Positions 1 to 64,000 of a stretch of 64,000 nt of DNA are shown here, one piece after another. This DNA comes from a virus (lineage: Duplodnaviria > Heunggongvirae > Uroviricota > Caudoviricetes). The stretch is taken from IMG/VR virus record IMGVR_UViG_3300013137_000008; one strand, written 5' to 3'. Below the pieces are notes generated by a model. That model saw only the letters and a program-made list of their open reading frames with translations, searched no databases and was not told where the DNA came from. How positions within the stretch are numbered: the stretch's first letter is position 1; each line of letters starts with the position of its first letter. Both the position numbers and the translations under genes were made by a program.

Positions 1-765
1 CTCAGCGTCCGCTTGATATTCCTTAGTTCGCACCCAGTCTCCCATGCGGGTATCCAATAATTCGGATTCAATGGACGCATATGCGCTACTGATATCATAA
101 TCTGCGGAATTGGTAAATCCGCCTTTCCAGAAGCTCTCAACCCATCCACCATGAACACACTGGTAGGCTAAATGAGCGAGGTCAAGCTTCATATCAGCAG
201 GATAATCATCAGTAGTCGGTAAATCTATCCCCTTGGGTTTAGGATTGCCTTTCTCATCTGTCTTTCCAAGATAGACTTTTTCAAAGATACGTATAGGGCT
301 GGTTAAGACTTTAGCATCAATATCGAGTTTCTTGGCTACTGATTGACATTTTTCAGCATAATCAGCGGCTTCTTTGGCCTTTGCCATACATTCGTCAAGT
401 GAGGGGTTTTCAGTAAATATGAGTTGGTTGTTGTATTGTGCCATGTCTGAAAACATTATCAGTGGGGCTTTGAAATAGTTTCCACTACGCACACTCAAAA
501 ACTTATTGGGGATATATTTGATGGCATAGATGTTGCCACGCAAATCACCTGTATCTAGTAGTATCTTTGCTTGCTCTTCTTTAAGGTTGAAAATGTTGCC
601 GACTAATATTGCTGTCAGATAGTCTAAGTGCCATGCAACACACAAATAATCTGGGTATCTATATTTCAAAAGTAGATCAAGATGCGATTTACGGTTATCC
701 CCGACTACATGTTCCCCTGTTGAACAGGCTGTGATACCTTTGGATAAATGGAAACCTACTATCAT
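1..765 (-). CDS. Hypothetical protein, 3' part runs off window start (N-terminus MIVGFHLSKGITACSTGEHVVGDNRK...)
   Basis: Continuous minus-strand reading frame from ATG at 765 to position 1 with no stops; not in ORF track because it is truncated. ATGA overlap with upstream gene. No confident family assignment. Confidence 0.5.
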   Translation of the reverse strand, partial: MIVGFHLSKGITACSTGEHVVGDNRKSHLDLLLKYRYPDYLCVAWHLDYLTAILVGNIFNLKEEQAKILLDTGDLRGNIYAIKYIPNKFLSVRSGNYFKAPLIMFSDMAQYNNQLIFTENPSLDECMAKAKEAADYAEKCQSVAKKLDIDAKVLTSPIRIFEKVYLGKTDEKGNPKPKGIDLPTTDDYPADMKLDLAHLAYQCVHGGWVESFWKGGFTNSADYDISSAYASIESELLDTRMGDWVRTKEYQADAE

Positions 766-947
766 TTTACAGTTACCTTGATATAGCCAAAGGCAATCAT
801 TAATAAGATAACTACACGTATTGGTGCGTTTAACGGAGTCCATGGTGGGGTTATTAGCTTCCCTATCAATGACATAAAACGGAATCTTATGCTTTTGCGG
901 TTGAATGTGAATTTGTATTGCTCTCGTAGTCCGTAATAAAATGTCAT
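762..947 (-). CDS. Hypothetical small protein
   Basis: 61-aa ORF, translationally coupled in minus-strand array. Confidence 0.3.
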   Translation of the reverse strand: MTFYYGLREQYKFTFNRKSIRFRFMSLIGKLITPPWTPLNAPIRVVILLMIAFGYIKVTVK

Positions 948-1177
948 CTCTGCTTACCAGCTTTGCGTTTTGCGCTGTTTATTCTTCCTTGTTTACGTGC
1001 TTGGCAAACATTACAGTATAGGTTTCCGTCTATATTTGATTTCTTCCAATTAAAATAGTCTACCCATCGTTCTAATTTGCATACGGGGCATCGTGCGTAA
1101 ATATACAAGTTGCTTTTTCTTGCTTTTCCTATATCTCTGCCACGAGCGGTGTCCCCAAGGCTCATGAATATTTCCAA
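944..1177 (-). CDS. Small zinc-ribbon protein (CxxC-x19-CxxC)
   Basis: CPVC...CNVC pairs; basic C-terminus. Confidence 0.4.
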   Translation of the reverse strand: MEIFMSLGDTARGRDIGKARKSNLYIYARCPVCKLERWVDYFNWKKSNIDGNLYCNVCQARKQGRINSAKRKAGKQR

Positions 1178-1312
1178 TGAAAACTACTTGCATCCCACCA
1201 TGACTCGAAGAGGTTATCTCCATATTGGGCTTGTTCTGCATCATTCCAACCCCTGCTCTCGTCAATTGCTCTCATTAAAAGTTCGTGTTGCTCATCTATT
1301 TCATCACACATC

Positions 1313-1861
1313 TTAATACTCCAAGGTCTTATTCAAATCAATGTTGATATTGTGCCTGCTGGAAATGAAATCAGCTATGTGTAAGAGTTTGCCTAATTTC
1401 GTAGATGGTGGAAAGGGTAATCCGCCCCATCTGCCTGAGTGTTGCAAAATCGTATCTATTACTTGCGTGTCATGTCCACATTTTGGTAGAACAAGTAAGT
1501 TCTTTTCCCATAGACTCATTACGAGTTGAGGGTGTTCTGAAAGAGTGTGGTCTGATTTGCCCTCTACCCCATATTTACAAATATCATGTAAGGAAGCGGC
1601 TGAAATTAGAATATCTCTTTCGATATCGCTTAAATCATCCATTCTAACCAATTGTTCTGCTACTGTAATTACTCTAAGTGTGTGAATTACCTGCCCTTCT
1701 TTACCGTTTTCATCTTCTTTGTGATATTTGCCAGTAGAAGATGACGGCCTATCCCAAAAGGCTTGTGGAGCGTGAGCCATCATAGCCATTGTCCATGAAC
1801 GTAGACTGTTATCATATATTGACCCCATGGTCTCGCAGAGTTGGGTTAATGGAATTTGCAT
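1313..1861 (-). CDS. HD-domain phosphohydrolase
   Basis: H...LHDICKYG (HD motif) and a later conserved Asp in LLHIADF; 182 aa. Confidence 0.65.
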   Translation of the reverse strand: MQIPLTQLCETMGSIYDNSLRSWTMAMMAHAPQAFWDRPSSSTGKYHKEDENGKEGQVIHTLRVITVAEQLVRMDDLSDIERDILISAASLHDICKYGVEGKSDHTLSEHPQLVMSLWEKNLLVLPKCGHDTQVIDTILQHSGRWGGLPFPPSTKLGKLLHIADFISSRHNINIDLNKTLEY

Positions 1862-1864
1862 CTA

Positions 1865-2107
1865 TTAATAGCCCATCCTTCTCGATATATATCCCTGTTC
1901 ACATGTCTGTTTCCATACCTTAAATGCGTTTTGCTTGATACAATAGTCTTTGATTTCATTAGTAGTTAGAAATGGATAGGCATCAATGTACGATAGCAAG
2001 CTATGCATATCATCCTGAATGTCCTTCCTGCTCAGTATACGCTTACCTAAAGATGTTATTTGATATAAATCTGGGAATTGCGTTAGTTCCATTTCGTCAC
2101 TCTCCAT
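1865..2107 (-). CDS. Hypothetical protein
   Basis: 80-aa ORF in gene array. Confidence 0.35.
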   Translation of the reverse strand: MESDEMELTQFPDLYQITSLGKRILSRKDIQDDMHSLLSYIDAYPFLTTNEIKDYCIKQNAFKVWKQTCEQGYISRRMGY

Positions 2108-2133
2108 GTCTTAAAATCCGATTCACTATATTT

Positions 2134-2400
2134 CTATTTCCACTCAGTCGTAAGATCAATTCCGAAGTTATCTTTTAAAAATATGCCCATGTCAGCAAAT
2201 GAAATCTCAAATTGCTCTTTATCAGGGTTATAAGTTGCAATTGATTTTAGCAGGTAAATACGTTCTTTAAGGAGCTTGGCAATATCTTTCATCATATATC
2301 CCCAACAACCCTGCTGGTCTGTGTTACTACATTCAATGCAATGTTGATGGGAGAAGCAATCTTTAACTAGTGACTTGAATATTTCTTGTTGTATGTTCAT
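2134..2400 (-). CDS. Hypothetical protein
   Basis: 88-aa ORF. Confidence 0.35.
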   Translation of the reverse strand: MNIQQEIFKSLVKDCFSHQHCIECSNTDQQGCWGYMMKDIAKLLKERIYLLKSIATYNPDKEQFEISFADMGIFLKDNFGIDLTTEWK

Positions 2401-2415
2401 ATTCTCTCCAACACA

Positions 2416-2655
2416 TTATCCGCAATTAGCACACTGAGCCTCTCCAGGTCGCACTACTGACATTGATTTTTCCCCACATTCAGGACACCAAGCAGACCAA
2501 ACAGAGCCAAAACCATCATCTATAGTGGAGTCGTCCTTAGGTTCTTTAAAATTACAACATTTGGGGCAAATACAATCACCCATGAAATCAAATGCCCCCT
2601 TTGCTCCACAGATATCACAAACTAAATCATCTTCAAGGTCTATATCTCTACTCAT
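2416..2655 (-). CDS. Cys-rich zinc-ribbon protein
   Basis: Four CxxC pairs (CDIC, CPKCC, CPEC, CANC) in 79 aa. Confidence 0.45.
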   Translation of the reverse strand: MSRDIDLEDDLVCDICGAKGAFDFMGDCICPKCCNFKEPKDDSTIDDGFGSVWSAWCPECGEKSMSVVRPGEAQCANCG

Positions 2656-2718
2656 ATAAATAGCCTCCTCATAACCTACTTAGGATAACATATTGAACAA
2701 GAAATGTCAAATGAAGCG

Positions 2719-3879
2719 TTAACCTTTATATCTATTCCCATATTTAACTTTCATAAGAGCTTGGAAATGTACTGTCCAAAAGTCACGATTCATGTTAACC
2801 TTAGCATTACAACTTCGGCATAACGTGATGTGATTTATAGGTTCATTATGCTTTTTATTGTAATCTATATGGTGGACTGCTAATGTTACTTGCTCCTTAT
2901 TTCTAAAACATAATTGGCAAGTAAATCCGTCACGTTCCTTAATCCGATTCTTGACTTCCATTGTCCATTCAAGCCCATATTCCTCAAAACTAATTCCACC
3001 CATCCATCGAGGGTGTTTTTCTTTTGCTTGTAGTCCTTTATGTACTCTACTTAAATGAGCACGTTGTTCAGCAGTCCAGTTATGACCAGAGGCGGAATGT
3101 CCATGTATGGCTACCCACGCATCCATTCGTTTTCGCCACGCTGCTATCATTTCTGGGGTACGCTTCTTGCCCTTGTTCCCTATCGAGATGTTCGCTCTTT
3201 TGGAGTCATATTCAGGTGTGCCTTTCTGATTGTGTGGCAATGCTTTTATTTTAGCTATTAAATCTGGATTTTCAAATGCTTTTTTGATAGAAATGCTTTG
3301 TTTTGCACGATGTTCAGGAGAATTCTTTTGTCCGCGTCTACCAGGGTCGTTTTCATTAATTTTACGTTTTGCTTCATCTGTATGATGCTTTCCATAAAAG
3401 TGGTTATTCATGCCAATCTTAGAGCAATGGAAACAACGCGGTGACTCAACCTCTTTTTTCTTGACTATGTATTTAACCCATCTTTCCTCGCCACAATCTT
3501 GGCAAGCCCACCATATATAACGTGTCCATGGATGTTTCCCAATGTATTCGCCAAGCGTGAAGTCTCCAATCTTTCGAGGCGATGATAAATCACATAGATT
3601 GTGTACAATTGTAGGGGATGAACATTTACGGCAGTATTCGGTCGTTGGTCTTTTTTCTCTTACAATATAGGGTATCCATCTTTCTTCATGGCAATCTTTA
3701 CATGCCCACCAAATATAGCGAGTTGCATGTTGTTTTCCAATATATTGTCCATATACCATATCCCCTATTTGGGGATGGTCAGGGACTTTAGAGAAATCTT
3801 CTTTTTTCAATCCCGCTTCCAGAACAATAAATACAACTTTGGTTTTGCCCGTATACGTTGCGTAATTTGCCAGTACCAT
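2719..3879 (-). CDS. HNH homing-endonuclease-like protein with duplicated zinc-finger modules and NUMOD3-like basic repeats
   Basis: C-terminal HHIDYNKKHNEPINHITLCRSCNAKVN = HNH motif. Two repeats of YIGK..TRYIWWAC.DC.EERW. Lys/Arg-rich repeats resemble NUMOD3. True start may be the internal Met at 3759. Confidence 0.75.
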   Translation of the reverse strand: MVLANYATYTGKTKVVFIVLEAGLKKEDFSKVPDHPQIGDMVYGQYIGKQHATRYIWWACKDCHEERWIPYIVREKRPTTEYCRKCSSPTIVHNLCDLSSPRKIGDFTLGEYIGKHPWTRYIWWACQDCGEERWVKYIVKKKEVESPRCFHCSKIGMNNHFYGKHHTDEAKRKINENDPGRRGQKNSPEHRAKQSISIKKAFENPDLIAKIKALPHNQKGTPEYDSKRANISIGNKGKKRTPEMIAAWRKRMDAWVAIHGHSASGHNWTAEQRAHLSRVHKGLQAKEKHPRWMGGISFEEYGLEWTMEVKNRIKERDGFTCQLCFRNKEQVTLAVHHIDYNKKHNEPINHITLCRSCNAKVNMNRDFWTVHFQALMKVKYGNRYKG

Positions 3880-4339
3880 TGCAGTGGCTACATATTCGAG
3901 TCATTGACTTAGGGGCATATCTTGATTTTAGTTTAGGGCCATATTTGCCAAGTGTTTTTCCAATAAGTGATTTAGCTGTAATTGCTTTTTGGAATGTCTC
4001 TTTAGATGTGATTTTGTCATGGGGCCGATAGCTTTGCTTCAAAAATAACCAAAAACTTCGCTTGTAATGTCTGCCTTTTTTCTTTATATAGAATTGTTCA
4101 AGAACTCGTTTGCCTTCCTTATACGTAAGGCCACTCCCACCCAATGCTTTGGGTTTGAGCGCATTTTCCCACCAGTCACGTCTTGATTGGAGAGCATGAG
4201 CGAATGTCTCTGATTGGGTAATAAGGTCAATGTTCTGGGGGTTGCCGCTTGGCGTCACAGCTTCGCTTAATTGACGCAGTTCTGATGGCAAAAAACCTGC
4301 GCTTCTCATTTGATCGGCTATTTCTTTTCTAAGTGCCAT
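3788..4339 (-). CDS. Basic protein with C-terminal DnaJ-type zinc finger (CxxCxGxG x2)
   Basis: CSHCNGTGK...CIYCSGSGI at the C-terminus. Confidence 0.45.
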   Translation of the reverse strand: MALRKEIADQMRSAGFLPSELRQLSEAVTPSGNPQNIDLITQSETFAHALQSRRDWWENALKPKALGGSGLTYKEGKRVLEQFYIKKKGRHYKRSFWLFLKQSYRPHDKITSKETFQKAITAKSLIGKTLGKYGPKLKSRYAPKSMTRICSHCNGTGKLRNVYGQNQSCIYCSGSGIEKRRFL

Positions 4340-4340
4340 T

Positions 4341-4565
4341 CTATTCGTTCCTAATCATGCCGCTTTCTATTACTCGTTCATAGGATTGGATATTCGCCTG
4401 TCCCGTTTTACAATGGGGGGATAGGCAGGTTGAAAAGCTTGTAAGGATGCCGTTCTTTGAATATGTTTTGAATCCACCACTAAACATTCTCAGTATTTCT
4501 GGTGCGTAGAGTTTGACAGGTGTAAGGTGACAGTCACAGTCGGGGCACTCCCCATTTTTCCCCAT
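4341..4565 (-). CDS. Small Cys-rich protein
   Basis: CPDCDCH...C..HC motifs in 74 aa. Confidence 0.35.
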   Translation of the reverse strand: MGKNGECPDCDCHLTPVKLYAPEILRMFSGGFKTYSKNGILTSFSTCLSPHCKTGQANIQSYERVIESGMIRNE

Positions 4566-4577
4566 CGGTTCCTCCTA

Positions 4578-5066
4578 TCAAAGTAGATTTTGTTGTTCTT
4601 CTATCTTTGATAATAACGGAACATCAGTGGGTTTTTCAAGTATTTCGTCCTCTTTTGTCGCTAAATCGGGTTTTTCAAATTCAACTTCCCATTCAAGGTT
4701 TGATTTTATTCCACACTTGGGGCATTTATAGGAAACTATGTTTTTATGGAGTGTTTGTTTCATCCGTACATGGCATTTGTGACAGTCGATGTTGTATTCT
4801 AAGTATCTGTGTTCAAGTGTGGGGCTTGTGGACAATTCAGCGATGGGGACTACGTAGACTTTTGTCCCACTTGCAAGTTCTGTGTGGTATTTTACGATGT
4901 CTACTTTTCTCATAAATAAGGGATCAGGATAGAGACGTAGCCCTTCCTTTGTCTTATAAGTGATGTTGATTTCGACTATAGCCCCCTCTAATTTGAGTCG
5001 GTATTCGGCTATGCCGATTTTACGTTCACCTTTGCCCTCAAACAAAGGTTTATATATTTCAATCAT
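4578..5066 (-). CDS. Zinc-ribbon protein
   Basis: CHKCH...CPKCG pairs in 162 aa. Confidence 0.45.
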   Translation of the reverse strand: MIEIYKPLFEGKGERKIGIAEYRLKLEGAIVEINITYKTKEGLRLYPDPLFMRKVDIVKYHTELASGTKVYVVPIAELSTSPTLEHRYLEYNIDCHKCHVRMKQTLHKNIVSYKCPKCGIKSNLEWEVEFEKPDLATKEDEILEKPTDVPLLSKIEEQQNLL

Positions 5067-5221
5067 TGTCCAATAGTCCCGATTCGCACAGCTCTTTCCA
5101 AAATTGGACGGCTTTTAAAAGCACAAGCATATGCTTTGCCCATGCATTGTTCTCAATAGCGCAAGAATTGAGTGCCTCTATGATTAAAAATATGTTCATT
5201 TGAACTCTCATATAAGTGTGG

Positions 5222-5530
5222 TCAACTGACAATAGCTTTCCCCTTGCTTGTTACTGAATCGCATTTTGCGCAGTAATAGTATCCTGGCATATCGCCTATA
5301 GGTTCTATTCCTGAGCCACATTTGTTGCAACCACCACTACTTGTTTTTACGTTATCTGTGGTTTCTGTTCTGGTTCTTGGTTTGGGGACATATGTTACCC
5401 TTGCTCTGATTGGTTGAGTTTTTTCAGTACGCAGGGATTTTAGCTCCTCAATAATTTTGGAGCGGATAGTAGTGTTGCCTATGCAAAATCCTATTATCAT
5501 ACTGATAAGGGCTATGACTATGTATTCCAT
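5222..5530 (-). CDS. Membrane-anchored zinc-ribbon protein
   Basis: N-terminal TM helix (VIALISMIIGFCIG); CNKCGSG...CAKC at the C-terminus. Confidence 0.45.
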   Translation of the reverse strand: MEYIVIALISMIIGFCIGNTTIRSKIIEELKSLRTEKTQPIRARVTYVPKPRTRTETTDNVKTSSGGCNKCGSGIEPIGDMPGYYYCAKCDSVTSKGKAIVS

Positions 5531-5917
5531 TTAGTCTTCCTCTTGCTCAGTATCGGTTGGCTCAAATATTTCAGGCGTTTCATTGGGTTTGTTTGAGAAT
5601 AGGAATATGACCTTCTGTGCTGTGATTTCGTAAGAGCGGTGCTTTACTCCGTCTTTCTCATAGGCTTGGGAATGGATTGAACCTTCAACATACACCGTCC
5701 TGCCTTTGGAGAGGAACTGGTTGCAGATTGTAGCTAGTTTATCCCAAGTCCTAATCCTGAACCATTCGGTACGTTTATGTGAGGTTCCTTGTGCGTCTAC
5801 ATAGGCTTCATTGACTGCCAGCGAAAATTCCACTACGGGCGTACCGTTGCCCGTCATTCTCATTTCAGGGTCTGAACCAAGATTGCCGATCAATATGATT
5901 TTGTTGAGACTAATCAC
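5531..5917 (-). CDS. ssb: Single-stranded DNA-binding protein (bacterial SSB type)
   Basis: OB-fold pattern LIGNLGSDPEMR...VEFSLAVNE...TEWFRIRTW...YVEGS with an acidic C-terminal tail (DTEQEED). Confidence 0.85.
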   Translation of the reverse strand: MISLNKIILIGNLGSDPEMRMTGNGTPVVEFSLAVNEAYVDAQGTSHKRTEWFRIRTWDKLATICNQFLSKGRTVYVEGSIHSQAYEKDGVKHRSYEITAQKVIFLFSNKPNETPEIFEPTDTEQEED

Positions 5918-6243
5918 TATCCCATCCTCCGTATCCGTATAATCAAATCCTGTGCATATTTTGAGGCATCTCTATCCATGTCTGTCAGTACACTTTTCTC
6001 GTTTATATAGCATTGGGCGTTGATTAAAAGAAAAAGCAAGAGTTTTAGGTTAGTGATAGTAAGTCTACTTGATTTGTCCATATTTTGCAGTCTCCTCATC
6101 CAAGATACCTTGGATTATACTTAGTGGGATATAGAAGTCTCCATCTTTTAACTGGTGGCTTTTACGGTTGTTCAAGAACATTATCAGCAGTTCTTGTCTG
6201 CCAAATAGCCGTCCTTGTTCAAATTCTGATATTGTTCCTTGTC

Positions 6244-6639
6244 TCATTTTTCCTCCAATGATTCTATTATAATTCGTGTCTGCTTCCTTTGTCCTACTCG
6301 TAATTCTCCCCTGCCTACCCATAGGCTCCACCCACTGTCAGAAAGGATAACACCGGCATCTTTCAACCCATCAAGCCACGCACCTGCTGCCGGTATAAGT
6401 CCTTTTTCTAAGTCTCTGATTCGTTTATCATCTGAATAGAATTCATAGTGTATCCTCGCCATTTGCGGGGCTTCCCAATAATCGCATTTTGATAAAGCGT
6501 CCTTTGCGATATAAAATGCTTCCTCTCTTGCCTCTGCTACAAGTTTTGACCGTTCCATGTGGTGGAGTTTATTTCTACCATTCATGGAAAGTCGCATGTC
6601 CGGCAATGAGGGGAAAACAATCGTTAAATTGAAGTTCAT
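6244..6639 (-). CDS. rusA: RusA-like Holliday-junction resolvase
   Basis: IRDLEKGLIPAAGAWLDGLKDAGVILSDS aligns with the RusA [26 protein letters not shown] core. Confidence 0.6.
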   Translation of the reverse strand: MNFNLTIVFPSLPDMRLSMNGRNKLHHMERSKLVAEAREEAFYIAKDALSKCDYWEAPQMARIHYEFYSDDKRIRDLEKGLIPAAGAWLDGLKDAGVILSDSGWSLWVGRGELRVGQRKQTRIIIESLEEK

Positions 6640-6902
6640 ACTTTATTTCCCATCATTCGTGAGAGTTCAAGTTCTTCTTCTTGTATTATCCAATCCCGTT
6701 TATATCTCTTTGGGTCTTCATAGCAATCATTCCCTGTGTTATAGTATGGGCTTAATTCTATCGTGTAAAACCATTTACCACATAACTCGCAACAATCAAG
6801 TGTAGAGTATATGCCAATGAGTATATAATGTTTACATCTTGGGCATATGACTTCTTTGAATTTATCCCAATATACTCCATTCCAAAACTTGACCTCGCTC
6901 AT
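6636..6902 (-). CDS. Cys-rich small protein
   Basis: CPRC...CCELCGK motifs; coupled to the dnaB stop. Confidence 0.4.
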   Translation of the reverse strand: MSEVKFWNGVYWDKFKEVICPRCKHYILIGIYSTLDCCELCGKWFYTIELSPYYNTGNDCYEDPKRYKRDWIIQEEELELSRMMGNKV

Positions 6903-8278
6903 TTAAACGCCTCTGGGGTTTCAATTGGTCTGTGTGAGAGTTGAGGCATACGCCCTATTTCTCTATAGCGTGAGAACGTGTCATCCCAACTGAGTTTGAG
7001 TGTGAAATTTGATTTTCCTTGACGTTGCTTTGCTACTATGAATTCGGCCTCGCCCTTATTAGTGGTACTTGTATCGTAGTAATCATCTCTGTAAAGGAAG
7101 TATACAGCGTCAGCATCTTCTTCGAGAGAGCCGGAATCCCGCAACTCTGATAGTTCAGGTCGCTTGTCAGCTTTGCGCTCTGCTTCACGATTAATCTGTG
7201 CGACTGCTATCAAAGGTACTTCAAGGGAATTCGCCATCACTTTTAGCCTACGTGAAATGTGGCGTATCTGATCTGCCCGTGACTTGCGCTCATCACCAGA
7301 GATTGGGTCTAATAGTCCAATGTAGTCAATGACGATCAACCCAAGCCCATAAGAGAGCTTCATGTGACGTGCCATTGTACCAATTAAAGTCGAGGTCACT
7401 ATTGGGGTATCAACTATGTCATTGTTGATGGCAAGTAGGTATATTCCACTTTCATGGACTACAGGGAGGGCATGGGAGAATATATCATCTGCTAATCTCT
7501 CTGAATATCCACCTGTGCGTATCTGTCGAATGGGTACTCCTGTTTCAGATGCCACGATACGGTCAAGAATTTGCTTGAAGTGCATTTCTACGGGACAGAA
7601 AAGCACAGGGGCAAATCTTCCTGCTTCCATGGCAATCTGGAGAGCGACTTGGGACTTGCCCAATCCTGCCCTTGCTGCCAAAATGATATAGTCACCTGGG
7701 AATAATCCTCCCGTGTGGTAGTCCAATTCTTCGTATCCGGTTGAAATTGATACTCGGTGTTGCGGATTTTTTAGTTTATCGTAGTGGCTAAATCCTAACT
7801 CTGCCAATTGATTAGGGGTGATTAGATGAGGGGTTGCCATCTCTGCTTGAATGGTCATTAACATCTGGTCAGTTTTTGACAGGCAAACGGCAGGATCAGT
7901 TTCTTCAATCGCCAAGTTCTCTATTTGTCCAGCAGCAGAAATCAATCTCCGCCTGATAGATGTGGATTTGACAATACGGGCGTAATACTCTGCATGTAAT
8001 GATGTAGGCACTTGGGAAATTAGTTCACTTAAATATGATACGCCGCCAATCTCATTGATTTTCTTCATGCCGTGTACTTCTTGTGCCACAGTGATTTGGT
8101 CTATGCCTTCACCCCTGTTGTAAAGTTGAAGCATGGCTGTATAGATTACTTGGTGTGCCTCAATAAAGAAATCTGCAACCTTGAGGACATTAGAGACTGC
8201 CACCATCGCCTCTTGGTCTATGAGTATTGATCCGAGCGTGTTTATCTCGGCATCGTTATTTCGGGGAATTTCTTTCAT
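6899..8278 (-). CDS. dnaB: Replicative DNA helicase, DnaB family
   Basis: N-terminal DnaB domain; Walker A ARAGLGKS; RecA-like C-terminus with GGLFPGDYIILAARAG...; 459 aa. Confidence 0.9.
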   Translation of the reverse strand: MKEIPRNNDAEINTLGSILIDQEAMVAVSNVLKVADFFIEAHQVIYTAMLQLYNRGEGIDQITVAQEVHGMKKINEIGGVSYLSELISQVPTSLHAEYYARIVKSTSIRRRLISAAGQIENLAIEETDPAVCLSKTDQMLMTIQAEMATPHLITPNQLAELGFSHYDKLKNPQHRVSISTGYEELDYHTGGLFPGDYIILAARAGLGKSQVALQIAMEAGRFAPVLFCPVEMHFKQILDRIVASETGVPIRQIRTGGYSERLADDIFSHALPVVHESGIYLLAINNDIVDTPIVTSTLIGTMARHMKLSYGLGLIVIDYIGLLDPISGDERKSRADQIRHISRRLKVMANSLEVPLIAVAQINREAERKADKRPELSELRDSGSLEEDADAVYFLYRDDYYDTSTTNKGEAEFIVAKQRQGKSNFTLKLSWDDTFSRYREIGRMPQLSHRPIETPEAFK

Positions 8279-8435
8279 ATCTTTTTGATTACATTGATAC
8301 TAATCTTGAGGTCAGTCCCTTCTATTGGGACAAAACCTTTGGTTGTAAAGACAATCTGTGATTTACCTGAATGTGAGCGTTTCCCCTTTTCTATGGGTAG
8401 ATTGATAGTCAATTCATCATTATTTAATTCTGTTT

Positions 8436-8714
8436 TCATTTGCTTTCCTTCCCGTTTTCGTCTGTCATATAATGTATATTCCCTCCATCTATAGTAAACA
8501 TACAGTTTTCAAAACAGATTCCATCTTTTGGGAGTTTAACAATAAGGTCAGCATTGTAAACATTAAGGTCAATGTCTCTTATGTAATTAGCGTGGAATGA
8601 TATCTCTGTATATGACCTTGATATTCTTGGTAGAAGAGTAACTGTAAATATGTACTGGCATCCAGTTAATAGTAATAATGTGATTATTGCAAATATATAA
8701 TCTGTTGGTTTCAT
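8436..8714 (-). CDS. Putative lipoprotein
   Basis: Signal peptide with lipobox LLTGC. Confidence 0.45.
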   Translation of the reverse strand: MKPTDYIFAIITLLLLTGCQYIFTVTLLPRISRSYTEISFHANYIRDIDLNVYNADLIVKLPKDGICFENCMFTIDGGNIHYMTDENGKESK

Positions 8715-8715
8715 T

Positions 8716-9174
8716 CTATGCTCCGAATGTTTTAATTATTGCTGGCAGATAGCCAAATGAATAGCCCTCTACTAAGATTTTATAGGCGTAATATCCTATG
8801 GCACAGGCTATGGCTATGAAGATTACTAAGTAAATTAATCTCTTGCCATCTTTCTTCTTGGGCTTGGGTATTTTCTTATCTGCTACTAATTCATCCTCAG
8901 TCGGCCCATATACCTGCTCATAGGGTTGGGGTGGTATCTTCGATTTGGGCGGGGGTTGTTTTAACTGCTCAGTGAACTTTTGCCCTTCACGTTCTTCTTT
9001 TCTCATTTGATTTAAGTCAAGGCGTACTATCTTACGGAATACCCACTCGTTGAAATCATCCTGAGAGAGTTCATCAGGTTCGTTATTTTGGGGCGTGGGT
9101 TGATTAAACTGCTGAAAATTAGGCATCTCAGGTCGTTTAACTCTATCTTTTGGTGGTTGCGGTTGCTGTTGCAT
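8716..9174 (-). CDS. Pro/Gln-rich protein with C-terminal TM anchor
   Basis: PQPPK/PPQP low complexity; C-terminal hydrophobic helix. Confidence 0.45.
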   Translation of the reverse strand: MQQQPQPPKDRVKRPEMPNFQQFNQPTPQNNEPDELSQDDFNEWVFRKIVRLDLNQMRKEEREGQKFTEQLKQPPPKSKIPPQPYEQVYGPTEDELVADKKIPKPKKKDGKRLIYLVIFIAIACAIGYYAYKILVEGYSFGYLPAIIKTFGA

Positions 9175-9392
9175 CAGACTTTACCCTCCAATATCAACCG
9201 TTCTACTTCTTCAACTGGTATATAGTAATGTGTGTTGATGCGGTTTGCCTTTATTTTACCACGCCGTATCCAGTTTAGGACAGTGTTGCGGTGGACTCCC
9301 ATCCGCTTTTTTACGTCACTGAGCTTTAAATATTCCTGCTGCTCCATTATCAAATCTCCTAATCCCAAGTGCGGTGTTTTTCTGCTACCCAT
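9174..9392 (-). CDS. HTH_17 (Xis/AlpA/MerR-like) DNA-binding protein
   Basis: LSDVKKRMGVHRNTVLNWIRRGKIKA helix-turn-helix. Confidence 0.65.
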   Translation of the reverse strand: MGSRKTPHLGLGDLIMEQQEYLKLSDVKKRMGVHRNTVLNWIRRGKIKANRINTHYYIPVEEVERLILEGKV

Positions 9393-9787
9393 TCATTGCC
9401 ATCATATTCCTTTATTTCCCATTGAATATCATCAGGAATAGAAACAATCTTAAGATCAGCATGTTTGCCGTTTGCCCGTTTCTTTAAACGAGTTATCACT
9501 TTTATCAAGATAGGGTCATTGCGTTTTAAATCATGGTCAAGCCAATAAATGCTTTTCTTAGACTTAGCTTGTTTCATCTCGTATTCAGTGTTGTCTTTAA
9601 CGGGAACGGTGCAGTAATGAACCAAAATGTAAGGGCTATCTAATGTCGCACGTTCCTTGTAAATGGACTTGGATATATCATCTATCCATGAATATAGCTT
9701 GATACCCTTTAACTTGGCATAGAGTTGTATGCCCTCATGACTTAATCCAAAACCCCCAAAACAAGTATTAATTACTATCTGTTGCAT
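9359..9787 (-). CDS. Hypothetical protein
   Basis: 142-aa ORF. Confidence 0.4.
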   Translation of the reverse strand: MQQIVINTCFGGFGLSHEGIQLYAKLKGIKLYSWIDDISKSIYKERATLDSPYILVHYCTVPVKDNTEYEMKQAKSKKSIYWLDHDLKRNDPILIKVITRLKKRANGKHADLKIVSIPDDIQWEIKEYDGNEWVAEKHRTWD

Positions 9788-9798
9788 TTTGAATCTCC

Positions 9799-10074
9799 TT
9801 AATCCTTGTAGAAGTCGCTCAATGGGCGTTCGTATTTTCTGAGGGGAATCCAGAACATAAATGTCATTCTGTATTGATGAAGCGTATCGAATCTTCGGAA
9901 GGTGTCAAATCCCTTGCCATCATCAATGCGTTGTCTTGTGAACACCCATTCTTCTTCAATGAGCCTAACTATAAACTTGAGAACAAGATGGTTGCGGATT
10001 AACAATAGAATACAAGTTACTGATCCAAGTAAGAAAATTATCGCAACAACTGCCTGCTCTGTTAAAAGTCCCAT
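9799..10074 (-). CDS. Small membrane protein
   Basis: One TM helix. Confidence 0.35.
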   Translation of the reverse strand: MGLLTEQAVVAIIFLLGSVTCILLLIRNHLVLKFIVRLIEEEWVFTRQRIDDGKGFDTFRRFDTLHQYRMTFMFWIPLRKYERPLSDFYKD

Positions 10075-10322
10075 AATAAATCTCCTTTAGAAATACGTTT
10101 TATTTCTAAACGCAATGCCTTGAAACCGTATATAATGTGTATCTTAGCTTTTTTGATGATGTTCTTTGTCCGTGCTATTGCTATTAACTTATGTCTTTTT
10201 AGACGTATTTTAGAGATTTCACGAACCTCTTTGTGGTCATACCCCATAAAGAATAAGCTATCATTAGCAACAACTTTAGACACGGTAGAAATATTTAAGT
10301 TGCTATTATTACATTCACACAT
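10062..10322 (-). CDS. Hypothetical protein
   Basis: 86-aa ORF. Confidence 0.3.
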   Translation of the reverse strand: MCECNNSNLNISTVSKVVANDSLFFMGYDHKEVREISKIRLKRHKLIAIARTKNIIKKAKIHIIYGFKALRLEIKRISKGDLLWDF

Positions 10323-10345
10323 CTGTATAGTTACTCCATTATTTC

Positions 10346-10813
10346 TTAGATATCAGGCAGGTCTTTTGTATCTGCCCACATTTCTGTAAATTTGTCTGTG
10401 TATCGTGCAAGTTTATAATCGCTAGTAATGGTAAATATGAGTCCTCCGAACATTGGGGTCATCACTATTAGTCCCCAAATCCAAATAATGTTAGCGGGGT
10501 TTGGAACAGCGGTGTCATCCTTATATGGTGGAGTTTTTAACACGTATCCATTTACAGTATCTATTTTATTAGGGCCATACACTACCTCAATATCTTTGTT
10601 CTGCTCAATAACTGCCCATGGAATTACATATTTGGTATATGTAATCTTCTGGGAGTCTGTTGCTGATGTGCATAAGCCCCATGCAAGCAAAGATACAAAG
10701 CCAATCAGTACCCACACTCCAATTATTCCCATAATCAAACTTGTCCACTTCCATGGCTTCTTCCTAAAGAACCTACGAATTGCTATACCTTTGACATCAT
10801 CTAAATTCAACAT
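10346..10813 (-). CDS. Membrane protein
   Basis: Multiple TM segments. Confidence 0.45.
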   Translation of the reverse strand: MLNLDDVKGIAIRRFFRKKPWKWTSLIMGIIGVWVLIGFVSLLAWGLCTSATDSQKITYTKYVIPWAVIEQNKDIEVVYGPNKIDTVNGYVLKTPPYKDDTAVPNPANIIWIWGLIVMTPMFGGLIFTITSDYKLARYTDKFTEMWADTKDLPDI

Positions 10814-10834
10814 GTTTTTTTCTCCTGTCTTTAT

Positions 10835-11053
10835 TTATTTCTTATCCTTAAAGAATTCAAAGCAACCATAGATAGATAATCCCATAAATGATGCTATTAC
10901 TATGTCTATTGGGATTGACCAATATCCTAATAGCTGGAAAAGCACATACCCTAATCCTACAAGCATTGCTATTAATATTAAACCTAATCCCAATGGGATA
11001 GAAAACAATACTAACCAAAATGATGCTATCCCTATATTTCTGAAAAACTCCAT
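10835..11053 (-). CDS. Small membrane protein
   Basis: Two TM helices in 72 aa. Confidence 0.4.
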   Translation of the reverse strand: MEFFRNIGIASFWLVLFSIPLGLGLILIAMLVGLGYVLFQLLGYWSIPIDIVIASFMGLSIYGCFEFFKDKK

Positions 11054-11112
11054 AATTCCATACCTCGCTTATAGGATATAATATCACAAATAGTAACAAT
11101 AGTCAACACATA

Positions 11113-11152
11113 TTGACATAATACTTGACAAACCAAGATATTGTGTTATAGT
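11113..11152 (+). promoter_or_regulatory. sigma70-type promoter (TTGACA x2, spacer 16, TGT-TATAGT extended -10) at a strand-switch region
   Basis: ttgacataatacTTGACAaaccaagatattgTGtTATAGT followed by aagggggttaaaagATG. Confidence 0.6.
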
Positions 11153-11172
11153 AAGGTTAAGGGGGTTAAAAG

Positions 11173-11345
11173 ATGGAATTAGAGTTTTTAATCGTAGAAG
11201 AAGCCGCAAAATGCCTGCGGGTTGATGAAGCGACTGTAACTCGCTGGATAAAAAGTGGTAAACTGAAAGCAATGAAGAAGGGCAGGCGGTGGTTAATCTC
11301 AAAAGCTGATTTTGAAGAGTTCGTATCAACGGGAGGTTCAAAATG
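11173..11345 (+). CDS. HTH_17 excisionase-family DNA-binding protein (57 aa)
   Basis: EEAAKCLRVDEATVTRWIKSGKLKAMKKGRRWLISKADFEEF; strong SD; not in ORF track because <60 aa. Confidence 0.6.
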
Positions 11346-12152
11346 AAAAGAATATTGTTTGTCTTAGTCGCAATGGTTCTCTTATCTACCTCTTGTCTCA
11401 ATGCTCCTACTGAGTCAAAAACAGGGACAAAGTATGATGCTACACAGGATGCCCGTATTGTCTCTCTTGAAGGTGTGGTACTTGGCCCCAATGGTCTACA
11501 GGCTATTGTTGGCACTATCCAGCAGAAAATCTCTGGCATATCTGATGTACCTTCATTAATTGCTCGTGTAACTTCAATGGAATCTCGCCTAACTACCGCA
11601 GAATCGAAAATCGGAGTCGGTGGCGGAGTTTCCCAGGATACTGTGGACGCTCTATCAGCACGAATTAAAACCCTTGAAGATTGGAAAGCGGGATTAGGTT
11701 CAAGTAGTGGTGGTAGTACACTTCCAGCGGTTGAAGGGGTACTCGACTCTGATGGTAATTTACAACTAATCCTTGATAGGGAGGTAGACGAAGAGATATG
11801 GCTAGCTGATGGCGATAGCCAGACATGGCGATTGACCGTCAAGAACAATGGAACGTCCTCAACATATTTCCGTATCAATGCGGACTTTGACTGTGAAGAA
11901 TCTGTAAATATTACCAAGGCCACTTTTACTCCAAGTTATGCTTCAACTGTTACAACCGTCCCTGCGGATTATACTGATAAAACGTCTATAGTCTCATTAC
12001 CATTTGTTATTACTACCACTGGAAACAATAAAATATATATTGGCAAGAATCGTGAAGAGTCTCTCTTTGTTACATTAACAATTGACTATACTGGCACTGC
12101 CACTCCTGGTAAGCTCTGGACATGGGACTTTTCTATTCGGGACGTGGATTGA
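11343..12152 (+). CDS. Secreted protein or lipoprotein
   Basis: Signal peptide MKRILFVLVAMVLLSTSC; Ser/Thr/Gly-rich; ATGA coupling to the upstream HTH gene. Confidence 0.55.
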   Translation: MKRILFVLVAMVLLSTSCLNAPTESKTGTKYDATQDARIVSLEGVVLGPNGLQAIVGTIQQKISGISDVPSLIARVTSMESRLTTAESKIGVGGGVSQDTVDALSARIKTLEDWKAGLGSSSGGSTLPAVEGVLDSDGNLQLILDREVDEEIWLADGDSQTWRLTVKNNGTSSTYFRINADFDCEESVNITKATFTPSYASTVTTVPADYTDKTSIVSLPFVITTTGNNKIYIGKNREESLFVTLTIDYTGTATPGKLWTWDFSIRDVD

Positions 12153-12315
12153 TTTCAATATCGTCTAGCTGAAGTTCAAGCCGCTCTAAGAATAGGTTGT
12201 CAGGCCAGCTCTCGATTTCTTCGAGTGCCAGTTCCTTTGCTTGCTCATCATCAAAGATGTCTGGCGATTGAATATCAATATCTACGTAGCCTGTGTAGTT
12301 TACTCGTACTATCAT
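12133..12315 (-). CDS. Small acidic protein
   Basis: 60-aa ORF. Confidence 0.3.
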   Translation of the reverse strand: MIVRVNYTGYVDIDIQSPDIFDDEQAKELALEEIESWPDNLFLERLELQLDDIEINPRPE

Positions 12316-12325
12316 TTTGTTCCTG

Positions 12326-12643
12326 CTAAGATATTATATCACTACTTGCTATTGTTCTAGCTATTGTTTGGGCATCTTTTAGTTTGCGTAGATTAAGTAA
12401 GTCAGTTGGTTCTAGTAAAAGTGTGTGATCTTTCCCTTTTGACATGTAATAGACACCCTTTGTAAGTGATAGTATATAAGCACTTTTAAACATTCGTTTT
12501 ATCTCGATAATAAAGATATTTTTGGCCTTAGTATCGTTGGCCGAACTCTTTACATAGTTGGATACTCTACCGAATATAAGGTTATTGTCAAATTTACTGT
12601 TAGTAGCTCTCTGTAGTATTTCCAAGTTTGTTAGTTCTTTCAT
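12326..12643 (-). CDS. Hypothetical protein (start placed at internal Met with GGAGG SD)
   Basis: The ORF-track version overlaps the upstream gene; ATG at 12643 is preceded by GGAGGATGAATAAT. Confidence 0.4.
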   Translation of the reverse strand: MKELTNLEILQRATNSKFDNNLIFGRVSNYVKSSANDTKAKNIFIIEIKRMFKSAYILSLTKGVYYMSKGKDHTLLLEPTDLLNLRKLKDAQTIARTIASSDIIS

Positions 12644-12644
12644 A

Positions 12645-13040
12645 TTATTCATCCTCCATGTTTTCAGACTGAGAGATGGACTCGCGTGCTTTTTCGATTG
12701 CATCTCCCATATCCATTTGAGCAGGCCATCCCTTAGCCATAATGTCATGGTTTTTGAAAGCCCTCTCAAATCCTTTTAGTGCCTCATACATAAGAGGAAT
12801 AGCCTTTGCTACTGCTAAGGGGTTAGAATAGTTTATCTTCGTACAAGCATTAACAGCAGCACAAATTAGGTTAGCATTGTTTGTAGAGTTGGGGTTATAG
12901 GGCAATCCATCTGCTTCATTAATATTGCCCAAATTACAAACAAATGTTAATGCTGGCCCATGATCGTTTGCTGATATGTGTAGATGTTTGTGCGAACTCC
13001 ATTTTGTAACTTCCCATTTGCCTTCAGTGTACTTAAGCAT
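12645..13040 (-). CDS. Hypothetical protein, paralog of 23872..24195
   Basis: Shared ANLICxA...PLMYEALKG motifs. Confidence 0.45.
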   Translation of the reverse strand: MLKYTEGKWEVTKWSSHKHLHISANDHGPALTFVCNLGNINEADGLPYNPNSTNNANLICAAVNACTKINYSNPLAVAKAIPLMYEALKGFERAFKNHDIMAKGWPAQMDMGDAIEKARESISQSENMEDE

Positions 13041-13303
13041 AGTTCTATTTTACCTCCACTTTATAAGTAGTATATTTTGTTAATGTCAGAGCGTAATTTA
13101 TAAGCGCAGTCGCAATTACTGATAGGATAGAGACAGCGAATATGTTTTTTAACATCTGCTTATGCCCAATCCTAAGTGTATATTCCATAGCACAAATACA
13201 ATAGAATATGATTCAAAATATGCCGTATGGATGTGCGCTCTAATTACATCCCATCCTCGCTCGGAGTCACGCCTTATAAAGTTGATGAATCTTAGTTGCC
13301 AAT

Positions 13304-13621
13304 TCAACGTAGCGTCCTCTCTTTGAATTGTTGCCACCAAGTACAAGACTTACGCATGAAACTGCAGCATGGGTCAGCCAAAGGACATAGGGTTGTTTCT
13401 TCTCCAACGCAGCAAACATTATCTCGCTGGTTATCTATCTCCTCAATAACTGCCTTGACTGATTTACGGTCTTGGGCTTTGAGTATTTCAATGGCAAATT
13501 TATATTCTCTTGATTTTAAGAAATCGCTGTATGTAGTGGTTCCATCATCATCTGATATACCATCGTGGTAGTATGTATTCACTATCTCAGCATCCGCCAG
13601 CAATCTATCTTTACTATCCAT
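13304..13621 (-). CDS. Hypothetical protein
   Basis: 105-aa ORF. Confidence 0.35.
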   Translation of the reverse strand: MDSKDRLLADAEIVNTYYHDGISDDDGTTTYSDFLKSREYKFAIEILKAQDRKSVKAVIEEIDNQRDNVCCVGEETTLCPLADPCCSFMRKSCTWWQQFKERTLR

Positions 13622-13636
13622 GATATTCCTCCAAAG

Positions 13637-13951
13637 CTATTCCTCTACTTTCTCGTATGTAGCTTCAAATATGTCCGGTTTGCAAGGATAAAATTCCCCT
13701 TTAACTCCCCTGATAATCCAATCTCCAACAATGGCAGTCATCCACCCTTCTAACGTATCTATTTGCAGATATTCTCCTGTTGGATTATCCTGTGTAGGTT
13801 CGAGTACGGGACTTTCAATCACCTTATCACTTGACCAATTCCGGATTTCCCAACCATTTTTGCCAGTATATTGGATAGTATCAATAACTACGGGTTTCTT
13901 TCTATATTTCATTTTATCTCCTCCAATTCTTTGAGCATTTGCTCCCAACAA
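13637..13951 (-). CDS. Hypothetical protein
   Basis: 104-aa ORF. Confidence 0.35.
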   Translation of the reverse strand: MLGANAQRIGGDKMKYRKKPVVIDTIQYTGKNGWEIRNWSSDKVIESPVLEPTQDNPTGEYLQIDTLEGWMTAIVGDWIIRGVKGEFYPCKPDIFEATYEKVEE

Positions 13952-14205
13952 TCAGGACAAACTCTCCTGATTGGATATGTTTGGAAAATACCTTGCTTCT
14001 CTGAAATCCACCTATTTATTGGATGCTCAGTACATGGTTCATCAGCCCATTTTGCAAGAGCCTTTGCTGTTGCGATTAATCCAATGTATTCAGATAAAGG
14101 TCGGCAAGTAAGAGAGCAAATCAATAAGTGACTATTGGGGTCTTTCCGTCTAACCTTGCAATCATCACAAGAATTCTTGGGCATCCATTCTGGTTTATTT
14201 ACCAT
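13909..14205 (-). CDS. Cys-rich small protein (W-x-P-K-N-x-C-x-x-C family)
   Basis: PEWMPKNSCDDC...CPDCWEQMLKELEE; paralog of the C-terminal half of 21109..21432. Confidence 0.4.
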   Translation of the reverse strand: MVNKPEWMPKNSCDDCKVRRKDPNSHLLICSLTCRPLSEYIGLIATAKALAKWADEPCTEHPINRWISEKQGIFQTYPIRRVCPDCWEQMLKELEEIK

Positions 14206-14455
14206 CTTGTGCCTCCAGATGAGCTTTCATTTGTTCGCATAGAATTTTGCCAAGATATTTTTCCACTTGTTCCATTAAATCCTCGTAAGCACTGTCAGCT
14301 CCATCTTCATATACTTTATAGTCTCTCTGTGTTTGTTCATTAACACCATGAAACAATGGATATGGATTTACGCCTATCCATTCTGGCCTTACTGGTTTAT
14401 TTCTGCTCGGACAGATGCAATCCTCTGGTTCTTCCTGGCAAAACTTACAAGTCAT
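14195..14455 (-). CDS. Cys-rich small protein (MTCKFCQEEPEDCICPSRNKP family)
   Basis: N-terminus nearly identical to 21109..21432 at both protein and DNA level. Confidence 0.45.
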   Translation of the reverse strand: MTCKFCQEEPEDCICPSRNKPVRPEWIGVNPYPLFHGVNEQTQRDYKVYEDGADSAYEDLMEQVEKYLGKILCEQMKAHLEAQDGK

Positions 14456-14652
14456 TTGCTGACCCCCTGCTTATATATCCAAAAGCCAAAACCTAATAAT
14501 ACCAACGAATATCTTAATAGCCCATTATCTCGCCATTCAACCTAGTCCAATACCCATAGAAAAAACCAATCTCGCAAAGATATAAAATCCCAAGGTTTCA
14601 TCCATGTGACAAATATAATCTTCATCTCTACTCACCTTTCCTTTTGGCTATC

Positions 14653-15126
14653 TCAGCCTTGTAATTTGAGTGTAGCAATTAATTTACCCCACTCATCATT
14701 TCTATACATGCCATCTGCGAATTGATACATATTATCGAATTCACCTTTTGGTAGTTCAGGTGTCATCCAATAGATATAAAACAGGCCTCCTTTCCCTTTC
14801 ATATAGCCAGCTTCGAGATGGGCACTTCGGCCACAAGGCATCATCATAAGTACACAGTTAGCCCAATCAAGCCACTTCTTGTCCTCCTTAAAGGCCATCT
14901 CGAATTTATCCTTAACGGCTGGATGGGTAAGTGCTGAGATAGCGTCAACATCATCTATGTTGCACCCCGCTTGTTCAAGACATTCTCTTATATTAAATCC
15001 CAAGCGACCCCCGTCTTGGTCACAAAAGCAATCGACATCAAAACCATGAGCTCGCAGTCCTTTCAGGTACAGTTTTATTACATCTGCTAAACGCCAACTA
15101 CCAGCAAGATATATTTTGAGTGCCAT
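14653..15126 (-). CDS. Nucleoside 2-deoxyribosyltransferase-like protein
   Basis: IYLAGSW N-terminal motif and SAHLEAGYMKGKG matching the NDT catalytic ELGYA..GK region. Confidence 0.55.
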   Translation of the reverse strand: MALKIYLAGSWRLADVIKLYLKGLRAHGFDVDCFCDQDGGRLGFNIRECLEQAGCNIDDVDAISALTHPAVKDKFEMAFKEDKKWLDWANCVLMMMPCGRSAHLEAGYMKGKGGLFYIYWMTPELPKGEFDNMYQFADGMYRNDEWGKLIATLKLQG

Positions 15127-15127
15127 C

Positions 15128-15376
15128 TTATTTACCCTCCTGTCTTTTCAAAATCTCCTGTATGTGGGAACGGAGATATATTGTGAATGGGTAAAGCTCA
15201 GTAATATATGAATAACGGCGTTGTATATCATCCAAATCCAATCTTGCCAGTACAGCCAATTCCTCGGCTGACCAGTTGGATGGAACTGAGATAATTTTAT
15301 CTTTGCTTATAACCAAGTCACCACTATCAGTTTCAAATGGTTTAGCATCGCTACTGAATATTCTAACTGTGTTCAT
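15128..15376 (-). CDS. Hypothetical protein
   Basis: 82-aa ORF. Confidence 0.35.
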   Translation of the reverse strand: MNTVRIFSSDAKPFETDSGDLVISKDKIISVPSNWSAEELAVLARLDLDDIQRRYSYITELYPFTIYLRSHIQEILKRQEGK

Positions 15377-15391
15377 TGTGCTGCCTCTATC

Positions 15392-16740
15392 TTTGATTGC
15401 ATGTAGTGTTCTATAAACCCAACCGGCTTTGCCTTAAAAGTCTCATTTTCCAATTACTTTTGGGGCAACTAGCGTTTTTGCCTCAGAAGTCCAAAAAGTT
15501 GGTTCTAATCCGAGTTCATAAATCGACTGAATCAGTACGCAAATATTGTGGCAGAGAACCTTACAAAGGACTTCATTTACCTGTGCAGTAGGGGTTTTAG
15601 CCTTTACAGCAGTCCCAAACTTAGATTTAATCATACTGAAAGTAGTTTCAGCATTGGAACGCTTGTGGTAGTGCTGTAGGAAAGTTTCACGGTTGAAGTT
15701 ATAGAAGTGCCACATGCGATTCCAAATATCGTTCATATCATTATAAGATGCGTTCTGCTGTACAGCGGCGTTAGTTTTAAATGGAATATAGGCTGTTCCG
15801 CCCATCATTTGAGTGGCTTTGATATTTCGTTTGCTTGAGTATGCTTTATCAGCAGAAACCTCATTTATATCGAATGTCTTGGCAGTCTGGCTAAGAAGTG
15901 GTGCAAACTGTGGATTGTCAGCAGATTCATACGGATCGGCTTCTACGCTTGTTACTACGTGCGTTTTAACTCCACACATGATATGAGCTTTTATCCAAGT
16001 TTGTTTTGAGCGATTCTTACCATACTTGTGGTCAAACCAACGGCGGTAGGTGGACGTAGAAAAGCCAGAGGAATCAACTGCAAAATCGGTTTCTACGGCT
16101 TTCAACGGGCTTGCGCTCAACTCTATTAAATTCTTTAGTATTGGAGTAATTCTTGGATTTTCAAGGTAACGGAAGGCACTATTGTAGTGCGGGGCTTTGT
16201 CCATGAATCCGTCATTTTGGGCTTCTACGAGGTCGCTGGTAATCCTTCTGCCCGACATCATGCAGTAAGACTTATAAACAAGTGCAAACACAACATCTGA
16301 TAACGGTAGGCGTGGCCTACCAAATTTATAGACAGGCTGCTCAACGCCATCACAAAGCTCATGCAACAGTTTTAAGAAATGCTCTGTTTCATGTGTTTGG
16401 GCTTCGTTGTATGTGTGCCAATCTTGGTTATAGGTTATTCTAATCCCCTCCGTATAAGTCACCGTACCATCGGGCTTAGTTTCTCGCTGAATAACAAATT
16501 CAACAGCGTGAATATGTTTGCAAGGCTGTTGCCGTTCCTCGAAATCAGGGCAAGAGCAAAATGGTTCGCCTTGGTCGAGATTCACAATATAATTTCCAGC
16601 ACCCGACTGAGAAGGTACTTTCCAACCAATCTTATTCCTCTCAATTCGAGAAGTCGCTGCGATTTGTAGTCCTCTTTCTTGTCTTGCATCCATTATAATT
16701 ACCTATCATTAATTTCCTTTGTAATATGCGTCAATTGCCT
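15392..16740. mobile_element. IS4-family insertion sequence (approximate ends); imperfect terminal IR TTGAYYGCATRT; candidate 9-bp direct repeat TGCCTCT(A/C)T
   Basis: ttgattgcatgta at 15392 matches the reverse complement of 16728..16740 (ttgacgcatatta). ctgcctctat at 15381 matches ttgcctctct at 16742. Encloses a single transposase gene. Confidence 0.4.
15443..16693 (-). CDS. DDE transposase, IS4 family, with N-terminal SWIM zinc finger
   Basis: CSCPDFEERQQPCKHIH (SWIM CxCx..CxH). DDE residues in DSSGF, SADKAYSS and ETTFSMIK. YHKRSNAETTFSMIK fits the Y-x2-R-x3-E-x6-K signature. Confidence 0.8.
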   Translation of the reverse strand: MDARQERGLQIAATSRIERNKIGWKVPSQSGAGNYIVNLDQGEPFCSCPDFEERQQPCKHIHAVEFVIQRETKPDGTVTYTEGIRITYNQDWHTYNEAQTHETEHFLKLLHELCDGVEQPVYKFGRPRLPLSDVVFALVYKSYCMMSGRRITSDLVEAQNDGFMDKAPHYNSAFRYLENPRITPILKNLIELSASPLKAVETDFAVDSSGFSTSTYRRWFDHKYGKNRSKQTWIKAHIMCGVKTHVVTSVEADPYESADNPQFAPLLSQTAKTFDINEVSADKAYSSKRNIKATQMMGGTAYIPFKTNAAVQQNASYNDMNDIWNRMWHFYNFNRETFLQHYHKRSNAETTFSMIKSKFGTAVKAKTPTAQVNEVLCKVLCHNICVLIQSIYELGLEPTFWTSEAKTLVAPKVIGK

Positions 16741-17545
16741 CTCTAACCTTTGCCAATGACTTAGACAGTTCGCGATCACTTTTTGTAGGCGATATTATTG
16801 AATCTAATAGATATTCTGTAGAAATTAAATGTGTGCTATTGCTAACAGATTTCAATGTATGGGGGGCAATAGAAGATATTTTGAAATCTCTGACATATTC
16901 ATCTATAGCGAATGCAATTTGTTCCGTTGGAACAATATGCCGAAGATTATTGAGGGTTTGGGATAATTTACAATAATCTCTGTCTTGAGCCAATATGATT
17001 TCTAATCTGAATAACTTATTGAACAATTGCGTAGTCTCATTTGGGTGATCTGCGTTTTGTCTGATTTCTAATTTAAATTTACTTGGTAGGAATCTCGCTA
17101 CTCTTTTAAATACCTCATTAATGCCATCGATAGGAGCTAATGTTCCTGCATCCATCGCAATTGGATTTTGTATGAATAAAGGAGTTCCATCTATTGATTC
17201 CATTGGGAAGGGGTTATTCTCGCTCAAAGATATCAAAGAATTCAGGGCAAAGTCAGAATCTATCACTGACGATTCTGCGATATCAGAGGTACGCAAGCGC
17301 ATTTTATTAAGTAATGGCGGTATATCTAATAAGTTTTTACGAGTTCTGCCCCTTATAAATAGTCCAATTGCAATTAACATTACTACAGCACAAACGGTAA
17401 CTATTATCCTGTTTTCTGTGGGTAAGGCTTCCCAAATATTAACAATAAATATAATCATTGTTGGGACTCCTGCAATAATGGCGACAATCTCGAAAATACT
17501 GATTTTGCCTTGAATAAATTTGTCCCACCCTGCTTTCTTATCCAA
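16709..17545 (-). CDS. Membrane-anchored hypothetical protein
   Basis: Two N-terminal TM helices; 278 aa. Confidence 0.45.
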   Translation of the reverse strand: MDKKAGWDKFIQGKISIFEIVAIIAGVPTMIIFIVNIWEALPTENRIIVTVCAVVMLIAIGLFIRGRTRKNLLDIPPLLNKMRLRTSDIAESSVIDSDFALNSLISLSENNPFPMESIDGTPLFIQNPIAMDAGTLAPIDGINEVFKRVARFLPSKFKLEIRQNADHPNETTQLFNKLFRLEIILAQDRDYCKLSQTLNNLRHIVPTEQIAFAIDEYVRDFKISSIAPHTLKSVSNSTHLISTEYLLDSIISPTKSDRELSKSLAKVREAIDAYYKGN

Positions 17546-17701
17546 TTACCCCTACCTTCTACGATAACGTTTTTAAATAACGTCACGTATTTGTACAATC
17601 TATTCTCATTATATAATAGATTGGGAGGTAGACGTTTGCGAAGTATTGATATAAGCTCATTCTTCATAGTTAATCTCCATTCTTTTATAGTGGTACAATA
17701 G

Positions 17702-18106
17702 TCATAATTTGGAAGTGGGAGGTTTGTTGTGTGTAAAATTGTTGGTTTTATTATTGGTGTCGTTGGTGTGGCAACGTTGGTCATTAGTGTAGCCCTTAAT
17801 TCGCTGGGTGTAATTTCTATGGATCAGGCACTTTATGCAATTGTAGTACCATCTATTGGTGGCATGGTTATTGGTACTGTAATGGTTATTTTCTGCTGAA
17901 CATAAACCATTTTTTAGAAGCCAACTTCCTATTACTATCTCTATAAGCCCAACACAAATAGGAATAGTAATGTTGTATAGCAATCCCAATCCTATTAGGA
18001 GCGTATTAAAAGAGAAAATAACAGTTCCCAATCCAATGAATTGGCACGGCCTTTGGGGAATTAATCTATGAGCAAATTCAGATAACCGCTTATGGAAGTT
18101 ACGCAT
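17702..18106 (-). CDS. Membrane protein
   Basis: Hydrophobic segments. Confidence 0.35.
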   Translation of the reverse strand: MRNFHKRLSEFAHRLIPQRPCQFIGLGTVIFSFNTLLIGLGLLYNITIPICVGLIEIVIGSWLLKNGLCSAENNHYSTNNHATNRWYYNCIKCLIHRNYTQRIKGYTNDQRCHTNDTNNKTNNFTHNKPPTSKL

Positions 18107-18111
18107 CTACC

Positions 18112-18471
18112 TCACCTCCCAATCATAAAGGGCTGACTTTTGGGGCAGATTGCCCACTTTTGGGGCAAGTGGCACTTGTAGGGCAAAGCCAACCCAACCA
18201 CATTACAACTTTTAAATGGACATTCACTGCACATTTCTGTGATGTCAATTTCAACAATATCTGATTCCCAATATCTTTTCTCAGGATCGGAGCAATCAGG
18301 TTCGGCACTTGGTTTTATTATTTTGATTGTGTTCATTTGGGCACCTCTTTTATTCTCCTGCCTGACCTTTGCTCGGAAATTTGCGACTCCACTCTGGCAG
18401 GACAACCACATCTTATCTCTCTGGTCTTTGCTCGGCAATCGCCTACTTTGCAACTGCGCTCTGAGAGACAT
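18112..18471 (-). CDS. Hypothetical protein
   Basis: 119-aa ORF. Confidence 0.35.
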   Translation of the reverse strand: MSLRAQLQSRRLPSKDQRDKMWLSCQSGVANFRAKVRQENKRGAQMNTIKIIKPSAEPDCSDPEKRYWESDIVEIDITEMCSECPFKSCNVVGLALPYKCHLPQKWAICPKSQPFMIGR

Positions 18472-18601
18472 GACCTACCTTGCGCTCCAACCTATGAGCG
18501 TCTTTAGAAAGTCCTCTTCTTCCTCCTCTTCCTCTTCGTCCCAATCGAAATCATTGTATTCCCTTTCGTCTTCGTCCATTATATGTCCTCCTGTTTTTTA
18601 T

Positions 18602-18820
18602 TTACCAGTCACTTTTGGGGTAGTCTTTCGCGGAATAGTATTCATCATAATCGGAGCAACTTCTGTCTCGACATACATAACAGGGTTCGCCGTCATATGG
18701 ATGCCTTGCCATTGACATCTTCTTGTCACAGATAGTGCACCTTGCTATCCCTTCGTAACCGTTGCCTGTAAATTCAAATATTTTGTTTGTCATTCCTGCT
18801 TCACCTCGAATATTTTTCAA
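18602..18820 (-). CDS. Cys-rich small protein
   Basis: CTICDKK...CYVCRDRSC. Confidence 0.35.
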   Translation of the reverse strand: MKNIRGEAGMTNKIFEFTGNGYEGIARCTICDKKMSMARHPYDGEPCYVCRDRSCSDYDEYYSAKDYPKSDW

Positions 18821-19010
18821 ATTCGCTCTGTGGGATATTATCCAGGTCTACGCCCCTATAGTAAAAAGCACAACCTCGTTTCCCCTTGAGTATCAGAGCT
18901 TCACCGCCATTAGCCTCTATTAAGTCCTTTGAGTTGCGCTCATCCGTAGTATTGGATGAGTACCATAGCTCGTAGTCTTTGCCATTGTGGTTGATTCGTT
19001 CCTTTGCCAT
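18801..19010 (-). CDS. Hypothetical small protein
   Basis: 69-aa ORF. Confidence 0.35.
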   Translation of the reverse strand: MAKERINHNGKDYELWYSSNTTDERNSKDLIEANGGEALILKGKRGCAFYYRGVDLDNIPQSEFEKYSR

Positions 19011-19021
19011 TCTATGCCCTC

Positions 19022-19246
19022 CTATTTTTTAATTTTGTAATACACGCCAAATATGACAACTGTAAAGGATATTGCTGTTCCGGTAACACAGATTATAGCG
19101 GGAAGCCACAGAAAATAGGCCAATTTGTTGCCATTGAGCATAACCATAAACCAGTTAGATGCTATGGTTAAGGATAGGAATATTATCCCTACGATTGACC
19201 ATATTATGATTGTTTCCGTCTTTGTTATGTCCATAGTGCTTCTCAT
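19022..19246 (-). CDS. Small membrane protein
   Basis: Two TM helices. Confidence 0.35.
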   Translation of the reverse strand: MRSTMDITKTETIIIWSIVGIIFLSLTIASNWFMVMLNGNKLAYFLWLPAIICVTGTAISFTVVIFGVYYKIKK

Positions 19247-19508
19247 TTATTTAGAATCATCCATCATGTTTCCAAAAGCGAATGATGCTCCACATAGGAA
19301 TGCAGTAGTAAATAGAGCTTTAGGGTCAGTGATTTCCTTATGCTTACGAAAGTCTTTCCTTATCTGATCTTTCACTTGCTTTTCAAACTCTACCTTTCTT
19401 TGTTTGTTCATATCGTTTTACTCCTAAAAGTTGATTTTTCTTTGTGCCAGACGGAGGATGGATCATTCCCCCGTCCGGCAATAATAAAGGAGGTGTTCCC
19501 GTCTTCGG

Positions 19509-19748
19509 TCACAACTCCGCAGACGGCAAAATATTGCGGTCAATCTGAAACCACATTTCATAGAGACTGACCTTCTCGCCATAGATTAATTTCCATGACA
19601 CAGGCGTTATATCAGGGCTTCGCTCTCGATTGTACCTGTAATTGAGATACATGAAACTGTCAACCATATTCTGTATTTTGTCCATGACTACTTCCATGTT
19701 GCCTTGATGTATTTCTCGATCTCTTCCCTGCAAATCCTGCGTATCCAC
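19509..19748 (-). CDS. Hypothetical protein
   Basis: 79-aa ORF. Confidence 0.3.
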   Translation of the reverse strand: MDTQDLQGRDREIHQGNMEVVMDKIQNMVDSFMYLNYRYNRERSPDITPVSWKLIYGEKVSLYEMWFQIDRNILPSAEL

Positions 19749-19812
19749 CTTTCGAGTAGTTTGGTTGATTCCTTTGCTGTTATTTCCATAATTGATACCT
19801 CTTTTATTATGT

Positions 19813-20040
19813 TTATCTTCCTATCTTGGAAAGTAGAGCATAGAGGTCGCCACTCCAAACTTTAATGCTATCTTCCCATAGGGTAATTTCAACCTTTTTA
19901 AGTTTACTGTCACCGAATGCTAATGATTTGTAATTCAAATGGATAAATTTATGTGGTTCATATTCCTGTGATATTCCACCCTCTGCTGCTGTGTACTGTT
20001 CAGTGTATTCTTCTAGCGTTCCGGTCAAATCGTTTGGCAT
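19813..20040 (-). CDS. Hypothetical protein
   Basis: 75-aa ORF preceded by GGAGG. Confidence 0.35.
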   Translation of the reverse strand: MPNDLTGTLEEYTEQYTAAEGGISQEYEPHKFIHLNYKSLAFGDSKLKKVEITLWEDSIKVWSGDLYALLSKIGR

Positions 20041-20089
20041 ACTAGCACCTCCTTTATGTTACTATATCCACAATATATCACAAAAGTAA

Positions 20090-20278
20090 CTACTTGTCAA
20101 GTTTGGGTTTAAGATAACTTATGACATATTCAGGGTTTTCATCTATCATAGCTGCGACGGCTGTACTAATTGTTTCCCTGAGGTCCCGGTCAATATTTCG
20201 GTAGAATTCAAGATAAAGTGTGAGGTTCATTAACAGTTCGTTCTGTGTATAGATTTTAGTTCCATTTACGTTTAGCAT
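20090..20278 (-). CDS. Hypothetical protein
   Basis: 62-aa ORF preceded by AGGAGG. Confidence 0.35.
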   Translation of the reverse strand: MLNVNGTKIYTQNELLMNLTLYLEFYRNIDRDLRETISTAVAAMIDENPEYVISYLKPKLDK

Positions 20279-20436
20279 ATCAGTCCTCCTTTATTTGGAT
20301 AACATAATCCAGTATTTCTGAAACGGTTTTGATGATAGCCATAGATGCCTGTTTGGGTGTGGCACATTGGGATTTGCCATCATAGCAAATGGCATGAAGA
20401 TAGTTTGACAGATTCATTATTTCAGCGTAAATCTCT

Positions 20437-20814
20437 TTATTTGTCATACTTGACCTCGCTCATTAGGAATTGGCACAAATGCATTATTACATTGGATGCG
20501 TTTACGCTTGTTCCATGTTCATCTATATAATGTTGTTCTATTTGCTCTACCATCTTATAAAGGTCAATTTCAACAGTATCAGATTCATAATATAGACGTG
20601 GGACTAATACCCCTAATCCCTCAGCGGATTGTATTATCTTTTGTGCGTCAGGCTTTACTACTCTAATTATCATATTTTCACCTCGCTCATTTAATCTCCA
20701 GTTTTTTAACAGAGAAACCATCCCGTATGGCAGTACGAACACAGGAATCACAGTAATAGTGAGGCAATATGGTTTGTGATGTGTAATGAGTAGCAAGTTT
20801 GTCGCATGTTGCAC
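20437..20814 (-). CDS. Hypothetical protein (probable true start at internal Met near 20673)
   Basis: ORF; internal ATG preceded by GAGG. Confidence 0.35.
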   Translation of the reverse strand: MQHATNLLLITHHKPYCLTITVIPVFVLPYGMVSLLKNWRLNERGENMIIRVVKPDAQKIIQSAEGLGVLVPRLYYESDTVEIDLYKMVEQIEQHYIDEHGTSVNASNVIMHLCQFLMSEVKYDK

Positions 20815-20900
20815 ATGTGGGAGTTTTCTGCTCTCGTGCTGTTTCTTTCATTTGCTTATTCTCCTAACTCTTTAAGCATTTGCTTACATATCTTGTCAGC

Positions 20901-21104
20901 TTACTGTATAACCTTGAGATTATCTCCATTATGAGATATCTCTATGTAGATGCGTTTCATGGCTTCTGTAAGCGCAGCTTTTGCTCCCATGTTTGCAATC
21001 TCTTGTAAACCTTGACCACAAGAATGACAACTTGGAATACATAATGGACAACCAGTAAGTAGATTGCACAAATCACTTTCCTTTGACATATATTTTGGCT
21101 TCAT
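20901..21104 (-). CDS. Cys-rich small protein (MKPK... family)
   Basis: CPLCIPSCHSC. Confidence 0.35.
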   Translation of the reverse strand: MKPKYMSKESDLCNLLTGCPLCIPSCHSCGQGLQEIANMGAKAALTEAMKRIYIEISHNGDNLKVIQ

Positions 21105-21108
21105 ACAC

Positions 21109-21432
21109 TCACCCCCCTAATTCCTTGAGCATCTGTTCAAGCTTCTTCTTTTCGATACAGTAATAAGGCTTTTCTCCTGGTATTCCATAAGGCCTAACAT
21201 TCGTTAGCAGATATTCCAGTATAGTTTTTTGTGCGGTAATCTTCTGCGTGTATTCAGCTAATATAAGGCACACGCAAGTACCATCTATAGTAAAGCTGCT
21301 CTCCATTTGTGCGAATAACTGCCTTTCGCATTCATCGCAAGGGTTCTTAGGTTTCCACTTTGGTTGAGACTTATTCCTACTTGGGCAGATACAATCCTCT
21401 GGTTCCTCTTGGCAAAATTTACAAGTTGTCAT
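21109..21432 (-). CDS. Cys-rich small protein (MTTCKFCQEEPEDCICPSRNK family)
   Basis: Composite paralog of 14195..14455 (N-terminus) and 13909..14205 (PKWKPKNPCDEC...EQMLKEL). Confidence 0.45.
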   Translation of the reverse strand: MTTCKFCQEEPEDCICPSRNKSQPKWKPKNPCDECERQLFAQMESSFTIDGTCVCLILAEYTQKITAQKTILEYLLTNVRPYGIPGEKPYYCIEKKKLEQMLKELGG

Positions 21433-21614
21433 TTGCTGGCCTCCATCTCTTTGAGCATTTGTTGGACTCTATCCCTGAAATCCATAGGATGTCCTTCCCA
21501 TGCTCGTAAACACACTAACGCCATTTTTGCTCCATCGGTTAAGTCTTTATATAAACTGCAATGTTTGCAATCATTAATTTTGTTACAATCGCATGTTATC
21601 CATTTTGGCTTCAT
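21429..21614 (-). CDS. Cys-rich small protein (MKPK... family)
   Basis: CDCNKINDCKHC. Confidence 0.35.
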   Translation of the reverse strand: MKPKWITCDCNKINDCKHCSLYKDLTDGAKMALVCLRAWEGHPMDFRDRVQQMLKEMEASK

Positions 21615-21832
21615 ACAAGTATCCTCTCTCGCTGAAATTGGGCGGTTTCCACTTGGTCAACCTCTACTGGTAGGCCGATCAGGTCAGCTATAAGATTGGC
21701 AATGGTCTCCTGGTTCTCTGAGATTAAATCTGTTAGCTCTTCTTCAGCATCTTCTCTATCTATAGCTGAATGTGGTTTACGATAACATATATTGAGGTCT
21801 ATAGATATGGTGTAATTGGTCTCTGTTCTCAT
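21611..21832 (-). CDS. Small acidic protein
   Basis: 73-aa ORF, coupled. Confidence 0.3.
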   Translation of the reverse strand: MRTETNYTISIDLNICYRKPHSAIDREDAEEELTDLISENQETIANLIADLIGLPVEVDQVETAQFQRERILV

Positions 21833-21834
21833 GG

Positions 21835-22113
21835 CTATTCCTCCTGAGTTTGTATTTTCTTTTGCATCTCTACTATGAGCGCACGGTTTATCTCACGGTA
21901 TCGAGAATAGCCATCATCGCATTTCCCCCATGCAAGAAGCCACTCAATTAGCCCTCTTATAGTAGCTATGCTATTATAGTAGTCATGTTCTCTTGAGCAG
22001 TGGCAGTTGTTGTCAAAATCATAGTAGCGATCCTCATAGAAATCACTAGGCAGTGGGTCGTCTTTGCCACACTCTTTGCAGGGGTTTGTTGGTTTCCATG
22101 TTGTATCTATCAT
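21835..22113 (-). CDS. Cys-rich small protein (W-x-P-x-N-x-C-x-x-C family)
   Basis: TTWKPTNPCKECGKDD. Confidence 0.4.
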   Translation of the reverse strand: MIDTTWKPTNPCKECGKDDPLPSDFYEDRYYDFDNNCHCSREHDYYNSIATIRGLIEWLLAWGKCDDGYSRYREINRALIVEMQKKIQTQEE

Positions 22114-22131
22114 GGTTCTATACCTCCTTAT

Positions 22132-22275
22132 TTAATCATCTACCCCAGGCCAATATCCGCATATACTACAGTAGGTATCTGTCTCTATTGACCCATTTGG
22201 GTATTTACATTCATGGTTTCTTATCCAATGGATTTTGAGTAGTTTACATAGGATGAGTTTTGCAATCTTAGTCAT
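22132..22275 (-). CDS. Small Cys-rich protein (start at the Met that overlaps the upstream stop)
   Basis: CKYPNG...CSICG; ATGA-type coupling. Confidence 0.3.
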   Translation of the reverse strand: MTKIAKLILCKLLKIHWIRNHECKYPNGSIETDTYCSICGYWPGVDD

Positions 22276-22472
22276 CATGGTTTCTGCGCCTCCTCTATGT
22301 CTACAAGTTTGTAAATGTCTGTCCATTCTTTTCCGCATTTGCCACACCTTATGTTTGCAGATGGGTCTAAATCGTATTTAATTGGGTCGCTGTCAAGTTC
22401 ATTTGAGTGGCAGAACGGACAACTGATGCCGTGGTTTTTAAGGTAATACTCTCTCTGTTCTTTTGTAATCAT
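22275..22472 (-). CDS. Small zinc-ribbon protein
   Basis: CPFCHS...CGKCGK. Confidence 0.4.
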   Translation of the reverse strand: MITKEQREYYLKNHGISCPFCHSNELDSDPIKYDLDPSANIRCGKCGKEWTDIYKLVDIEEAQKP

Positions 22473-22483
22473 GGCTAATCCTC

Positions 22484-22840
22484 CTACTGTTTTATTTGGT
22501 CTGCGATTATTTGTTTTACATGATCTGCTCCAGCCATTGATATTCTATCCTCAGTCTCAGCCCTTGCTCTCATAGCTGTCTTATGACAAAGTATACTCAT
22601 GCTTAAACCAGTGGATTTTTCAGTGCAAGTCCAGTATGTATCCCAAACATCTACTCCGTTTTCTGTTTGGCTATAAGCCTTGCCCTTATAGTCTCTATGG
22701 GCAAACATGGTAATTCCTTGATACTCAAAAGGTACTATCTTGGGAGGTAGAATCTTACCTGCTGCTGTCTTGATAAAATATGTCTTGTCGTTTACTATTT
22801 CTTTGCTGTCAAACATTGTATTAGTTCGTAACATAGTCAC
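22484..22840 (-). CDS. Hypothetical protein
   Basis: 118-aa ORF. Confidence 0.4.
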   Translation of the reverse strand: MTMLRTNTMFDSKEIVNDKTYFIKTAAGKILPPKIVPFEYQGITMFAHRDYKGKAYSQTENGVDVWDTYWTCTEKSTGLSMSILCHKTAMRARAETEDRISMAGADHVKQIIADQIKQ

Positions 22841-22843
22841 CTC

Positions 22844-23062
22844 CTAATACTCAGTAGCCCGCATTTTGCGTCTCTTTGGCCTCTCTAAGCCTTCTATTGA
22901 CCGTTTACGTGGATGTTTAAGGTCATAGGATAGCCCAGCCAACATAAGGGTTAAAATAGCCGGTAAAAGAAATCCCCATCCGTTACCATTGCCCAGGCTT
23001 ACCGTTGCAATAAAAGCGATCATCAGCACCGTTCCTATGATTGATAGAATAGTGGTTATCAT
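22844..23062 (-). CDS. Small membrane protein
   Basis: Two TM helices. Confidence 0.35.
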   Translation of the reverse strand: MITTILSIIGTVLMIAFIATVSLGNGNGWGFLLPAILTLMLAGLSYDLKHPRKRSIEGLERPKRRKMRATEY

Positions 23063-23213
23063 GGCCTACTCCTCGCCAATAATCACTTCTGCAATAGGAT
23101 ATACGTCCCAGTTGGCCTCAGCAGGGGATGATAGGTTAGCCAATGATAGTAGCCGTTCTTGTGTCTCTTTGGTTAAGTCCCTGAAATAGATTTCCATTGT
23201 GTTTTCCATAACT

Positions 23214-23861
23214 CTATACCTCCTTACCTTCGGCCTTATATATTTTGCTACATGACCAGCATTTATTTCCTGTTATGATTGCCCCACATTCACAATATTT
23301 CCTTGCCTTTTTGCGAGATGTACTATTATTAGGGACTTTCGCAAATATTTTATTTTTAGGAAGTACAGGATTAAATATCTGTGTATATCCAGTTCCCTTG
23401 CAGTCATAACAGGTGTGCAATTGTGATATTAGTTTTTCCTTTCTGCTAATGCCACCAGTTCCCAAACATTCAAAGCAAATATGCCAACGTTTAAATCCGC
23501 TACCTTGACATGCAGGGCATTTATGAATATAAGTATATTCGGTGTGCTGTTTGTGTACATATCCATTGCCATGACACTTAACGCAAGGTTTTTGATTTAC
23601 TAAATCTCCCAATCCTTTGCCAAGATTAAATATTAAGTCTCCCTCTGCTGTAACCTTCTCAGTGTTTGCCTTGATATTAGCAGCGAACGGCCTCAAGAAA
23701 TCGTAAGCATTCTTAATGGCAATGAATTGTTTTTGCTCTCCGCCTTTATCGGGATGACATTTGAAAGCTAACTGTGTAAAAGCGTGTTTCAATTCATCAC
23801 TTGTAAAGGGGTACGTTATCCCCAATACGTCAGTCTGCTTTTTAATAATGGGATCGTACAT
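23214..23861 (-). CDS. DnaJ-like co-chaperone: J-domain plus four CxxCxGxG zinc-finger repeats
   Basis: J-domain with HPD (KCHPDKGG); CVKCHGNGY, CPACQGSGF, CFECLGTGG, CYDCKGTGY. Confidence 0.8.
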   Translation of the reverse strand: MYDPIIKKQTDVLGITYPFTSDELKHAFTQLAFKCHPDKGGEQKQFIAIKNAYDFLRPFAANIKANTEKVTAEGDLIFNLGKGLGDLVNQKPCVKCHGNGYVHKQHTEYTYIHKCPACQGSGFKRWHICFECLGTGGISRKEKLISQLHTCYDCKGTGYTQIFNPVLPKNKIFAKVPNNSTSRKKARKYCECGAIITGNKCWSCSKIYKAEGKEV

Positions 23862-23871
23862 CGGCTATTCC

Positions 23872-24195
23872 TTATACTTTACCTTCGGCCTTTGAAATGG
23901 CTGCTCGTATATCTCTAATTGCGCTTGTTATTAATTCAAATGTTTTGGTAGTAGGATCAGGGTTGAACGCCATATACTCGGCATATAATAGATTTACGCC
24001 TTTTAGTGCCTCATACATAAGAGGTGCGGAGCAAATTAAATTTGCATCGGCTCTCATAGTGGCAAGTTCCTTATTATATGTGTCCGATTCAATAGGATTT
24101 ACCATGCCACAGATTACATTACCACTCCCTGCTATCATAGAGAAATTAGCCCCTAACTCTTCAGTAAATGTCCATACCCCTTTTGTATATTTCAT
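23872..24195 (-). CDS. Hypothetical protein, paralog of 12645..13040
   Basis: ANLICSAPLMYEALKG shared motif. Confidence 0.45.
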   Translation of the reverse strand: MKYTKGVWTFTEELGANFSMIAGSGNVICGMVNPIESDTYNKELATMRADANLICSAPLMYEALKGVNLLYAEYMAFNPDPTTKTFELITSAIRDIRAAISKAEGKV

Positions 24196-24209
24196 AGCTA
24201 TACCTCCTG

Positions 24210-25184
24210 TTATTTAATCCGGTTGCCTTCTTTATCTACTTTATAGACTGGTATACATGCCCGTACTCGTATCTTATCAGGATATTGAGCAAAGGCAGGT
24301 AATGGTGCAATATCCTTAATGTTTACTCTACAGGCTAAGTAATTACCCGAATCGTGGAATGTGATTGCCTGTTGGATTGACGGGCTAAGGTGTAATCCCT
24401 TGCCACATTCTATGTTTGCTTTGGCATCCCAATCAACGGCTACGGTTTCCTTGCCGATGATATACTTTGTTTTGCCATCATGTGCTGCCGTATTATTTTC
24501 TTGGACAGACTTGTAGAGGATAACAAATTGATTTTTCATAGGAACGCCACAGGATTTAAGGTAATCTTTAGGTTGAATTGTATTGCCACCTACTGATCGT
24601 CCGATACACTTAGTCGTAATCTCTTTTAGTATTGCACAAGCATATGGGCTTTTACATTGTGCGTGGCTGTTTCCCCTGAGTTCGGCGTGGCTGTTTCCCC
24701 AGAGTACGGCGTGGCTGTTTTCCCTGAGTACGGCGTGGCTGTTTTCCCAGAGTACGGCGTGGCTGTTTCCCCAGAGTACGGCGTGGCTGTTTCCCCAGAG
24801 TACGGCGTGGCTGTTTCCCCTGAGTACGGCGTGGCTGTTTCCCCTGAGTTCGGCGTGGCTGTTTCCCCAGAGTACGGCGTGGCTGTTTCCCCAGAGTACG
24901 GCGTGGCTGTTTTCCCTGAGTTCGGCGTGGCTGTTTTCCCTGAGTTCGGCGTGGCTGTTTTCCCAGAGTACGGCGTGGCTGTTTTCCCTGAGTTCGGCGT
25001 GGCTGTTTCCCCAGAGTTCGGCGTGGCTGTTTTCCCAGAGTACGGCGTGGCTGTTTTCCCTGAGTTCGGCGTGGCTGTTTCCCCAGAGTTCGGCGTGGCT
25101 GTTTCCCCAGAGTTCGACAGTTTGATCGTCTTTATAAACCGTAAATTCCTGCTCACATCCACAAAAGTCACAATATCTTTTCAT
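24210..25184 (-). CDS. Repeat protein: N-terminal CxxC, about 19 tandem 8-aa repeats (WGNSHAEL / RENSHAVL), globular C-terminal domain
   Basis: Start placed at the ATG preceded by AAGGAGG (the ORF-track version extends to 25256 and overlaps the upstream gene). Repeats are encoded by a 24-bp tandem array. Confidence 0.55.
   Translation of the reverse strand: MKRYCDFCGCEQEFTVYKDDQTVELWGNSHAELWGNSHAELRENSHAVLWENSHAELWGNSHAELRENSHAVLWENSHAELRENSHAELRENSHAVLWGNSHAVLWGNSHAELRGNSHAVLRGNSHAVLWGNSHAVLWGNSHAVLWENSHAVLRENSHAVLWGNSHAELRGNSHAQCKSPYACAILKEITTKCIGRSVGGNTIQPKDYLKSCGVPMKNQFVILYKSVQENNTAAHDGKTKYIIGKETVAVDWDAKANIECGKGLHLSPSIQQAITFHDSGNYLACRVNIKDIAPLPAFAQYPDKIRVRACIPVYKVDKEGNRIK
24661..25117. 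repeat. Tandem repeat, 24-bp unit gcgtggctgtttccc(c/a)(t/a)gagt(t/a)cg, about 19 copies, in-frame inside the CDS
   Basis: Read directly from the sequence; the period is a multiple of 3. Confidence 0.9.
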
Positions 25185-25188
25185 TGTT

Positions 25189-25440
25189 TTATACCTCCTT
25201 TGTTCTTGGTTCTGAGTCTGTAAAAACAAACGCATAGCCTGTTTTTGTAGCTCCACCGATCAAGTCTCCAGTCCAGCCCATTTTATCTCTAAGGGCTACG
25301 GCTGCCTTAAGATGTGCCTGGTCTGTATCTAATTCATGTGGATAGGGTATGGTTACGTAATTGCCGTCACTGTCACAGGCTTTGATACGGCTTCCCCTCT
25401 GCTCGGTTACTGGTAGATACTTTGTGATGATTGCTTTCAT
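25189..25440 (-). CDS. Hypothetical protein
   Basis: 83-aa ORF. Confidence 0.35.
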   Translation of the reverse strand: MKAIITKYLPVTEQRGSRIKACDSDGNYVTIPYPHELDTDQAHLKAAVALRDKMGWTGDLIGGATKTGYAFVFTDSEPRTKEV

Positions 25441-25455
25441 GGCAATTACCTCCTC

Positions 25456-25773
25456 TTATAAAATCCGTATTTGTTTTTTGTGAGTTATTTCATATTGGAA
25501 GATAGGATGTTTGCCTTGCTTTATATACTCTTGAATATACACACGGGCAAATTTCTCGGCTAATCCCCTTGATAATGGGGCTTCTTCAACGAGGCCTATT
25601 GAATCGTTTTGTGCTCTACCTTCAAGATGGTAGGTATACCACCACGGATTATTATAATTCTCATTCCATGTACGCTGAATAACAACGGCATGATTTTTCC
25701 CATTTAATCTAAAACCGAACTGAGTCCATTCACGTTTGTTTTCTCTCCCTGTGCTTTTTCTCATAATATACAC
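25456..25773 (-). CDS. Hypothetical protein
   Basis: 105-aa ORF. Confidence 0.4.
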   Translation of the reverse strand: MYIMRKSTGRENKREWTQFGFRLNGKNHAVVIQRTWNENYNNPWWYTYHLEGRAQNDSIGLVEEAPLSRGLAEKFARVYIQEYIKQGKHPIFQYEITHKKQIRIL

Positions 25774-26095
25774 CTCCGTTAAAATCTTATTTGCGTTTTA
25801 TTACTCTCTAAATAGGCCGAAAGTGGTCGAATCCCCTCGGCCTATCGCTGGGAATAATGAAATTACTGTCTGCCTTTGTGCATATGGGCTATATTGTTTG
25901 TGTCAACGATTGCTGTAATGTAGCCCATCTCGACTAATAGTTTCCATTCTGTACTGTGATATTGTACATACATCACTAACATAATCTGTTACCTCCATTT
26001 ATTAAATTTTGTGTCCTATTGTTAAGTATATACTGTTGTGTACGCTTGTCAAGTACTTATTTGACATAAGGGTTAAGGCATTTAAGATATTTACC

Positions 26096-27004
26096 TTAGT
26101 AAACTGGTATTGCCTCCAGTTCGTTAATTTCAGATTCGCTCAACGGCAATAGCTCAACCTGTGCGGATTTAAGATATTTACCGCATGATCCACTATCAGC
26201 ATCCGTTTTTCCGCATTTATCGCAAGTATAGACTGTAACCATTTTGCGAATTTTGCGTTTGTGGTCTTCTTCATCTTGTTCAAGTATTGTAGTGCGCTTA
26301 AATTCCGTCCGCATATGTCCGGCACAATCAGGACAAGTTGAGAGTAGCATTTCACGTTCTACTGGTGGATTTTGGGAATTATACCAGTCGTCCATACGTG
26401 CTATGGTAGCAGGTTTGATACTTGTTGCAGATAACCGGCATGTGCCGCCGCCTAATTTATTCTTACCTGTTCTTAGCCAGGGGAAGTTATCTGCCATCCA
26501 GTAGTCGTCCGGCGTGACTGGCAATTCAATAGATTTTACTTTGCGCGTTTTCTTTTTCAGCTCGTCAAGGTCAAACTGGTCGATTAGCTCGGCATGGTTG
26601 GTTTTGATTTGGTTGACGGTTTCCTTGAATTTGAAATAATCGAGTAGTAATTGCGCCTCAATTTCCGTCAATCCGTCCGTTGGTTTGTCCGTATAAGTTC
26701 TAAGCATATCAGATACCTCCACTTTATTTATTACCGTATCAATGACCACATTCTGTATGATCTCAGATATGACCTCCGGTATAGGTTCAATGGCTTCGGG
26801 TTTGTAATCAGCACAAGTTTGGCAATCGTGATACTCGCAAATCTCACATGGTTCAGCTATGGTTGTTTTGACAGTTGCGGTTATGGTTGCGGATTTTTGC
26901 GGTCTATCAGTCGTTTTTTGGCGGTTTAAGGCCGTAATTAGTACCAGTGTGCCGGCGTTAAATAGGATTGCATAGAATAGGATCGCTAATAATATATATT
27001 CCAT
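26096..27004 (-). CDS. Membrane-anchored Cys-rich protein
   Basis: N-terminal TM helix; CEICEYHDCQTC; CPDCAGH...CDKCGK. Confidence 0.45.
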   Translation of the reverse strand: MEYILLAILFYAILFNAGTLVLITALNRQKTTDRPQKSATITATVKTTIAEPCEICEYHDCQTCADYKPEAIEPIPEVISEIIQNVVIDTVINKVEVSDMLRTYTDKPTDGLTEIEAQLLLDYFKFKETVNQIKTNHAELIDQFDLDELKKKTRKVKSIELPVTPDDYWMADNFPWLRTGKNKLGGGTCRLSATSIKPATIARMDDWYNSQNPPVEREMLLSTCPDCAGHMRTEFKRTTILEQDEEDHKRKIRKMVTVYTCDKCGKTDADSGSCGKYLKSAQVELLPLSESEINELEAIPVY

Positions 27005-27008
27005 AACT

Positions 27009-27251
27009 TCACCGTCCTTTATATTCGCGTTGTTCTATTCTTAGACCAAAACCGATGCTATGTTGGAGTAGATAGATTAAGTAGTCCTGAGCTTCCTCCC
27101 GTGTGCTAAAGGAAATCCAATTATTGCGTTGATAAACTAATTTGCCATGCATGCTTTTACTATGATCGTTTTCACGGTATGCGCTTAATGGTATCCCCGA
27201 TTTGTTTACTAATACAAAATACTCCATTGTTGACACCTCCAAATTTAGCAA
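27009..27251 (-). CDS. Hypothetical protein
   Basis: 80-aa ORF. Confidence 0.35.
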   Translation of the reverse strand: MLNLEVSTMEYFVLVNKSGIPLSAYRENDHSKSMHGKLVYQRNNWISFSTREEAQDYLIYLLQHSIGFGLRIEQREYKGR

Positions 27252-27482
27252 ATTTGCGCTTGATTATAACGCATGATAGCTAACAGGATACGCATTCCGT
27301 ATGATCCTTTGCACATTTCATACATTCCGTATCAATGGTTTTTATTATTCGCATTGAACCATATTCCCTATATTGGCAGTTGTTATGGTACATGCAATCT
27401 AAACAACTATACAATCGCTTATATGACCTGTATAAATTGCACCAAATGGTTTTAGATAGTTTCATGTTCAACACCTCCGAAT

Positions 27483-28136
27483 TTAGCAAATTTGCGATTG
27501 TACTTTAATCATTAAATCATCAGAATAGCGGTTATACCATAGCATAGATTTATAACTCCACCTAAAACCTAAATCACGTAGAGTATTCAGTACGCTATCA
27601 TCCGGCCTTGATCCGAATTTGATCTCTATACCGTTTAGTTTGTCATTGTGTGTTATGACTGATTTGCCATCGTCAACGGTTTGCAGTTTAGATTGTGTGG
27701 ATTGCTTAACTGGTTTATCATCCTTGTAGTTTATAGAATATGAGCGTATGCCGTGAAAGATTATTTTATCATTGATTGATATTTGATATTCAGTACCTAA
27801 AGGTATTTTAGAGCGTTCAATCAGGATAGCATCTTTAAAGCTCATTCCGGCATCAGCAGTTCCAAAAAATCCACCAACCTCATTCTCTATGCCGTGATAA
27901 ACATACGTACTCTTGACATTTTCAGGTTTATGAATCTTGATTGTTTGTATGTTTGGTTTATCATCCTGGTATAGTTCAGGATAAAATGCTTTACGTGTAG
28001 ATTGTTTAGCTTGTTTGATTGTCAAACCGTGTTTGCGGATATGATAAGTTAACTGTGTATCTAATTGTTGCATCCTATGTGTGGTGGTTATGGTCTCATT
28101 GCATATGGGGCAGTTTATTTCTTTGCGATCCTGCAT
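27483..28136 (-). CDS. Hypothetical protein with N-terminal CxxC
   Basis: 217-aa ORF; INCPICNE. Confidence 0.45.
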   Translation of the reverse strand: MQDRKEINCPICNETITTTHRMQQLDTQLTYHIRKHGLTIKQAKQSTRKAFYPELYQDDKPNIQTIKIHKPENVKSTYVYHGIENEVGGFFGTADAGMSFKDAILIERSKIPLGTEYQISINDKIIFHGIRSYSINYKDDKPVKQSTQSKLQTVDDGKSVITHNDKLNGIEIKFGSRPDDSVLNTLRDLGFRWSYKSMLWYNRYSDDLMIKVQSQIC

Positions 28137-28163
28137 ATTAGCACCTCCATATTTTAAGGTATA

Positions 28164-28367
28164 TTAACTGTTGATTGCTTTGCGGAATTTTGCTTCATCA
28201 AAATGTGGATTGTCGGCCTTGAGCATAGCGCATAAGTCATTAATGAATCTTGATAAATTGAGATGTTCGCAATTCATCATTTTAGTAATTCCGTTGTCGA
28301 TCCACGTTTCTGTAACAATATTATTCTTGATGATTGCCGCCAGTTTGATATAATCCTTTTTAGTCAT
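28164..28367 (-). CDS. Hypothetical small protein
   Basis: 67-aa ORF. Confidence 0.35.
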   Translation of the reverse strand: MTKKDYIKLAAIIKNNIVTETWIDNGITKMMNCEHLNLSRFINDLCAMLKADNPHFDEAKFRKAINS

Positions 28368-28379
28368 GTTTTAGTCCTC

Positions 28380-28884
28380 CATTTATTATCATATTTGCTC
28401 ATTATGGAGCATACCTTATATTAAACGCCTTGTTTGACATTGTCAAGTATTATTCAATAAATCCTGTAAATATTTACTAAATTAAATAAAACAAATGTAC
28501 TATTAATTAATTATTTAATATACAGTCTCATATAAGACTGTTTTGGCAATATTCAATTAATATCGAATTATTTAATTTTCAGCCTTAATTTTGGTTGTGA
28601 CTGATCCAGTCTATAAATCCAGTCTAAGCGCATGACTGTATTTTAAGACTGTTTATCCTGTGGATTTATAGGCTATTTTACGCTGATTTATACGTGAATT
28701 TCAAGCCTATTTTACATAATAATTAGGTAATTAAATGCAGGTATCCAGTCGGTGAGTTTTGAAAAAGGCGGTCTCGTATGAGATTTTACGGCGGGTTTTG
28801 ACCTGGTTTTCAAGGCCTGGTGGAGAGCGGAAATTAGAGGGAAATTATCTTATATACTGTATATAGACTGTGAGTGGCATGTGG
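28380..28884. repeat. AT-rich non-coding region with repeated AGACTGT/CAGTCT words, an inverted repeat ACAGTCT-N6-AGACTGT and short direct repeats; candidate origin or regulatory region
   Basis: acagtctcatataagactgt (28522..28541), ccagtctataaatccagtcta, gactgtattttaagactgt, tatagactgtgag (28862..); GATTTATA x2; ctattttac x2. Confidence 0.5.
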
Positions 28885-29646
28885 TCACTGTAGGTTTAGT
28901 CGTGCCTCTACGTCTGCTTTACGTCTGCTCTTGCGTGGCTTGTGAATGAAGTTATCTATCTTGTTAGATGAGTAGGTTAGACTACTATGATGGGAACAGT
29001 GCGGACAACCTGTGCCATTCTGATTGCGGTTTGCTATGATTGCTTCATAAGGATGTCCATTGGGGCAAATCCAATGAGCTAATTTATGGGAATAAGGTGA
29101 GTAGTCATTGGGCGTTAAGGCATTGAGTTTATAATCCCATTCTTTTGCGAGGTTTGGGTTTTGTGTAGCAAGTGAGATGGTAGGGTTGATGTTCCGTTGT
29201 TTATGACACTTTGGACATTTAGAGCCATTGACTCTATGCGCTACCCGTGTCTCCCAACTGTTGCCACATTTACACTTCCACCAGTATGATCGGCTACTTT
29301 TGGGAGATACTGCCTGAGGGTTGACTTTGTTTTTACTGTAATCCCATTCCTTTAACAATTCAGGGTACATAGATGCAAAATTATGTTCTTGGGTAGTGGG
29401 TTGGTTATGGCTACAGTATGGGCATCCACTTTTACCAGAGCTTTCCAATGTCCTTGAGAATATTCGTGCAGTGTATCTATGACCCTGTGGGCAAACCCAC
29501 CTTGCTTTTTGTCCACTACCATAGGTAATAGTATCTAAGTCAATGTGTTTGTTGTGTTCAAAATCCCATTCCTTAATGAGTTCGGGAAATTTGTCTTTTA
29601 ATAAGTTATCTTTCATTTCATGTCTCCTTATAAGATATAGTAACAT
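28885..29646 (-). CDS. Protein with three treble-clef zinc-ribbon repeats (DUF4379-like)
   Basis: Three repeats of KEWD(F/Y)..N...W.C..GH.(Y/W)......R...G.GCP.C. Confidence 0.65.
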   Translation of the reverse strand: MLLYLIRRHEMKDNLLKDKFPELIKEWDFEHNKHIDLDTITYGSGQKARWVCPQGHRYTARIFSRTLESSGKSGCPYCSHNQPTTQEHNFASMYPELLKEWDYSKNKVNPQAVSPKSSRSYWWKCKCGNSWETRVAHRVNGSKCPKCHKQRNINPTISLATQNPNLAKEWDYKLNALTPNDYSPYSHKLAHWICPNGHPYEAIIANRNQNGTGCPHCSHHSSLTYSSNKIDNFIHKPRKSRRKADVEARLNLQ

Positions 29647-29830
29647 AGAATATTGTATTTGTCAAGAGTTGTCCATGTGGTGAATGTAGATACAAAAATG
29701 TGTCGCTAACAATGAGTTATTAGGGTAGAATAGTCTTGACATAAAGAAAGATTGTGCTATATTGAACACAAGATGTTAATCGCACAGTCTGTGCAACAGG
29801 AGAAAAGCTATCGGTGGTGCATTTGGTGAG

Positions 29831-30013
29831 ATGATGATGGCTGCCATTGGTGGCGTAGTCTGCTTCGTGGTTATCAAGGAAGTCATGGATGGGCAAAATA
29901 CCACGAGTTGGTCTACTTTGGAGATCACTCTGTTCACGACTATCGTCCCGTTATTGGCTGCTATCGGTGTCATCTTCGCTATCTTCGCAATCTTCCAGCG
30001 GATGACTCGCTAA
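29831..30013 (+). CDS. Small membrane protein
   Basis: Two TM helices; GGTGAG upstream. Confidence 0.3.
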   Translation: MMMAAIGGVVCFVVIKEVMDGQNTTSWSTLEITLFTTIVPLLAAIGVIFAIFAIFQRMTR

Positions 30014-30121
30014 CACCAGGCGTAAAAAAGTGGTTCGTGCAAACGATAATGAGAGCGATTACTTCGGTAGTCGCTCTCGCCATGTTTTTTGTGGTATAAT
30101 AAGGTAAAAAGGAGTCATGGA

Positions 30122-30328
30122 ATGTTAAAGCCTATAATGATATCGTCAGTGGTGTCAATGGTGGTGTATGCAACTCTTTCTTGGGTGGTGAAGTTCTTGG
30201 GGTGGACTGGGAGCAATGATGTGGAGTCGGCGTTGATTCAAGTGGTACTTCCTTTGGCAGTGGCTATCTGTGTTATTTTTGTTGTGTTTGGCTTTGTGAT
30301 AAAAGTTAGAAAAGCTGGAAAGGGCTGA
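30122..30328 (+). CDS. Small membrane protein
   Basis: Two TM helices; AAGGAG upstream; start at MLKPIM. Confidence 0.4.
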   Translation: MLKPIMISSVVSMVVYATLSWVVKFLGWTGSNDVESALIQVVLPLAVAICVIFVVFGFVIKVRKAGKG

Positions 30329-30506
30329 TAGGGCGTAGTCAGTCTTTAAAGGATTAGCTCCTTGCTTGAAAAAGTGAGGGGCTTTTTTCTTTTCAACTGC
30401 GGTTGAAAAGCATATCTTTTCCCTAATTGCGATTAAAAAGCATAGGTTAGCGACAAAAGACTTAAAAAACGTTGACTTATGTAGGTATAGTATGTATATT
30501 GGAAAT

Positions 30507-30656
30507 ATGGGTAAGTACTGTCCATTTTGCAGGTGTAAGCGTCCTCTTACCAAAGCAGGGGTGGCATATGGGGCGCATGGGCAGGCTGTGCAGAGGTGGA
30601 AGTGTACTAATAAAATGTGTAGCAAATTTACTATTAAGCCCTTAAGTGTGAAATGA
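30507..30656 (+). CDS. IS1595/InsA-like zinc-ribbon small protein (49 aa), candidate regulator
   Basis: MGKYCPFCRCKRPLTKAGVAYGAHGQAVQRWKCTNKMCSKFTIKPL. Stop overlaps the ATG of the giant gene. Below the ORF-track size cutoff. Confidence 0.5.
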   Translation: MGKYCPFCRCKRPLTKAGVAYGAHGQAVQRWKCTNKMCSKFTIKPLSVK

Positions 30657-33600
30657 GACACAGAAGTTTAAGTATATTATGCCTGCTGATTATACTCTTT
30701 AGTATAGTTAGTGTCTTTCTTGTTCCGCCTGCTCCTGTATATGCGGCATCGGATTTATATTGGGTGCATACTTTAGGTGGAAGTGGTACTGGGTCATGGT
30801 CTAATACGTCTTGTTGGTCAGCTACTTCAGGTGGTGCTGGTGGGGCTGGAGTACCTAACTCTACAGTAAATGTACATTTTGATAATATGTCCTTTAATGC
30901 AGTAGGACAAATTGTAACAGTCGATGCCACGGCTAATTGTTTATCAATGGATTGGACTGGAGCGAGTAATACACCAACACTGGCGATGGGCACCAATACT
31001 ATAAACATATATGGTAACTGCACGTTTATTGCTGTAATGGCACAGACATCATCTGCTGGCGGCACTCTGGATATCAAAGGTGTTTCAACAATAACAACCA
31101 ACGGGCTATCCTTGACCTCTGGAGTAACAGTGGGTGGAGCAACAGTTACTATCCAACTTGCAGACGCTTTAACTACTTCAAGAGATTTTACATTTACTGG
31201 TGCATCAACAAGTCCAACATTTCAAACGAATAACAATACAATGAACGTAAGGACGTTCCAAATCACCGGAAGTGGTGCAGGAACAAAAACATTAACTCTT
31301 GGCAATTCAACAATTAACATTGCGTCTAATGTGGCTGTGGGATGGGATTATGCAGGTTCAAATCTAACCTTAACAGCGAATACTGCAATAATCAATATTG
31401 CAGGAGCAGGGAACTTCAATGGTGGTGGTATTACAACCTACAACACAGTAAACCTCAATGGCACAGCCCATACCGTATCGGGCAACAATACCTTTGTAAA
31501 CTTCTATAGGAATGGGACAGCCACCAAAACAGACACATTGACATTAACCAGTGGCAGTACACAAACCGTAACAGGTGAATGTGGATTAAAAGGCAATAGC
31601 GCTACAAACAGACTTTTGGTGCAAAGCTCAACTCTTGGCTCAGCGGCTACCATTGATTTAAGTGCAGGTGGGAAATGTAAGACAGCCACAACCACACAGA
31701 ACGTAGACTTCATGGATATAACCATGTCCAATGGAGCAGCCAATGAAAGAGACTTATCTGCCATAACAGGATTAAGCGGTGACTGTGGTGGGAATACAGG
31801 GATAACCTTAACTACAAGCGCAACTCAAACATCAGGCACTACGGATACATGGTCAACAGCAGGCAAATGGACAAGCCGTGTACCACTTCCACAGGATGAT
31901 GTTAATTGCTCCCATAACTCTACAGTAGATATGCCAAGAATTGGGAGGAGTATTACATTTAGCGGGACACCAACGATAAGTTTGTCAAATGATATAAACA
32001 ACTATGGGTCATATACATTGGTAAGCGGAATGACCTATACGCACAATAGCTGGTACAATTATTTTAGAGGTAGGGATTCTTATACATTAACAAGTAATGG
32101 AAAGTCACTCTACTCTGTAAATATATCTGCCCCAACAGGGACATATCAAGTGCAGGATGACTTTACATGCAATACCAGTGGAGCGTTAAGTATTTCCTCA
32201 GGAACTTTTGACGCTAATAACAAAAACATTACAGCAGGACGATTTCTTGTTAATGGTTCATCGACCCGCACCGTTACAATGGGTTCAGGCACTTGGACAG
32301 CAAATAGGGCCACGGCAACAGATAAATGGGATGCCTCTACTACGACTGGACTTACTTTTAACGCAAATACATCTACTATAGTAATAACTAATTCATCGAC
32401 AAATGCGGAGAATTTTTATGGTGGTGGCTTAGCCTACAACAACGTAACCGTCCAGGGAGCAGGAAACTACGCCTTAACCATCAGTGGCAACAATACCTTC
32501 AACACTTTTACTGTGGATAGGTCAGTGGCGGCTAAGACGCTGACCCTGACAGCGGGTTCAAATACTACGGTCACAAATATGGTCTGCAATAAAAGCGATG
32601 CAAGATATTTGACTATCAATTCTACTGCTGGCACTGCATACCTCACAAAAGCTGGTGGTGGACAGTTAGGATTTACTAACCTTAATCTGTCGAATAATAC
32701 GGGTAATCCAGTCAATACATGGTACTATTCTCCTGAAAGCGTTATTGGTGCAAACGTAGTTAATTGGATATTGGACGCTCCACCTACAGTTACTACGGAT
32801 GGGGCATCGCCAATTGGAATGACCACTGCAAGTACAAATGGCACGATAACTTCACTAAACTTTGGCGGAAATGCCAATATTACAGGTGTTGATTGGGGCA
32901 CAGTTACAGGTGTATATGTACGTACACAGAATACTACTGGGGATTTTGGAATAGGCACATTCTATGAAAATTTGACTGGTCTGATTCAAGGTGAACTGTA
33001 TTACTTTAGAATGTATGCTTATAACGATGATGGTAGGGGAGATGGCGTTGAAAGTACATTTTTAACTAAACCTGTTGAACCAAATACATTCACCACTACA
33101 ACTTTAAATTCAACTGCAATCACCTGTAATTGGAATAAAGGACTTGGTGCGCTTAATACGGTAGTAAGATATAAGTTGGGTGGTTATCCCACAGATACAA
33201 CTGATGGTACTTTGGGTTATAATGGAACGCTGGCAACTTATCAGCAAAGCGGACTGGTTACTGACAATGTATACTTCTTCAGGGCATGGTCATGGGCAAG
33301 TGAGGGTACACGGCAACAGTATTCTGATTTATATGCTGGTAATTATACGGTAACATCAGGTATCCCTACACTTACTACGATAGCAGCGTCAAGTGTTGAG
33401 GAGACTACGGCTACAACTACGGGAATTATCACGTATTCGTATGCTAATTACACAGTATGGGGAACTCAATATGGCCTATCGTCTGGCTATGGTGGTTGGG
33501 CAAACAATACTGGTATATCTACAACTGTCCCATATCCATTCAATGATAACCTTGCTGTTCTGTCACAAGGTTCGTTATATTATTTCAGGGCTTATGCTGT

Positions 33601-34114
33601 CAATATCGTTGGTACTGGATATGGAGCACAACGTACATTCTTGACTAAACCTGTTGAACCTACGGTGTTGATAGTCACTAATTCCGCTCATTCTGCTTCA
33701 TTAACATGGACTAAAGGCGCAGGTGCGCTTAATACAGTTATAAAAGCTAAGATAGACGGTTATCCGTCAACTGTAGCTGATGGTACTCTGGTTTATAATG
33801 GAACAGCAGCGTCCTGCTCATTTACTCCACCTCTATCTACAAAGACATATTACTATAGAGCATGGTCATGGGCATCTAATTCTACTTGGAATGTCTACTC
33901 GGATTCTTATGCTGATTCAAGTTCACAAGGATTGATGTCAGACTTTGTGAAGATGATCGTCTCTGTAGTCTTTATGGCTGTAATGATTATGGCAATGCTG
34001 TTCTTACTTACGGCTACTCCTCTTGCTACCAATGCCTTCGGGATGATTTTGAGTTTGATAAGTTTTGCGTTCATGACCTTTATCGGTATCGCTATTATCA
34101 ATGCCCTGCTATAG
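30653..34114 (+). CDS. Giant secreted surface protein: signal peptide, Thr/Asn/Gly-rich beta-solenoid-like region, fibronectin-III-like repeats, C-terminal TM anchor
   Basis: Signal peptide ending VYAASD. Repeated LYYFR.YA.N..G.G......T.P..P and W.KG.GA...V.......P.......YNGT......GL.....YYFRAWSWAS modules. C-terminal hydrophobic helices. Confidence 0.8.
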   Translation: MRHRSLSILCLLIILFSIVSVFLVPPAPVYAASDLYWVHTLGGSGTGSWSNTSCWSATSGGAGGAGVPNSTVNVHFDNMSFNAVGQIVTVDATANCLSMDWTGASNTPTLAMGTNTINIYGNCTFIAVMAQTSSAGGTLDIKGVSTITTNGLSLTSGVTVGGATVTIQLADALTTSRDFTFTGASTSPTFQTNNNTMNVRTFQITGSGAGTKTLTLGNSTINIASNVAVGWDYAGSNLTLTANTAIINIAGAGNFNGGGITTYNTVNLNGTAHTVSGNNTFVNFYRNGTATKTDTLTLTSGSTQTVTGECGLKGNSATNRLLVQSSTLGSAATIDLSAGGKCKTATTTQNVDFMDITMSNGAANERDLSAITGLSGDCGGNTGITLTTSATQTSGTTDTWSTAGKWTSRVPLPQDDVNCSHNSTVDMPRIGRSITFSGTPTISLSNDINNYGSYTLVSGMTYTHNSWYNYFRGRDSYTLTSNGKSLYSVNISAPTGTYQVQDDFTCNTSGALSISSGTFDANNKNITAGRFLVNGSSTRTVTMGSGTWTANRATATDKWDASTTTGLTFNANTSTIVITNSSTNAENFYGGGLAYNNVTVQGAGNYALTISGNNTFNTFTVDRSVAAKTLTLTAGSNTTVTNMVCNKSDARYLTINSTAGTAYLTKAGGGQLGFTNLNLSNNTGNPVNTWYYSPESVIGANVVNWILDAPPTVTTDGASPIGMTTASTNGTITSLNFGGNANITGVDWGTVTGVYVRTQNTTGDFGIGTFYENLTGLIQGELYYFRMYAYNDDGRGDGVESTFLTKPVEPNTFTTTTLNSTAITCNWNKGLGALNTVVRYKLGGYPTDTTDGTLGYNGTLATYQQSGLVTDNVYFFRAWSWASEGTRQQYSDLYAGNYTVTSGIPTLTTIAASSVEETTATTTGIITYSYANYTVWGTQYGLSSGYGGWANNTGISTTVPYPFNDNLAVLSQGSLYYFRAYAVNIVGTGYGAQRTFLTKPVEPTVLIVTNSAHSASLTWTKGAGALNTVIKAKIDGYPSTVADGTLVYNGTAASCSFTPPLSTKTYYYRAWSWASNSTWNVYSDSYADSSSQGLMSDFVKMIVSVVFMAVMIMAMLFLLTATPLATNAFGMILSLISFAFMTFIGIAIINALL

Positions 34115-34162
34115 CGACAAATCTATTGACTTTTTATTTAAATTGTATGTATAGTAGAAAGT

Positions 34163-34309
34163 ATGGAACGGTATTGTCCTTTCTGCCGAAGTACGAAGCC
34201 CATGGTGAGGGCAGGGTTCTCTTGGGATAGGCATGGTGCTCACCAGCGGTGGTGGTGTAGGAATAGGGAGTGTAGAAGGTTTACCATTAAACCTCTGAAG
34301 AAGAAGTAA
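34163..34309 (+). CDS. IS1595/InsA-like zinc-ribbon small protein (paralog of 30507..30656)
   Basis: MERYCPFCRSTKPMVRAGFSWDRHGAHQRWWCRNRECRRFTIKPL; similar upstream promoter-like cassette. Confidence 0.5.
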   Translation: MERYCPFCRSTKPMVRAGFSWDRHGAHQRWWCRNRECRRFTIKPLKKK

Positions 34310-34438
34310 TCATGCCATATAAACGAATCGCCAACAAGATCTACCATTATAAGAATCATGGGTGGGTTTTGAAACAGAAATGCCAAAATGTCAACAACGC
34401 AAAGAAGGCTATGAGACTTTTGAGGAGTTTGGAAAAAC

Positions 34439-37400
34439 GTGAGGGGATTTAATCTCTTAGTTTTACTCACTTTACTATTGTTTCTATTCCCTTATCAGGT
34501 AATAGGAGACGATGGTGGGTATCAATTGGCAGTAGAATCGTTAGATAAAGGCGAGGGGTATTTTTATAAACAAACGGCAACTACTCCAAATCCTATTGTG
34601 AGTAATTCTTATGTAATAGGGCAGGAAGTAGTCGAAAAGCGTACAGAGAACTCTAAAACCACTTATTTAGGCAAGGTCGGAAATAAAGAAAAATATGCCC
34701 TTGAAGTTTCAATGGGGCCAATTCATTACAAGGATAACTATAATGACCCTAATGAACAATGGAAAGATATTGATTTAACATGGGAAAATGGGAAAATTAC
34801 TAAGGCTCCATATGAGTTGACCGTTGATGGGAATTCTATAACAGTCAGAGATAAAAAGACCAATTCTATTGTCGCGTTGACGTTATCAGAGATTGGGGGG
34901 AAATCTATTGGTAAACATTCCTTAGAATACTTAAAAGGGAAAGCAGTTGCAAAAGATATAGCATTAGATACAGACTTGGAAATTACAGCAACTAATACCA
35001 ATGTTCAGTTCTCGCGTATTCTTAAGACTAGTGCTGCTGCGAAAGAGGCTAAATTTGGTTTTTCTAAGGTGGGTGGTGGAATTTCTGTTAGATGTGTGGG
35101 TGAGGATAGTAGTGTTGGAGAAAACAAGAATATAAAGGTTGAAAGTAGTATTAAAGATGGTGTATTAACTGAGACTGTTAACGATGTAGGCCTAGCTTAT
35201 CCTGTTAAGATTGACCCTTCTATAACTGTGCAATTAGCATCAGCTAATGCGAGTTGTAATGTATACTGGGATACGGGATTCGCTTGGGCTTATGCGAGCG
35301 GGGTTTATTGTTATGTAGGGAGAACTACTTTTGGAACAAGAGAGCGTGATGGTGGTGGGTTATTATTTCAGAGTGTAAGCATTCCTCAAGGTTCCTCTAT
35401 TAGTACTGCCTATATCAACTTTACTGCTAGGTTAGCAGATATACAATTTACTACATATTCAAGGCTTACAGGTGAGGATGTGGATAATGCCCGTTTATTT
35501 GCGAATTTGACTGATTACCAGACTAGACGTGGTACTGCTGTAGGTGGAGCATCTAATATTTATCTTACATCAGCAAATGTGTCGTGGACAATGGATGGAT
35601 GGACAACTGTAAATGCGACATACCAATCTCCTAGTATAGTTACAATAGTGCAAGAGATTGTATCAAGGGTTGGTTGGGCAAGCGGTAATTCCATGAATAT
35701 ATTTTTTGACGATCATGAATCTCGTAGTTCGTCAGACAATCGTGTTAGGCGTGCGTGGAATTTTTATGATGATTCATCTAAATCCCCAAAATTGTATATC
35801 GTTTATATCAGTAGTGCGATAGTATCTACCTTAAATGCAAGTGATGTTGAAGAGACAACTGCAACTGTAGGTGGCAATGTTACGGAAATGGGTGGGGGAA
35901 ATATTACATCTTATGGGATACAATATGGCCTATCAACAAGCTATGGTTCGTGGTGTAACCATACAGAAACAAAAACAGCAATATTTACATGGAACTGTTA
36001 TTTAGGGACTAACACTTCATCTTTAACGCAAGGGTTATTGTATTACTACAGGGCATGGACGTATGATAATACATATGGGTATGGGTATGGTTCACAACTC
36101 ACGTTTTTGACCAAACCTGAAGCCCCAACGGGGTTTGTTTGTACCACGGTTAACAGCACGGCTATTTCATACGTATGGGTCAAAGGTACTGGGGCAGATT
36201 ATACGTATATAAGGTATAAGGATGGTGGATATCCTGCTAATGTTGCTGATGGCATAGAGTCGTATAATGGGACGGGAACGTCAAATACACAATCTGGGTT
36301 GACTGATGGGCATACATATTATTTCAGGGGATGGTCATGGGTTTCTAACACTACATTAACACAATATTCTGATGGGTATGATGGGTGTTTTTCAACCACT
36401 TATGACCCTCCTATAGTGACTACTACAGCGGCATCTTTAGTAGAGGAAACCACAGCAACTACAGGTGGTAATATTGTATCATCTCCATTTGCAATAACTA
36501 CATGGGGTGTTCAGTATGGCACTACCAGTTCGTATGGTTCGTGGGCAAATACATCGAGCAATCCAGGTTTACCATACGCATTTTCAAAGAACCTTACTTC
36601 TCTTTCAAAAGGCACGTTCTATTATTTCAGGGCGTTTGCTGAACATGCTTCGGGTGCTGGTTATGGTGCTCAAAATACTTTCTTGACTAAACCTGACCCA
36701 CCTGTGCTGGCGGTCACAGCATTAAATGCTTCAGCAGTTACGCTATCATGGATAGTGGGTGATGGTGCGGACTATACATATATAAGGTATAGGACTGTTT
36801 CATGTCCTGCAACCATAGCAGATGGTACACTTGCAGGAAATATATCTGCTCCTACAGCATCACTGATTGTAAGTAACCTAACTACGTTGCAGACCTATTA
36901 TTTTTCAGCATGGAGTCATTCTACTGGTGGGGCGACCTATCAATTCTCGGATACATACGATTGTGAAAGTCAGCAAGTACCAGGTTTACCTACTGTGACT
37001 ACCAACGCTCCTACAGGATATGGAAATGATTGGGCAAGTGTCAGTGGAACACAAACAGGTGGATACCCTGTTTCAACACTATTTGGGTTTCAATATGGGA
37101 CTACAATAGGGTATGGGTCATGGTCAAATACTACGATTACAGTAGCTGGCGGGAGCTTTTCAGCTACAATTTCAGGATTAACTCCATCATCCTCATATCA
37201 TTACAGGGCGTTTGCGGTGAATCCTTACGGTGTTGGGTATGGCGCAGATATGACTTTTTCTACAGCAGGTACGGCTATTCTTTACGAGAATCATCAATAT
37301 GGATGTAATACAACGTGGTCACAGGTTTATGATACTGATTCTACTTCAATTTCTGCTAACTGGACTTCAGGTACGATTGCTTCATATTCAACTCAACCTG

Positions 37401-39133
37401 TGTTTGGTAATAACTGGACTGCCCAGACGTTTACTACCACTCAGGCACATTCAGTTCATCAAGTAGTCCTGTGGATGTCACGTACAACTACAGCAGCAGC
37501 AGGGTATGTTTACGTTTCAATACGTGAAGCGACTACAGATAACGTAACCTCTCCAGATTTGGGATTAGGATTATATGCAATAGCTTATGTGCCTGCAAAT
37601 GGTGGGCCATGTGAAGTATCACTTGAAAACGAAATACAATTAGATGCAAGTAAAAAATATGCGATTGTGGTCAGAGCACCATCAGCAGACGCTACTAACT
37701 ATGTCTCAATATGGGGAAGCGCAGCCGCTACCTCTATCTATGCAACTGGCAATGCTATCCGTTCTATCACTGGTGGGGCATCATGGGTAACTCAAGACTA
37801 TGATGTGTTCTTCTCTATAATTGGGCGTCCGCAACCTATCTATGGTAATATTCAAGCGGCTCAATCCTTTACTGTTGGTACAACTCCTCATACGGCGTAT
37901 AAGGTTCGGTTGATTTTGGGCAGGATAGGACAACCTGGAAATATATATGTATCTATCCGCAACTATTCAGGTGGAGTGATATCAAATGCTGATTTAGCAG
38001 TTGTAGCACTAAATGGAAATGCAATTACTCTTGATAAGGCAATGTATGATTGTGTACTTGTGCCAGAAAAAAGTTTGGAGGCAAGTAAACAATACGCCAT
38101 TATAGTTTCAGCACCATCAGGGGATAGGTATAACTATATCTTAATGTGTGCGGATGTTGGAGCGGGTTATGCAGATGGAACGGCTCTGTTGTCTTCTGAT
38201 AGTGGACTTACGTGGGTTGCACAGGCTTATGATTATAACTTTGAGGTATGGGGCAATGCCTGTCTTAATGTCTTGAACGCAAAGGTTTTCCGCAATTATT
38301 TAGTCTCAGGTGACTGGCTGATTGTATCGGAAACCCTGAACGTATCTCCACCATACTATGATGCTAACCAAGACCCGTCAACTCTTTTTATTCTGAGTTT
38401 CATGGGATTAGCAGGGACTACGTATGCTTCCACTCCCTGTGAATTGTGGGAAAAAGGGCCGATAGCTATTTATTTGAATCCTACTCAGGCATCAGCCCTG
38501 ACATGGGGTGGAAATTACAAGGTACGCCTTAGTAATATCGGAGGCACTATCTACAGTGAATACGGGTTGATTTCAACTGACTGGAGTTCTTCTTCATTGG
38601 TGTATTTAGATAACTGGGTACGGTTGGTAGCAAAGGATATGGAATCTTACCAAACAACCCGCACAGGTACTACTGTAACTTATTTAACGTATGTTGCTGA
38701 CAAGGGCTATGTTCTGAATCAGGATGGTGGGGCGATTTTTAACCAGGCTTGCCCACGTCTTTCTTATGTACGTCCTGACCTATTCCAAATTACCTCAAAT
38801 CAACCAGACATAACCACTACCCCAGTAACCACTACAAGCGTTGACTATCATGTTATTCTTGGTTCGTATCTATCTGGTCTGATAGACCAAGGGGCAGGGG
38901 CAATGGGTATTGGGGATGCAAAGGCGGCGGGGGGGATAATGATAGTCGCAATCTACGCAATCATCGCCTTTGGGACTGTGATAAAAGGATTTGCGTGGGC
39001 TGGCATGATTGCAGCCTTCCCAATAATCCTTTTGGGAATGTACTACGGTTTATTAGATATGGGCATGATTCTTGTCATGCTTGTTATTCTCGTATTCTTA
39101 TTCGTGAGAGAATTTTTTATGAAAGGTGGATAA
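34439..39133 (+). CDS. Giant secreted surface protein with multiple FN3-like domains and C-terminal multi-TM anchor
   Basis: GTG start with GAGGAG SD; signal peptide; FN3-like YYFRAW motifs; shared module VQEIVSRVGWASGNSMNIFFDDH; C-terminal TM helices. Confidence 0.8.
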   Translation: MRGFNLLVLLTLLLFLFPYQVIGDDGGYQLAVESLDKGEGYFYKQTATTPNPIVSNSYVIGQEVVEKRTENSKTTYLGKVGNKEKYALEVSMGPIHYKDNYNDPNEQWKDIDLTWENGKITKAPYELTVDGNSITVRDKKTNSIVALTLSEIGGKSIGKHSLEYLKGKAVAKDIALDTDLEITATNTNVQFSRILKTSAAAKEAKFGFSKVGGGISVRCVGEDSSVGENKNIKVESSIKDGVLTETVNDVGLAYPVKIDPSITVQLASANASCNVYWDTGFAWAYASGVYCYVGRTTFGTRERDGGGLLFQSVSIPQGSSISTAYINFTARLADIQFTTYSRLTGEDVDNARLFANLTDYQTRRGTAVGGASNIYLTSANVSWTMDGWTTVNATYQSPSIVTIVQEIVSRVGWASGNSMNIFFDDHESRSSSDNRVRRAWNFYDDSSKSPKLYIVYISSAIVSTLNASDVEETTATVGGNVTEMGGGNITSYGIQYGLSTSYGSWCNHTETKTAIFTWNCYLGTNTSSLTQGLLYYYRAWTYDNTYGYGYGSQLTFLTKPEAPTGFVCTTVNSTAISYVWVKGTGADYTYIRYKDGGYPANVADGIESYNGTGTSNTQSGLTDGHTYYFRGWSWVSNTTLTQYSDGYDGCFSTTYDPPIVTTTAASLVEETTATTGGNIVSSPFAITTWGVQYGTTSSYGSWANTSSNPGLPYAFSKNLTSLSKGTFYYFRAFAEHASGAGYGAQNTFLTKPDPPVLAVTALNASAVTLSWIVGDGADYTYIRYRTVSCPATIADGTLAGNISAPTASLIVSNLTTLQTYYFSAWSHSTGGATYQFSDTYDCESQQVPGLPTVTTNAPTGYGNDWASVSGTQTGGYPVSTLFGFQYGTTIGYGSWSNTTITVAGGSFSATISGLTPSSSYHYRAFAVNPYGVGYGADMTFSTAGTAILYENHQYGCNTTWSQVYDTDSTSISANWTSGTIASYSTQPVFGNNWTAQTFTTTQAHSVHQVVLWMSRTTTAAAGYVYVSIREATTDNVTSPDLGLGLYAIAYVPANGGPCEVSLENEIQLDASKKYAIVVRAPSADATNYVSIWGSAAATSIYATGNAIRSITGGASWVTQDYDVFFSIIGRPQPIYGNIQAAQSFTVGTTPHTAYKVRLILGRIGQPGNIYVSIRNYSGGVISNADLAVVALNGNAITLDKAMYDCVLVPEKSLEASKQYAIIVSAPSGDRYNYILMCADVGAGYADGTALLSSDSGLTWVAQAYDYNFEVWGNACLNVLNAKVFRNYLVSGDWLIVSETLNVSPPYYDANQDPSTLFILSFMGLAGTTYASTPCELWEKGPIAIYLNPTQASALTWGGNYKVRLSNIGGTIYSEYGLISTDWSSSSLVYLDNWVRLVAKDMESYQTTRTGTTVTYLTYVADKGYVLNQDGGAIFNQACPRLSYVRPDLFQITSNQPDITTTPVTTTSVDYHVILGSYLSGLIDQGAGAMGIGDAKAAGGIMIVAIYAIIAFGTVIKGFAWAGMIAAFPIILLGMYYGLLDMGMILVMLVILVFLFVREFFMKGG

Positions 39134-40715
39134 TTTGTTACATAAACGACTTATATTAGCCATCTTACTTGTGCTGGCGTGTTTGCCAGTAGTGGTTTCG
39201 TATACTCCTGTTCATGCCACTACCATGGCAAATAATACGGCAACTTCAAATTTCTCAATCCGTCAGAATCCCACTACTTCTGTATGGACTCAGGGTACTT
39301 TCAACTATGTGGGATGTGTGCGGGGTGACAATGACACTAGATACGGTATAGGAATACGTTTTTCCGCCGTTGCTATTCCACATGGGGCAACTATTGACTC
39401 TGCTCATTTAGTGGCAACTTCGGCGTCCTCTTTTACTCAGGATACAGTCAATTCAATGATTCAAGGTGAATATGTGGATTCTGCGGCAGCGTTTTCTACA
39501 GTGGCAAACTATCAAGGGCGTACCCGTACTCCAACGGCAGTTGCATGGAATGGAATAGAACATTGGACAATGGGTACTCAATATTCATCTCCCGATATCT
39601 CTGAAGTGATAGAGGAAATAGTGGGGAGGGCTGGTTGGGTTTCGGGTAATAACATGGTTTTGTTCTGGGATGACCATTTGGCTAACTCCTCTCAAGGTTC
39701 ATATACTCCACCGTGTGTACGTGGTGGGTCAAGTTATCTTCTGATGGTGGAATACACAGCGGCTACAACAGTCAGTCATGCAAATGTGACTACTAAAGAC
39801 GCTACTGACATTGGTAGCTCAACGGCAGTCCTAAACGCTTACGTAGATGAAGATGGTGGTGATACCAATGGTGTAGCTCTGCAATTTGGGTATGCTAACG
39901 CCACTCATGCTGCTAACTTTGCAGCGTATACACATTTTACAGCATGGTCTACTTCAAACTATACCACTGGTGAAGCATATAATTTAGCTGTCGGGTCATT
40001 AACGCCTTCAACTACTTATTACTTTAATACGCAGGGGCAAAACTCAGTTGGGTATACTTATGGTGTTGAGCAGACCTTCGTCACGCCTGCTTCATCCACG
40101 GTATTGACACCATCAAACTTTATCATTCTACCTTCAAGCACGTCTGTTGATTTGCAGTGGTCTAAACCTGCTGGATTCAGTGAAAGCCGCCTGTATTTCA
40201 AATCTGGCTCTATCCCGTCTTCTAACACTACGGTTGATCTTTTGTATAGTGGTGTAAATAACTATTACACTCATTCATCGCTTACATCGGGTACTACTTA
40301 CGGGTATTTGTTGTACGGGTATGAATCGGGAATATGGTCAGCATCGGCTTCAGGCATTATTACAACCAAGGGTACTTCCACTGGTACTGGATTTAATACA
40401 CCAACTGTCCCGACTAACTGGTTTATTGATACTGAGTATACAACTCAGAACACAACTTTTTATTATGACATAGTAAATAACCTTGCAGATTCGTTTTCAA
40501 TGCCAAGGAATACAGCATGGGCTACATGGGCACTTTGCCTTGCGATGTTCCTCGGGTTTTTGATTTGGAGTGCATCCAGAAGCATGGTTGCGACTACAGG
40601 AGCGGTATGTGTGGGTGTTATAATCGGAAGTTTGCAACATTTGATTCCAATGTATATGATGTTGCTTGTTTTGGTATTTGGGATTAGTATAATTGCAGTG
40701 AGGGAAAGAATTTGA
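39126..40715 (+). CDS. Secreted FN3-like protein with C-terminal TM anchors, homologous to modules of the upstream giant proteins
   Basis: Signal peptide; IEEIVGRAGWVSGNNMVLFWDDH module; 8-nt overlap with the upstream gene. Confidence 0.7.
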   Translation: MDNLLHKRLILAILLVLACLPVVVSYTPVHATTMANNTATSNFSIRQNPTTSVWTQGTFNYVGCVRGDNDTRYGIGIRFSAVAIPHGATIDSAHLVATSASSFTQDTVNSMIQGEYVDSAAAFSTVANYQGRTRTPTAVAWNGIEHWTMGTQYSSPDISEVIEEIVGRAGWVSGNNMVLFWDDHLANSSQGSYTPPCVRGGSSYLLMVEYTAATTVSHANVTTKDATDIGSSTAVLNAYVDEDGGDTNGVALQFGYANATHAANFAAYTHFTAWSTSNYTTGEAYNLAVGSLTPSTTYYFNTQGQNSVGYTYGVEQTFVTPASSTVLTPSNFIILPSSTSVDLQWSKPAGFSESRLYFKSGSIPSSNTTVDLLYSGVNNYYTHSSLTSGTTYGYLLYGYESGIWSASASGIITTKGTSTGTGFNTPTVPTNWFIDTEYTTQNTTFYYDIVNNLADSFSMPRNTAWATWALCLAMFLGFLIWSASRSMVATTGAVCVGVIIGSLQHLIPMYMMLLVLVFGISIIAVRERI

Positions 40716-41041
40716 GTTGGAGAGTAATTACAGCGTTACTGTTCTTGTATGTGATGGTCGTTCTCTTATCAGGAGTAATGACCGAGGCGTATTATGGCGA
40801 TAATGCTACAACCATTGTAAGCCTTATCATTCGCCCACAAACCCCTTCGTATACTAACCCTGTAGGTGGTATTTCGTCTACATTTTCTGTTACGTCAGCA
40901 TGGATTGGGGCGTTTTTCCAAGCATTGTTCTTAGACTTTCCGATTTTCGATGGCCCGTACCAGATAGTACGTATCCTAATTTTAACTACAGCCATGGGCG
41001 TACTCGCCTACCAGGTAATTTCAGGGATTAAACCAGGATGA
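40712..41041 (+). CDS. Small membrane protein
   Basis: N- and C-terminal TM helices; 4-nt overlap. Confidence 0.45.
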   Translation: MSWRVITALLFLYVMVVLLSGVMTEAYYGDNATTIVSLIIRPQTPSYTNPVGGISSTFSVTSAWIGAFFQALFLDFPIFDGPYQIVRILILTTAMGVLAYQVISGIKPG

Positions 41042-41084
41042 GGAGTAGTTTATGTTAATGCGGCTTTGTAAGGAGAATTGTTAG

Positions 41085-42056
41085 ATGGGTAGGGGTTTAG
41101 GATGGTCAAAAGGGTTAACTAAGGAAACCAGTCCAAGTGTTGCTGCAAGGGCAGCTAAAATAATCGGCCATAAGACATGGAATGAAGGTCAAACTAAGTA
41201 TACTAATCCAAGTATCATGGCACAGGCGAAAAAGATGGCAGGAAGAACTAAAGAGACTGACCATGGCATAGCTATAAGGGTCTTAAAAATAACGGGTAGA
41301 ACTAAGTCAAATTATGAATATTTATTAGGAATGTCTAAAAAACGAGAAGGTTTAACCAAGGAGAGTACTCCTTGGTTAGCAAGAATGGGATGGAGTAAGG
41401 GGCAAACAAAGGATACTAATCCAAGTATTGCAAAGGCTACTATTAAACGACAAGGAAGAACTAAAGAGAATGATTTAGGAATGCTGTCGCAGTCAATTAA
41501 AATGACTGGTAGGACTAAAGAAACGCACGAAGGTATTCGTAGAGGCGTAGAGAAGAAGAAAGGAAGGACTAAGGAAAATCATAGTGGGGTTAGATCACAT
41601 GCCATTAAAATGGCTGGCAGAACTAAAGAAACGCATGATGGTGTTCGTAGGGGGGCAGAAAAGAGAAAGGGAAGGAATAAAGAGAACACACCTTATATGG
41701 CAACGATGGCAGTAAAGATTTCAGAATTATTTAAAGGTGATAAACATCCAAATTGGATTGATGGTAGATCATATTTGCTATATGGCAAAGATTTTACTCG
41801 AAGTCTACGGACGAAAATAAAAAAACGGGATGAGTACACTTGTCAATATTGCGGGATGTTGGAAGTTAATTATTGGCGAAAATTGGATGTACATCACATT
41901 GATTATGCTAAAACCAACTGTCCTGAATCCAATTTGATTACTCTTTGCCACACTTGCAATGTGCGTGTTAATCAAAATAGAGAGTTTTGGCAACGATTTT
42001 TCTCAGACAAGATATTGGTGAGGCAATTAAATGAAGGGAGTTTTATATATGGGTAG
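41085..42056 (+). CDS. HNH homing-endonuclease-like protein with N-terminal NUMOD3-like repeats
   Basis: Repeats GRTKET(H)xG(I/V)RRG; C-terminal HHIDYAKTNCPESNLITLCHTCNVRVNQNREFW, close paralog of the HNH region in 2719..3879; AAGGAG SD. Confidence 0.75.
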   Translation: MGRGLGWSKGLTKETSPSVAARAAKIIGHKTWNEGQTKYTNPSIMAQAKKMAGRTKETDHGIAIRVLKITGRTKSNYEYLLGMSKKREGLTKESTPWLARMGWSKGQTKDTNPSIAKATIKRQGRTKENDLGMLSQSIKMTGRTKETHEGIRRGVEKKKGRTKENHSGVRSHAIKMAGRTKETHDGVRRGAEKRKGRNKENTPYMATMAVKISELFKGDKHPNWIDGRSYLLYGKDFTRSLRTKIKKRDEYTCQYCGMLEVNYWRKLDVHHIDYAKTNCPESNLITLCHTCNVRVNQNREFWQRFFSDKILVRQLNEGSFIYG

Positions 42057-42065
42057 GTGTAAAGT

Positions 42066-42293
42066 ATGCTAATGCGACTTTTTCTTGGCTTGACATTGAT
42101 TTTGTGTTTTCTTGTTATTTATCCGAGCATGATGTCCATATTGACTGACAATGTGTCAGGTTTACTTACCTTAATCCCTGCTGGTTCGATGTCACCGTTA
42201 GAGCAGAGCATTTGGGGATTATTCCCTCTTGCCTTTTTGGTACTTGGCGTGGGCGGGTTTATCTGGCTGATTGTGAGAGATCGAGAGCGATAG
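42066..42293 (+). CDS. Small membrane protein
   Basis: Three hydrophobic segments. Confidence 0.4.
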   Translation: MLMRLFLGLTLILCFLVIYPSMMSILTDNVSGLLTLIPAGSMSPLEQSIWGLFPLAFLVLGVGGFIWLIVRDRER

Positions 42294-42320
42294 TTGATTT
42301 TATATTGAGGGTGTGCTTTA

Positions 42321-42749
42321 ATGAGTAAAGAGATGTATGTAACAGATAAAAAGGGCAATCGGTATGAAATCAAGTCCCATATTGACTATGGGGCGATTAT
42401 TATGACGTCTGTTTTACCTGAGTTAAAACCCATAGATAGTTTGTGTATTGCAAGAGATGGACTAATCTTCGGGAAATGGCGAGACCCTGATTATCGAAAC
42501 TCCGCTGCTATAGATGATTGTAGGATGTTGAAGTGGGAAGAATTTTTAAGGCAGGGGTGGTTACTGCCCGAAGTAGATAAGATTTACGGTTTTGTCCACC
42601 CGAATAATGTCGCTTCGATTAAATGGGTATTGTCAAGGGGTGGGTATCTAGATGGAAAACATGAGATAGATGGAGTAATATACGATAAGTATGTTGTACC
42701 TATAGATGCCATGGTTAAGATGGCTGAGAAAATTAAATGTATGGTTTGA
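42321..42749 (+). CDS. Hypothetical protein
   Basis: 142-aa ORF, coupled to the giant gene. Confidence 0.45.
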   Translation: MSKEMYVTDKKGNRYEIKSHIDYGAIIMTSVLPELKPIDSLCIARDGLIFGKWRDPDYRNSAAIDDCRMLKWEEFLRQGWLLPEVDKIYGFVHPNNVASIKWVLSRGGYLDGKHEIDGVIYDKYVVPIDAMVKMAEKIKCMV

Positions 42750-45700
42750 ATGATGAACCTTTATACTTTCGTGGAAGACGATATTGTATAGGGAAATTAT
42801 GCTTTACTGGAGCAGTCGGGGCAAGTGGCCCTGATTTAATGCTATATACGCCACCTTCAATCTATTCAACTCCCTCTTCAACCCCGTCAGCACCTGCTGC
42901 TCCCGCTGAACCCGTATCCTCGCCAGTGCCTACGCCTCCGTCTGATTCTTTAGACTCTACTTTCCGTAGGACTCAGCAGGTATCTGGTGGAGCTAGTGGT
43001 GATGTTTACAGGGAATCTTCAGAATCAGTCGCAAGGATTGGGGCAGGGATGGGTAAAGGTGATGTGGGACAGTCAAAACAGCTTCTTTCAAAGGAAGAAG
43101 AAGCACGACAGATTCAACGACTTGAGAATTTGCCTCATACTTGGGCAGAAATGGTATCTCAAGACCCATATGTTTTGCTGAGACCTGATGCGGAAGCAAG
43201 GTTGGCTGTCTTACCTGAAAGTGAGAGACCGAAGATTACTTATCCTGTAAACGATAGTGAATTAGCACTTCTAAAACAGCAGGCGGCTAAGTACGGGACT
43301 TCCGAAGATGAAAAAATCGTTCAGACTGTAATGAACATTATGCAGTCGGATTGGAGTCCATCTGCTACAATGCCATCAGATTTACTCAATCTTCCTAAGA
43401 CGTACGGTGAACTTGCTGTTATAAAACTGGGAATCTTAAACAATAGTCCTAACAATACGTGGACTTTGTCAACGGGGCAAAAGGTGACTCTCCCTAAATC
43501 TGAATATGTAAATCAGGCTATCTTGGACAATACAACTTACACATACAGGCAAATGGGTGAATCTGAGATACCAAGGTCAAAAACTGAGCCATCGACAGGA
43601 GTGTTCTCACCTAACCCCAATGCTTTTGGGTTATGGACGCCTCTTTCTGATGAAGCTCGATATGACAGCAGAATAGTAGACGCTCTCGATAAATCCAAAT
43701 ATCAGAGCGCACTTAACATCGTAGATAAGCTCTCAGAACCTTGGGGTGCAAGGCCAAGTGGTGCTGGTGGAGGTGGTGGTGGAGCAGTGGGTAGCTCTGG
43801 GACAATGGGTAGTGGTGGAATAACTATACCTGGGGTTACGGTTAATGTCGCTCCAACTACGGGCGTGGTTACAGTTTCATCACAAGGGCAAGAAAGAGTT
43901 ACGGGTGTTGCTGATACAGGCACAGCGTTCCTTACAACCCAATCAATGAAAGAAGCAGCAAAACAGGCCGGATATGGACTATTAAGCGCAGAAGATGTAA
44001 AAAATGTCTATGATAAGGCAGAACAATTACAGAAATGGCAGGCTGAACTTCCAACGGCTAAGAACAAAGTAGAAATCCAACGGAATATAGATGAAGCGCA
44101 ATCATATCTTTCTAAGGTAGTAAAAGCGAATACTCCACTTACGCCTACACTACTCGTAGATGCAGTTGAATCGTCCATTCGAAATAAAAGCAATCCTGCT
44201 CAAGAATTGGCAAATGATGGACTTACAAGGGCTGCTGAACAGGCTGGTGGACGTGAAATAAAAGATGGTGTGTGGGAAACCAGAACTTCTACAGCAAAAT
44301 ATATGGATGCCCTTCAAGAGTTTTTAAAGGGTGTACAGGGCATAGAGAGGGAAGCCCCATTCAAACAGAAAGTTTTCTCGGATGCTCAACAGGTAGCACA
44401 GGACAATGACGAGGCTAACGCTGTGGATAAAGGCAATAGGCCTACAGACCCTGTAAAAATAATGGAATCATGGAGATACACAAAAGAAGCAGCCCAACTT
44501 CGTGACAGCAAGGGCAATAACTTAACGGGTGAAGCACTTTCAAGAGTAATTGAGGGTTGGGGCAAACAAAGGACAGCCGAAGGCGGCTCACCAATAACCT
44601 ATGTTCAATATGTCCCTGTTGGTCAGACTATAGAAAATGGAGTAGTTAAATTAGTCTATGATTGGCGTTCAGTAGATGAAAATAACAAACCATACGAATA
44701 TGGTGTAATACAGCGTCCTATCTGGTGGGATATGAGCACTGGCAAAATCTTGGTTACAAGCAAGGATTGGCGTCCTGACCGCAAACTTCAGAACTGGCAG
44801 ACTTTTGATGAGTTTGCTGAGGCAGTTGCAAGGGGCGAAATAGCGACTCCAAACAGAATACTTGATGCAAAAGCAAAGAAACTGGAGAGTATTCTTAAAA
44901 GTGCTGAATGGAATAAATATCTTAATGATTGGAATGGTTTTCTTAAGAACCCTGTAAAAGGTGATGAGCCAATAACGGATATTCCAGTAAGTGATTTGAA
45001 CATTGCTGACTTCGGATATAGATATGGTGCGTATTATGTAGATGATAAAGGGATTGTTGATTATAAAGGAATTGTTAAGGCATCTGAAAGGTACGAGGAT
45101 TCTCTTAATATAGATCAACCGTTAGATTGGGTATACATTTTGAGTGGGTCGTCCTATAAACCTGAGCCTGTACCAGTGACTGAGGCACAACCAGAGCGAT
45201 ATGTTTCTACGGGTACTACAGAGACTAAATTTGAACCAAGTGAGAAGATAGAGACTAAGCCATCAGGAGTAGTTTCTGTTGATATTGCTCCAAAAGTGTT
45301 TGAAACATCAGCATTAACACAAGAATCGGATGGACGTATATATAAGGCCAAAATAGTTATAACAGTAACAAAAGATAAGATAACTGAGACAAGATATGAT
45401 GATAAGGGCAACATAGATATCGGCGGGTCTTATGAGTCTCCTCTTGCTGCGGATACTAACAGTATTCCTTTCCAAAGCCTTGTAAGAACTATAGGGTTGG
45501 ATAGTGCTAATAAAGTTGTCAGTGATATGCAGCAAGCTGCCACTACCCCGTCTGTAATAACTCAAGAGGTGAGGGCTACAACTATTCCAATGTTGGTTGG
45601 GGAAGGTCAAGGCAGAAAGGTTGTAGAGCAAAGGGGTGACAAGGTAAGAGCAATAGTTTTTGATGCTAATGGTATTATACTATTTGATAATACGTACTCA

Positions 45701-48700
45701 GCGGATAGCGATCAAGGTAAATTTAATATTGGGTTCGCTAAAGAGCAAGCACGTTTAGGATTGGCAAAGGTTAATATTACCAGTGTCCAAGTTACTGCTC
45801 CTACTAAGACAGAACGTGTTGAAACAGAAAATGTTGAACCGTCAAGTTGGTTTGCAGGTGGATTACCAAAAGTTTTGGCATTGCCTTATCTTGAAGGGGA
45901 GATATCAGGGGATAGCTCTATTAATATCCATGATGTTGGAATGGATATAGTAAATGGTAAAACTATAATAAGTTGGAAAACAGATAAACCTACTCTTGGT
46001 ATTGTTCAAGGTTGTTATGATGGTGGGTGTGGTAATTGGCGTGATACTGAATTGTCTACTGACCATAAAATTGAGGTGGATATCTCAGAGTATTCTCCTG
46101 AACAATTGGCTACGTTGCATTTAACTGCAATAACCTCAACCACAGGTGATGGGTTAAAGGATACGAGTATACAATGGATGCCTATAAACAAGAACGTTAC
46201 CTTATCGGCAGAAACAGTTATATCATCTATTCCTGATATGTCTATGGGTAGTGTTAAGAGTGTAATTACAACTAAAGAAGAACCAAAATTCAAAGGTAGG
46301 GAACTGACGTCAGATGAGAATACAGCCAAAGGAATACTTTGGATTAAGGTTGATGACAACGGTATTGCTACTGCCATGGATATTAACCGCACTGTAATTT
46401 ACACTGTTTATCCTGATGGTAGGATGGAAGGTCATGATTTACATGGTGGTAACAGGGTATGTACAAACACTGAGTGTTCTATCAAACATGCCAAGGCGAT
46501 TGAGGATATCAAGAGTGCAGTAAAATCCGCTGGCATGGATATCAACAATTATAAACCATCTGTAGTAGTTGCTGCTATTCCAACTATTTCAAAGGTTGAA
46601 GGTGTAAAACCAACTGAGTTTGTAATTACTCCAACTGCTATAAAGGCAGGTATAACACCAAAAGATATAGTAAACAACATGGTAACACAAGCCTATGTTA
46701 CTGATAACAAGGATTGGAGAACTAAAGTATTAGACATTGTAAACAAGTATACCGATAAGGGTATTCTCAATATCGAAAAAGCATACCAGGAAATCACAAG
46801 GGCTAAACTTCCGATTGCTGCTCCAATCATACAACCCAAGATAGTTTCAACTCCTGATGAAACCCGCCGTTATTTCTACTGGGGCGTAACTCTTAAACCT
46901 ACCATGGATGAAACGTTATTTGAAGTTGCCAAACGTGAAATGACCACGGATTATAATGAAGCTAAGAGGCGTCAATCTCTTGCTGAGTATGAGCCTTCAG
47001 ATGAAGCAGGCAAGAAACTCAAAGCCACCTTAGCCCCACAAGATCAATTTACTGACTATGATCGTAAAGTTATAGAGAATTGGGAAAGTCCCAAATTGTT
47101 CAAATCATCCACTCAATGGATAGGTCAAGACCCCATGAACTATTATGGACTTGCTATTGAAATGGGTAAACAACAGGTAATAGTAAATAAAGCTAAACAG
47201 GTAGATGCTTTGCGTAAGGCTGGTAAACTGGATGAAATTCCGCCTATGCCAACCCCTTATACTTCATTGGCGACTCGCCTTGAACCTATCATCTCTACCA
47301 CAAAATCAGAATATGAAAAATCCCTTGCTATTATTAATGCTAACAAACTTGATTCCTCAAAACCTGTTCCTACAGAAAGAGATTACACTATTGTCTCCAC
47401 AGTAGAAAAATACCGTGGTGATGATAAACTCCGTACCCCTAACTTCTACTCTGTCTATGAAGCACTTAAAGGGGGGCCATGGGCAATTGGGGTGGAGGGA
47501 GAGGTAGGTGGAGGGTTGAAACTTAGAGTTGGGCAAGTTACTAGTGAACGTCCTGAAGTGCCTATTAGTGAGTATTATATACCTCAACCAATTGTAGAGA
47601 CTTCAAGACAACCAATGTCTAATTATTTGGATGTTTTGTTTGGAAGAACAACTCCACAGGGTTGGGCGGGTAGATATGAGATGAGGGCTAAACCTGAAAT
47701 TTCTATGAGGGCGTCAGAATTAATAAAGTTAGGCCCATTTGAAGGTCAGGTACATTTGGTAAAACCTAAAATACCTGAACTGAGCCTTGAGGAGAAATGG
47801 ATTGGCATGATTCCAGTTTTAACAATGGATAGTGTTAAAACTTGGCTTCCATCAGAAACCAATAAGGAAGCCTATACCAAACAAAAAGCATATTTTGAAT
47901 CACAAGGATACGTATTACCTCTGGGAAGTATCTTTGGTGGGTATGATAATCAAGGTAAGGCAACTTTTGTTAGCAAGGTAGACTTTGCTAAATTATCACC
48001 TGATAATAAGAATGTATTGCTTACTGAGGGAATAAGTGGGTTGAATGCCAAGATGTCGGTAGACTCTTGGAATGGGGGAATAGTATGGGGTGTAATACAG
48101 GAAAAGTATGGCAGTAATCCATTTAAGTGGGCGCAAGATTTAAGAGATACAGGTGTTAAACCTGATGAGATTCGTGGGTTACTTGCTACTGTTAATTGGA
48201 AAGAACCAGATACCATAGATAATGTTATGAAAACTATCCCTAAAGAGAATGAGGTTACTGATAGTGAATGGGCAAAAATGTGGTTTAATATATTGGCACC
48301 AGGCGACCAGTTTGTTCCTAATAGAGTTGAGTTTATTGAATATGCCACAAAACATCCTGAAGACCCAAGGGCAAATGTTTTGTTCAAAGGTGTTCCATCG
48401 GTTTTGCCATTAACTTATGAGGCGGCAAGTGATATAGATCAAAAAGCACCTTGGTCTGACCAAGTGATGCAGATTAAACTGGCAGAGGTAAAAAGCCTTT
48501 ATAAATATGGAGAAAAGGTACAAGAGGGGATTGGAGCAGAGGGCAATAGGGTAATTCAATCCGTATTAGCTCCAGGAGCTTGGGCAATGGCAGGAGCCAA
48601 TGGTGGTTTTTGGGATTCTGAGTTTAGAGTAGGGGCAGAAAAGAATATCTCTCCAATTACGTTTTATGTAGACCCTAATACTGGTGAAAAAAAGGCTGAA

Positions 48701-51700
48701 TGGTTAATGGATGGCAAACCAATAGATACAACTTTTGAAACTAACGCTATAAAAACCATTTCAGATTTTGCGCCTAGGGAAAAATTTGCGGGTGGAGTAA
48801 AAGGGATAGACGAGTGGTATCAAAAAGTTAGACCTGATTGGTATGATTATACTGGAAGTTTTAATCCTGATTATGCAATAGGAGTAGTAAAGGGATCGGT
48901 TTGGGTTGTTAGCGAATTATGGCAAATGGTTAGTGGTATGTTAGGGGTGTTACCGTTAACTATCTTAAAGGTTGGGAGAGAAGCTACTGCTGGTGATATT
49001 AATCATGCGGCAGAAACCATTGTAACAAGTGGTGGTGGGATGGTATTAATGCCAGGGGCATGGTTAGGTGAAAAAGTATCTGATATAGGAAGAGGTAATA
49101 TACCCAAATTTGTTGGGGAATCAGTAGGGATGGGGCTTAGTTTAGTATTTGCACCAGAAGCTTTGGCAAAAGGGTTAAATAGAGGGTTTAATGTATCTCA
49201 ATTAGCTATCAAAGCGGCAAAAGGTGATATTATTTCTGCTCGTGCAATAGCCAATTATCCAGAAGTAGTAGCAATTAGAACACCTCAATCATTTAGAGTA
49301 TTGGAAACTGAACTGTCGGCTATCTTTTCTGATAAAGTCAAGGTAGATAAGATATTGGAGAAATCTAATCCGATTGAACAGCGAAAAGAGATACGTGCAT
49401 TACTTAATCCAGAAACTGCAAAAGTATTTGATGCAATCGTTGAATTGGTAGATTTAGTAGGTGGATATACAGTTAACCCATCAAGTATTCGCAAAGTTAA
49501 CTTCGATGATATATTAAGAGTACCAATTGGAGCAGACAAAGCAATTAAATCAGTGCTGGATAATTATAAGGGAAAATTTGAAATACATGGTAGCTTTGCT
49601 GATTGGGTACAGATGAAAAATGTTCCTGATGCCTATAGACCAAAGGATTTGGACGCATTCTTTAATGATGATGTTTCTATTAATACGGTTGCAAAGAAAA
49701 TTTCAGATGATATAAATAAGGAACTAGGTAAGAATATAACAAGAGCAGAGGGAGCACAAATTAAAACGCTTAAAGATGGTAATTGGGATAAAATGCTTGA
49801 TATTCATCATAAGAGCGAATTTAGTTCTGTTGCTCCGCTAGGTTTTGAGCAAATAAGGAATAATGTTGTTGTTGATGGAATAGAATTTGAACCACTTGGC
49901 AATCAGTTATGGCATCGCGGTTGGGAATTAATGAACCCAGGAGTTGGTACACAACGTGGTTTAATGGGGCCAGTTGCCGCAGCTAAGGAATGGAGATTAA
50001 AAGATCAATATAGGTTTGAAGTATTGGTTAGGAGTATTATTAATGATTTGAAAACCAATGGAGAGGTTGAATTGGCTAATCAAGTATCAACTAATCTTAA
50101 TACATTCTTAACCTCACCACGGGGAGAAGCATTTAAATGGTCTCCTACAGAGATGGCTGACATATCTAGTGATTTCTTGGAACTCTTTAAGGAATTACAA
50201 GAAGCTTCAATATTGAGCGGTAAAAAGATGGTAGCTTTTGATGAGAAAGGCATACTTGTCAGAGAACCAACTCCGTCAGAGCAGGTAATTCCTGGTACGC
50301 TTTATCATGTTACCTTTGATATACGTCCTTATTTAGAGGCGCAGAAGAGGGGTAAACCAGTTACTATTGGTCAGATAATGGATGAAACTGGTAAATTAAC
50401 AAAGGCAGAAGGCCAGTTTTTATTTACATCACCACAGGCAGCATTTGATTTTATACAAAGATTAGGTGAAGTTGGCGAGAATGCTGGAGTGATTGCGATA
50501 CGTACTACTCTAAATGAGGTTGGATTGGGAAGAGATATAACTCCTGCGTTTAGGATAGAGCAATTTACTGAACCTAAAGAGTTTTCAATTGAAATAGGTG
50601 GTAAAAAGTTTGTCCCAGGTGGTGATGTCATTGTTGGGCGTACTTTAAATGAGTGGTTAGTCCAACCTGGAACCAAGATATATATGACTGGAGAGAAAAT
50701 TGGGACATACCACCCAAGAAGTCTAAAGGGGTATGATATTCATTGGGCACAGACCGCAGGGGCGAGGGATTTGGGGTTAAAGATGCCGAATAATGCCCAG
50801 ATTCATGCCATGAATTTAATGGCAATGAAAGAAACATTCAGGGATTTATTGAATCCTACTTTAGTCAAACAGATAAAAGTTATTAGTGGGCCAACTCCTG
50901 CTATTGGCGAAGGTAGTATTATTAGTTTTAGAAGGGAGCCAATATATTTTAAATCTGTCAATGAGCTAAGTGGCGATTTAAAATTAGTAAGTGACTTATT
51001 GAAAAAGAATAAGACATATAATAAGGCTACTGAAGAGATAGTACGTAGGGTTTGTGAGGAATATGGGTTTGATTATCATGAAGGTTTGGGTACAGAAAAG
51101 TTTGGAACAGGGTTACAAGGGATGTTTTCGCCATTGGAAGGCAAGATTACTTTAACGGATCAATTTATGCAAGACCCAAGGAGCCTAATAACAATTATCC
51201 ACGAATTAACACATAACAAAATGGATAAGTTAATTGATAGTAATCCTAGATATAGGAAAGGAATGGATAATTTACTCAAGGATGTCAGTGTGTATATTAA
51301 GAGTCGTTATGGTGTATCAGTACCGTTAGAAGTAGTAGATACATTTGTACACGAAATAGCCACTATTAATCATGTTAAGAGATTAAGTGGGTTCAATGAT
51401 ATAGATTATCATCTATATAATATTAAGGTTTTGGATGATGTTATCAATAAAATGACTAATGGAACAAGAGTTTTAAGCCCAGATGATATGTTAGCCTTGG
51501 TCAATATGGCAGAAAGTTACGAGAGAACATTACCTATCAAACATGGCATAAATTATGAATATCTACATAAGGCAATGGTAAATGATGCGAAAAATAAGAG
51601 ATCACAGGTGTTATCTCAAGCAGAGGTTAATGAAACCATAGCAATTGGTAAAGAAATGAGGGGTGAATATAGTTCACCGTTGAGCCTTATTCCATCTTTA

Positions 51701-52675
51701 ATAAAAGAGAGAATAAGTAGTACTGAATCTAAATTAAGGAATGATACTGATAGTATTGCTATTAAGCTTTCTAAAGAGGTTGAAAATAGTAAAACACAAA
51801 TAGAAGCAGATAATAAATTAAACCAGATAGTTGATGATGAGTTGGTTAAGTTTAAGAGAGAGATTGGAGAAGAGAACTTTGATAATATTGCAAAGAGTAG
51901 GGATTTTGAAAGGACTTATTACGTAAATCTTGATAAGGTATTTAAAAGTTCAATTAAACCACGTACGATAACTGTTAGTGAGACTCCATCCAAATCTAGT
52001 ATTATCCCTAGTGTGACTTCAGTTCCAGTAAGTGAGGTTGTTACTACAAAGATGGTTGGTAGTGAGCCAATCATTGAAACTATGCCTATTAGCGAAACTA
52101 TTGCTGAGAAAACAATTACAGAAGGAATAACTACTCCCATTACTACGTCAAAGACAGTTCCAGTAACTACAGGAACAATTACACCTACAATTCCAATAAC
52201 TACGCCTATTACGCCAATAATAACCACTACAACTAAAATTACGACTATTCCTATAACTACACCTGTTGCTATCCCAGTTATAACTACAAAAACAGCTCCA
52301 TCTCAAATAATAAAATTACAAAAAGTAAGGCAGATACTTAAAAAGGGTGATAAAGAAGGTTTGATAGCTTGGAAACAAGGTTGGAATTATCGTGTACTTT
52401 TTGCTCCGTGGTCACAAAATGATGTTTTGAATACTCGTAAACCAGTTGAAGGTGTGGAATATCATGAGGGAGTAAGGTCAGCCTATGATTCCATAGTTCG
52501 TAGGGGTGGGTATATCCCACCAGTAATTACTCGTGATATGGGCATCTACACGATTCAGATCAGGACACCAAAAGACCAGCGTAAACCAGAACTTGTGTTT
52601 AGGCGAGATGTGAAGGATGTTTACAAGGGTAAGAAGAAGCCTGTAGCCAAAATGCCACGTATCATACGGTTCTAA
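42737..52675 (+). CDS. Giant (3312 aa) multidomain protein with HExxH zincin-like metallopeptidase motif, Gly-rich and Thr/Pro/Ile-rich low-complexity tracts; polyvalent-protein-like
   Basis: Uninterrupted 9.9-kb ORF; no signal peptide; IIHELTHNKMD motif; SGAGGGGGGAVGSSG tract; C-terminal PITTPITPIITTTTKITTIPITTP tract; basic tail. Confidence 0.8.
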   Translation: MYGLNDEPLYFRGRRYCIGKLCFTGAVGASGPDLMLYTPPSIYSTPSSTPSAPAAPAEPVSSPVPTPPSDSLDSTFRRTQQVSGGASGDVYRESSESVARIGAGMGKGDVGQSKQLLSKEEEARQIQRLENLPHTWAEMVSQDPYVLLRPDAEARLAVLPESERPKITYPVNDSELALLKQQAAKYGTSEDEKIVQTVMNIMQSDWSPSATMPSDLLNLPKTYGELAVIKLGILNNSPNNTWTLSTGQKVTLPKSEYVNQAILDNTTYTYRQMGESEIPRSKTEPSTGVFSPNPNAFGLWTPLSDEARYDSRIVDALDKSKYQSALNIVDKLSEPWGARPSGAGGGGGGAVGSSGTMGSGGITIPGVTVNVAPTTGVVTVSSQGQERVTGVADTGTAFLTTQSMKEAAKQAGYGLLSAEDVKNVYDKAEQLQKWQAELPTAKNKVEIQRNIDEAQSYLSKVVKANTPLTPTLLVDAVESSIRNKSNPAQELANDGLTRAAEQAGGREIKDGVWETRTSTAKYMDALQEFLKGVQGIEREAPFKQKVFSDAQQVAQDNDEANAVDKGNRPTDPVKIMESWRYTKEAAQLRDSKGNNLTGEALSRVIEGWGKQRTAEGGSPITYVQYVPVGQTIENGVVKLVYDWRSVDENNKPYEYGVIQRPIWWDMSTGKILVTSKDWRPDRKLQNWQTFDEFAEAVARGEIATPNRILDAKAKKLESILKSAEWNKYLNDWNGFLKNPVKGDEPITDIPVSDLNIADFGYRYGAYYVDDKGIVDYKGIVKASERYEDSLNIDQPLDWVYILSGSSYKPEPVPVTEAQPERYVSTGTTETKFEPSEKIETKPSGVVSVDIAPKVFETSALTQESDGRIYKAKIVITVTKDKITETRYDDKGNIDIGGSYESPLAADTNSIPFQSLVRTIGLDSANKVVSDMQQAATTPSVITQEVRATTIPMLVGEGQGRKVVEQRGDKVRAIVFDANGIILFDNTYSADSDQGKFNIGFAKEQARLGLAKVNITSVQVTAPTKTERVETENVEPSSWFAGGLPKVLALPYLEGEISGDSSINIHDVGMDIVNGKTIISWKTDKPTLGIVQGCYDGGCGNWRDTELSTDHKIEVDISEYSPEQLATLHLTAITSTTGDGLKDTSIQWMPINKNVTLSAETVISSIPDMSMGSVKSVITTKEEPKFKGRELTSDENTAKGILWIKVDDNGIATAMDINRTVIYTVYPDGRMEGHDLHGGNRVCTNTECSIKHAKAIEDIKSAVKSAGMDINNYKPSVVVAAIPTISKVEGVKPTEFVITPTAIKAGITPKDIVNNMVTQAYVTDNKDWRTKVLDIVNKYTDKGILNIEKAYQEITRAKLPIAAPIIQPKIVSTPDETRRYFYWGVTLKPTMDETLFEVAKREMTTDYNEAKRRQSLAEYEPSDEAGKKLKATLAPQDQFTDYDRKVIENWESPKLFKSSTQWIGQDPMNYYGLAIEMGKQQVIVNKAKQVDALRKAGKLDEIPPMPTPYTSLATRLEPIISTTKSEYEKSLAIINANKLDSSKPVPTERDYTIVSTVEKYRGDDKLRTPNFYSVYEALKGGPWAIGVEGEVGGGLKLRVGQVTSERPEVPISEYYIPQPIVETSRQPMSNYLDVLFGRTTPQGWAGRYEMRAKPEISMRASELIKLGPFEGQVHLVKPKIPELSLEEKWIGMIPVLTMDSVKTWLPSETNKEAYTKQKAYFESQGYVLPLGSIFGGYDNQGKATFVSKVDFAKLSPDNKNVLLTEGISGLNAKMSVDSWNGGIVWGVIQEKYGSNPFKWAQDLRDTGVKPDEIRGLLATVNWKEPDTIDNVMKTIPKENEVTDSEWAKMWFNILAPGDQFVPNRVEFIEYATKHPEDPRANVLFKGVPSVLPLTYEAASDIDQKAPWSDQVMQIKLAEVKSLYKYGEKVQEGIGAEGNRVIQSVLAPGAWAMAGANGGFWDSEFRVGAEKNISPITFYVDPNTGEKKAEWLMDGKPIDTTFETNAIKTISDFAPREKFAGGVKGIDEWYQKVRPDWYDYTGSFNPDYAIGVVKGSVWVVSELWQMVSGMLGVLPLTILKVGREATAGDINHAAETIVTSGGGMVLMPGAWLGEKVSDIGRGNIPKFVGESVGMGLSLVFAPEALAKGLNRGFNVSQLAIKAAKGDIISARAIANYPEVVAIRTPQSFRVLETELSAIFSDKVKVDKILEKSNPIEQRKEIRALLNPETAKVFDAIVELVDLVGGYTVNPSSIRKVNFDDILRVPIGADKAIKSVLDNYKGKFEIHGSFADWVQMKNVPDAYRPKDLDAFFNDDVSINTVAKKISDDINKELGKNITRAEGAQIKTLKDGNWDKMLDIHHKSEFSSVAPLGFEQIRNNVVVDGIEFEPLGNQLWHRGWELMNPGVGTQRGLMGPVAAAKEWRLKDQYRFEVLVRSIINDLKTNGEVELANQVSTNLNTFLTSPRGEAFKWSPTEMADISSDFLELFKELQEASILSGKKMVAFDEKGILVREPTPSEQVIPGTLYHVTFDIRPYLEAQKRGKPVTIGQIMDETGKLTKAEGQFLFTSPQAAFDFIQRLGEVGENAGVIAIRTTLNEVGLGRDITPAFRIEQFTEPKEFSIEIGGKKFVPGGDVIVGRTLNEWLVQPGTKIYMTGEKIGTYHPRSLKGYDIHWAQTAGARDLGLKMPNNAQIHAMNLMAMKETFRDLLNPTLVKQIKVISGPTPAIGEGSIISFRREPIYFKSVNELSGDLKLVSDLLKKNKTYNKATEEIVRRVCEEYGFDYHEGLGTEKFGTGLQGMFSPLEGKITLTDQFMQDPRSLITIIHELTHNKMDKLIDSNPRYRKGMDNLLKDVSVYIKSRYGVSVPLEVVDTFVHEIATINHVKRLSGFNDIDYHLYNIKVLDDVINKMTNGTRVLSPDDMLALVNMAESYERTLPIKHGINYEYLHKAMVNDAKNKRSQVLSQAEVNETIAIGKEMRGEYSSPLSLIPSLIKERISSTESKLRNDTDSIAIKLSKEVENSKTQIEADNKLNQIVDDELVKFKREIGEENFDNIAKSRDFERTYYVNLDKVFKSSIKPRTITVSETPSKSSIIPSVTSVPVSEVVTTKMVGSEPIIETMPISETIAEKTITEGITTPITTSKTVPVTTGTITPTIPITTPITPIITTTTKITTIPITTPVAIPVITTKTAPSQIIKLQKVRQILKKGDKEGLIAWKQGWNYRVLFAPWSQNDVLNTRKPVEGVEYHEGVRSAYDSIVRRGGYIPPVITRDMGIYTIQIRTPKDQRKPELVFRRDVKDVYKGKKKPVAKMPRIIRF

Positions 52676-52714
52676 TATAGACAAATGTATCCCAATATGC
52701 TATAATGGGGCATA

Positions 52715-53263
52715 ATGAAAGATAAACTTGTAATCATTTGTGTTAGTGCCGTTCTAATTGTTGGTGGATGTGTAGCAGGATTTTTTGTGGGGATGGATGG
52801 TGGTAAAAAAGAAGCACTACAGGAATGTGGTGACAGAATTTATGCTTCTTATGAGCAGGGATATTCCATGGGTTATGGCAACGGTAAGGAATACGTAGTA
52901 ACCCATATAGATGAATATGTGACAATCCCAAAGGCTGTGGCGTATGATGAGGTGGTGGAGTTTTTAGAAGAGGATAAAACAGATTCTAGTGTTTATACCA
53001 ATGAATACAATTGTATATCTTTTTCAGCTACACTTAAAGATAGGGCTACTATGTATGGGATAAAATGTGCGGTTGTATCTATGGACTTGAGCGGCAAATA
53101 TGAAGATACGGCTCACGCAATAAACGCCTTTGATACTACAGATAAAGGAATAGTTTACTTCGATCCACAAACAGATGGAGAAAGATTTGGAATATATGAG
53201 GGTGGTACGTATTACTTATTGGGAACAACCTACAAAATCACCAAGGTAGACATTATATGGTAA
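52715..53263 (+). CDS. Membrane-anchored or secreted hypothetical protein
   Basis: N-terminal hydrophobic segment VIICVSAVLIVGGCVAGFFVG. Confidence 0.45.
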   Translation: MKDKLVIICVSAVLIVGGCVAGFFVGMDGGKKEALQECGDRIYASYEQGYSMGYGNGKEYVVTHIDEYVTIPKAVAYDEVVEFLEEDKTDSSVYTNEYNCISFSATLKDRATMYGIKCAVVSMDLSGKYEDTAHAINAFDTTDKGIVYFDPQTDGERFGIYEGGTYYLLGTTYKITKVDIIW

Positions 53264-53538
53264 AAAAACTCTACAAGCGATTGGGGAACCTCAAGATTTA
53301 CTTGTCTGATCGAACATTGGTGAACAAGCAAACGATAGAAATCGACAGGAACGCCCCAAATAGAGACCTACTAATGCTTCAAAAGGTCAGAGAGTATAAT
53401 ATGGCACAGTGTGGACAAAAGGATTGCGGGGAGTCTAAAACCATTGAAAAATGCAGGCGTAATCCTCTTTTGATACCCCATCGTCTATTTAGAGAGGAAT
53501 GCAAAATAAAGCGTAGGGAGCGCAGAAATGACAGGTAA
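53257..53538 (+). CDS. Hypothetical basic protein
   Basis: 93-aa ORF. Confidence 0.35.
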   Translation: MVKKLYKRLGNLKIYLSDRTLVNKQTIEIDRNAPNRDLLMLQKVREYNMAQCGQKDCGESKTIEKCRRNPLLIPHRLFREECKIKRRERRNDR

Positions 53539-53706
53539 AAAGAAGTTGCAGATGGCCTTGATTGTTATTGTAGGATTGCTTATTTGCTATGGTCTGGAAA
53601 TGTTGATGTTGAATTGGATTGAGTTTCCCTGGAACTGGTGGATTGCTGTTATTGCTACCCTTGTCTACTATGTTGCTGTGGGTATTGTGTGGACACGGGG
53701 GAAGTA
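53527..53706 (+). CDS. Small two-TM membrane protein
   Basis: MTGKKKLQMALIVIVGLLICYG...WWIAVIATLVYYVAVGIVW; 59 aa, below the ORF-track cutoff. Confidence 0.35.
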
Positions 53707-53754
53707 GGGCTACAAGTGTGAGAGTTTCTTGACAAGCGTTCCAAATGCTTTATC

Positions 53755-54255
53755 TTATGGTATTCCCATAGATTGTAGCCATAGCTTCTCAGCTTCTATA
53801 TCATCACAATGTTTAAGTAGTTCTTTAGTTTGATATGGAGTGAATGTATATTCTATGGCGTCAGTTTTGTCACTGGTGGTATGAGTACTATTAAGTTGAT
53901 CTCTGCGTTTCCATGTTGATGTGTCCCTATTGATGTGATAACGATTTGCTCTATTTGGTTGCCTGTCTATTTTAAGTATATTGAGTGCCTCTAGTTCATT
54001 CATTGCTTTAATATCCCCTCTCCGAGTAACCTCAAGAAATTTACTGCGTATGGCATGCCCTACCAAATCACCATCTTTGATGTTACCGTTTTTAATGAAG
54101 CCAAATTCCTGATCTATTTGATATATGAGAATCCGTAATGCAAGGTGTGTAGTATTCGCTTTACAGGCAGCCCTTGTTAATCGTTGTGCTATTTCGTAGT
54201 TTGTTTCTTGACTTTTATTATGTCGTGTGGTATTATCAGCATTGGATAGAACCAT
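53755..54255 (-). CDS. Hypothetical protein
   Basis: 166-aa ORF diverging from the ubiquitin-like operon. Confidence 0.45.
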   Translation of the reverse strand: MVLSNADNTTRHNKSQETNYEIAQRLTRAACKANTTHLALRILIYQIDQEFGFIKNGNIKDGDLVGHAIRSKFLEVTRRGDIKAMNELEALNILKIDRQPNRANRYHINRDTSTWKRRDQLNSTHTTSDKTDAIEYTFTPYQTKELLKHCDDIEAEKLWLQSMGIP

Positions 54256-54469
54256 TCATATTATTCCCCGAAATGGAAGCCTCACCGTCAGAAAGTTGGG
54301 CTTCCGTTTCATTATTTACAAGTATTTGTTCTGGGGTAAATGTAGCCCGATGGCAATCACGACAATAATAGCTTTGTCGCATTGAACCGCTATACCTCAT
54401 GCCGTATTTATTGAGCCTCTTTGATTTACACCTAGGGCATATCAACTTGATTTCCATATTGCACTCCAT
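54236..54469 (-). CDS. IS1595/InsA-like zinc-ribbon small protein, candidate regulator
   Basis: CPRCKSKRLNKYGMRYSGSMRQSYYCRDCHRATFTPE. Confidence 0.5.
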   Translation of the reverse strand: MECNMEIKLICPRCKSKRLNKYGMRYSGSMRQSYYCRDCHRATFTPEQILVNNETEAQLSDGEASISGNNMNGSIQC

Positions 54470-54592
54470 TTGAGTTCATCTATCGTAATAATATCATTCT
54501 TATAGTAGTCTGTCAAGTACTTTTAGATATAAATTGTTATCCACAAAAAAATGAAAGCGTCAGCTTTCTACTGTAAGTAGCATTTACTGATA

Positions 54593-54704
54593 TCTCTATT
54601 TACTGAATACTCTATTTACTGTAGGGTGAACGGTGGTTCATTACTGTGGTGAACGGTAGTTCAGCAGGGGGTGAACAGTGGTTCAGTAGTGAACGGTGGT
54701 TCAC
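54593..54704. promoter_or_regulatory. Candidate operator array: direct repeat CTCTATTTACTG x2 followed by four copies of the palindrome GTGAAC-N4-GTTCA(C)
   Basis: gtgaacggtggttca (54626), gtgaacggtagttca (54649), gtgaacagtggttca (54671), gtgaacggtggttcac (54689); GTGAAC and GTTCAC are reverse complements. Confidence 0.6.
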
Positions 54705-54827
54705 CACATAATATAACATGATTAAGGTAGTCAAGTAGGCTTGACTACTCAGTAGTTTTATGGGCAGTAGTTCTATGGGTGATACTACTGTTTGAGGTGC
54801 AGAAATTTGCGCCTAAAGTTTCTATAG

Positions 54828-54942
54828 TTGCACAAGCATATATAATATGGTATAATAGAGTAGCAAATGGCAATAGCGGTCAAAATAGCACAGCAATGGA
54901 TGACGCAGGTGGTTGACATAGGCTAATACAGTATGCTATAAT
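54828..54942 (+). promoter_or_regulatory. Tandem sigma70-type promoters: TTGCAC-N17-TATAAT and TTGACA-N18-TATAAT
   Basis: ttgcac aagcatatataatatgg tataat (54828..54856); ttgaca taggctaatacagtatgc tataat (54913..54942); ATG at 54972 with GGAGGA SD. Confidence 0.6.
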
Positions 54943-54971
54943 ATAGCAAAACAAATAAAGATGGAGGAAAC

Positions 54972-55220
54972 ATGGATAGCAAAGAAGTTAAAGTAGTGGG
55001 AATCAATGACATGGTTACGGTCAAAATCGGAAACAAGGATTACTTTGTTAATTCGGGCAACTTTGTTTCTGAGGTGCAAAAGGCAGCGCATTCAGCAGGT
55101 CTAAGCCAGTACAAGGTCTATGTTAATGGCAATGTAATAGGTGAGCGTGAAGCGCATTCTATGACAGTAAAACCCTCAGATAAGGTTATGGTGCAGCCAT
55201 TTGATGAGGCTGGTAGTTAA
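54972..55220 (+). CDS. Ubiquitin-like beta-grasp protein (ThiS/MoaD-like)
   Basis: 82 aa. Alternating hydrophobic strands VKVVGI..VTVKIG. C-terminal block VYVNGNVIGE...VKPSDKVMVQPFDEAGS resembles ThiS/MoaD ...VNG..V......L..GD.V.i....GG. Ends AGS, not GG. Confidence 0.55.
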   Translation: MDSKEVKVVGINDMVTVKIGNKDYFVNSGNFVSEVQKAAHSAGLSQYKVYVNGNVIGEREAHSMTVKPSDKVMVQPFDEAGS

Positions 55221-55222
55221 CA

Positions 55223-56164
55223 ATGGAAGACACGGTGTGGGGGCGGAGTTTTAAAGAGATAGCCCCTGTTCTGCCTGTTGCAAGGGAACCTGAGCCTTGG
55301 GGAAGGAACTTACCTCAAAAGGTAGGGGGTAAAATGGGTATACCTCAGTGGGTTGGTTGGGGTGGACTTGGGATTGGTACGTGTCTTGCTCTTGGTGGAA
55401 CATTTATACCTATACTTGGGGTTGTCCCTATGGTAGTAGGTGGGATACTTGTCTTTGGTGGTGGAATAGTATTAGGTATAGGTGATAAATTAAGAGGTCA
55501 TTTGGGAAATGATGTTGTTATAGATGAGCAAGAAACCCCACAGGTGGAATCTACTTTTTGGATTGCCAATTCCGTAGTATCTTTACAGAGAGACTTTCGT
55601 AAACTAAAGGCACTTAATGAACTTAATCGAACGGTTGAATTGGTCAATGCCTATAACTTAACAGCGCAGGAGATATCTCGTATTAAGGAATCTAATGTGT
55701 CTAGTTTTGGCGTTACAACACAGATAGAGCCGCTCGCTACCGATGTATTCAGACAAGGATTACTATTCCTTTGTAGTGTGAGGGATTTCCTTAGTCTAAT
55801 TAAGGCAGAGGATGAGGGAAAATTACAGGGTATTGTCATGTCCCTTAATGATGAAATAGAAGAACTGTCTAAAAGTGGGTCGGCATTAGCTGCTCAAACA
55901 CTTGAACTTAAGTTTAGTTCACTTAGATATACGCAAGATCGTATCTTGAATTTGTCAACTAATAGAGAGTATGTTGCCCTATTAGTTGCTCGTGTAGAAG
56001 AATGTGAGAATATATTGAGGGTGACGTTTGATAACCTCACAAAGCTCAATATTGAGGATTCAGCAAGTTCAGTGGATGAAATACGGCATAGGTTACAGAA
56101 TTGTATCAATTTTGCCATTGAAGTAAGAAAGGAGATAAATAAAGCATGTCTCGAAGTATCGTAA
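55223..56164 (+). CDS. Membrane protein with Gly-zipper TM helices and a long coiled-coil domain
   Basis: GIPQWVGWGGLGIGTCLALGG...VVGGILVFGGGIVLGIG, then heptad-rich sequence. Confidence 0.5.
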   Translation: MEDTVWGRSFKEIAPVLPVAREPEPWGRNLPQKVGGKMGIPQWVGWGGLGIGTCLALGGTFIPILGVVPMVVGGILVFGGGIVLGIGDKLRGHLGNDVVIDEQETPQVESTFWIANSVVSLQRDFRKLKALNELNRTVELVNAYNLTAQEISRIKESNVSSFGVTTQIEPLATDVFRQGLLFLCSVRDFLSLIKAEDEGKLQGIVMSLNDEIEELSKSGSALAAQTLELKFSSLRYTQDRILNLSTNREYVALLVARVEECENILRVTFDNLTKLNIEDSASSVDEIRHRLQNCINFAIEVRKEINKACLEVS

Positions 56165-56475
56165 AGGTTATGGAAACCAGTGAGTTGCCTAAAGATTTTG
56201 AGGAGTCTTTCTATGCTAAGGTAGCAGAGCATAGGTTTTGTCCTAAATGTGGTAAAGAACGTAGTTTTGTTATTACAGGTAAAGAGGCAAATGGGTTTAA
56301 TACTAAGACTGGCAAGGTTATGTATTCGTATATAGGAATGGGGCATTGTAACGGGCACCAATGCTTACCTTGTAAACTTGAATTATGCAGAACGAATGAT
56401 GGCTCATATGAGTGGCACAATCAATACGAGTCACAATGGTATCCACCATTTAAAGATAAGACAGCGTGGTATTAA
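56146..56475 (+). CDS. Multi-Cys/His zinc-finger protein (possible binuclear treble-clef, RING-like)
   Basis: FCPKCGK...GMGHCNGHQCLPCKLELC...WH. Confidence 0.45.
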   Translation: MSRSIVKVMETSELPKDFEESFYAKVAEHRFCPKCGKERSFVITGKEANGFNTKTGKVMYSYIGMGHCNGHQCLPCKLELCRTNDGSYEWHNQYESQWYPPFKDKTAWY

Positions 56476-56494
56476 GAGATAGGAGAGTAGAATT

Positions 56495-57679
56495 ATGGGA
56501 ATAAACATTTTAGATCAATCAAAAGCACTTAGTATAGATGTTCAAAAGCCTAAAGTACCTGAGAAGTTATCGGATAAGGAAAAAGAACAGATAGAGTCTA
56601 TGGCTGACCAAGTGGTAAAGAAGTTGGAGTCATCCGATGGTTCGCAGATAATCGAGTATATTGAGCAGGTTGGTAATGTGGGATTTAAGGCGCAGCAGTC
56701 AGCCTCAACAAAACTTGACCTTTTTCAAAGTAGGATGGGACAGGTTTTTAACCACAAAGAATCGCTGTCTAGTCAAATAACAGACGATGTGGTGTCGCTC
56801 AAAAAGGCAATGCGTAGCATCAATCCGTCTGATATTAAGAAGGAATGGTTGGTATCATTTCTTGAGGCGTTGCCATTTGGGAATAAATTGGTTAATGTCT
56901 TACAGAGGATAGACGTTCGTAGAGAAAGCGTTGAGAAGGTTATCTCTACTATTGAGGCAAGTCTTACCAATGGGCGTAATATGATAGTAAAAGATAATGC
57001 TGAGTTGGGCGTACTCCATAAAGACCTTGAAGGGACTCAGACAGTTGTGCAGAAGAATGCGTATTTAGCTGAGGTGATGGCTGAAAAACTTGATGAACTG
57101 ATTGCCAACACAGTTGATACGCAGAAGCAAGGTCAATATAAGAACGTTTTGTTCAGAGTTGTTACTCGTGGGCAGGATTTACGTGCCATGGAAGCGGCCT
57201 ATGAGCAGTTCTTCGTATCTATCAAACTGACTAAGGAAAACAACTCGCTTCTAATAGATACGTCTCAGCGAATGCTTACTTTAGCGATGCCTGTCTTGTC
57301 AGTTGCCTTTGCTATTCATGTTGCTCTTGCAGAGCAGGGTAAAGTCCTTGATGCGGTTAAGGCTACCCGTGACTTTATCGGCGGTATGCTGATACAGAAT
57401 GCTACTGCTATCCGTGACAACATCAAGGAAACCGCCGAACTTTACAAAGAACCTATCATTGCTATCCAATCTATCGAAAAGGCACAGCAGATGCTTGTAC
57501 AGGCTATTGATGAAGTTGATAGGTTAAAGACAGTTGGAATTCAGACAGCTAGAGAGAACATCATGAAACTTAAGTATATATCTGAGGAGATGAGGCAAAA
57601 GGCTGAGGGTAATGCAGGAACGATTATGTCCCTTGAAGCTAACGATTATAAAGTTTTACCGAGTGGAGAAGAAAAATGA
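56495..57679 (+). CDS. TelA/KlaA-family protein (toxic anion resistance protein-like)
   Basis: 394-aa all-helical. LSDKEKEQIESMADQVV ... IKKEWLVSFLEALPFGNKLVNVLQRIDVRRESVEKVISTIEASLTNGRNMIVKDNAEL parallels the TelA/YaaN conserved core. Confidence 0.65.
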   Translation: MGINILDQSKALSIDVQKPKVPEKLSDKEKEQIESMADQVVKKLESSDGSQIIEYIEQVGNVGFKAQQSASTKLDLFQSRMGQVFNHKESLSSQITDDVVSLKKAMRSINPSDIKKEWLVSFLEALPFGNKLVNVLQRIDVRRESVEKVISTIEASLTNGRNMIVKDNAELGVLHKDLEGTQTVVQKNAYLAEVMAEKLDELIANTVDTQKQGQYKNVLFRVVTRGQDLRAMEAAYEQFFVSIKLTKENNSLLIDTSQRMLTLAMPVLSVAFAIHVALAEQGKVLDAVKATRDFIGGMLIQNATAIRDNIKETAELYKEPIIAIQSIEKAQQMLVQAIDEVDRLKTVGIQTARENIMKLKYISEEMRQKAEGNAGTIMSLEANDYKVLPSGEEK

Positions 57680-57978
57680 CAGAAAAGAATGAGTTTGACG
57701 CACTAAAGCAGTTATTCAATGACCCTCGAATTGGGGCAAAGTTTTTAAACATAGTGGCAGATGTTAAGGATTTGGGTAGTGCTATTTCTGAGAAGTTGAA
57801 GAGCAAAGAGTGCCAGGATGAGATAAACAAGGTCAAATCTACGTTAGGATTGGATAGTTGTCATGGGTGTGATGGGAAAGGATGGATAACTATAGGCAAA
57901 GATGAGGCTTTGAGACCCACAATGTGTCCGATTTGCAATGGAACGGGGAAGAAGCAGGATGAGCAAAAAACGGTATAA
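57676..57978 (+). CDS. Small protein with DnaJ-type CxxCxGxG zinc finger
   Basis: CHGCDGKGW...CPICNGTGKK. Confidence 0.45.
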   Translation: MTEKNEFDALKQLFNDPRIGAKFLNIVADVKDLGSAISEKLKSKECQDEINKVKSTLGLDSCHGCDGKGWITIGKDEALRPTMCPICNGTGKKQDEQKTV

Positions 57979-58717
57979 CGGGAACCTTTCTGCTGATAAG
58001 TTCATAAAGGAATTAGAGAAAGTCCCTGCTAAGGCAGCAGAAATCACCAAGGAGCTTCCAGTCATTGTAAGCATAGATGGCAAGTCGTATAAACTTTTGC
58101 CATGTGAAGAAGTGGATTATAAAGAAGTTATATTTGAATACGTGGAGACTTATCTAAAAGAAACTGTCAGTGCAATGAAGGGACAGGTTAAGGAATTTGC
58201 CTCTCGTTTGCAAGATAAAATTGATGAAATCAGTCTATCTCAAACAAAACAGTATCCTCCGCCACCCACTCTTGAGTTTGTAATGAACAACGATATGCAG
58301 ATAGCGGTTAAAGGCGGTTTATACTACTATATCCTGCCTTTTAACTATACTCCACAGTTATTGAGTGGTAGGAAGATTACAGGTGCAGACAAGTTATCTA
58401 GAGAGGTATTGATATTTTTTGGCTATGATACTAACAAAAAAGGAGAGTTTATATTAGAGAGTGTTGAACTGCGTAATTATAATATGAGTGCTTTTAATCA
58501 CTATCATGATTTAAATACGGTAGGAAAGGATTGTTGGGGCAACATAAGTCTACCCATAGGTTCTGCTTATGATGTGGCAAAGTTGCCTGAATTGCGGGAT
58601 AGGTTGCAGAATTCCTTGGAGAATATCAACGGGCGTAGCCTTGCTCATAATAAGCCATCTAAATTACCTGACGTTAAGAACATAAATATAAAACCAGGAA
58701 GTGTTGTATGGAGTTAG
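57959..58717 (+). CDS. Candidate E2-like (UBC-fold) protein
   Basis: NHYHDLNTVGKDCWGNISLP resembles the E2 HPN-x(5-6)-G-x-(I)C-L active-site region; sits directly upstream of E1. Start taken at MSKKRYNG. Confidence 0.4.
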   Translation: MSKKRYNGNLSADKFIKELEKVPAKAAEITKELPVIVSIDGKSYKLLPCEEVDYKEVIFEYVETYLKETVSAMKGQVKEFASRLQDKIDEISLSQTKQYPPPPTLEFVMNNDMQIAVKGGLYYYILPFNYTPQLLSGRKITGADKLSREVLIFFGYDTNKKGEFILESVELRNYNMSAFNHYHDLNTVGKDCWGNISLPIGSAYDVAKLPELRDRLQNSLENINGRSLAHNKPSKLPDVKNINIKPGSVVWS

Positions 58718-59460
58718 ACCGGCAGAATTCTTTAAAACTGAACATCCCCGATAGTGTCTGTGTGGTAGGGTGTGGCGGTATTGGCAATTGGGTTGCGCTT
58801 TATCTTACATTAATGGGGGTACGTTCGCTTTGCTTATTTGATGGCGATAAGGTGGAAATCCATAATCTCAATCGTACTATCTTCTCAAAAGCAGACATAG
58901 GCGAATACAAAACAGATGCGCTTAAGAAGATACTTAATGCTATGCGTAGCGTGAGCATCTTATCATTTACAAGTGAGTGTTCGTCTATTAAATTAGATAG
59001 CCTAATTGAAAAACCTGATGTTTTTATGGATTGTACAGATAGACATGAAGTGCAGTTAACAATGGCAAAATGGTGTGAGAACAATAAGGTGCGATATATT
59101 AGGGTTGGGGCTAATACAAACCATATTACTGTGACTTCTAATGTAAATACATGGGGTGAATCTAAACAAGAACAATGTGGCGTTACTATACCAAGTTGGG
59201 TTGCCCCAGTTGCTCTTGTAGCAGCTTATGCTATAACAAAGCTTGCTTTGAATTCAGGCTTGGAAGTCAGTATGTCATTGGATGATGAAAACACTATTCC
59301 TGATGGAATATCTGTTGGTGAACGAGAAGGGCTAGGGAAACATAATGATATTCCTGTTTATCGTACCCTAGAACCCTTTTCTTCTCCTAATGCCAATATT
59401 CCTAATGATTGGCTTTGCTCTGAATATAGAGAAGAAGTCTATAATCAAATACGGAGATAA
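58708..59460 (+). CDS. E1-like ThiF/MoeB-family adenylyltransferase
   Basis: VCVVGCGGIGNWVALYLTLMGVRSLCLFDGDKVEIHNLNRTIF...GEYKTDALKKIL...VFMDCTDRHEVQL: Rossmann GxGxxG, D-x-D and conserved DCTD motifs. Confidence 0.85.
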   Translation: MELDRQNSLKLNIPDSVCVVGCGGIGNWVALYLTLMGVRSLCLFDGDKVEIHNLNRTIFSKADIGEYKTDALKKILNAMRSVSILSFTSECSSIKLDSLIEKPDVFMDCTDRHEVQLTMAKWCENNKVRYIRVGANTNHITVTSNVNTWGESKQEQCGVTIPSWVAPVALVAAYAITKLALNSGLEVSMSLDDENTIPDGISVGEREGLGKHNDIPVYRTLEPFSSPNANIPNDWLCSEYREEVYNQIRR

Positions 59461-59462
59461 AT

Positions 59463-59672
59463 ATGGCTAAGATTTGTCCGATTATGAGCGCAGGATGGTT
59501 AGCAAACAAATGGGGTGCTACGATAGGTGGAGCCAAGAATACGAGTGTGTTAGATAACCTCGTAGAATGTAAAGAGGAAGTTTGTATGGCTTTTGAAGAT
59601 GGTGAATGTGGATTATGCAGTAAGCTAATTTCAACAATGAAATCTAAGGATATGGGAGTAAAAGAGTGTTAG
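59463..59672 (+). CDS. Small Cys-rich protein
   Basis: CP...C.EEVC...GECGLC...C; 69 aa. Confidence 0.4.
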   Translation: MAKICPIMSAGWLANKWGATIGGAKNTSVLDNLVECKEEVCMAFEDGECGLCSKLISTMKSKDMGVKEC

Positions 59673-60361
59673 ACTTAACAAAACCAATAGTAGATTGGAT
59701 GCCTAAGAATAAAACATGGTCAAGTGATGTGCAGGTACATGAAAAGTGTATCTTGAACAATGGCACAGTATATATGGATAGCTTGGTACATGACAAGGTT
59801 CGCATGTTAACAGGACAGATATCAACTGAATGGCTGGGATACCTAATTGGCAAGGTAGATGGGACAAAGGCTTATATAGAGGATATCTTTATCCCTGAGC
59901 AATCTGTGAGTTCGACTCATGTACACGTCAAAGATCAGGTTTTGCCTGAGAACATCATAGGTACAGTCCATTCACATCATACCATGGGTAATTTCCTATC
60001 AGGGACAGATCATAGGCATTTGGTAGGTAATCACGCTGTGACTATAGTTGCCTCACGGACTGGATTGATGTCTAAAATGCGGGTAAAAGCCCCTTGCGAA
60101 GCCTTAATGCTATTAGATGCCGATATTGAGGTTGAAGACTCTGCAATGCTTAAAGAATTTTTTGAACAGAATATAACCAAGATTGAGGGTAGTGGTGTTA
60201 ATCCTAATACTCCTAAATTAAACTGGGCAGGGAAAATTTGGCGGTATCCTGCCACTGTACTTTCCAATTGGCAGTCAAGGTCGGGTAAGAATGGTATTGT
60301 CGTTGTGGTAATTGTGGTTCTTTTGGCGTTGGCCTTGATACTTTATGGTAGAGGATTCTAG
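59666..60361 (+). CDS. JAB/JAMM (MPN) metallopeptidase with C-terminal TM anchor
   Basis: E...HSHHTMGNFLSGTD fits E-x(n)-H-x-H-x7-S-x2-D; C-terminal IVVVVIVVLLALALILYG. Confidence 0.8.
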   Translation: MLDLTKPIVDWMPKNKTWSSDVQVHEKCILNNGTVYMDSLVHDKVRMLTGQISTEWLGYLIGKVDGTKAYIEDIFIPEQSVSSTHVHVKDQVLPENIIGTVHSHHTMGNFLSGTDHRHLVGNHAVTIVASRTGLMSKMRVKAPCEALMLLDADIEVEDSAMLKEFFEQNITKIEGSGVNPNTPKLNWAGKIWRYPATVLSNWQSRSGKNGIVVVVIVVLLALALILYGRGF

Positions 60362-60603
60362 TGAGCGTTAGAGAGCGCAGATTACGTAACTTAGGTAGGG
60401 ATTATCCCAAGCTTGGTAGCTATAGGGGTGATAGTTCCCATTATAAAGGGCGGGTGTTATCAATAGGTTTAGGTAGGACTATTGGGCTAATATTTGTGTT
60501 AGTATCGCTAGCGGCTATTATTATGGCAGCGACAATGATTTCTCCAATGTTTCTTATACTTATGACATTAATAGCGATACCATTTATATTTGGGTATGAT
60601 TAA
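60361..60603 (+). CDS. Small membrane protein
   Basis: C-terminal TM helices. Confidence 0.4.
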   Translation: MSVRERRLRNLGRDYPKLGSYRGDSSHYKGRVLSIGLGRTIGLIFVLVSLAAIIMAATMISPMFLILMTLIAIPFIFGYD

Positions 60604-60605
60604 CA

Positions 60606-61088
60606 ATGACTATAAAAGAACGTAGAATGCGTAATTCATACACTTCTATCAATCAATCTAGTTGGGTACAGCCTCATTGTAAACAAAAGAAGCAACGATC
60701 TAGTCCCGCTAATTCTAGTCCTGATTGGGATGTTTTGTCCTTCTTGACGCCATTTGGCGTAGTTATATTGATAATTTTATTTTGCCAACCATTTTGTAAT
60801 GGAAATGAAGGGCAGGTTGCCCAAGAGGTACAAAAGTTTAATGCTATAGTCCAAAGTGATAATTACACTCAAATGAGATTTATTTGCTCTGGGGTAGCTG
60901 AGGCGGAAGCATTTGGCAAGGTAATAGAGTACAAAGATTCTCGTTATGGCTGGTTTAGAGAAATGGCTGTTAAGAATTTAGACGGGACTATTACTGAGAA
61001 GATAGGGCTTCAGGAAGGTAAAGCTTATCAAGTCTACGAGTATAATGGGCGTTACTTTGCATCTGAGATACCTAGTTCATCGCCGTAA
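60606..61088 (+). CDS. Hypothetical membrane-anchored protein
   Basis: One TM helix; 160 aa. Confidence 0.4.
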   Translation: MTIKERRMRNSYTSINQSSWVQPHCKQKKQRSSPANSSPDWDVLSFLTPFGVVILIILFCQPFCNGNEGQVAQEVQKFNAIVQSDNYTQMRFICSGVAEAEAFGKVIEYKDSRYGWFREMAVKNLDGTITEKIGLQEGKAYQVYEYNGRYFASEIPSSSP

Positions 61089-61141
61089 CTATTGCATAGG
61101 CTGATAAAACATGGTATAATATTATACAAGGTGGTGAAAGA

Positions 61142-61552
61142 GTGCATAGAATCTTACCGTGGATTTTAGTTATCGCAGTAGTGGCTATTATGATAATATT
61201 GTGGATTGTCAATATGCCACCTAAATCTGATGAAGCTAAGGCAAGTGGTGGGTTTTCATGTGGGTGTGCTGCTCCTGAAGATGATTCGTACATTTCGCTT
61301 GGTAGTGGTGTTATTACTAATATAGAATATGTGAAAAAGGGCGAGAAAACATACATAAAGTTCTTGATAGATGGTACTCCAGTAACACTTGATTTTGACA
61401 AGACAAAGACGGCAGACTATTCAGAAATATATGGTACTACTAATATAGAGGAAGGAATGTACTATTATATATATGAGAAAGGGGGTAGATTAATTTGGTC
61501 AACAACACCTAAGCCCACAAGGGATAGAAGTAAAGTAAATGAAAAGGAGTAA
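61142..61552 (+). CDS. NfeD-like small membrane protein (TM plus beta-rich C-terminal domain), SPFH partner
   Basis: GTG start; N-terminal TM; paralog of 62416..62895 (IDGTPVTLDFDKT...YYYIYEKGGRLIWSTTPKP). Confidence 0.45.
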   Translation: MHRILPWILVIAVVAIMIILWIVNMPPKSDEAKASGGFSCGCAAPEDDSYISLGSGVITNIEYVKKGEKTYIKFLIDGTPVTLDFDKTKTADYSEIYGTTNIEEGMYYYIYEKGGRLIWSTTPKPTRDRSKVNEKE

Positions 61553-62375
61553 AAGAGTGAAGGAATTTGAATGGAACGGTTGGAGCACTGCAGGTGTCAT
61601 ATTGGCGTTTATCTTTGTATTGATTACATTGATTGGTGGTATAGTGACTACGCCTGCTGGTCATACTAATATCGTGCTACAGTTTGGCAAAGTAGTTGGG
61701 ACTAAGGCAGAGGGGTTGTCTTTTAAGATGCCCATAATTGAGAATGTGGTTACTATGAGTTTGCAGACTCAACTATATTCGGAGTCGGCATCTGCGGCAA
61801 GCAAGGATTTACAGGATGTGAACACAAAGGTAGCAATCAACTATCGTGTCGATCCTATATATGTTTCTGAGATTTATCGTACTTTAGGAGTGAACTATAT
61901 AGACAAAATAGCTGCTCCTGCTGTGCAGGAAGTAGTCAAGGAAATCACAGCTCGCTATAATGCTGAAGATATGATACTTAGGCGTGCAGATGTCAAAAAC
62001 GACATCACTAATTCCTTGAGCCAACGTTTACGTGAGCGTGGGATAATCACTGAGACAGTCAATATAACTGACTTCAAGTTTTCTCCAGTGTTCACTCAGG
62101 CTATTGAATCTAAGGTGTCTGCATTACAGGCAGTCTTAGAAGCGCAGAATAAGCTTGAGCGTGTTCGTGTTGAGGCGCAACAGGCTAAAGCGCAAGCTGA
62201 GGGTGAAGCAAATGCGGCAGTGGCAAGGGCAGAAGGTCAGGTCAAAGCCATTGAGATTCTGAAAGCCGCCTTAACCCCTGAGTATCTTCAGTATATCTAC
62301 ATTGATAAATTAGCAAAAGATGCTAAGGTTATTGTAGTTCCACAGGGTATGCCTCTAACTCTTTCGGGTTATTAG
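61539..62375 (+). CDS. SPFH/band-7 (stomatin/prohibitin-like) protein
   Basis: N-terminal TM, SPFH core, Ala/Gln/Glu-rich coiled-coil tail AQQAKAQAEGEANAAVARAEGQ; true start may be the GTG at 61557. Confidence 0.7.
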   Translation: MKRSKRVKEFEWNGWSTAGVILAFIFVLITLIGGIVTTPAGHTNIVLQFGKVVGTKAEGLSFKMPIIENVVTMSLQTQLYSESASAASKDLQDVNTKVAINYRVDPIYVSEIYRTLGVNYIDKIAAPAVQEVVKEITARYNAEDMILRRADVKNDITNSLSQRLRERGIITETVNITDFKFSPVFTQAIESKVSALQAVLEAQNKLERVRVEAQQAKAQAEGEANAAVARAEGQVKAIEILKAALTPEYLQYIYIDKLAKDAKVIVVPQGMPLTLSGY

Positions 62376-62415
62376 AAGCAAGAATGCGATAAAACAACAT
62401 GTAAGGTAGAATAAA

Positions 62416-62895
62416 GTGCTTAAATACATAAATTGGTTCATTGTATGGGTAATTGCATCAGTCATAGTAGTATTTGCCACGGGTGGTATATCTACAGATA
62501 ATGTTACTGTACCACAAATGTCGTGCGAGTCTAAAGATATGCAGAAAGTGGATAAACCTACTGAGAGTGTACAAACTAAGGATAACTTTAGCTGTGGGTT
62601 TAGACTCTCAGGGTTAACCCTTATATCTAAGGGCATTGTGCGTAATATAATGATTGATAAAAACGCAGAACCAAACACAATCTCATTTGAGGTGGATGGT
62701 CAGCCAATGACTTTAGATTATGACAAGACGGTATCTCGTAGTAGAATAGACGTGCAGATATATAATAAGGATGGGAAGAAAGTTATAGAAGAAGGGAAGT
62801 ATTATTATATCTATGATTGGGACAATTTTAGAATAGTATGGTCACAAACACCCAAAATGTTGGATGGAGGTTTATTAGCGGATTTGAAAGAGTGA
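62416..62895 (+). CDS. NfeD-like small membrane protein (paralog of 61142..61552)
   Basis: N-terminal TM; VDGQPMTLDYDKT...YYYIYDWDNFRIVWSQTPK. Confidence 0.45.
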   Translation: MLKYINWFIVWVIASVIVVFATGGISTDNVTVPQMSCESKDMQKVDKPTESVQTKDNFSCGFRLSGLTLISKGIVRNIMIDKNAEPNTISFEVDGQPMTLDYDKTVSRSRIDVQIYNKDGKKVIEEGKYYYIYDWDNFRIVWSQTPKMLDGGLLADLKE

Positions 62896-62949
62896 AGATT
62901 GGTTTTGTAAGTACGGATTCAAAATAAAACATAAGGAGCGTTTTAGAAA

Positions 62950-63867
62950 ATGGTAGGTCTTATATTCATCTTGGTAGGTGTAGGTCTATTCCTAATCTTG
63001 GCATTGGCAACTTCTATATTTACAGTCAGACAACAGACGGCAGCGGTTATTGAACGGTTTGGCAAGTATGTGCGGACAGTGGGGCCTGGTATTCATATGA
63101 AGTGGTTTTTTGGTATTGAGTCGATTGTCGCTCGCCCAACTCTCAGAATTAGCCAGTTAGACTTGAAAATGCAGTCAAAGACTAAGGATGATGTGACTGT
63201 GACTTTGCAACTGGCAATCCAGTACGTGATACCAACTATGGATAAGATTTGTGATGCGTACTACAAGCTTATCAACCATGAACAGCAGATTGAATCATGG
63301 GTATTTGATGTAGTTCGTTCTAAAGTCCCTAACTTGACTATGAACGAGGTTTATGAGAACAAAGACGAAATCGCTAAGGACGTAGAGGACAGGCTTAAGG
63401 AACGGATGCACATCTATGGTTTTGAGATCGTGAGGGCGTTGGTGAACGATGTAATTCCACCTTCTAAGGTTATGGAAGCGATGAATGAAGTTAATACTCA
63501 GCAAAGGTTACAGGTTGCTGCTTCAGCAGAGGGTGAGAAGAACAAAATTCTTACCATCAAAGCCGCAGAAGCACAGAAGGAGAATAAGATTCTCCAAGGT
63601 CAGGGTATAGCAGGAGAACGGAAAGCTATCATGGAAGGTCTTAAGGAAGCGGTTGAGGACTTCAAGAAAGGCGTACCTGGGGCTACTTCCAATATGGCTA
63701 TGAACCTTTTGGTTCTCACTCAATACTTTGACACTCTCCAGACTTTTGGCAAGAGCACAAACGGCAAAGTTGTCTTGCTACCGTCTAACCCTGGAGCTGT
63801 AGGTGATTGGCAAAACCAGATACTATCAATGCTTGTGGCTGGTAGTGAAACTAAGACAAAGGAGTAG
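62950..63867 (+). CDS. SPFH/band-7 protein (second copy)
   Basis: N-terminal TM; QTAAVIERFGKYVRTVGPGIHMK...; AAGGAG SD. Confidence 0.75.
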   Translation: MVGLIFILVGVGLFLILALATSIFTVRQQTAAVIERFGKYVRTVGPGIHMKWFFGIESIVARPTLRISQLDLKMQSKTKDDVTVTLQLAIQYVIPTMDKICDAYYKLINHEQQIESWVFDVVRSKVPNLTMNEVYENKDEIAKDVEDRLKERMHIYGFEIVRALVNDVIPPSKVMEAMNEVNTQQRLQVAASAEGEKNKILTIKAAEAQKENKILQGQGIAGERKAIMEGLKEAVEDFKKGVPGATSNMAMNLLVLTQYFDTLQTFGKSTNGKVVLLPSNPGAVGDWQNQILSMLVAGSETKTKE

Positions 63868-63872
63868 TTAAA

Positions 63873-64000
63873 GTGGGGATATTTGGCAAGGATAAAGATG
63901 AAGGTCAGTCAGTTAAGAGTAAATCCAGTGGTGTGATTGCTCAATGTTCACTTTGTAATGAATACTTCTATATTGAGCAGTTAAGGGAAATGAAATACAA
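63873..64000 (+). CDS. Hypothetical protein, 5' partial (runs off window end)
   Basis: GTG start after AAAGGAG; open to the window end. Confidence 0.35.
   Translation, partial: MGIFGKDKDEGQSVKSKSSGVIAQCSLCNEYFYIEQLREMKY

Follow-up and report, generated by a model that had tools for sequence, protein, structure and literature searches.

Three small cysteine-rich proteins of a rare ubiquitin-like operon: candidate accessory subunits rather than RING-type ligases

We analyzed a stretch of 64,000 nucleotides (the window) from a virus of the Caudoviricetes (IMG/VR record IMGVR_UViG_3300013137_000008), in which three small Cys-rich proteins, ORF1, ORF2 and ORF3, are encoded within an operon of a rare ubiquitin-like type that is borne by a mobile element. 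We tentatively propose that the three are non-catalytic accessory subunits, with a single metal site each, gained in one set with TelA and a membrane coiled-coil protein by this rare, mobile-element-borne variant of a phage-type Ubl/"E2-like"/E1/JAB cassette. The "E2-like" and "Ubl" assignments are unproven, and sequence and fold searches confirmed neither label.

Organization of the operon

The three small ORFs of the initial annotation are indeed present on the + strand of the window, and all of them were predicted by independent gene callers. They lie in a tightly packed + strand operon that also includes TelA, a ThiF-type E1 and a Prok-JAB peptidase (Table 1), and each is tightly coupled to its adjacent genes. 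The membrane protein, ORF1, TelA and ORF2 form a block that separates the Ubl gene from the E2-like gene; ORF3 is located between E1 and JAB. Cys makes up 5.5%, 5.0% and 8.7% of ORF1, ORF2 and ORF3, respectively (binomial P of 0.004, 0.012 and 0.0003), compared to 1.35% in 44 further likely genes from the window. The dN/dS ratio was below 1 for the three genes in every pair with an estimable dS, the majority of pairs being saturated, with ranges of 0.08-0.12 for ORF2, 0.14-0.50 for ORF1 and 0.14-0.90 for ORF3. Judging from sequence comparison, ORF1, ORF2 and ORF3 are real genes, on which purifying selection acts in each of the three further syntenic operons recovered.

Table 1. Features of the operon and its upstream region (window positions).
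Feature	Position	Strand	Length	Remarks
Terminator-like hairpin	54726-54749			Just 5' of the promoter
Operon promoter	54913-54942	+		TTGACA-18 nt-TATAAT, extended -10 TG; 12/12 against the sigma-70 consensus; first gene 30 nt downstream
Putative Ubl	54972-55220	+	82 aa	Ends ...QPFDEAG-S; assigned from position and C-terminus
TMCC, putative membrane coiled-coil protein	55223-56164	+	313 aa	Gly-rich hydrophobic stretch; C-terminal half read as coiled-coil
ORF1, zinc-ribbon-like protein	56146-56475	+	109 aa	Alternative start at 56170 (101 aa)
TelA (toxic anion resistance) homologue	56495-57679	+	394 aa	PF05816, E=2e-37
ORF2	57676-57978	+	100 aa	Conserved N-terminal domain and one DnaJ/anti-TRAP-type zinc centre (predicted)
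"E2-like" protein	57959-58717	+	252 aa	259 aa from 57938; orphan family, invariant HYH...DC(W)G
Minimal ThiF-type E1	58708-59460	+	250 aa	Core about 190 aa; PF00899, 7e-30
ORF3, Cys4 mini-protein	59463-59672	+	69 aa	Starts 2 nt past the E1 stop; overlaps the JAB start
JAB/JAMM peptidase	59666-60361	+	231 aa	Prok-JAB 27.2 bits (cutoff 25); hydrophobic C-terminal segment read as membrane anchor
Two small hydrophobic (putative membrane) proteins	60361-60603, 60606-61088	+		Common N-terminal tag M-[ST]-[IV]-[KR]-E-R-R-[LM]-R-N

Close homologues of the Ubl are 60-62% identical to it, and all of them finish with DEAG and one more residue, S or C; in viral relatives the terminal motif is [YF][DE]VAG plus 0-2 residues. 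An ending of AG plus 0-2 residues is thereby kept in three close and 10 viral homologues. Since neither Pfam, PDB nor hhalign supported a beta-grasp fold, position and C-terminus are what the assignment is drawn from. The putative membrane and coiled-coil labels of TMCC were read from the sequence; this protein matched no family and shows 53-55% identity in the related loci L002 and L003, and in every locus its stop and the start of ORF1 overlap. TelA also matches phrog_5890 ("tellurite resistance", 5e-15). No E2 fold was detected in the E2-like protein. E1 has the conserved motifs GxGGIGN, HNLNRT, DCTD and Q-C157-G and is devoid of CxxC zinc motifs, its homologues in L002 and L003 ending at 195-198 aa. 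The JAB motif E...H-S-H-x7-S-x2-D is intact in the sequence, and 77 relatives of this peptidase were found in viral contigs. Downstream of JAB, the N-terminal tag listed in Table 1 opens 1-3 genes in every syntenic locus, and from synteny alone we infer that the tagged hydrophobic proteins belong to the system. PADLOC matched E1, to generic CBASS "E1-E2" models only; the other operon genes had no match, and no Bil model was hit.

Syntenic operons and related cassettes

We recovered syntenic operons at L002/L005, L003 and L004, with positional homologues of ORF1, ORF2 and ORF3 in each, and with the same gene order and start/stop overlaps. Identity to the window is 63-66% for TelA, 62-63% for ORF2 and 59-65% for E1; it is 24-31% for ORF1 and 26-52% for ORF3. 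The copies per locus are 1, 3 and 2 for ORF1 (tandem amplification) and 1, 2, 2 and 1 for ORF3 (with duplicates in L002 and L003). Because just four independent operons carry all three genes, the arguments from copy number and evolutionary rate rest on few data points.

Across the 77 JAB-anchored viral loci that formed the search space, HMMs of ORF1, ORF2, ORF3, TelA and the membrane protein produced 0 matches; the E1 HMM produced 73 in the same loci, the E2-like HMM 11 and the Ubl HMM 6. The core cassette (Ubl, E2-like, E1 and JAB) exists without homologues of ORF1, ORF2 or ORF3 in 11 more distant viral contigs, and the three proteins are therefore lineage-specific accessories. The gap between Ubl and E2-like in these 11 cassettes is 62-167 nt, that between E2-like and E1 does not exceed 109 nt in 9 of 11 loci, and that between E1 and JAB does not exceed 69 nt in 10 of 11. 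Most of them have no space for a gene of this kind, and no Cys-rich genes were found inside the wider gaps. ORF1 and ORF2 arrived with the membrane-protein/TelA block, and ORF3 is located at the E1/JAB junction.

The operon follows the four-gene logic of BilABCD Type I/II (Ubl, E2, JAB-type peptidase and E1; PMC10557695), with which it shares a conserved Gly and short tail in the putative Ubl, the lack of a dedicated E3, and a setting of mobile elements and phage conflict. The pairing of a ThiF-type adenylating E1 (PF00899, 7e-30) with a JAMM peptidase (Prok-JAB, 27.2 bits) is likewise Bil-like. However, the gene order is Ubl, E2-like, E1, JAB here and Ubl, E2, DUB, E1 in BilABCD; the E1 core of ~190 aa contains one adenylation domain instead of tandem IAD-AAD; and the E2-like protein, with no detected E2 fold, has HYH...DCWG in contrast to the CEHH signature. 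Beyond BilABCD, the variant described here adds TelA, the membrane protein and three predicted zinc proteins.

Features and possible roles of the three proteins

ORF2 had been described as DnaJ-type with two CxxCxGxG knuckles, and this was borne out. The motifs are C62-H-G-C65-D-G-K-G and C84-P-I-C87-N-G-T-G, paired as in DnaJ-type zinc fingers; 4/4 homologues keep all four Cys and an unchanged second motif, and the first motif deviates in L002 (CPVCVGNK). Homologues are 62-63% identical, with 46 invariant columns. Searches against DnaJ zinc-centre sequences gave matches in four libraries, all sub-threshold: 18.1 bits for PF00684 (DnaJ_CXXCXGXG; cutoff 32.7), 18.4 bits for TIGR02349 (cutoff 377) and 14-17 bits for anti-TRAP models (cutoffs 32-65), the DnaJ-type models being built for four motifs or full-length DnaJ. 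ORF2 also aligns, again sub-threshold, with the second and third motifs of E. coli DnaJ (PDB 1exk). Its two motifs, with a hairpin of ~18 residues between them, resemble the cysteine-rich domain of DnaJ (zinc centre II), and as a small stand-alone protein with a single centre it resembles anti-TRAP (RtpA); unlike DnaJ, it lacks a J domain and carries a single zinc centre in place of two. It is set apart from both by a unique conserved N-terminal domain of ~58 residues, probably helical to judge from weak GerD-like matches, and by its Ubl/TelA operon context. The gene starts in an ATGA overlap with the TelA stop, and its 3' end overlaps the E2-like start in the window and in L004.

In both DnaJ and anti-TRAP, the DnaJ-type zinc hairpin acts as a protein-binding module. 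The rate at which ORF2 evolves is as low as that of the enzymes, and its gene overlaps those of TelA and the E2-like protein. ORF2 would probably be a fixed scaffold, with this hairpin joining the conjugation enzymes to a TelA module beneath the membrane. TelA is thought to build sub-membrane structures, and is found in phages (PMC7824862). ORF2-like knuckles were also seen in 33 viral contigs without nearby Ubl genes, so the module is not specific to Ubl systems. This may suggest that ORF1 and ORF2 serve the TelA/membrane module only, for instance as assembly chaperones or membrane-stress sensors, and are passengers of the inserted block with no direct role in Ubl chemistry: the two genes occur only alongside TelA, which they flank, and the membrane protein, and DnaJ-type fingers are classically chaperone modules. 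However, the block was inserted within the Ubl cassette and not alongside it, ORF2 overlaps the E2-like start as described, and no TelA loci were found with ORF1 or ORF2 yet without Ubl genes; we regard this explanation as a minor, if real, possibility.

The window copy of ORF1 contains 6 Cys and 4 His, including ...FCPKCG... and ...GHCNGHQCLPCKLELC... as noted earlier, in the pattern C-x2-C-x32-C-x2-H-x-C-x2-C-x4-C. The early estimate of about eight Cys/His ligands holds for this copy, but not for its homologues, where the invariant positions are C32, C35, C68 and a His 2-6 residues past C68. In a structure model based on a four-sequence alignment (pLDDT 68), FCPKCG (31-36) lies ahead of strand 38-51, and strand 58-68 leads into C68/H71; the two predicted knuckles (CPxCG and C-x(n)-C/H) share one end of a beta-hairpin, as in zinc ribbons. 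Zn_ribbon_NUD was weakly matched (E=0.014) by two of the six ORF1 members. The tails are hypervariable and aromatic-rich, and the L002 and L003 copies have Lys-rich N-termini. With its predicted zinc ribbon and hypervariable aromatic tail, ORF1 would probably work at the membrane as a subunit for recognition or specificity, a role we set beside its fast evolution, tandem amplification and coupling to the membrane protein.

Divergence and amplification could also reflect an arms race, with ORF1, and possibly ORF3, acting as a substrate, a decoy or a receptor that binds the Ubl non-covalently. Zinc-ribbon Ubl readers are exemplified by NZF-type fingers, ORF1 and ORF3 evolve faster than any other gene of the operon and alone vary in copy number, and the aromatic tails of ORF1 and the Lys-rich N-termini of its L002 and L003 copies would fit such functions. 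However, no likeness to any known ubiquitin-binding zinc finger was found, and mid-operon substrates translationally coupled to a structural gene are rare, which leaves this reading rather improbable.

ORF3 had been credited with five Cys; the actual count is six (positions 5, 36, 41, 49, 52 and 69). The family invariants are K3, C5, P6, C36, C41, M42, A43, G47, C49 and D63, with the four invariant Cys spaced C-x30-C-x4-C-x7-C, and family and PDB searches gave no match. Because CxxC knuckles are missing, Fe-S or disulfides are possible instead of zinc. MoeB/ThiF-type E1 enzymes have a structural Cys4 zinc site made of two CxxC pairs in one chain. As in that site, the putative metal element here comes directly after the C-terminal end of the adenylation core: ORF3 is encoded at this place, and the E1 of L058 has a ~110 aa C-terminal tail with 10 CxxC motifs fused there. 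Unlike that site, ORF3 is a separate polypeptide with other spacing and undetectable homology. In L046, a CxxC-x22-CxxC ribbon is fused to the N-terminus of JAB; relatives with Cys-rich modules fused at the E1/JAB junction provide a parallel for ORF3, although neither fusion is homologous to it and the likeness is one of position alone. ORF3 would probably give a structural metal module to the short, zinc-less E1 and/or JAB.

ORF3 also recalls BubE (DUF6527), a small C4 zinc-finger protein of bacterial Ubl (Bub) operons that is mistakable for an E3 and is instead a protease (PMC11601596). BubE has an invariant Ser/His dyad, whereas neither Ser nor His is invariant in ORF3, and DUF6527 was matched by none of the three families. 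The Cys spacing without CxxC knuckles, together with a short, variable and duplicated gene adjoining a ThiF-family enzyme, could point to a redox/Fe-S sensor, or to a modified peptide of the ThiF-like enzyme (microcin-type), rather than a structural zinc protein. We consider this very unlikely: ORF3 has no conserved C-terminal residue fit for adenylation, the operon already encodes a putative Ubl of its own, whose C-terminal Gly is conserved, as well as a JAB peptidase, and there were no RiPP or Fe-S family matches.

RING-type ligases or zinc-finger adaptors

The initial annotation had also raised the possibility of RING-like E3 proteins, for which we found no support. We rejected a RING-type E3 reading of ORF1, ORF2 and ORF3, as eight ligands are conserved in no family (four or five in each). 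Among RING/U-box sequence models the best was PF24921 (E=0.34, 11.5 bits against a cutoff of 50), in one of six ORF1 members and over a non-conserved Cys cluster; these models did not match ORF2 or ORF3. Structural matching, which covered ORF1, found no RING fold, the model (pLDDT 68) not being RING-like. Since the three proteins are missing from the 11 distant Ubl/E2-like/E1/JAB cassettes, they are not the obligatory E3 of the cascade. Simple ribbon folds and a lack of conservation had been named in advance as evidence against a ligase; the former was predicted for ORF1, and the latter was seen in distant operons, not in close ones.

Small RING proteins are known from prokaryotic Ub operons: srfp, the E3 of the Caldiarchaeum/Asgard Ub-E1-E2-RING operons, is a small Cys/His-rich protein within a Ub-like operon, and a JAMM protease trimming pro-Ubl is common to those operons and this one (PMC5654768). 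However, srfp is a RING-H2 protein (C3H2C3) whose eight-ligand cross-brace matches RING structures, and ORF1, ORF2 and ORF3 are dispensable in related cassettes. That ORF1 above all, or another of the three, is a RING-like or binuclear treble-clef E3 binding the E2-like protein and promoting Ubl transfer is thus extremely unlikely, even though the window ORF1 fills 7/8 RING ligand positions with near-RING spacing and gave the faint PF24921 match.

The suggestion of zinc-finger adaptors survives, with ORF2 being DnaJ-type and all three proteins conserved and translationally coupled in the TelA-containing operon variant. Bil systems function without a dedicated E3 (PMC10557695), and a non-RING E3-like activity may exist among the three proteins. 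Their Cys/His patterns suggest metal binding; with a single metal site kept per protein, they resemble add-on accessory subunits and not RING-type ligases. Their most likely role is that of non-catalytic, metal-stabilised adaptors.

Organization of the operon

The three small Cys-rich proteins described by the initial annotation (ORF1, ORF2 and ORF3) are all present, although ORF3 has six cysteines rather than the five first counted; cysteines are 4-6 times as frequent in them as in the window background (P 0.0003-0.012). They belong to a run of + strand genes (54972-61088) in which neighbours overlap or lie 2-52 nt apart, and which has a perfect sigma-70 promoter (TTGACA-18-TG-TATAAT). The genes and other features discussed here are collected in the table.

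Features of the operon, of the rest of the window and of related loci (window positions unless a locus is named)
Feature	Location	Length	Remarks
Operon promoter	54913-54942		
Putative Ubl (gene 1)	54972-55220 (+)	82 aa	ends ...DEAG-S
TMCC (gene 2)	55223-56164 (+)	313 aa	putative membrane span and putative coiled-coil C-terminal half
ORF1 (gene 3)	56146-56475 (+)	109 aa	
TelA (gene 4)			PF05816, 2e-37
ORF2 (gene 5)	57676-57978 (+)	100 aa	
Orphan 'E2-like' protein (gene 6)	57959-58717 (+)	252 aa	
ThiF-type E1 (gene 7)			7e-30
ORF3 (gene 8)	59463-59672 (+)	69 aa	
JAB peptidase (gene 9)			Prok-JAB 27.2 bits (cutoff 25); hydrophobic C-terminal segment, putative membrane anchor
Tagged hydrophobic proteins, after JAB	60361-60603, 60606-61088		putative membrane proteins
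Paralogous proteins	61142-61552, 62416-62895	~140-160 aa	common C-terminus ...G.YYYIY....R..WS.TPK...
Two Band_7/SPFH genes, after the tagged proteins	61539-62375, 62950-63867		each preceded by one of the ~140-160-aa paralogues
Divergent promoter	54516-54488		11/12 sigma-70 match
Divergent zinc-ribbon protein	54236-54469 (-)	77 aa	InsA/PaaD-like ribbon, E ~3e-4
Divergent protein	53755-54255 (-)	166 aa	
Giant ORF	42737-52675 (+)	3312 aa	no family match
Giant ORF	34439-39133 (+)	1564 aa	
Giant ORF	30653-34114 (+)	1153 aa	
Other zinc proteins	23214-23861 (-), 28885-29646 (-)		one DnaJ-like (J-domain and CxxCxGxG), another with three DUF4379 treble-clef repeats (E=2e-53)
Switch of GC skew and coding strand	~28000-30600		- strand genes before, + strand genes after
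Tagged hydrophobic proteins, L002	12544, 12806, 13192		
Tagged hydrophobic proteins, L003	11499, 12524		
Tagged hydrophobic protein, L004	3497		
Repeat ORF, L003	6666-6899	77 aa	copy of the last ~47 residues of a 337-aa membrane protein
Knuckle protein, L008	~5930-6189		directly follows a 303-aa protein, possibly a lysis enzyme
Four-gene cassette, L043	3949-11663		
JAB with N-terminal fusion, L046	7710-8795		CxxC-x22-CxxC ribbon
Homing endonuclease, L049	6742-7671 (-)		GIY-YIG-like, between E1 and JAB
Duplicate of the E1 3' end, L049	7489-7668		beside the homing endonuclease
E1 with C-terminal fusion, L058	6943-7974		tail of ~110 aa, ten CxxC motifs

The divergent pair of a zinc-ribbon and a 166-aa protein may regulate the operon. 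Two of the giant ORFs upstream have faint fn3 matches. The - strand half of the window encodes DnaB, HNH/NUMOD3 endonucleases and a DDE transposase. Given the sigma-70 promoter and a DnaB helicase ~35% identical to those of Firmicutes phages, the host is probably bacterial. The element itself resembles a large phage or plasmid.

Syntenic operons

Using the 'E2-like' protein as anchor, we recovered three independent syntenic operons, all metagenomic: L002 (of which L005 is a copy), L003 and L004. Each has positional homologues of ORF1, ORF2 and ORF3, as far as the contig permits, and gene overlaps recur among them, including an ATGA overlap between TelA and ORF2 and a 10-nt overlap between the 'E2-like' and E1 genes. 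The operon is very rare. Of 5.8 billion proteins, those of the 'E2-like' family of this TelA-type variant fall into only four sequence clusters, and when 1.84 billion representative proteins were searched exhaustively with phmmer, ORF1 relatives came up in these operons alone (a repeat protein in the output, P0007, was spurious); a k-mer search with ORF1 returned only ORF1 itself. No relatives of the 'E2-like' protein were found in GenBank phages, PLSDB plasmids, GTDB genomes or viral contigs searched with it as anchor; a profile re-search added no members, and a metagenome scan gave only L005. Scanning genomes with E1 yielded a single unrelated ThiF locus (L039), and scanning viral contigs with TelA, the membrane protein, ORF1 and ORF3 gave no match. 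TelA tblastn hits were restricted to plasmid TelA genes at 22-26% identity, and the operon DNA matched no phage.

The three small proteins evolve at different rates. ORF2 is 62-63% identical to the window copy, ORF1 24-31% and ORF3 26-52%, against 50-66% for the enzymes and TelA. For the pairs with estimable dS (most were saturated), dN/dS was 0.08-0.12 for ORF2, the same as for E1 (0.06-0.17), 0.14-0.50 for ORF1 and 0.14-0.90 for ORF3. ORF1 is also amplified in tandem, with 1, 3 and 2 copies in the window, L002 and L003, and ORF3 is found in 1, 2, 2 and 1 copies across the operons. The two ORF1 copies of L003 are near-identical to about residue 85 and divergent beyond. The repeat ORF of this locus lies directly upstream of the second copy and suggests that a tandem duplication or gene conversion took place recently.

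A compact phage cassette without the three proteins

Anchoring instead on JAB, we collected 77 viral loci, whose six-frame ORFs were scanned with HMMs of the operon families. E1 was present in 73 loci and the 'E2-like' protein in 11. The Ubl HMM matched in 6, a number that rises to 10 if ...[YF][DE]VAG ends are counted; the HMMs of TelA, TMCC, ORF1, ORF2 and ORF3 had no match in any of the 77. All 11 loci with an 'E2-like' gene have the order Ubl, 'E2-like', E1, JAB, tightly spaced: 62-167 nt between Ubl and 'E2-like', at most 109 nt between 'E2-like' and E1 in 9/11, and at most 69 nt between E1 and JAB in 10/11. Where a gap is wider, it contains a homing endonuclease, a pair of ORFs without Cys enrichment, or one hydrophobic ORF of 76 aa. 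No fewer than 11 IMG/VR viral contigs, among L041-L060, carry this compact cassette (Ubl ending in VAG, an 'E2-like' protein with HYH..DCWG, a 195-aa E1, and JAB). In L043 the genes immediately before it encode a clamp loader (gp44-like and Phage_clamp_A matches) and a possible sliding clamp of 245 aa, and an HD protein and a NAD-dependent ligase come after it; several other loci have similar ORFs upstream. We found no description of such a phage cassette in the literature searched. A second, more distant group of ~55 viral loci (L061-L117) has the reversed order, JAB then E1, and neither the 'E2-like' nor the Ubl HMM matched there.

The existence of this core cassette without the three proteins implies that the window operon derives from a phage-type cassette of four genes. 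In the window, a TMCC/ORF1/TelA/ORF2 block lies between Ubl and 'E2-like', and ORF3 between E1 and JAB. We class the operon among the E3-less prokaryotic Ubl cassettes, as a new and rare variant linked to TelA. Bil systems function without an E3 (PMC10557695); in Bub operons the small C4 protein is a protease (PMC11601596). The PRTRC system, considered from weak ThiF and PRTRC_A matches, was rejected, since the scores were far below cutoffs.

Two of the cassette labels are provisional. The 'E2-like' family has an invariant motif, HYH-x(5-9)-DC(W)G, and its secondary-structure elements run helix, four strands, Cys loop, helix. A first hhalign comparison with approximate sequences of canonical E2s was negative; a deeper alignment gave the expected register, weakly, at only P=0.02. 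The putative Ubl is so named from its size, position and conserved terminal Gly, and hhalign against approximate ThiS/MoaD/Ub sequences was negative.

Three orphan families of known kinds

The initial annotation had taken the three proteins as candidate RING-like E3s or zinc-finger adaptors. A RING-like E3 is not supported: the resemblance of the window ORF1 to a RING comes from the additional C73, C76 and C81, which are in no other family member, and the 11 cassettes devoid of the three proteins indicate that none of them is obligatory to the cascade. The adaptor reading is plausible as a proposal. Each protein represents a new orphan family of a known kind, ORF1 being a zinc ribbon, ORF2 a DnaJ-type finger and ORF3 a Cys4 mini-protein.

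The six ORF1 family members share H29, C32, C35, G36, R39, T53, T55, G56, K57, Y62, C68 and P75, with a His 2-6 residues past C68 in all six; their C-terminal tails are aromatic-rich and hypervariable. In an AF2 model from a four-sequence alignment (pLDDT 68, core 76-81), a helix (16-28) is followed by strands at 38-51, 58-68, 76-82 and 88-93, and the CPKCG knuckle and the C68/H71 knuckle are predicted at one end of a long hairpin, a placement that in the model is zinc-ribbon geometry. Matches of ORF1 to ribosomal protein eL42 (E=3.2), PSV ORF131 and phrog_1305 were all non-significant.

Residues 1-58 of ORF2 are almost invariant, and weak GerD-like matches suggest that they may be helical. 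Residues 62-93 carry two CxxCxGxG motifs in 4/4 homologues, with the exception that the first motif of L002 is CPVCVGNK; the two together predict one zinc centre, not two. Matches to the DnaJ Cys-rich domain, DnaJ equivalogs, anti-TRAP and PDB 1exk are consistent with this type of finger, all below threshold. The same knuckle pair (CxxCxGxGK...CPxCxGTGKK) was found in small proteins of 33 viral contigs, none with Ubl-system genes within 6 kb. Among them, the small proteins of L007-L038, high-GC viral contigs, end in CxNCDGxGK-x9-CPxCKGTGKK and begin with a hydrophobic leader whose last residue is Cys, a putative lipoprotein signal. They are encoded near a putative lysis region that has no Ubl genes, and were uninformative as to ORF2 function.

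ORF3 has K3, C5, P6, C36, C41, M42, A43, G47, C49 and D63 invariant, thus four invariant cysteines, with no CxxC knuckle, and matched nothing in any library searched. The adjacent E1 is minimal, with a core of ~190 aa and no zinc site of CxxC type; in L002 and L003 the protein stops at 195-198 aa. Cys-rich fusions are found at the same E1/JAB junction in L058 (on E1) and L046 (on JAB). A C-x3-C motif precedes the JAB domain in many viral JABs.

Possible roles and significance

That ORF1 is coupled to TMCC, evolves fast and is amplified suggests a role as a recognition element. ORF2 is as conserved as the enzymes and overlaps both TelA (all loci) and the 'E2-like' gene (window and L004), which suggests a fixed bridging subunit. 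Positional analogy with the fusions in L058 and L046 suggests that ORF3 may serve E1 and/or JAB as a detached metal module.

Downstream of JAB, every syntenic locus encodes 1-3 small hydrophobic proteins, putatively membrane-bound, with a common N-terminal tag, M-[ST]-[IV]-[KR]-[ED]-R-R-[LM]-[RH]-[NS] (for example M-S-I-K-E-R-R-L-R-N). The system may act on them as substrates or work with them as partners. Their number loosely tracks that of ORF1 (ORF1 to tagged proteins 1:2, 3:3 and 2:2 in the three scorable loci). One could imagine a scheme in which each ORF1 paralogue serves one tagged membrane protein as a non-RING, E3-like specificity adaptor, the cassette Ubl-tags membrane proteins for a TelA/SPFH sub-membrane machinery, and ORF2 bridges TelA and the 'E2-like' protein. 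We regard this scheme as quite improbable; if true, phages or plasmids would carry an analogue of ubiquitin-directed membrane remodelling.

The idea of a bacterial RING-type E3 in this operon can be set aside. The operon is still of some interest as a very rare cassette derivative, into which TelA, a membrane coiled-coil protein and three dedicated proteins with a single metal site each have been recruited. TelA is carried by phages and is thought to form sub-membrane structures (PMC7824862). If the small proteins tether the Ubl cascade to a TelA membrane module, they would represent a new specificity route for E3-less bacterial conjugation, and a tractable entry point to TelA function.

Follow-up and report, generated by a model that had tools for sequence, protein, structure and literature searches.

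A TelA membrane module nested within a candidate Ubl–E2–E1–JAB operon of a probable phage or other mobile element

Gene content and layout of the operon

The window, that is, the entire analysed stretch of 64,000 nt, includes a compact operon in which the genes for a TelA family protein and for a membrane protein, hereafter the partner, are enclosed by the gene for a candidate ubiquitin-like protein (Ubl) on one side and those for a candidate E2, an E1-like enzyme and a JAB metallopeptidase on the other (Table 1). The genes are nested in the order Ubl–partner–ZnR–TelA–Zn–E2?–E1–Cys–JAB, and between positions 54972 and 60603 neighbouring genes either overlap, in a manner typical of translational coupling, or are spaced by 2–19 nt. 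The operon is preceded by the sigma-70-type promoter with the best score across the 11.4-kb region scanned, located 30 nt from the first operon gene, the ATG of which follows a GGAGG ribosome-binding site. An operator-like array of four sites occupies the divergent intergenic region 5' of the operon. A giant ORF is found further upstream and SPFH genes downstream; the latter form two tandem pairs with small membrane protein genes and may belong to the operon's transcription unit as its distal part. Three further lineages of loci, L002/3/4/12, L010 and L051, share the nested gene order; homologues of the SPFH pairs are absent from L002 and L010, making the pairs specific to the window.

Table 1. 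Features of the operon region, with positions given in the window
Feature	Position	Strand	Basis
Operator-like array, 4 sites GTGAAC-NGT-GGTTCA, 18-23 nt apart	54624..54709	.	Direct and inverted repeat search
Sigma-70-type promoter, TTGACA-18-TATAAT, extended -10 TG	54913..54942	+	12/12 consensus match
Candidate ubiquitin-like protein, 82 aa, C-terminus ...QPFDEAG-S	54972..55220	+	Inferred from size, position and motifs
TelA-partner membrane protein 'TMCC', 313 aa	55223..56164	+	Hydrophobic stretch and ~200-aa helical domain
Zn-ribbon protein, 109 aa (CPKCG ... HCNGHQC)	56146..56475	+	Weak Zn-ribbon matches
TelA, toxic anion resistance protein family, 394 aa	56495..57679	+	PF05816
Zinc-finger protein, 100 aa, N-terminal helical region, C-terminal CxxCxGxG...CxxCxGxG	57676..57978	+	DnaJ_CXXCXGXG
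Candidate E2, 259 aa: long helix, four-strand beta meander, HYH-x7/8-DCWG loop	57938..58717	+	Inferred
E1-like adenylating enzyme (ThiF/MoeB/E1 superfamily), minimal 250-aa form	58708..59460	+	PF00899, E 7.3e-30
Cys-rich small protein, 69 aa	59463..59672	+	1-2 copies in related operons
JAB/JAMM metallopeptidase, C-terminal TM anchor	59666..60361	+	PF14464, 27.2 bits, cut-off 25
Two small membrane proteins, 80 and 160 aa	60361..61088	+	N-terminal motif x-[IV]-[KR]-ERR[LM]RN
Two tandem pairs, small membrane protein and SPFH/Band-7 protein	61142..63867	+	PF01145, E 7.8e-27 and 2.8e-29

The source element carries mobile-element genes and is probably a large bacteriophage or another mobile element, possibly with a host among the Chloroflexota. 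Searches of curated phages with the operon by blastn produced zero matches, and tblastn with TelA returned four unannotated gut contigs at 21–24% identity; IMG/VR yielded no relatives of the window TelA or of the candidate E2, and none of the GTDB genomes contained clade-specific TelA patterns.

Of the putative Ubl–E1–E2–JAB conjugation cascade, E1 and JAB are recognizable from sequence, so that half of the cascade is verified. The E1 possesses a Gly-rich nucleotide loop, GCGGIGN, matches the PADLOC models of Cap2 E1–E2 proteins with E-values down to 9e-16, and has MccB, MoeB, UBA5, ThiF, Uba1 and Cap2 as relatives in the PDB; apart from it, no operon protein rose above noise in PADLOC. In the JAB, which is 60–67% identical to its counterparts in L002, L010 and L051, the HxHx7SxxD motif is intact (HSHHTMGNFLSGTD, residues 102–115) and a TM helix spans residues 204–231. 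This anchor, together with the membrane proteins encoded after JAB, places the cascade at the membrane. The 80-aa and 160-aa membrane proteins of the ERR[LM]RN type are confined to Ubl-type loci, with homologues of the longer one in L002 and L010. Their N-terminal motif was considered as the site of a conserved acceptor lysine, a proposal weakened by the first window copy, which has Arg at this position, and our search for the target of conjugation singled out no lysine or motif.

The 82-aa and 259-aa proteins are the candidate Ubl and E2 of this cascade. The former is conserved at 61–63% identity in L002 and L010, with an invariant QP[FY]DEAG followed by one residue; comparison with Pfam, NCBIfam and the PDB, using either the single sequence or a profile, gave nothing significant, and aligning it by hhalign with approximate sequences of ThiS and MoaD from E. 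coli placed the expected VNG...D.V segment, at no significance. The latter, of which the HYH-x7/8-DCWG loop is conserved, found no match in profile or fold searches, and neither protein was matched by the Pfam models Prok-E2 and Prok_Ub or by those of PADLOC. The placement of the membrane module between Ubl and E2/E1 genes in an earlier note on this DNA holds with respect to position and E1, whereas its Ubl and E2 match no profile or fold and are proposed from size, position and motifs.

A reading without any protein conjugation was weighed as well, improbable as we consider it: a ThiS/MoaD- or MccA-like substrate would be trimmed by JAB and adenylated, serving sulfur transfer or the modification of a peptide or small molecule, and the 259-aa protein and the Cys-rich small proteins would be unrelated accessory factors. 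JAMM enzymes are known to trim extended sulfur-carrier proteins (CysO/Mec+, QbsE/QbsD), the best matches of the E1 are ThiF, MoeB and MccB, several Cys-rich small proteins are encoded in the operon, and an E2 or Ubl signature was not detected. However, profile searches of the operon proteins turned up neither a rhodanese nor a cysteine desulfurase, nor any biosynthetic enzyme; the E1 is a minimal adenylation domain devoid of the region with the C-terminal CxxC zinc site; the Ubl candidate ends with AG-x rather than GG; and the JAB is membrane-anchored. Moreover, the conserved His/Cys loop after the predicted beta meander of the 259-aa protein is more in keeping with an E2-like thioester carrier.

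The TelA interval also holds two genes that had escaped mention in the earlier note, those for the 109-aa Zn-ribbon protein and the 100-aa DnaJ-type finger. The Zn-ribbon protein is represented by 1–3 paralogues in tandem in the related operons (three in L002, two in L010). The 100-aa protein matched DnaJ_CXXCXGXG with an E-value of 0.0034, which falls under the cut-off; its homologues are encoded in L002, L010, L051 and L026, and it follows TelA in the last of these loci too, which is not of the Ubl type.

TelA and its membrane partner

The TelA family has been linked for decades to tolerance of tellurite, bacteriocins, daptomycin and phages. That the locus encodes a TelA homologue, as claimed in the earlier note, was confirmed by a match to PF05816 with an E-value of 2e-37 and 129.5 bits (cut-off 30), which extends over residues 57–369 and profile positions 14–329 of 332, that is, the full length of the profile. 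All 13 close homologues of the protein contain PF05816. The window TelA is 34–39% identical to TelA proteins of Chloroflexota, as against 21–25% to those of Firmicutes and Proteobacteria, and the most similar pair for both TelA and its partner is a Chloroflexota pair. The label 'KlaA', also given in that note, had to be dropped: the IncP homologue identified by tblastn is annotated klaB. Among the distant homologues of the window TelA, the telA gene of Listeria influences how well antibiotics that act on the envelope are tolerated (PMC12791056), and in E. faecium the phenotype of an xpaC deletion requires intact telA (PMC6811118).

The partner had been described as a Gly-zipper membrane protein with a long coiled coil, a description of which the membrane part stands: the protein has a single long hydrophobic stretch (residues 49–89) with room for two membrane-spanning helices. 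For the Gly-zipper, we found one match to (G/A/S)xxxGxxx(G/A/S), namely, GLGIGTCLA at residue 48, and neither position nor number of such matches is conserved among the homologues, the TM segments of which are Gly-rich and share no conserved motif of this kind. Instead of one long coil, the low-confidence AF2 model of the partner has an all-helical region (residues 110–310) of seven helices, each of 19–34 residues. The pLDDT is 47 for this model, which was built from 4 sequences, and 56 for that of the candidate E2, both models being poor because the two families have 4 close members each. The best Foldseek match of the partner model in the PDB, to helical toxins of the ClyA/AhlC/XaxA type (E 0.027, TM ~0.2), is uninformative, and at these values and such a pLDDT the toxin fold was set aside.

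Profile comparisons assign the partner to an unnamed protein family with 41 representatives among 1.84 billion proteins, for which Pfam and NCBIfam have no model. When the window partner was compared with the L005-type partner, either pairwise or with small profiles, nothing significant resulted, and their homology emerged only with a 42-sequence profile. Homology to XpaC was rejected, as PF10112 is absent from 42 of the 42 family members at E ≤ 0.01, the family HMM did not match C. butyricum XpaC at E ≤ 10 and the hhalign probability was 0.2%; homology to TelA was likewise rejected by hhalign. The partner nevertheless shares with XpaC the architecture and context, including N-terminal TM segment(s), a helical C-terminal domain and a gene directly 5' of telA. 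By these comparisons, it is XpaC-like in layout and not a member of the XpaC family.

Occurrence of the pair with and without the cascade

TelA lies immediately 3' of a partner-family member in 20 of the 22 bacterial genome loci, mostly from Chloroflexota. Related metagenomic TelA loci likewise have the partner 5' of TelA, without exception among those that reach far enough in that direction; a family member precedes TelA in L005/6/7, L009, L014, L016, L019, L021, L026, L028 and L052. Ubl, E1 and JAB are absent from all these genome loci and from the metagenomic loci of more distant TelA clades. Because the pair exists free of Ubl, E1 and JAB in 20 genome loci, 8 metagenomic loci and the two nearest outgroups, it is an old, independent and self-standing module, which in cellular genomes neighbours SBP-vWA and OmpA-like genes. 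Given that the module is far more common without the cascade than with it, its function does not require coupling.

As far as the loci can be compared, the module has been joined to the cascade in one small clade only. This clade comprises four lineages, all from metagenomes (the window, L002/3/4/12, L010 and L051), in which the nested order is unchanged at protein identities of 52–72%. All four syntenic operons available contain TelA, and the partner is encoded in all three that reach far enough upstream; neither the absence of these genes from such operons nor the lack of a TelA profile match, both of which the earlier note had named as evidence against its proposal, was observed. The survey of TelA neighbourhoods for E1/JAB linkage that was called for there gave a divided answer, with the linkage found in the four lineages and missing from the genome loci and the distant clades.

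Could the combination be mere juxtaposition? Two independent accessory cassettes might have been joined once in the ancestor of the clade and be co-transcribed ever since through a shared variable region, with no coupling between them. We consider this rather unlikely, although it would account for a combination confined to four related lineages, for the self-sufficiency of the pair at 20 loci in genomes and about 10 in metagenomes and for the variable content 3' of JAB, including the SPFH pairs seen in the window alone; furthermore, TelA-free operons with E1, JAB and Ubl are well known (PMC1779556). What speaks against juxtaposition is that the module divides Ubl from the enzymes in every lineage, and that this order has been kept despite changes in the copy numbers of the small Zn/Cys proteins. 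In addition, the genes overlap, and the candidate E2 family has four members in 5.8 billion proteins, all four of which adjoin TelA, with no members found elsewhere. The four lineages may represent one ancestral arrangement that is still unbroken. Taken together, the kept order and the association of the candidate E2 family with TelA favour the tie between membrane module and conjugation cascade proposed in the earlier note, the existence of the pair without the cascade weakens it, and functional coupling is plausible. The layout suggests that protein tagging may control the partner–TelA membrane module. The module may be a target or an effector of the cascade, as the earlier note suggested, or a platform for it, or may just be transcribed along with it.

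Possible functions and comparison with known systems

The reading that we prefer, with a probability of about 0.4, is that of a phage or mobile accessory operon in which an old envelope module was set inside a membrane-anchored cassette for Ubl conjugation and deconjugation. The envelope module is proposed to consist of the membrane partner, TelA and the DnaJ-type zinc-finger protein. The partner, residing in the membrane, would hold or restrain peripheral TelA at the inner face, as XpaC is thought to do in Firmicutes. The membrane-anchored JAB would shorten the 82-aa Ubl by the single residue that follows its conserved Gly81, the ThiF-type E1 would adenylate the exposed Gly, and Ubl would then move onto the 259-aa candidate E2, at its conserved Cys199. 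Finally, Ubl would be joined to a lysine, either within the TelA complex or in a protein brought to that complex, which would switch the activity or stability of the module, and JAB would undo the attachment. The purpose proposed for the system would be to protect or manipulate the membrane of the infected cell.

A role in anti-phage defence or superinfection exclusion, which we regard as unlikely, would assign the same genes differently: a Bil-like cascade would sense or tag the invader, and TelA and its partner would act as a membrane-perturbing abortive-infection effector, similar to the TM effectors of CBASS. Resistance to phages and colicins has been associated with ter/TelA loci, and klaB is part of a host-lethal kil operon. 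The match of the E1 to the Cap2 models of PADLOC and the mobile-element genes on the source element are compatible with such a role, and operons with Ubl, E1, E2 and JAB are established defence systems (10.1101/2023.09.04.556158, PMC10557695). Conversely, E1 is the one operon protein above PADLOC noise, the neighbours of the module in cellular genomes are not obvious defence genes, and the window operon is situated between the giant ORF and the SPFH genes, not in a defence island.

A further reading, which we hold to be marginally less probable even than the one without conjugation, sees in the operon a phage-encoded Ubl system that would tag the membrane itself, or a complex of TelA, partner and SPFH proteins, as a counterpart of Atg8-type lipidation or of ubiquitin–ESCRT. 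JAB would be an Atg4-like processing and recycling enzyme, the E2 would carry a long N-terminal helix, and the one-residue trim would expose Ubl; TelA would then be a Ubl-regulated membrane remodeller. The resemblance to Atg8/LC3 lipidation (Atg4–Atg7–Atg3) and to the Asgard and eukaryotic ubiquitin–ESCRT systems is one of functional analogy only, not of homologous components, in that removal of a short tail would expose a C-terminal Gly of Ubl and the site would be a membrane with membrane-organising proteins, here TelA, its partner and SPFH; a lipid acceptor would be hypothetical.

Returning to the preferred reading, the finding of a TelA complex inside an E1/JAB cassette in a small phage clade leads to the hypothesis that Ubl conjugation at the membrane switches TelA, and with this operon the growing set of ubiquitination-like systems in bacteria would gain a phage-borne variant anchored at the membrane. 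The partner family, which Chloroflexota and related phages almost always encode next to TelA, emerges from the profile comparisons as a second, non-homologous 'XpaC-like' partner, which implies that TelA generally acts as a two-component membrane complex. If the link to the cascade were merely positional, the value of the locus would be limited to the annotation of this TelA-partner family.

The closest parallel for the pair is xpaC-telA (yaaN) of Firmicutes (Bacillus, Listeria, Enterococcus, Clostridium), where a membrane protein gene likewise lies directly 5' of TelA on the same strand and its product combines N-terminal TM helices with a helical cytoplasmic domain, as exemplified by C. butyricum L023, although the window partner lacks detectable homology to XpaC. 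The xpaC-telA pair is tied to the envelope stress response and to tolerance of membrane-active antibiotics (PMC12791056, PMC6811118), and our literature searches found no report of Ubl, E1 or JAB with it. The kilA/tellurite operon of IncP, klaA-klaB(telA)-klaC(telB), also combines a PF05816 protein with membrane-associated partners on a mobile element, but klaB shows 21–22% identity over 57% of the protein (tblastn), the partners are others and no Ubl machinery is present.

As regards the cascade, the similarity to type II CBASS resides in the E1, which matches Cap2-derived PADLOC models and Cap2 chains in the PDB, and in a JAB that, like Cap3, would reverse conjugation. CBASS is often coupled to membrane effectors. 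Unlike type II CBASS, the window operon encodes neither a CD-NTase nor an E2–E1 fusion, and the substrate would be a free small Ubl instead of an enzyme C-terminus. The operon is similar to the Ubl–E2–E1–JAB operons (class '6d' of Iyer, Burroughs and Aravind; BilABCD) in the separate genes for a Ubl-like protein, E1, JAB and a candidate E2 on mobile DNA. A TelA module within a Ubl/E1/JAB operon is absent from the compilation in PMC1779556 and was not found in our literature searches. In contrast to class '6d' and BilABCD, the candidate E2 and Ubl of the window are unrecognized by models, its JAB is membrane-anchored, and a TelA module of three to four genes, together with small Zn/Cys proteins, is inserted between Ubl and E2.

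Operon layout and candidate cascade genes

On the plus strand of the window, a series of ORFs spanning 54972-60361 nearly abuts or overlaps (spacing of 2-19 nt or overlap), preceded at 54913-54942 by a sigma-70 promoter (12/12 match, extended -10), with GGAGG as ribosome-binding site ahead of the 'Ubl' gene; from 54972 onward, we read it as a putative single bacterial-type operon.

Genes of the operon in the window
Gene	Position	Strand	Length
'Ubl' (candidate ubiquitin-like protein)	54972-55220	+	82 aa
TMCC (membrane/helical protein, TelA partner)	55223-56164	+	313 aa
ZnR (Zn ribbon)	56146-56475	+	109 aa
TelA	56495-57679	+	394 aa
Zn-finger protein	57676-57978	+	100 aa
'E2' (E2c)	57938-58717	+	259 aa
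E1	58708-59460	+	250 aa
Cys-rich protein	59463-59672	+	69 aa
JAB	59666-60361	+	231 aa

The identities of E1 and JAB are secure. E1 matches ThiF in Pfam (E = 7.3e-30), only generic ThiF/MoeB and Cap2-type E1 entries in NCBIfam and PADLOC, and, with similar scores, the solved MccB, MoeB, PaaA, UBA5, ThiF, Uba1 and Cap2; JAB matches Prok-JAB slightly above the Pfam cut-off, conforms exactly to the HxHx7SxxD motif and has a TM helix at its C-terminus. The labels 'Ubl' and 'E2' are plausible assignments: Pfam holds no family for the 82-, 313- and 259-aa proteins, and 'Ubl' stays at this grade because no search with the 82-aa protein reached significance. This protein displays a ThiS-like VNG...D.V pattern, and its C-terminus reads QP[FY]DEAG, which is invariant, followed by a single residue; such an ending is compatible with trimming by JAB. 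That E1, JAB and the small protein form a sulfur-carrier or peptide-modification trio appears very improbable.

The earlier note, which placed a TelA/KlaA protein and a Gly-zipper coiled-coil membrane protein between Ubl and E2/E1, was largely right. TelA matches PF05816 over its full length (E = 2e-37); the annotation of the IncP homologue, however, is klaB rather than klaA. Residues 49-89 of the 313-aa protein form a hydrophobic stretch that bears out the protein's membrane nature, whereas the Gly-zipper description needs correction. The gene order and E1 hold, with the Ubl and E2 labels as graded here, and two genes of the interval, for ZnR and the Zn-finger protein (the latter with a sub-threshold DnaJ CxxCxGxG finger in Pfam), had been overlooked.

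The 500-bp divergent intergenic region 5' of the operon contains four copies of a palindrome-like GTGAAC-NGT-GGTTCA (54624-54709, spacing of 18-23 nt) and two tandem 15-16-nt repeats (54582-54613 and 54750-54779), probably an operator array for the divergent 77-aa Zn-ribbon (InsA-like) and 166-aa genes. Downstream of JAB lie small membrane proteins, followed by two SPFH genes. The former (60361-60400, 60606-60645) open with M-x-[IV]-[KR]-E-R-R-[LM]-[RH]-N, a motif recurring in the related loci L010 (12524) and L002 (14102, 14364, 14750, 7581), in the latter of which it also closes a TM protein encoded 5' of the Ubl gene; its Lys is Arg in one copy. Among all loci fetched, it is confined to those of the Ubl type, and it might serve the cascade as a recognition tag. 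At 61142-63867, two tandem pairs each comprise a small N-terminally anchored protein (136, 159 aa), with a common C-terminal GxYYYIY...W motif, and an SPFH/Band-7 protein (278, 305 aa), a layout resembling NfeD-SPFH; no such pairs occur in the related operons L002 and L010.

The element carrying the operon

The element is probably a large phage of an uncultured bacterium, a status given only as probable because the window showed neither a capsid nor a terminase gene. Phage-type genes include those for a DnaB helicase, several HNH homing endonucleases, a Q-like antiterminator and a nucleoside deoxyribosyltransferase, alongside PHROG families of unknown function, an IS-type transposase and giant unannotated ORFs; the window has no tRNAs. 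Related TelA loci contain Rad52, SSB and QueC/QueF/GTP-cyclohydrolase genes. Searches of curated phages, IMG/VR and GTDB genomes found no match.

Three very large, essentially unannotated ORFs (1153, 1564 and 3312 aa) occupy 30653-52675; the second shows a weak fn3 match, and the third, with zero Pfam matches, stops 40 nt short of the small genes preceding the operon region. A minus-to-plus switch of gene orientation coincides with a cumulative GC skew minimum at ~26000-30700, which makes this region a candidate for the replication origin or a centre of divergent transcription. Several genes for HNH/NUMOD homing endonucleases and one for a DDE_Tnp_1 + SWIM transposase (2719-3879(-), 28885-29646(-), 41085-42056(+), 15443-16693(-)) indicate heavy colonisation by selfish elements; in L002, a TnpB-like gene and a resolvase adjoin the operon.

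The TelA-partner module and its Ubl-type clade

Just 13 close TelA homologues were found among 5.8 billion clusters, and their contigs plus 11 further metagenomic loci were compared using the window proteins as queries. The full order Ubl-TMCC-ZnR(1-3 copies)-TelA-Zn-E2c-E1-Cys(1-2 copies)-JAB is common to the window, L002/3/4/12 and L010, so that the genes singled out in the earlier note are kept in syntenic operons; the fourth and last member of the E2c family, at L051, lies in TelA-Zn-E2c-E1-Cys-JAB. Identity between the Ubl-type lineages is 52-72%. The other loci compared, with TelAs 36-45% identical, lack Ubl, E2c, E1 and JAB. The closest outgroups, L026 and L052 (TelA 56-59% identical), have the order OmpA-like-TMCC-TelA-...-SBP, with the Zn-finger protein also in L026. 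ZnR (window 1, L002 3, L010 2) and the Cys-rich protein (1, 2 and 2) vary in copy number by lineage (L002 8963-9975 and 12970-13411; L010 6334-7222), the rest of the operon being fixed; an 80-aa fragment at L010 6657-6896 duplicates the partner's C-terminus.

Close homologues of the 313-aa partner number only 4, and profile search of 1.84 billion representatives yielded 41 family members. They share a conserved C-terminal domain of ~190 aa, with motifs such as ETYRQGL and CEASL, which has no sequence match in Pfam, NCBIfam or PDB. Their N-termini vary, and the domain is in some cases fused to a Ser/Thr kinase (P0054) or to DUF2167 (P0035). At every non-Ubl metagenomic locus with upstream DNA (L005/6/7, L009, L014, L016, L019, L021), the protein encoded 5' of TelA clearly belongs to the family (42-sequence HMM, E = 1e-17 to 1e-65), a relationship that pairwise and small-profile comparisons had missed. 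Scanning one genome per GTDB species revealed 22 partner loci, mostly in Dehalococcoidia, Anaerolineales and Thermoflexus, with TelA downstream on the same strand in 20, usually adjacent (1-2 intervening genes in three) and Ubl, E2c, E1 and JAB encoded at none. BLASTP with the window partner directly retrieved Chloroflexota partners, whose neighbouring TelAs are 34-39% identical to that of the window, versus 21-25% for Firmicutes and Proteobacteria TelAs. A large SBP-like+vWA multi-TM membrane protein is a frequent extra neighbour in the Chloroflexota genome loci (L029-L050) and, with the kinase and DUF2167 fusions, hints at signalling input to the module. On Vibrio alfacsensis plasmid pSEA2 (L024), a hypothetical 257-aa protein (3006-3779) directly 5' of TelA, among VWA, OmpA-like and SBP genes, matches the partner HMM marginally (E = 3e-6 from a search of small size, with part of the match in the TM region), and the family may thus extend to Proteobacteria.

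Our firmest new result is this partner family, together with its almost obligate position next to TelA. We conclude that partner and TelA, whether or not accompanied by the Zn protein, constitute an old independent module to which one small clade joined the Ubl cassette.

Proposed functional coupling and known systems

The best-supported reading, at a probability of roughly 0.4, is that a membrane-anchored Ubl cascade is functionally coupled to the TelA module, which could be its target, platform or effector, because the nesting is conserved, the genes are tightly packed, the E2c family occurs solely with TelA and JAB is membrane-anchored. The earlier interpretation of the module as target or effector of the cascade is thereby partly supported. 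The normally autonomous partner-TelA module favours the main rival, mere historical juxtaposition, which we consider somewhat less probable than coupling; a role in defence or abortive infection seems unlikely. We found no literature report linking TelA with Ubl systems. Systems of the kinds involved are already known; what is new is a TelA module nested in a Ubl cassette. In Firmicutes, as in Clostridium butyricum (L023) and consistent with the literature, xpaC lies immediately 5' of telA, and the partner resembles XpaC in architecture and position; however, sequence homology was tested and none was detected, which places the partner outside the XpaC family despite the XpaC-like layout.
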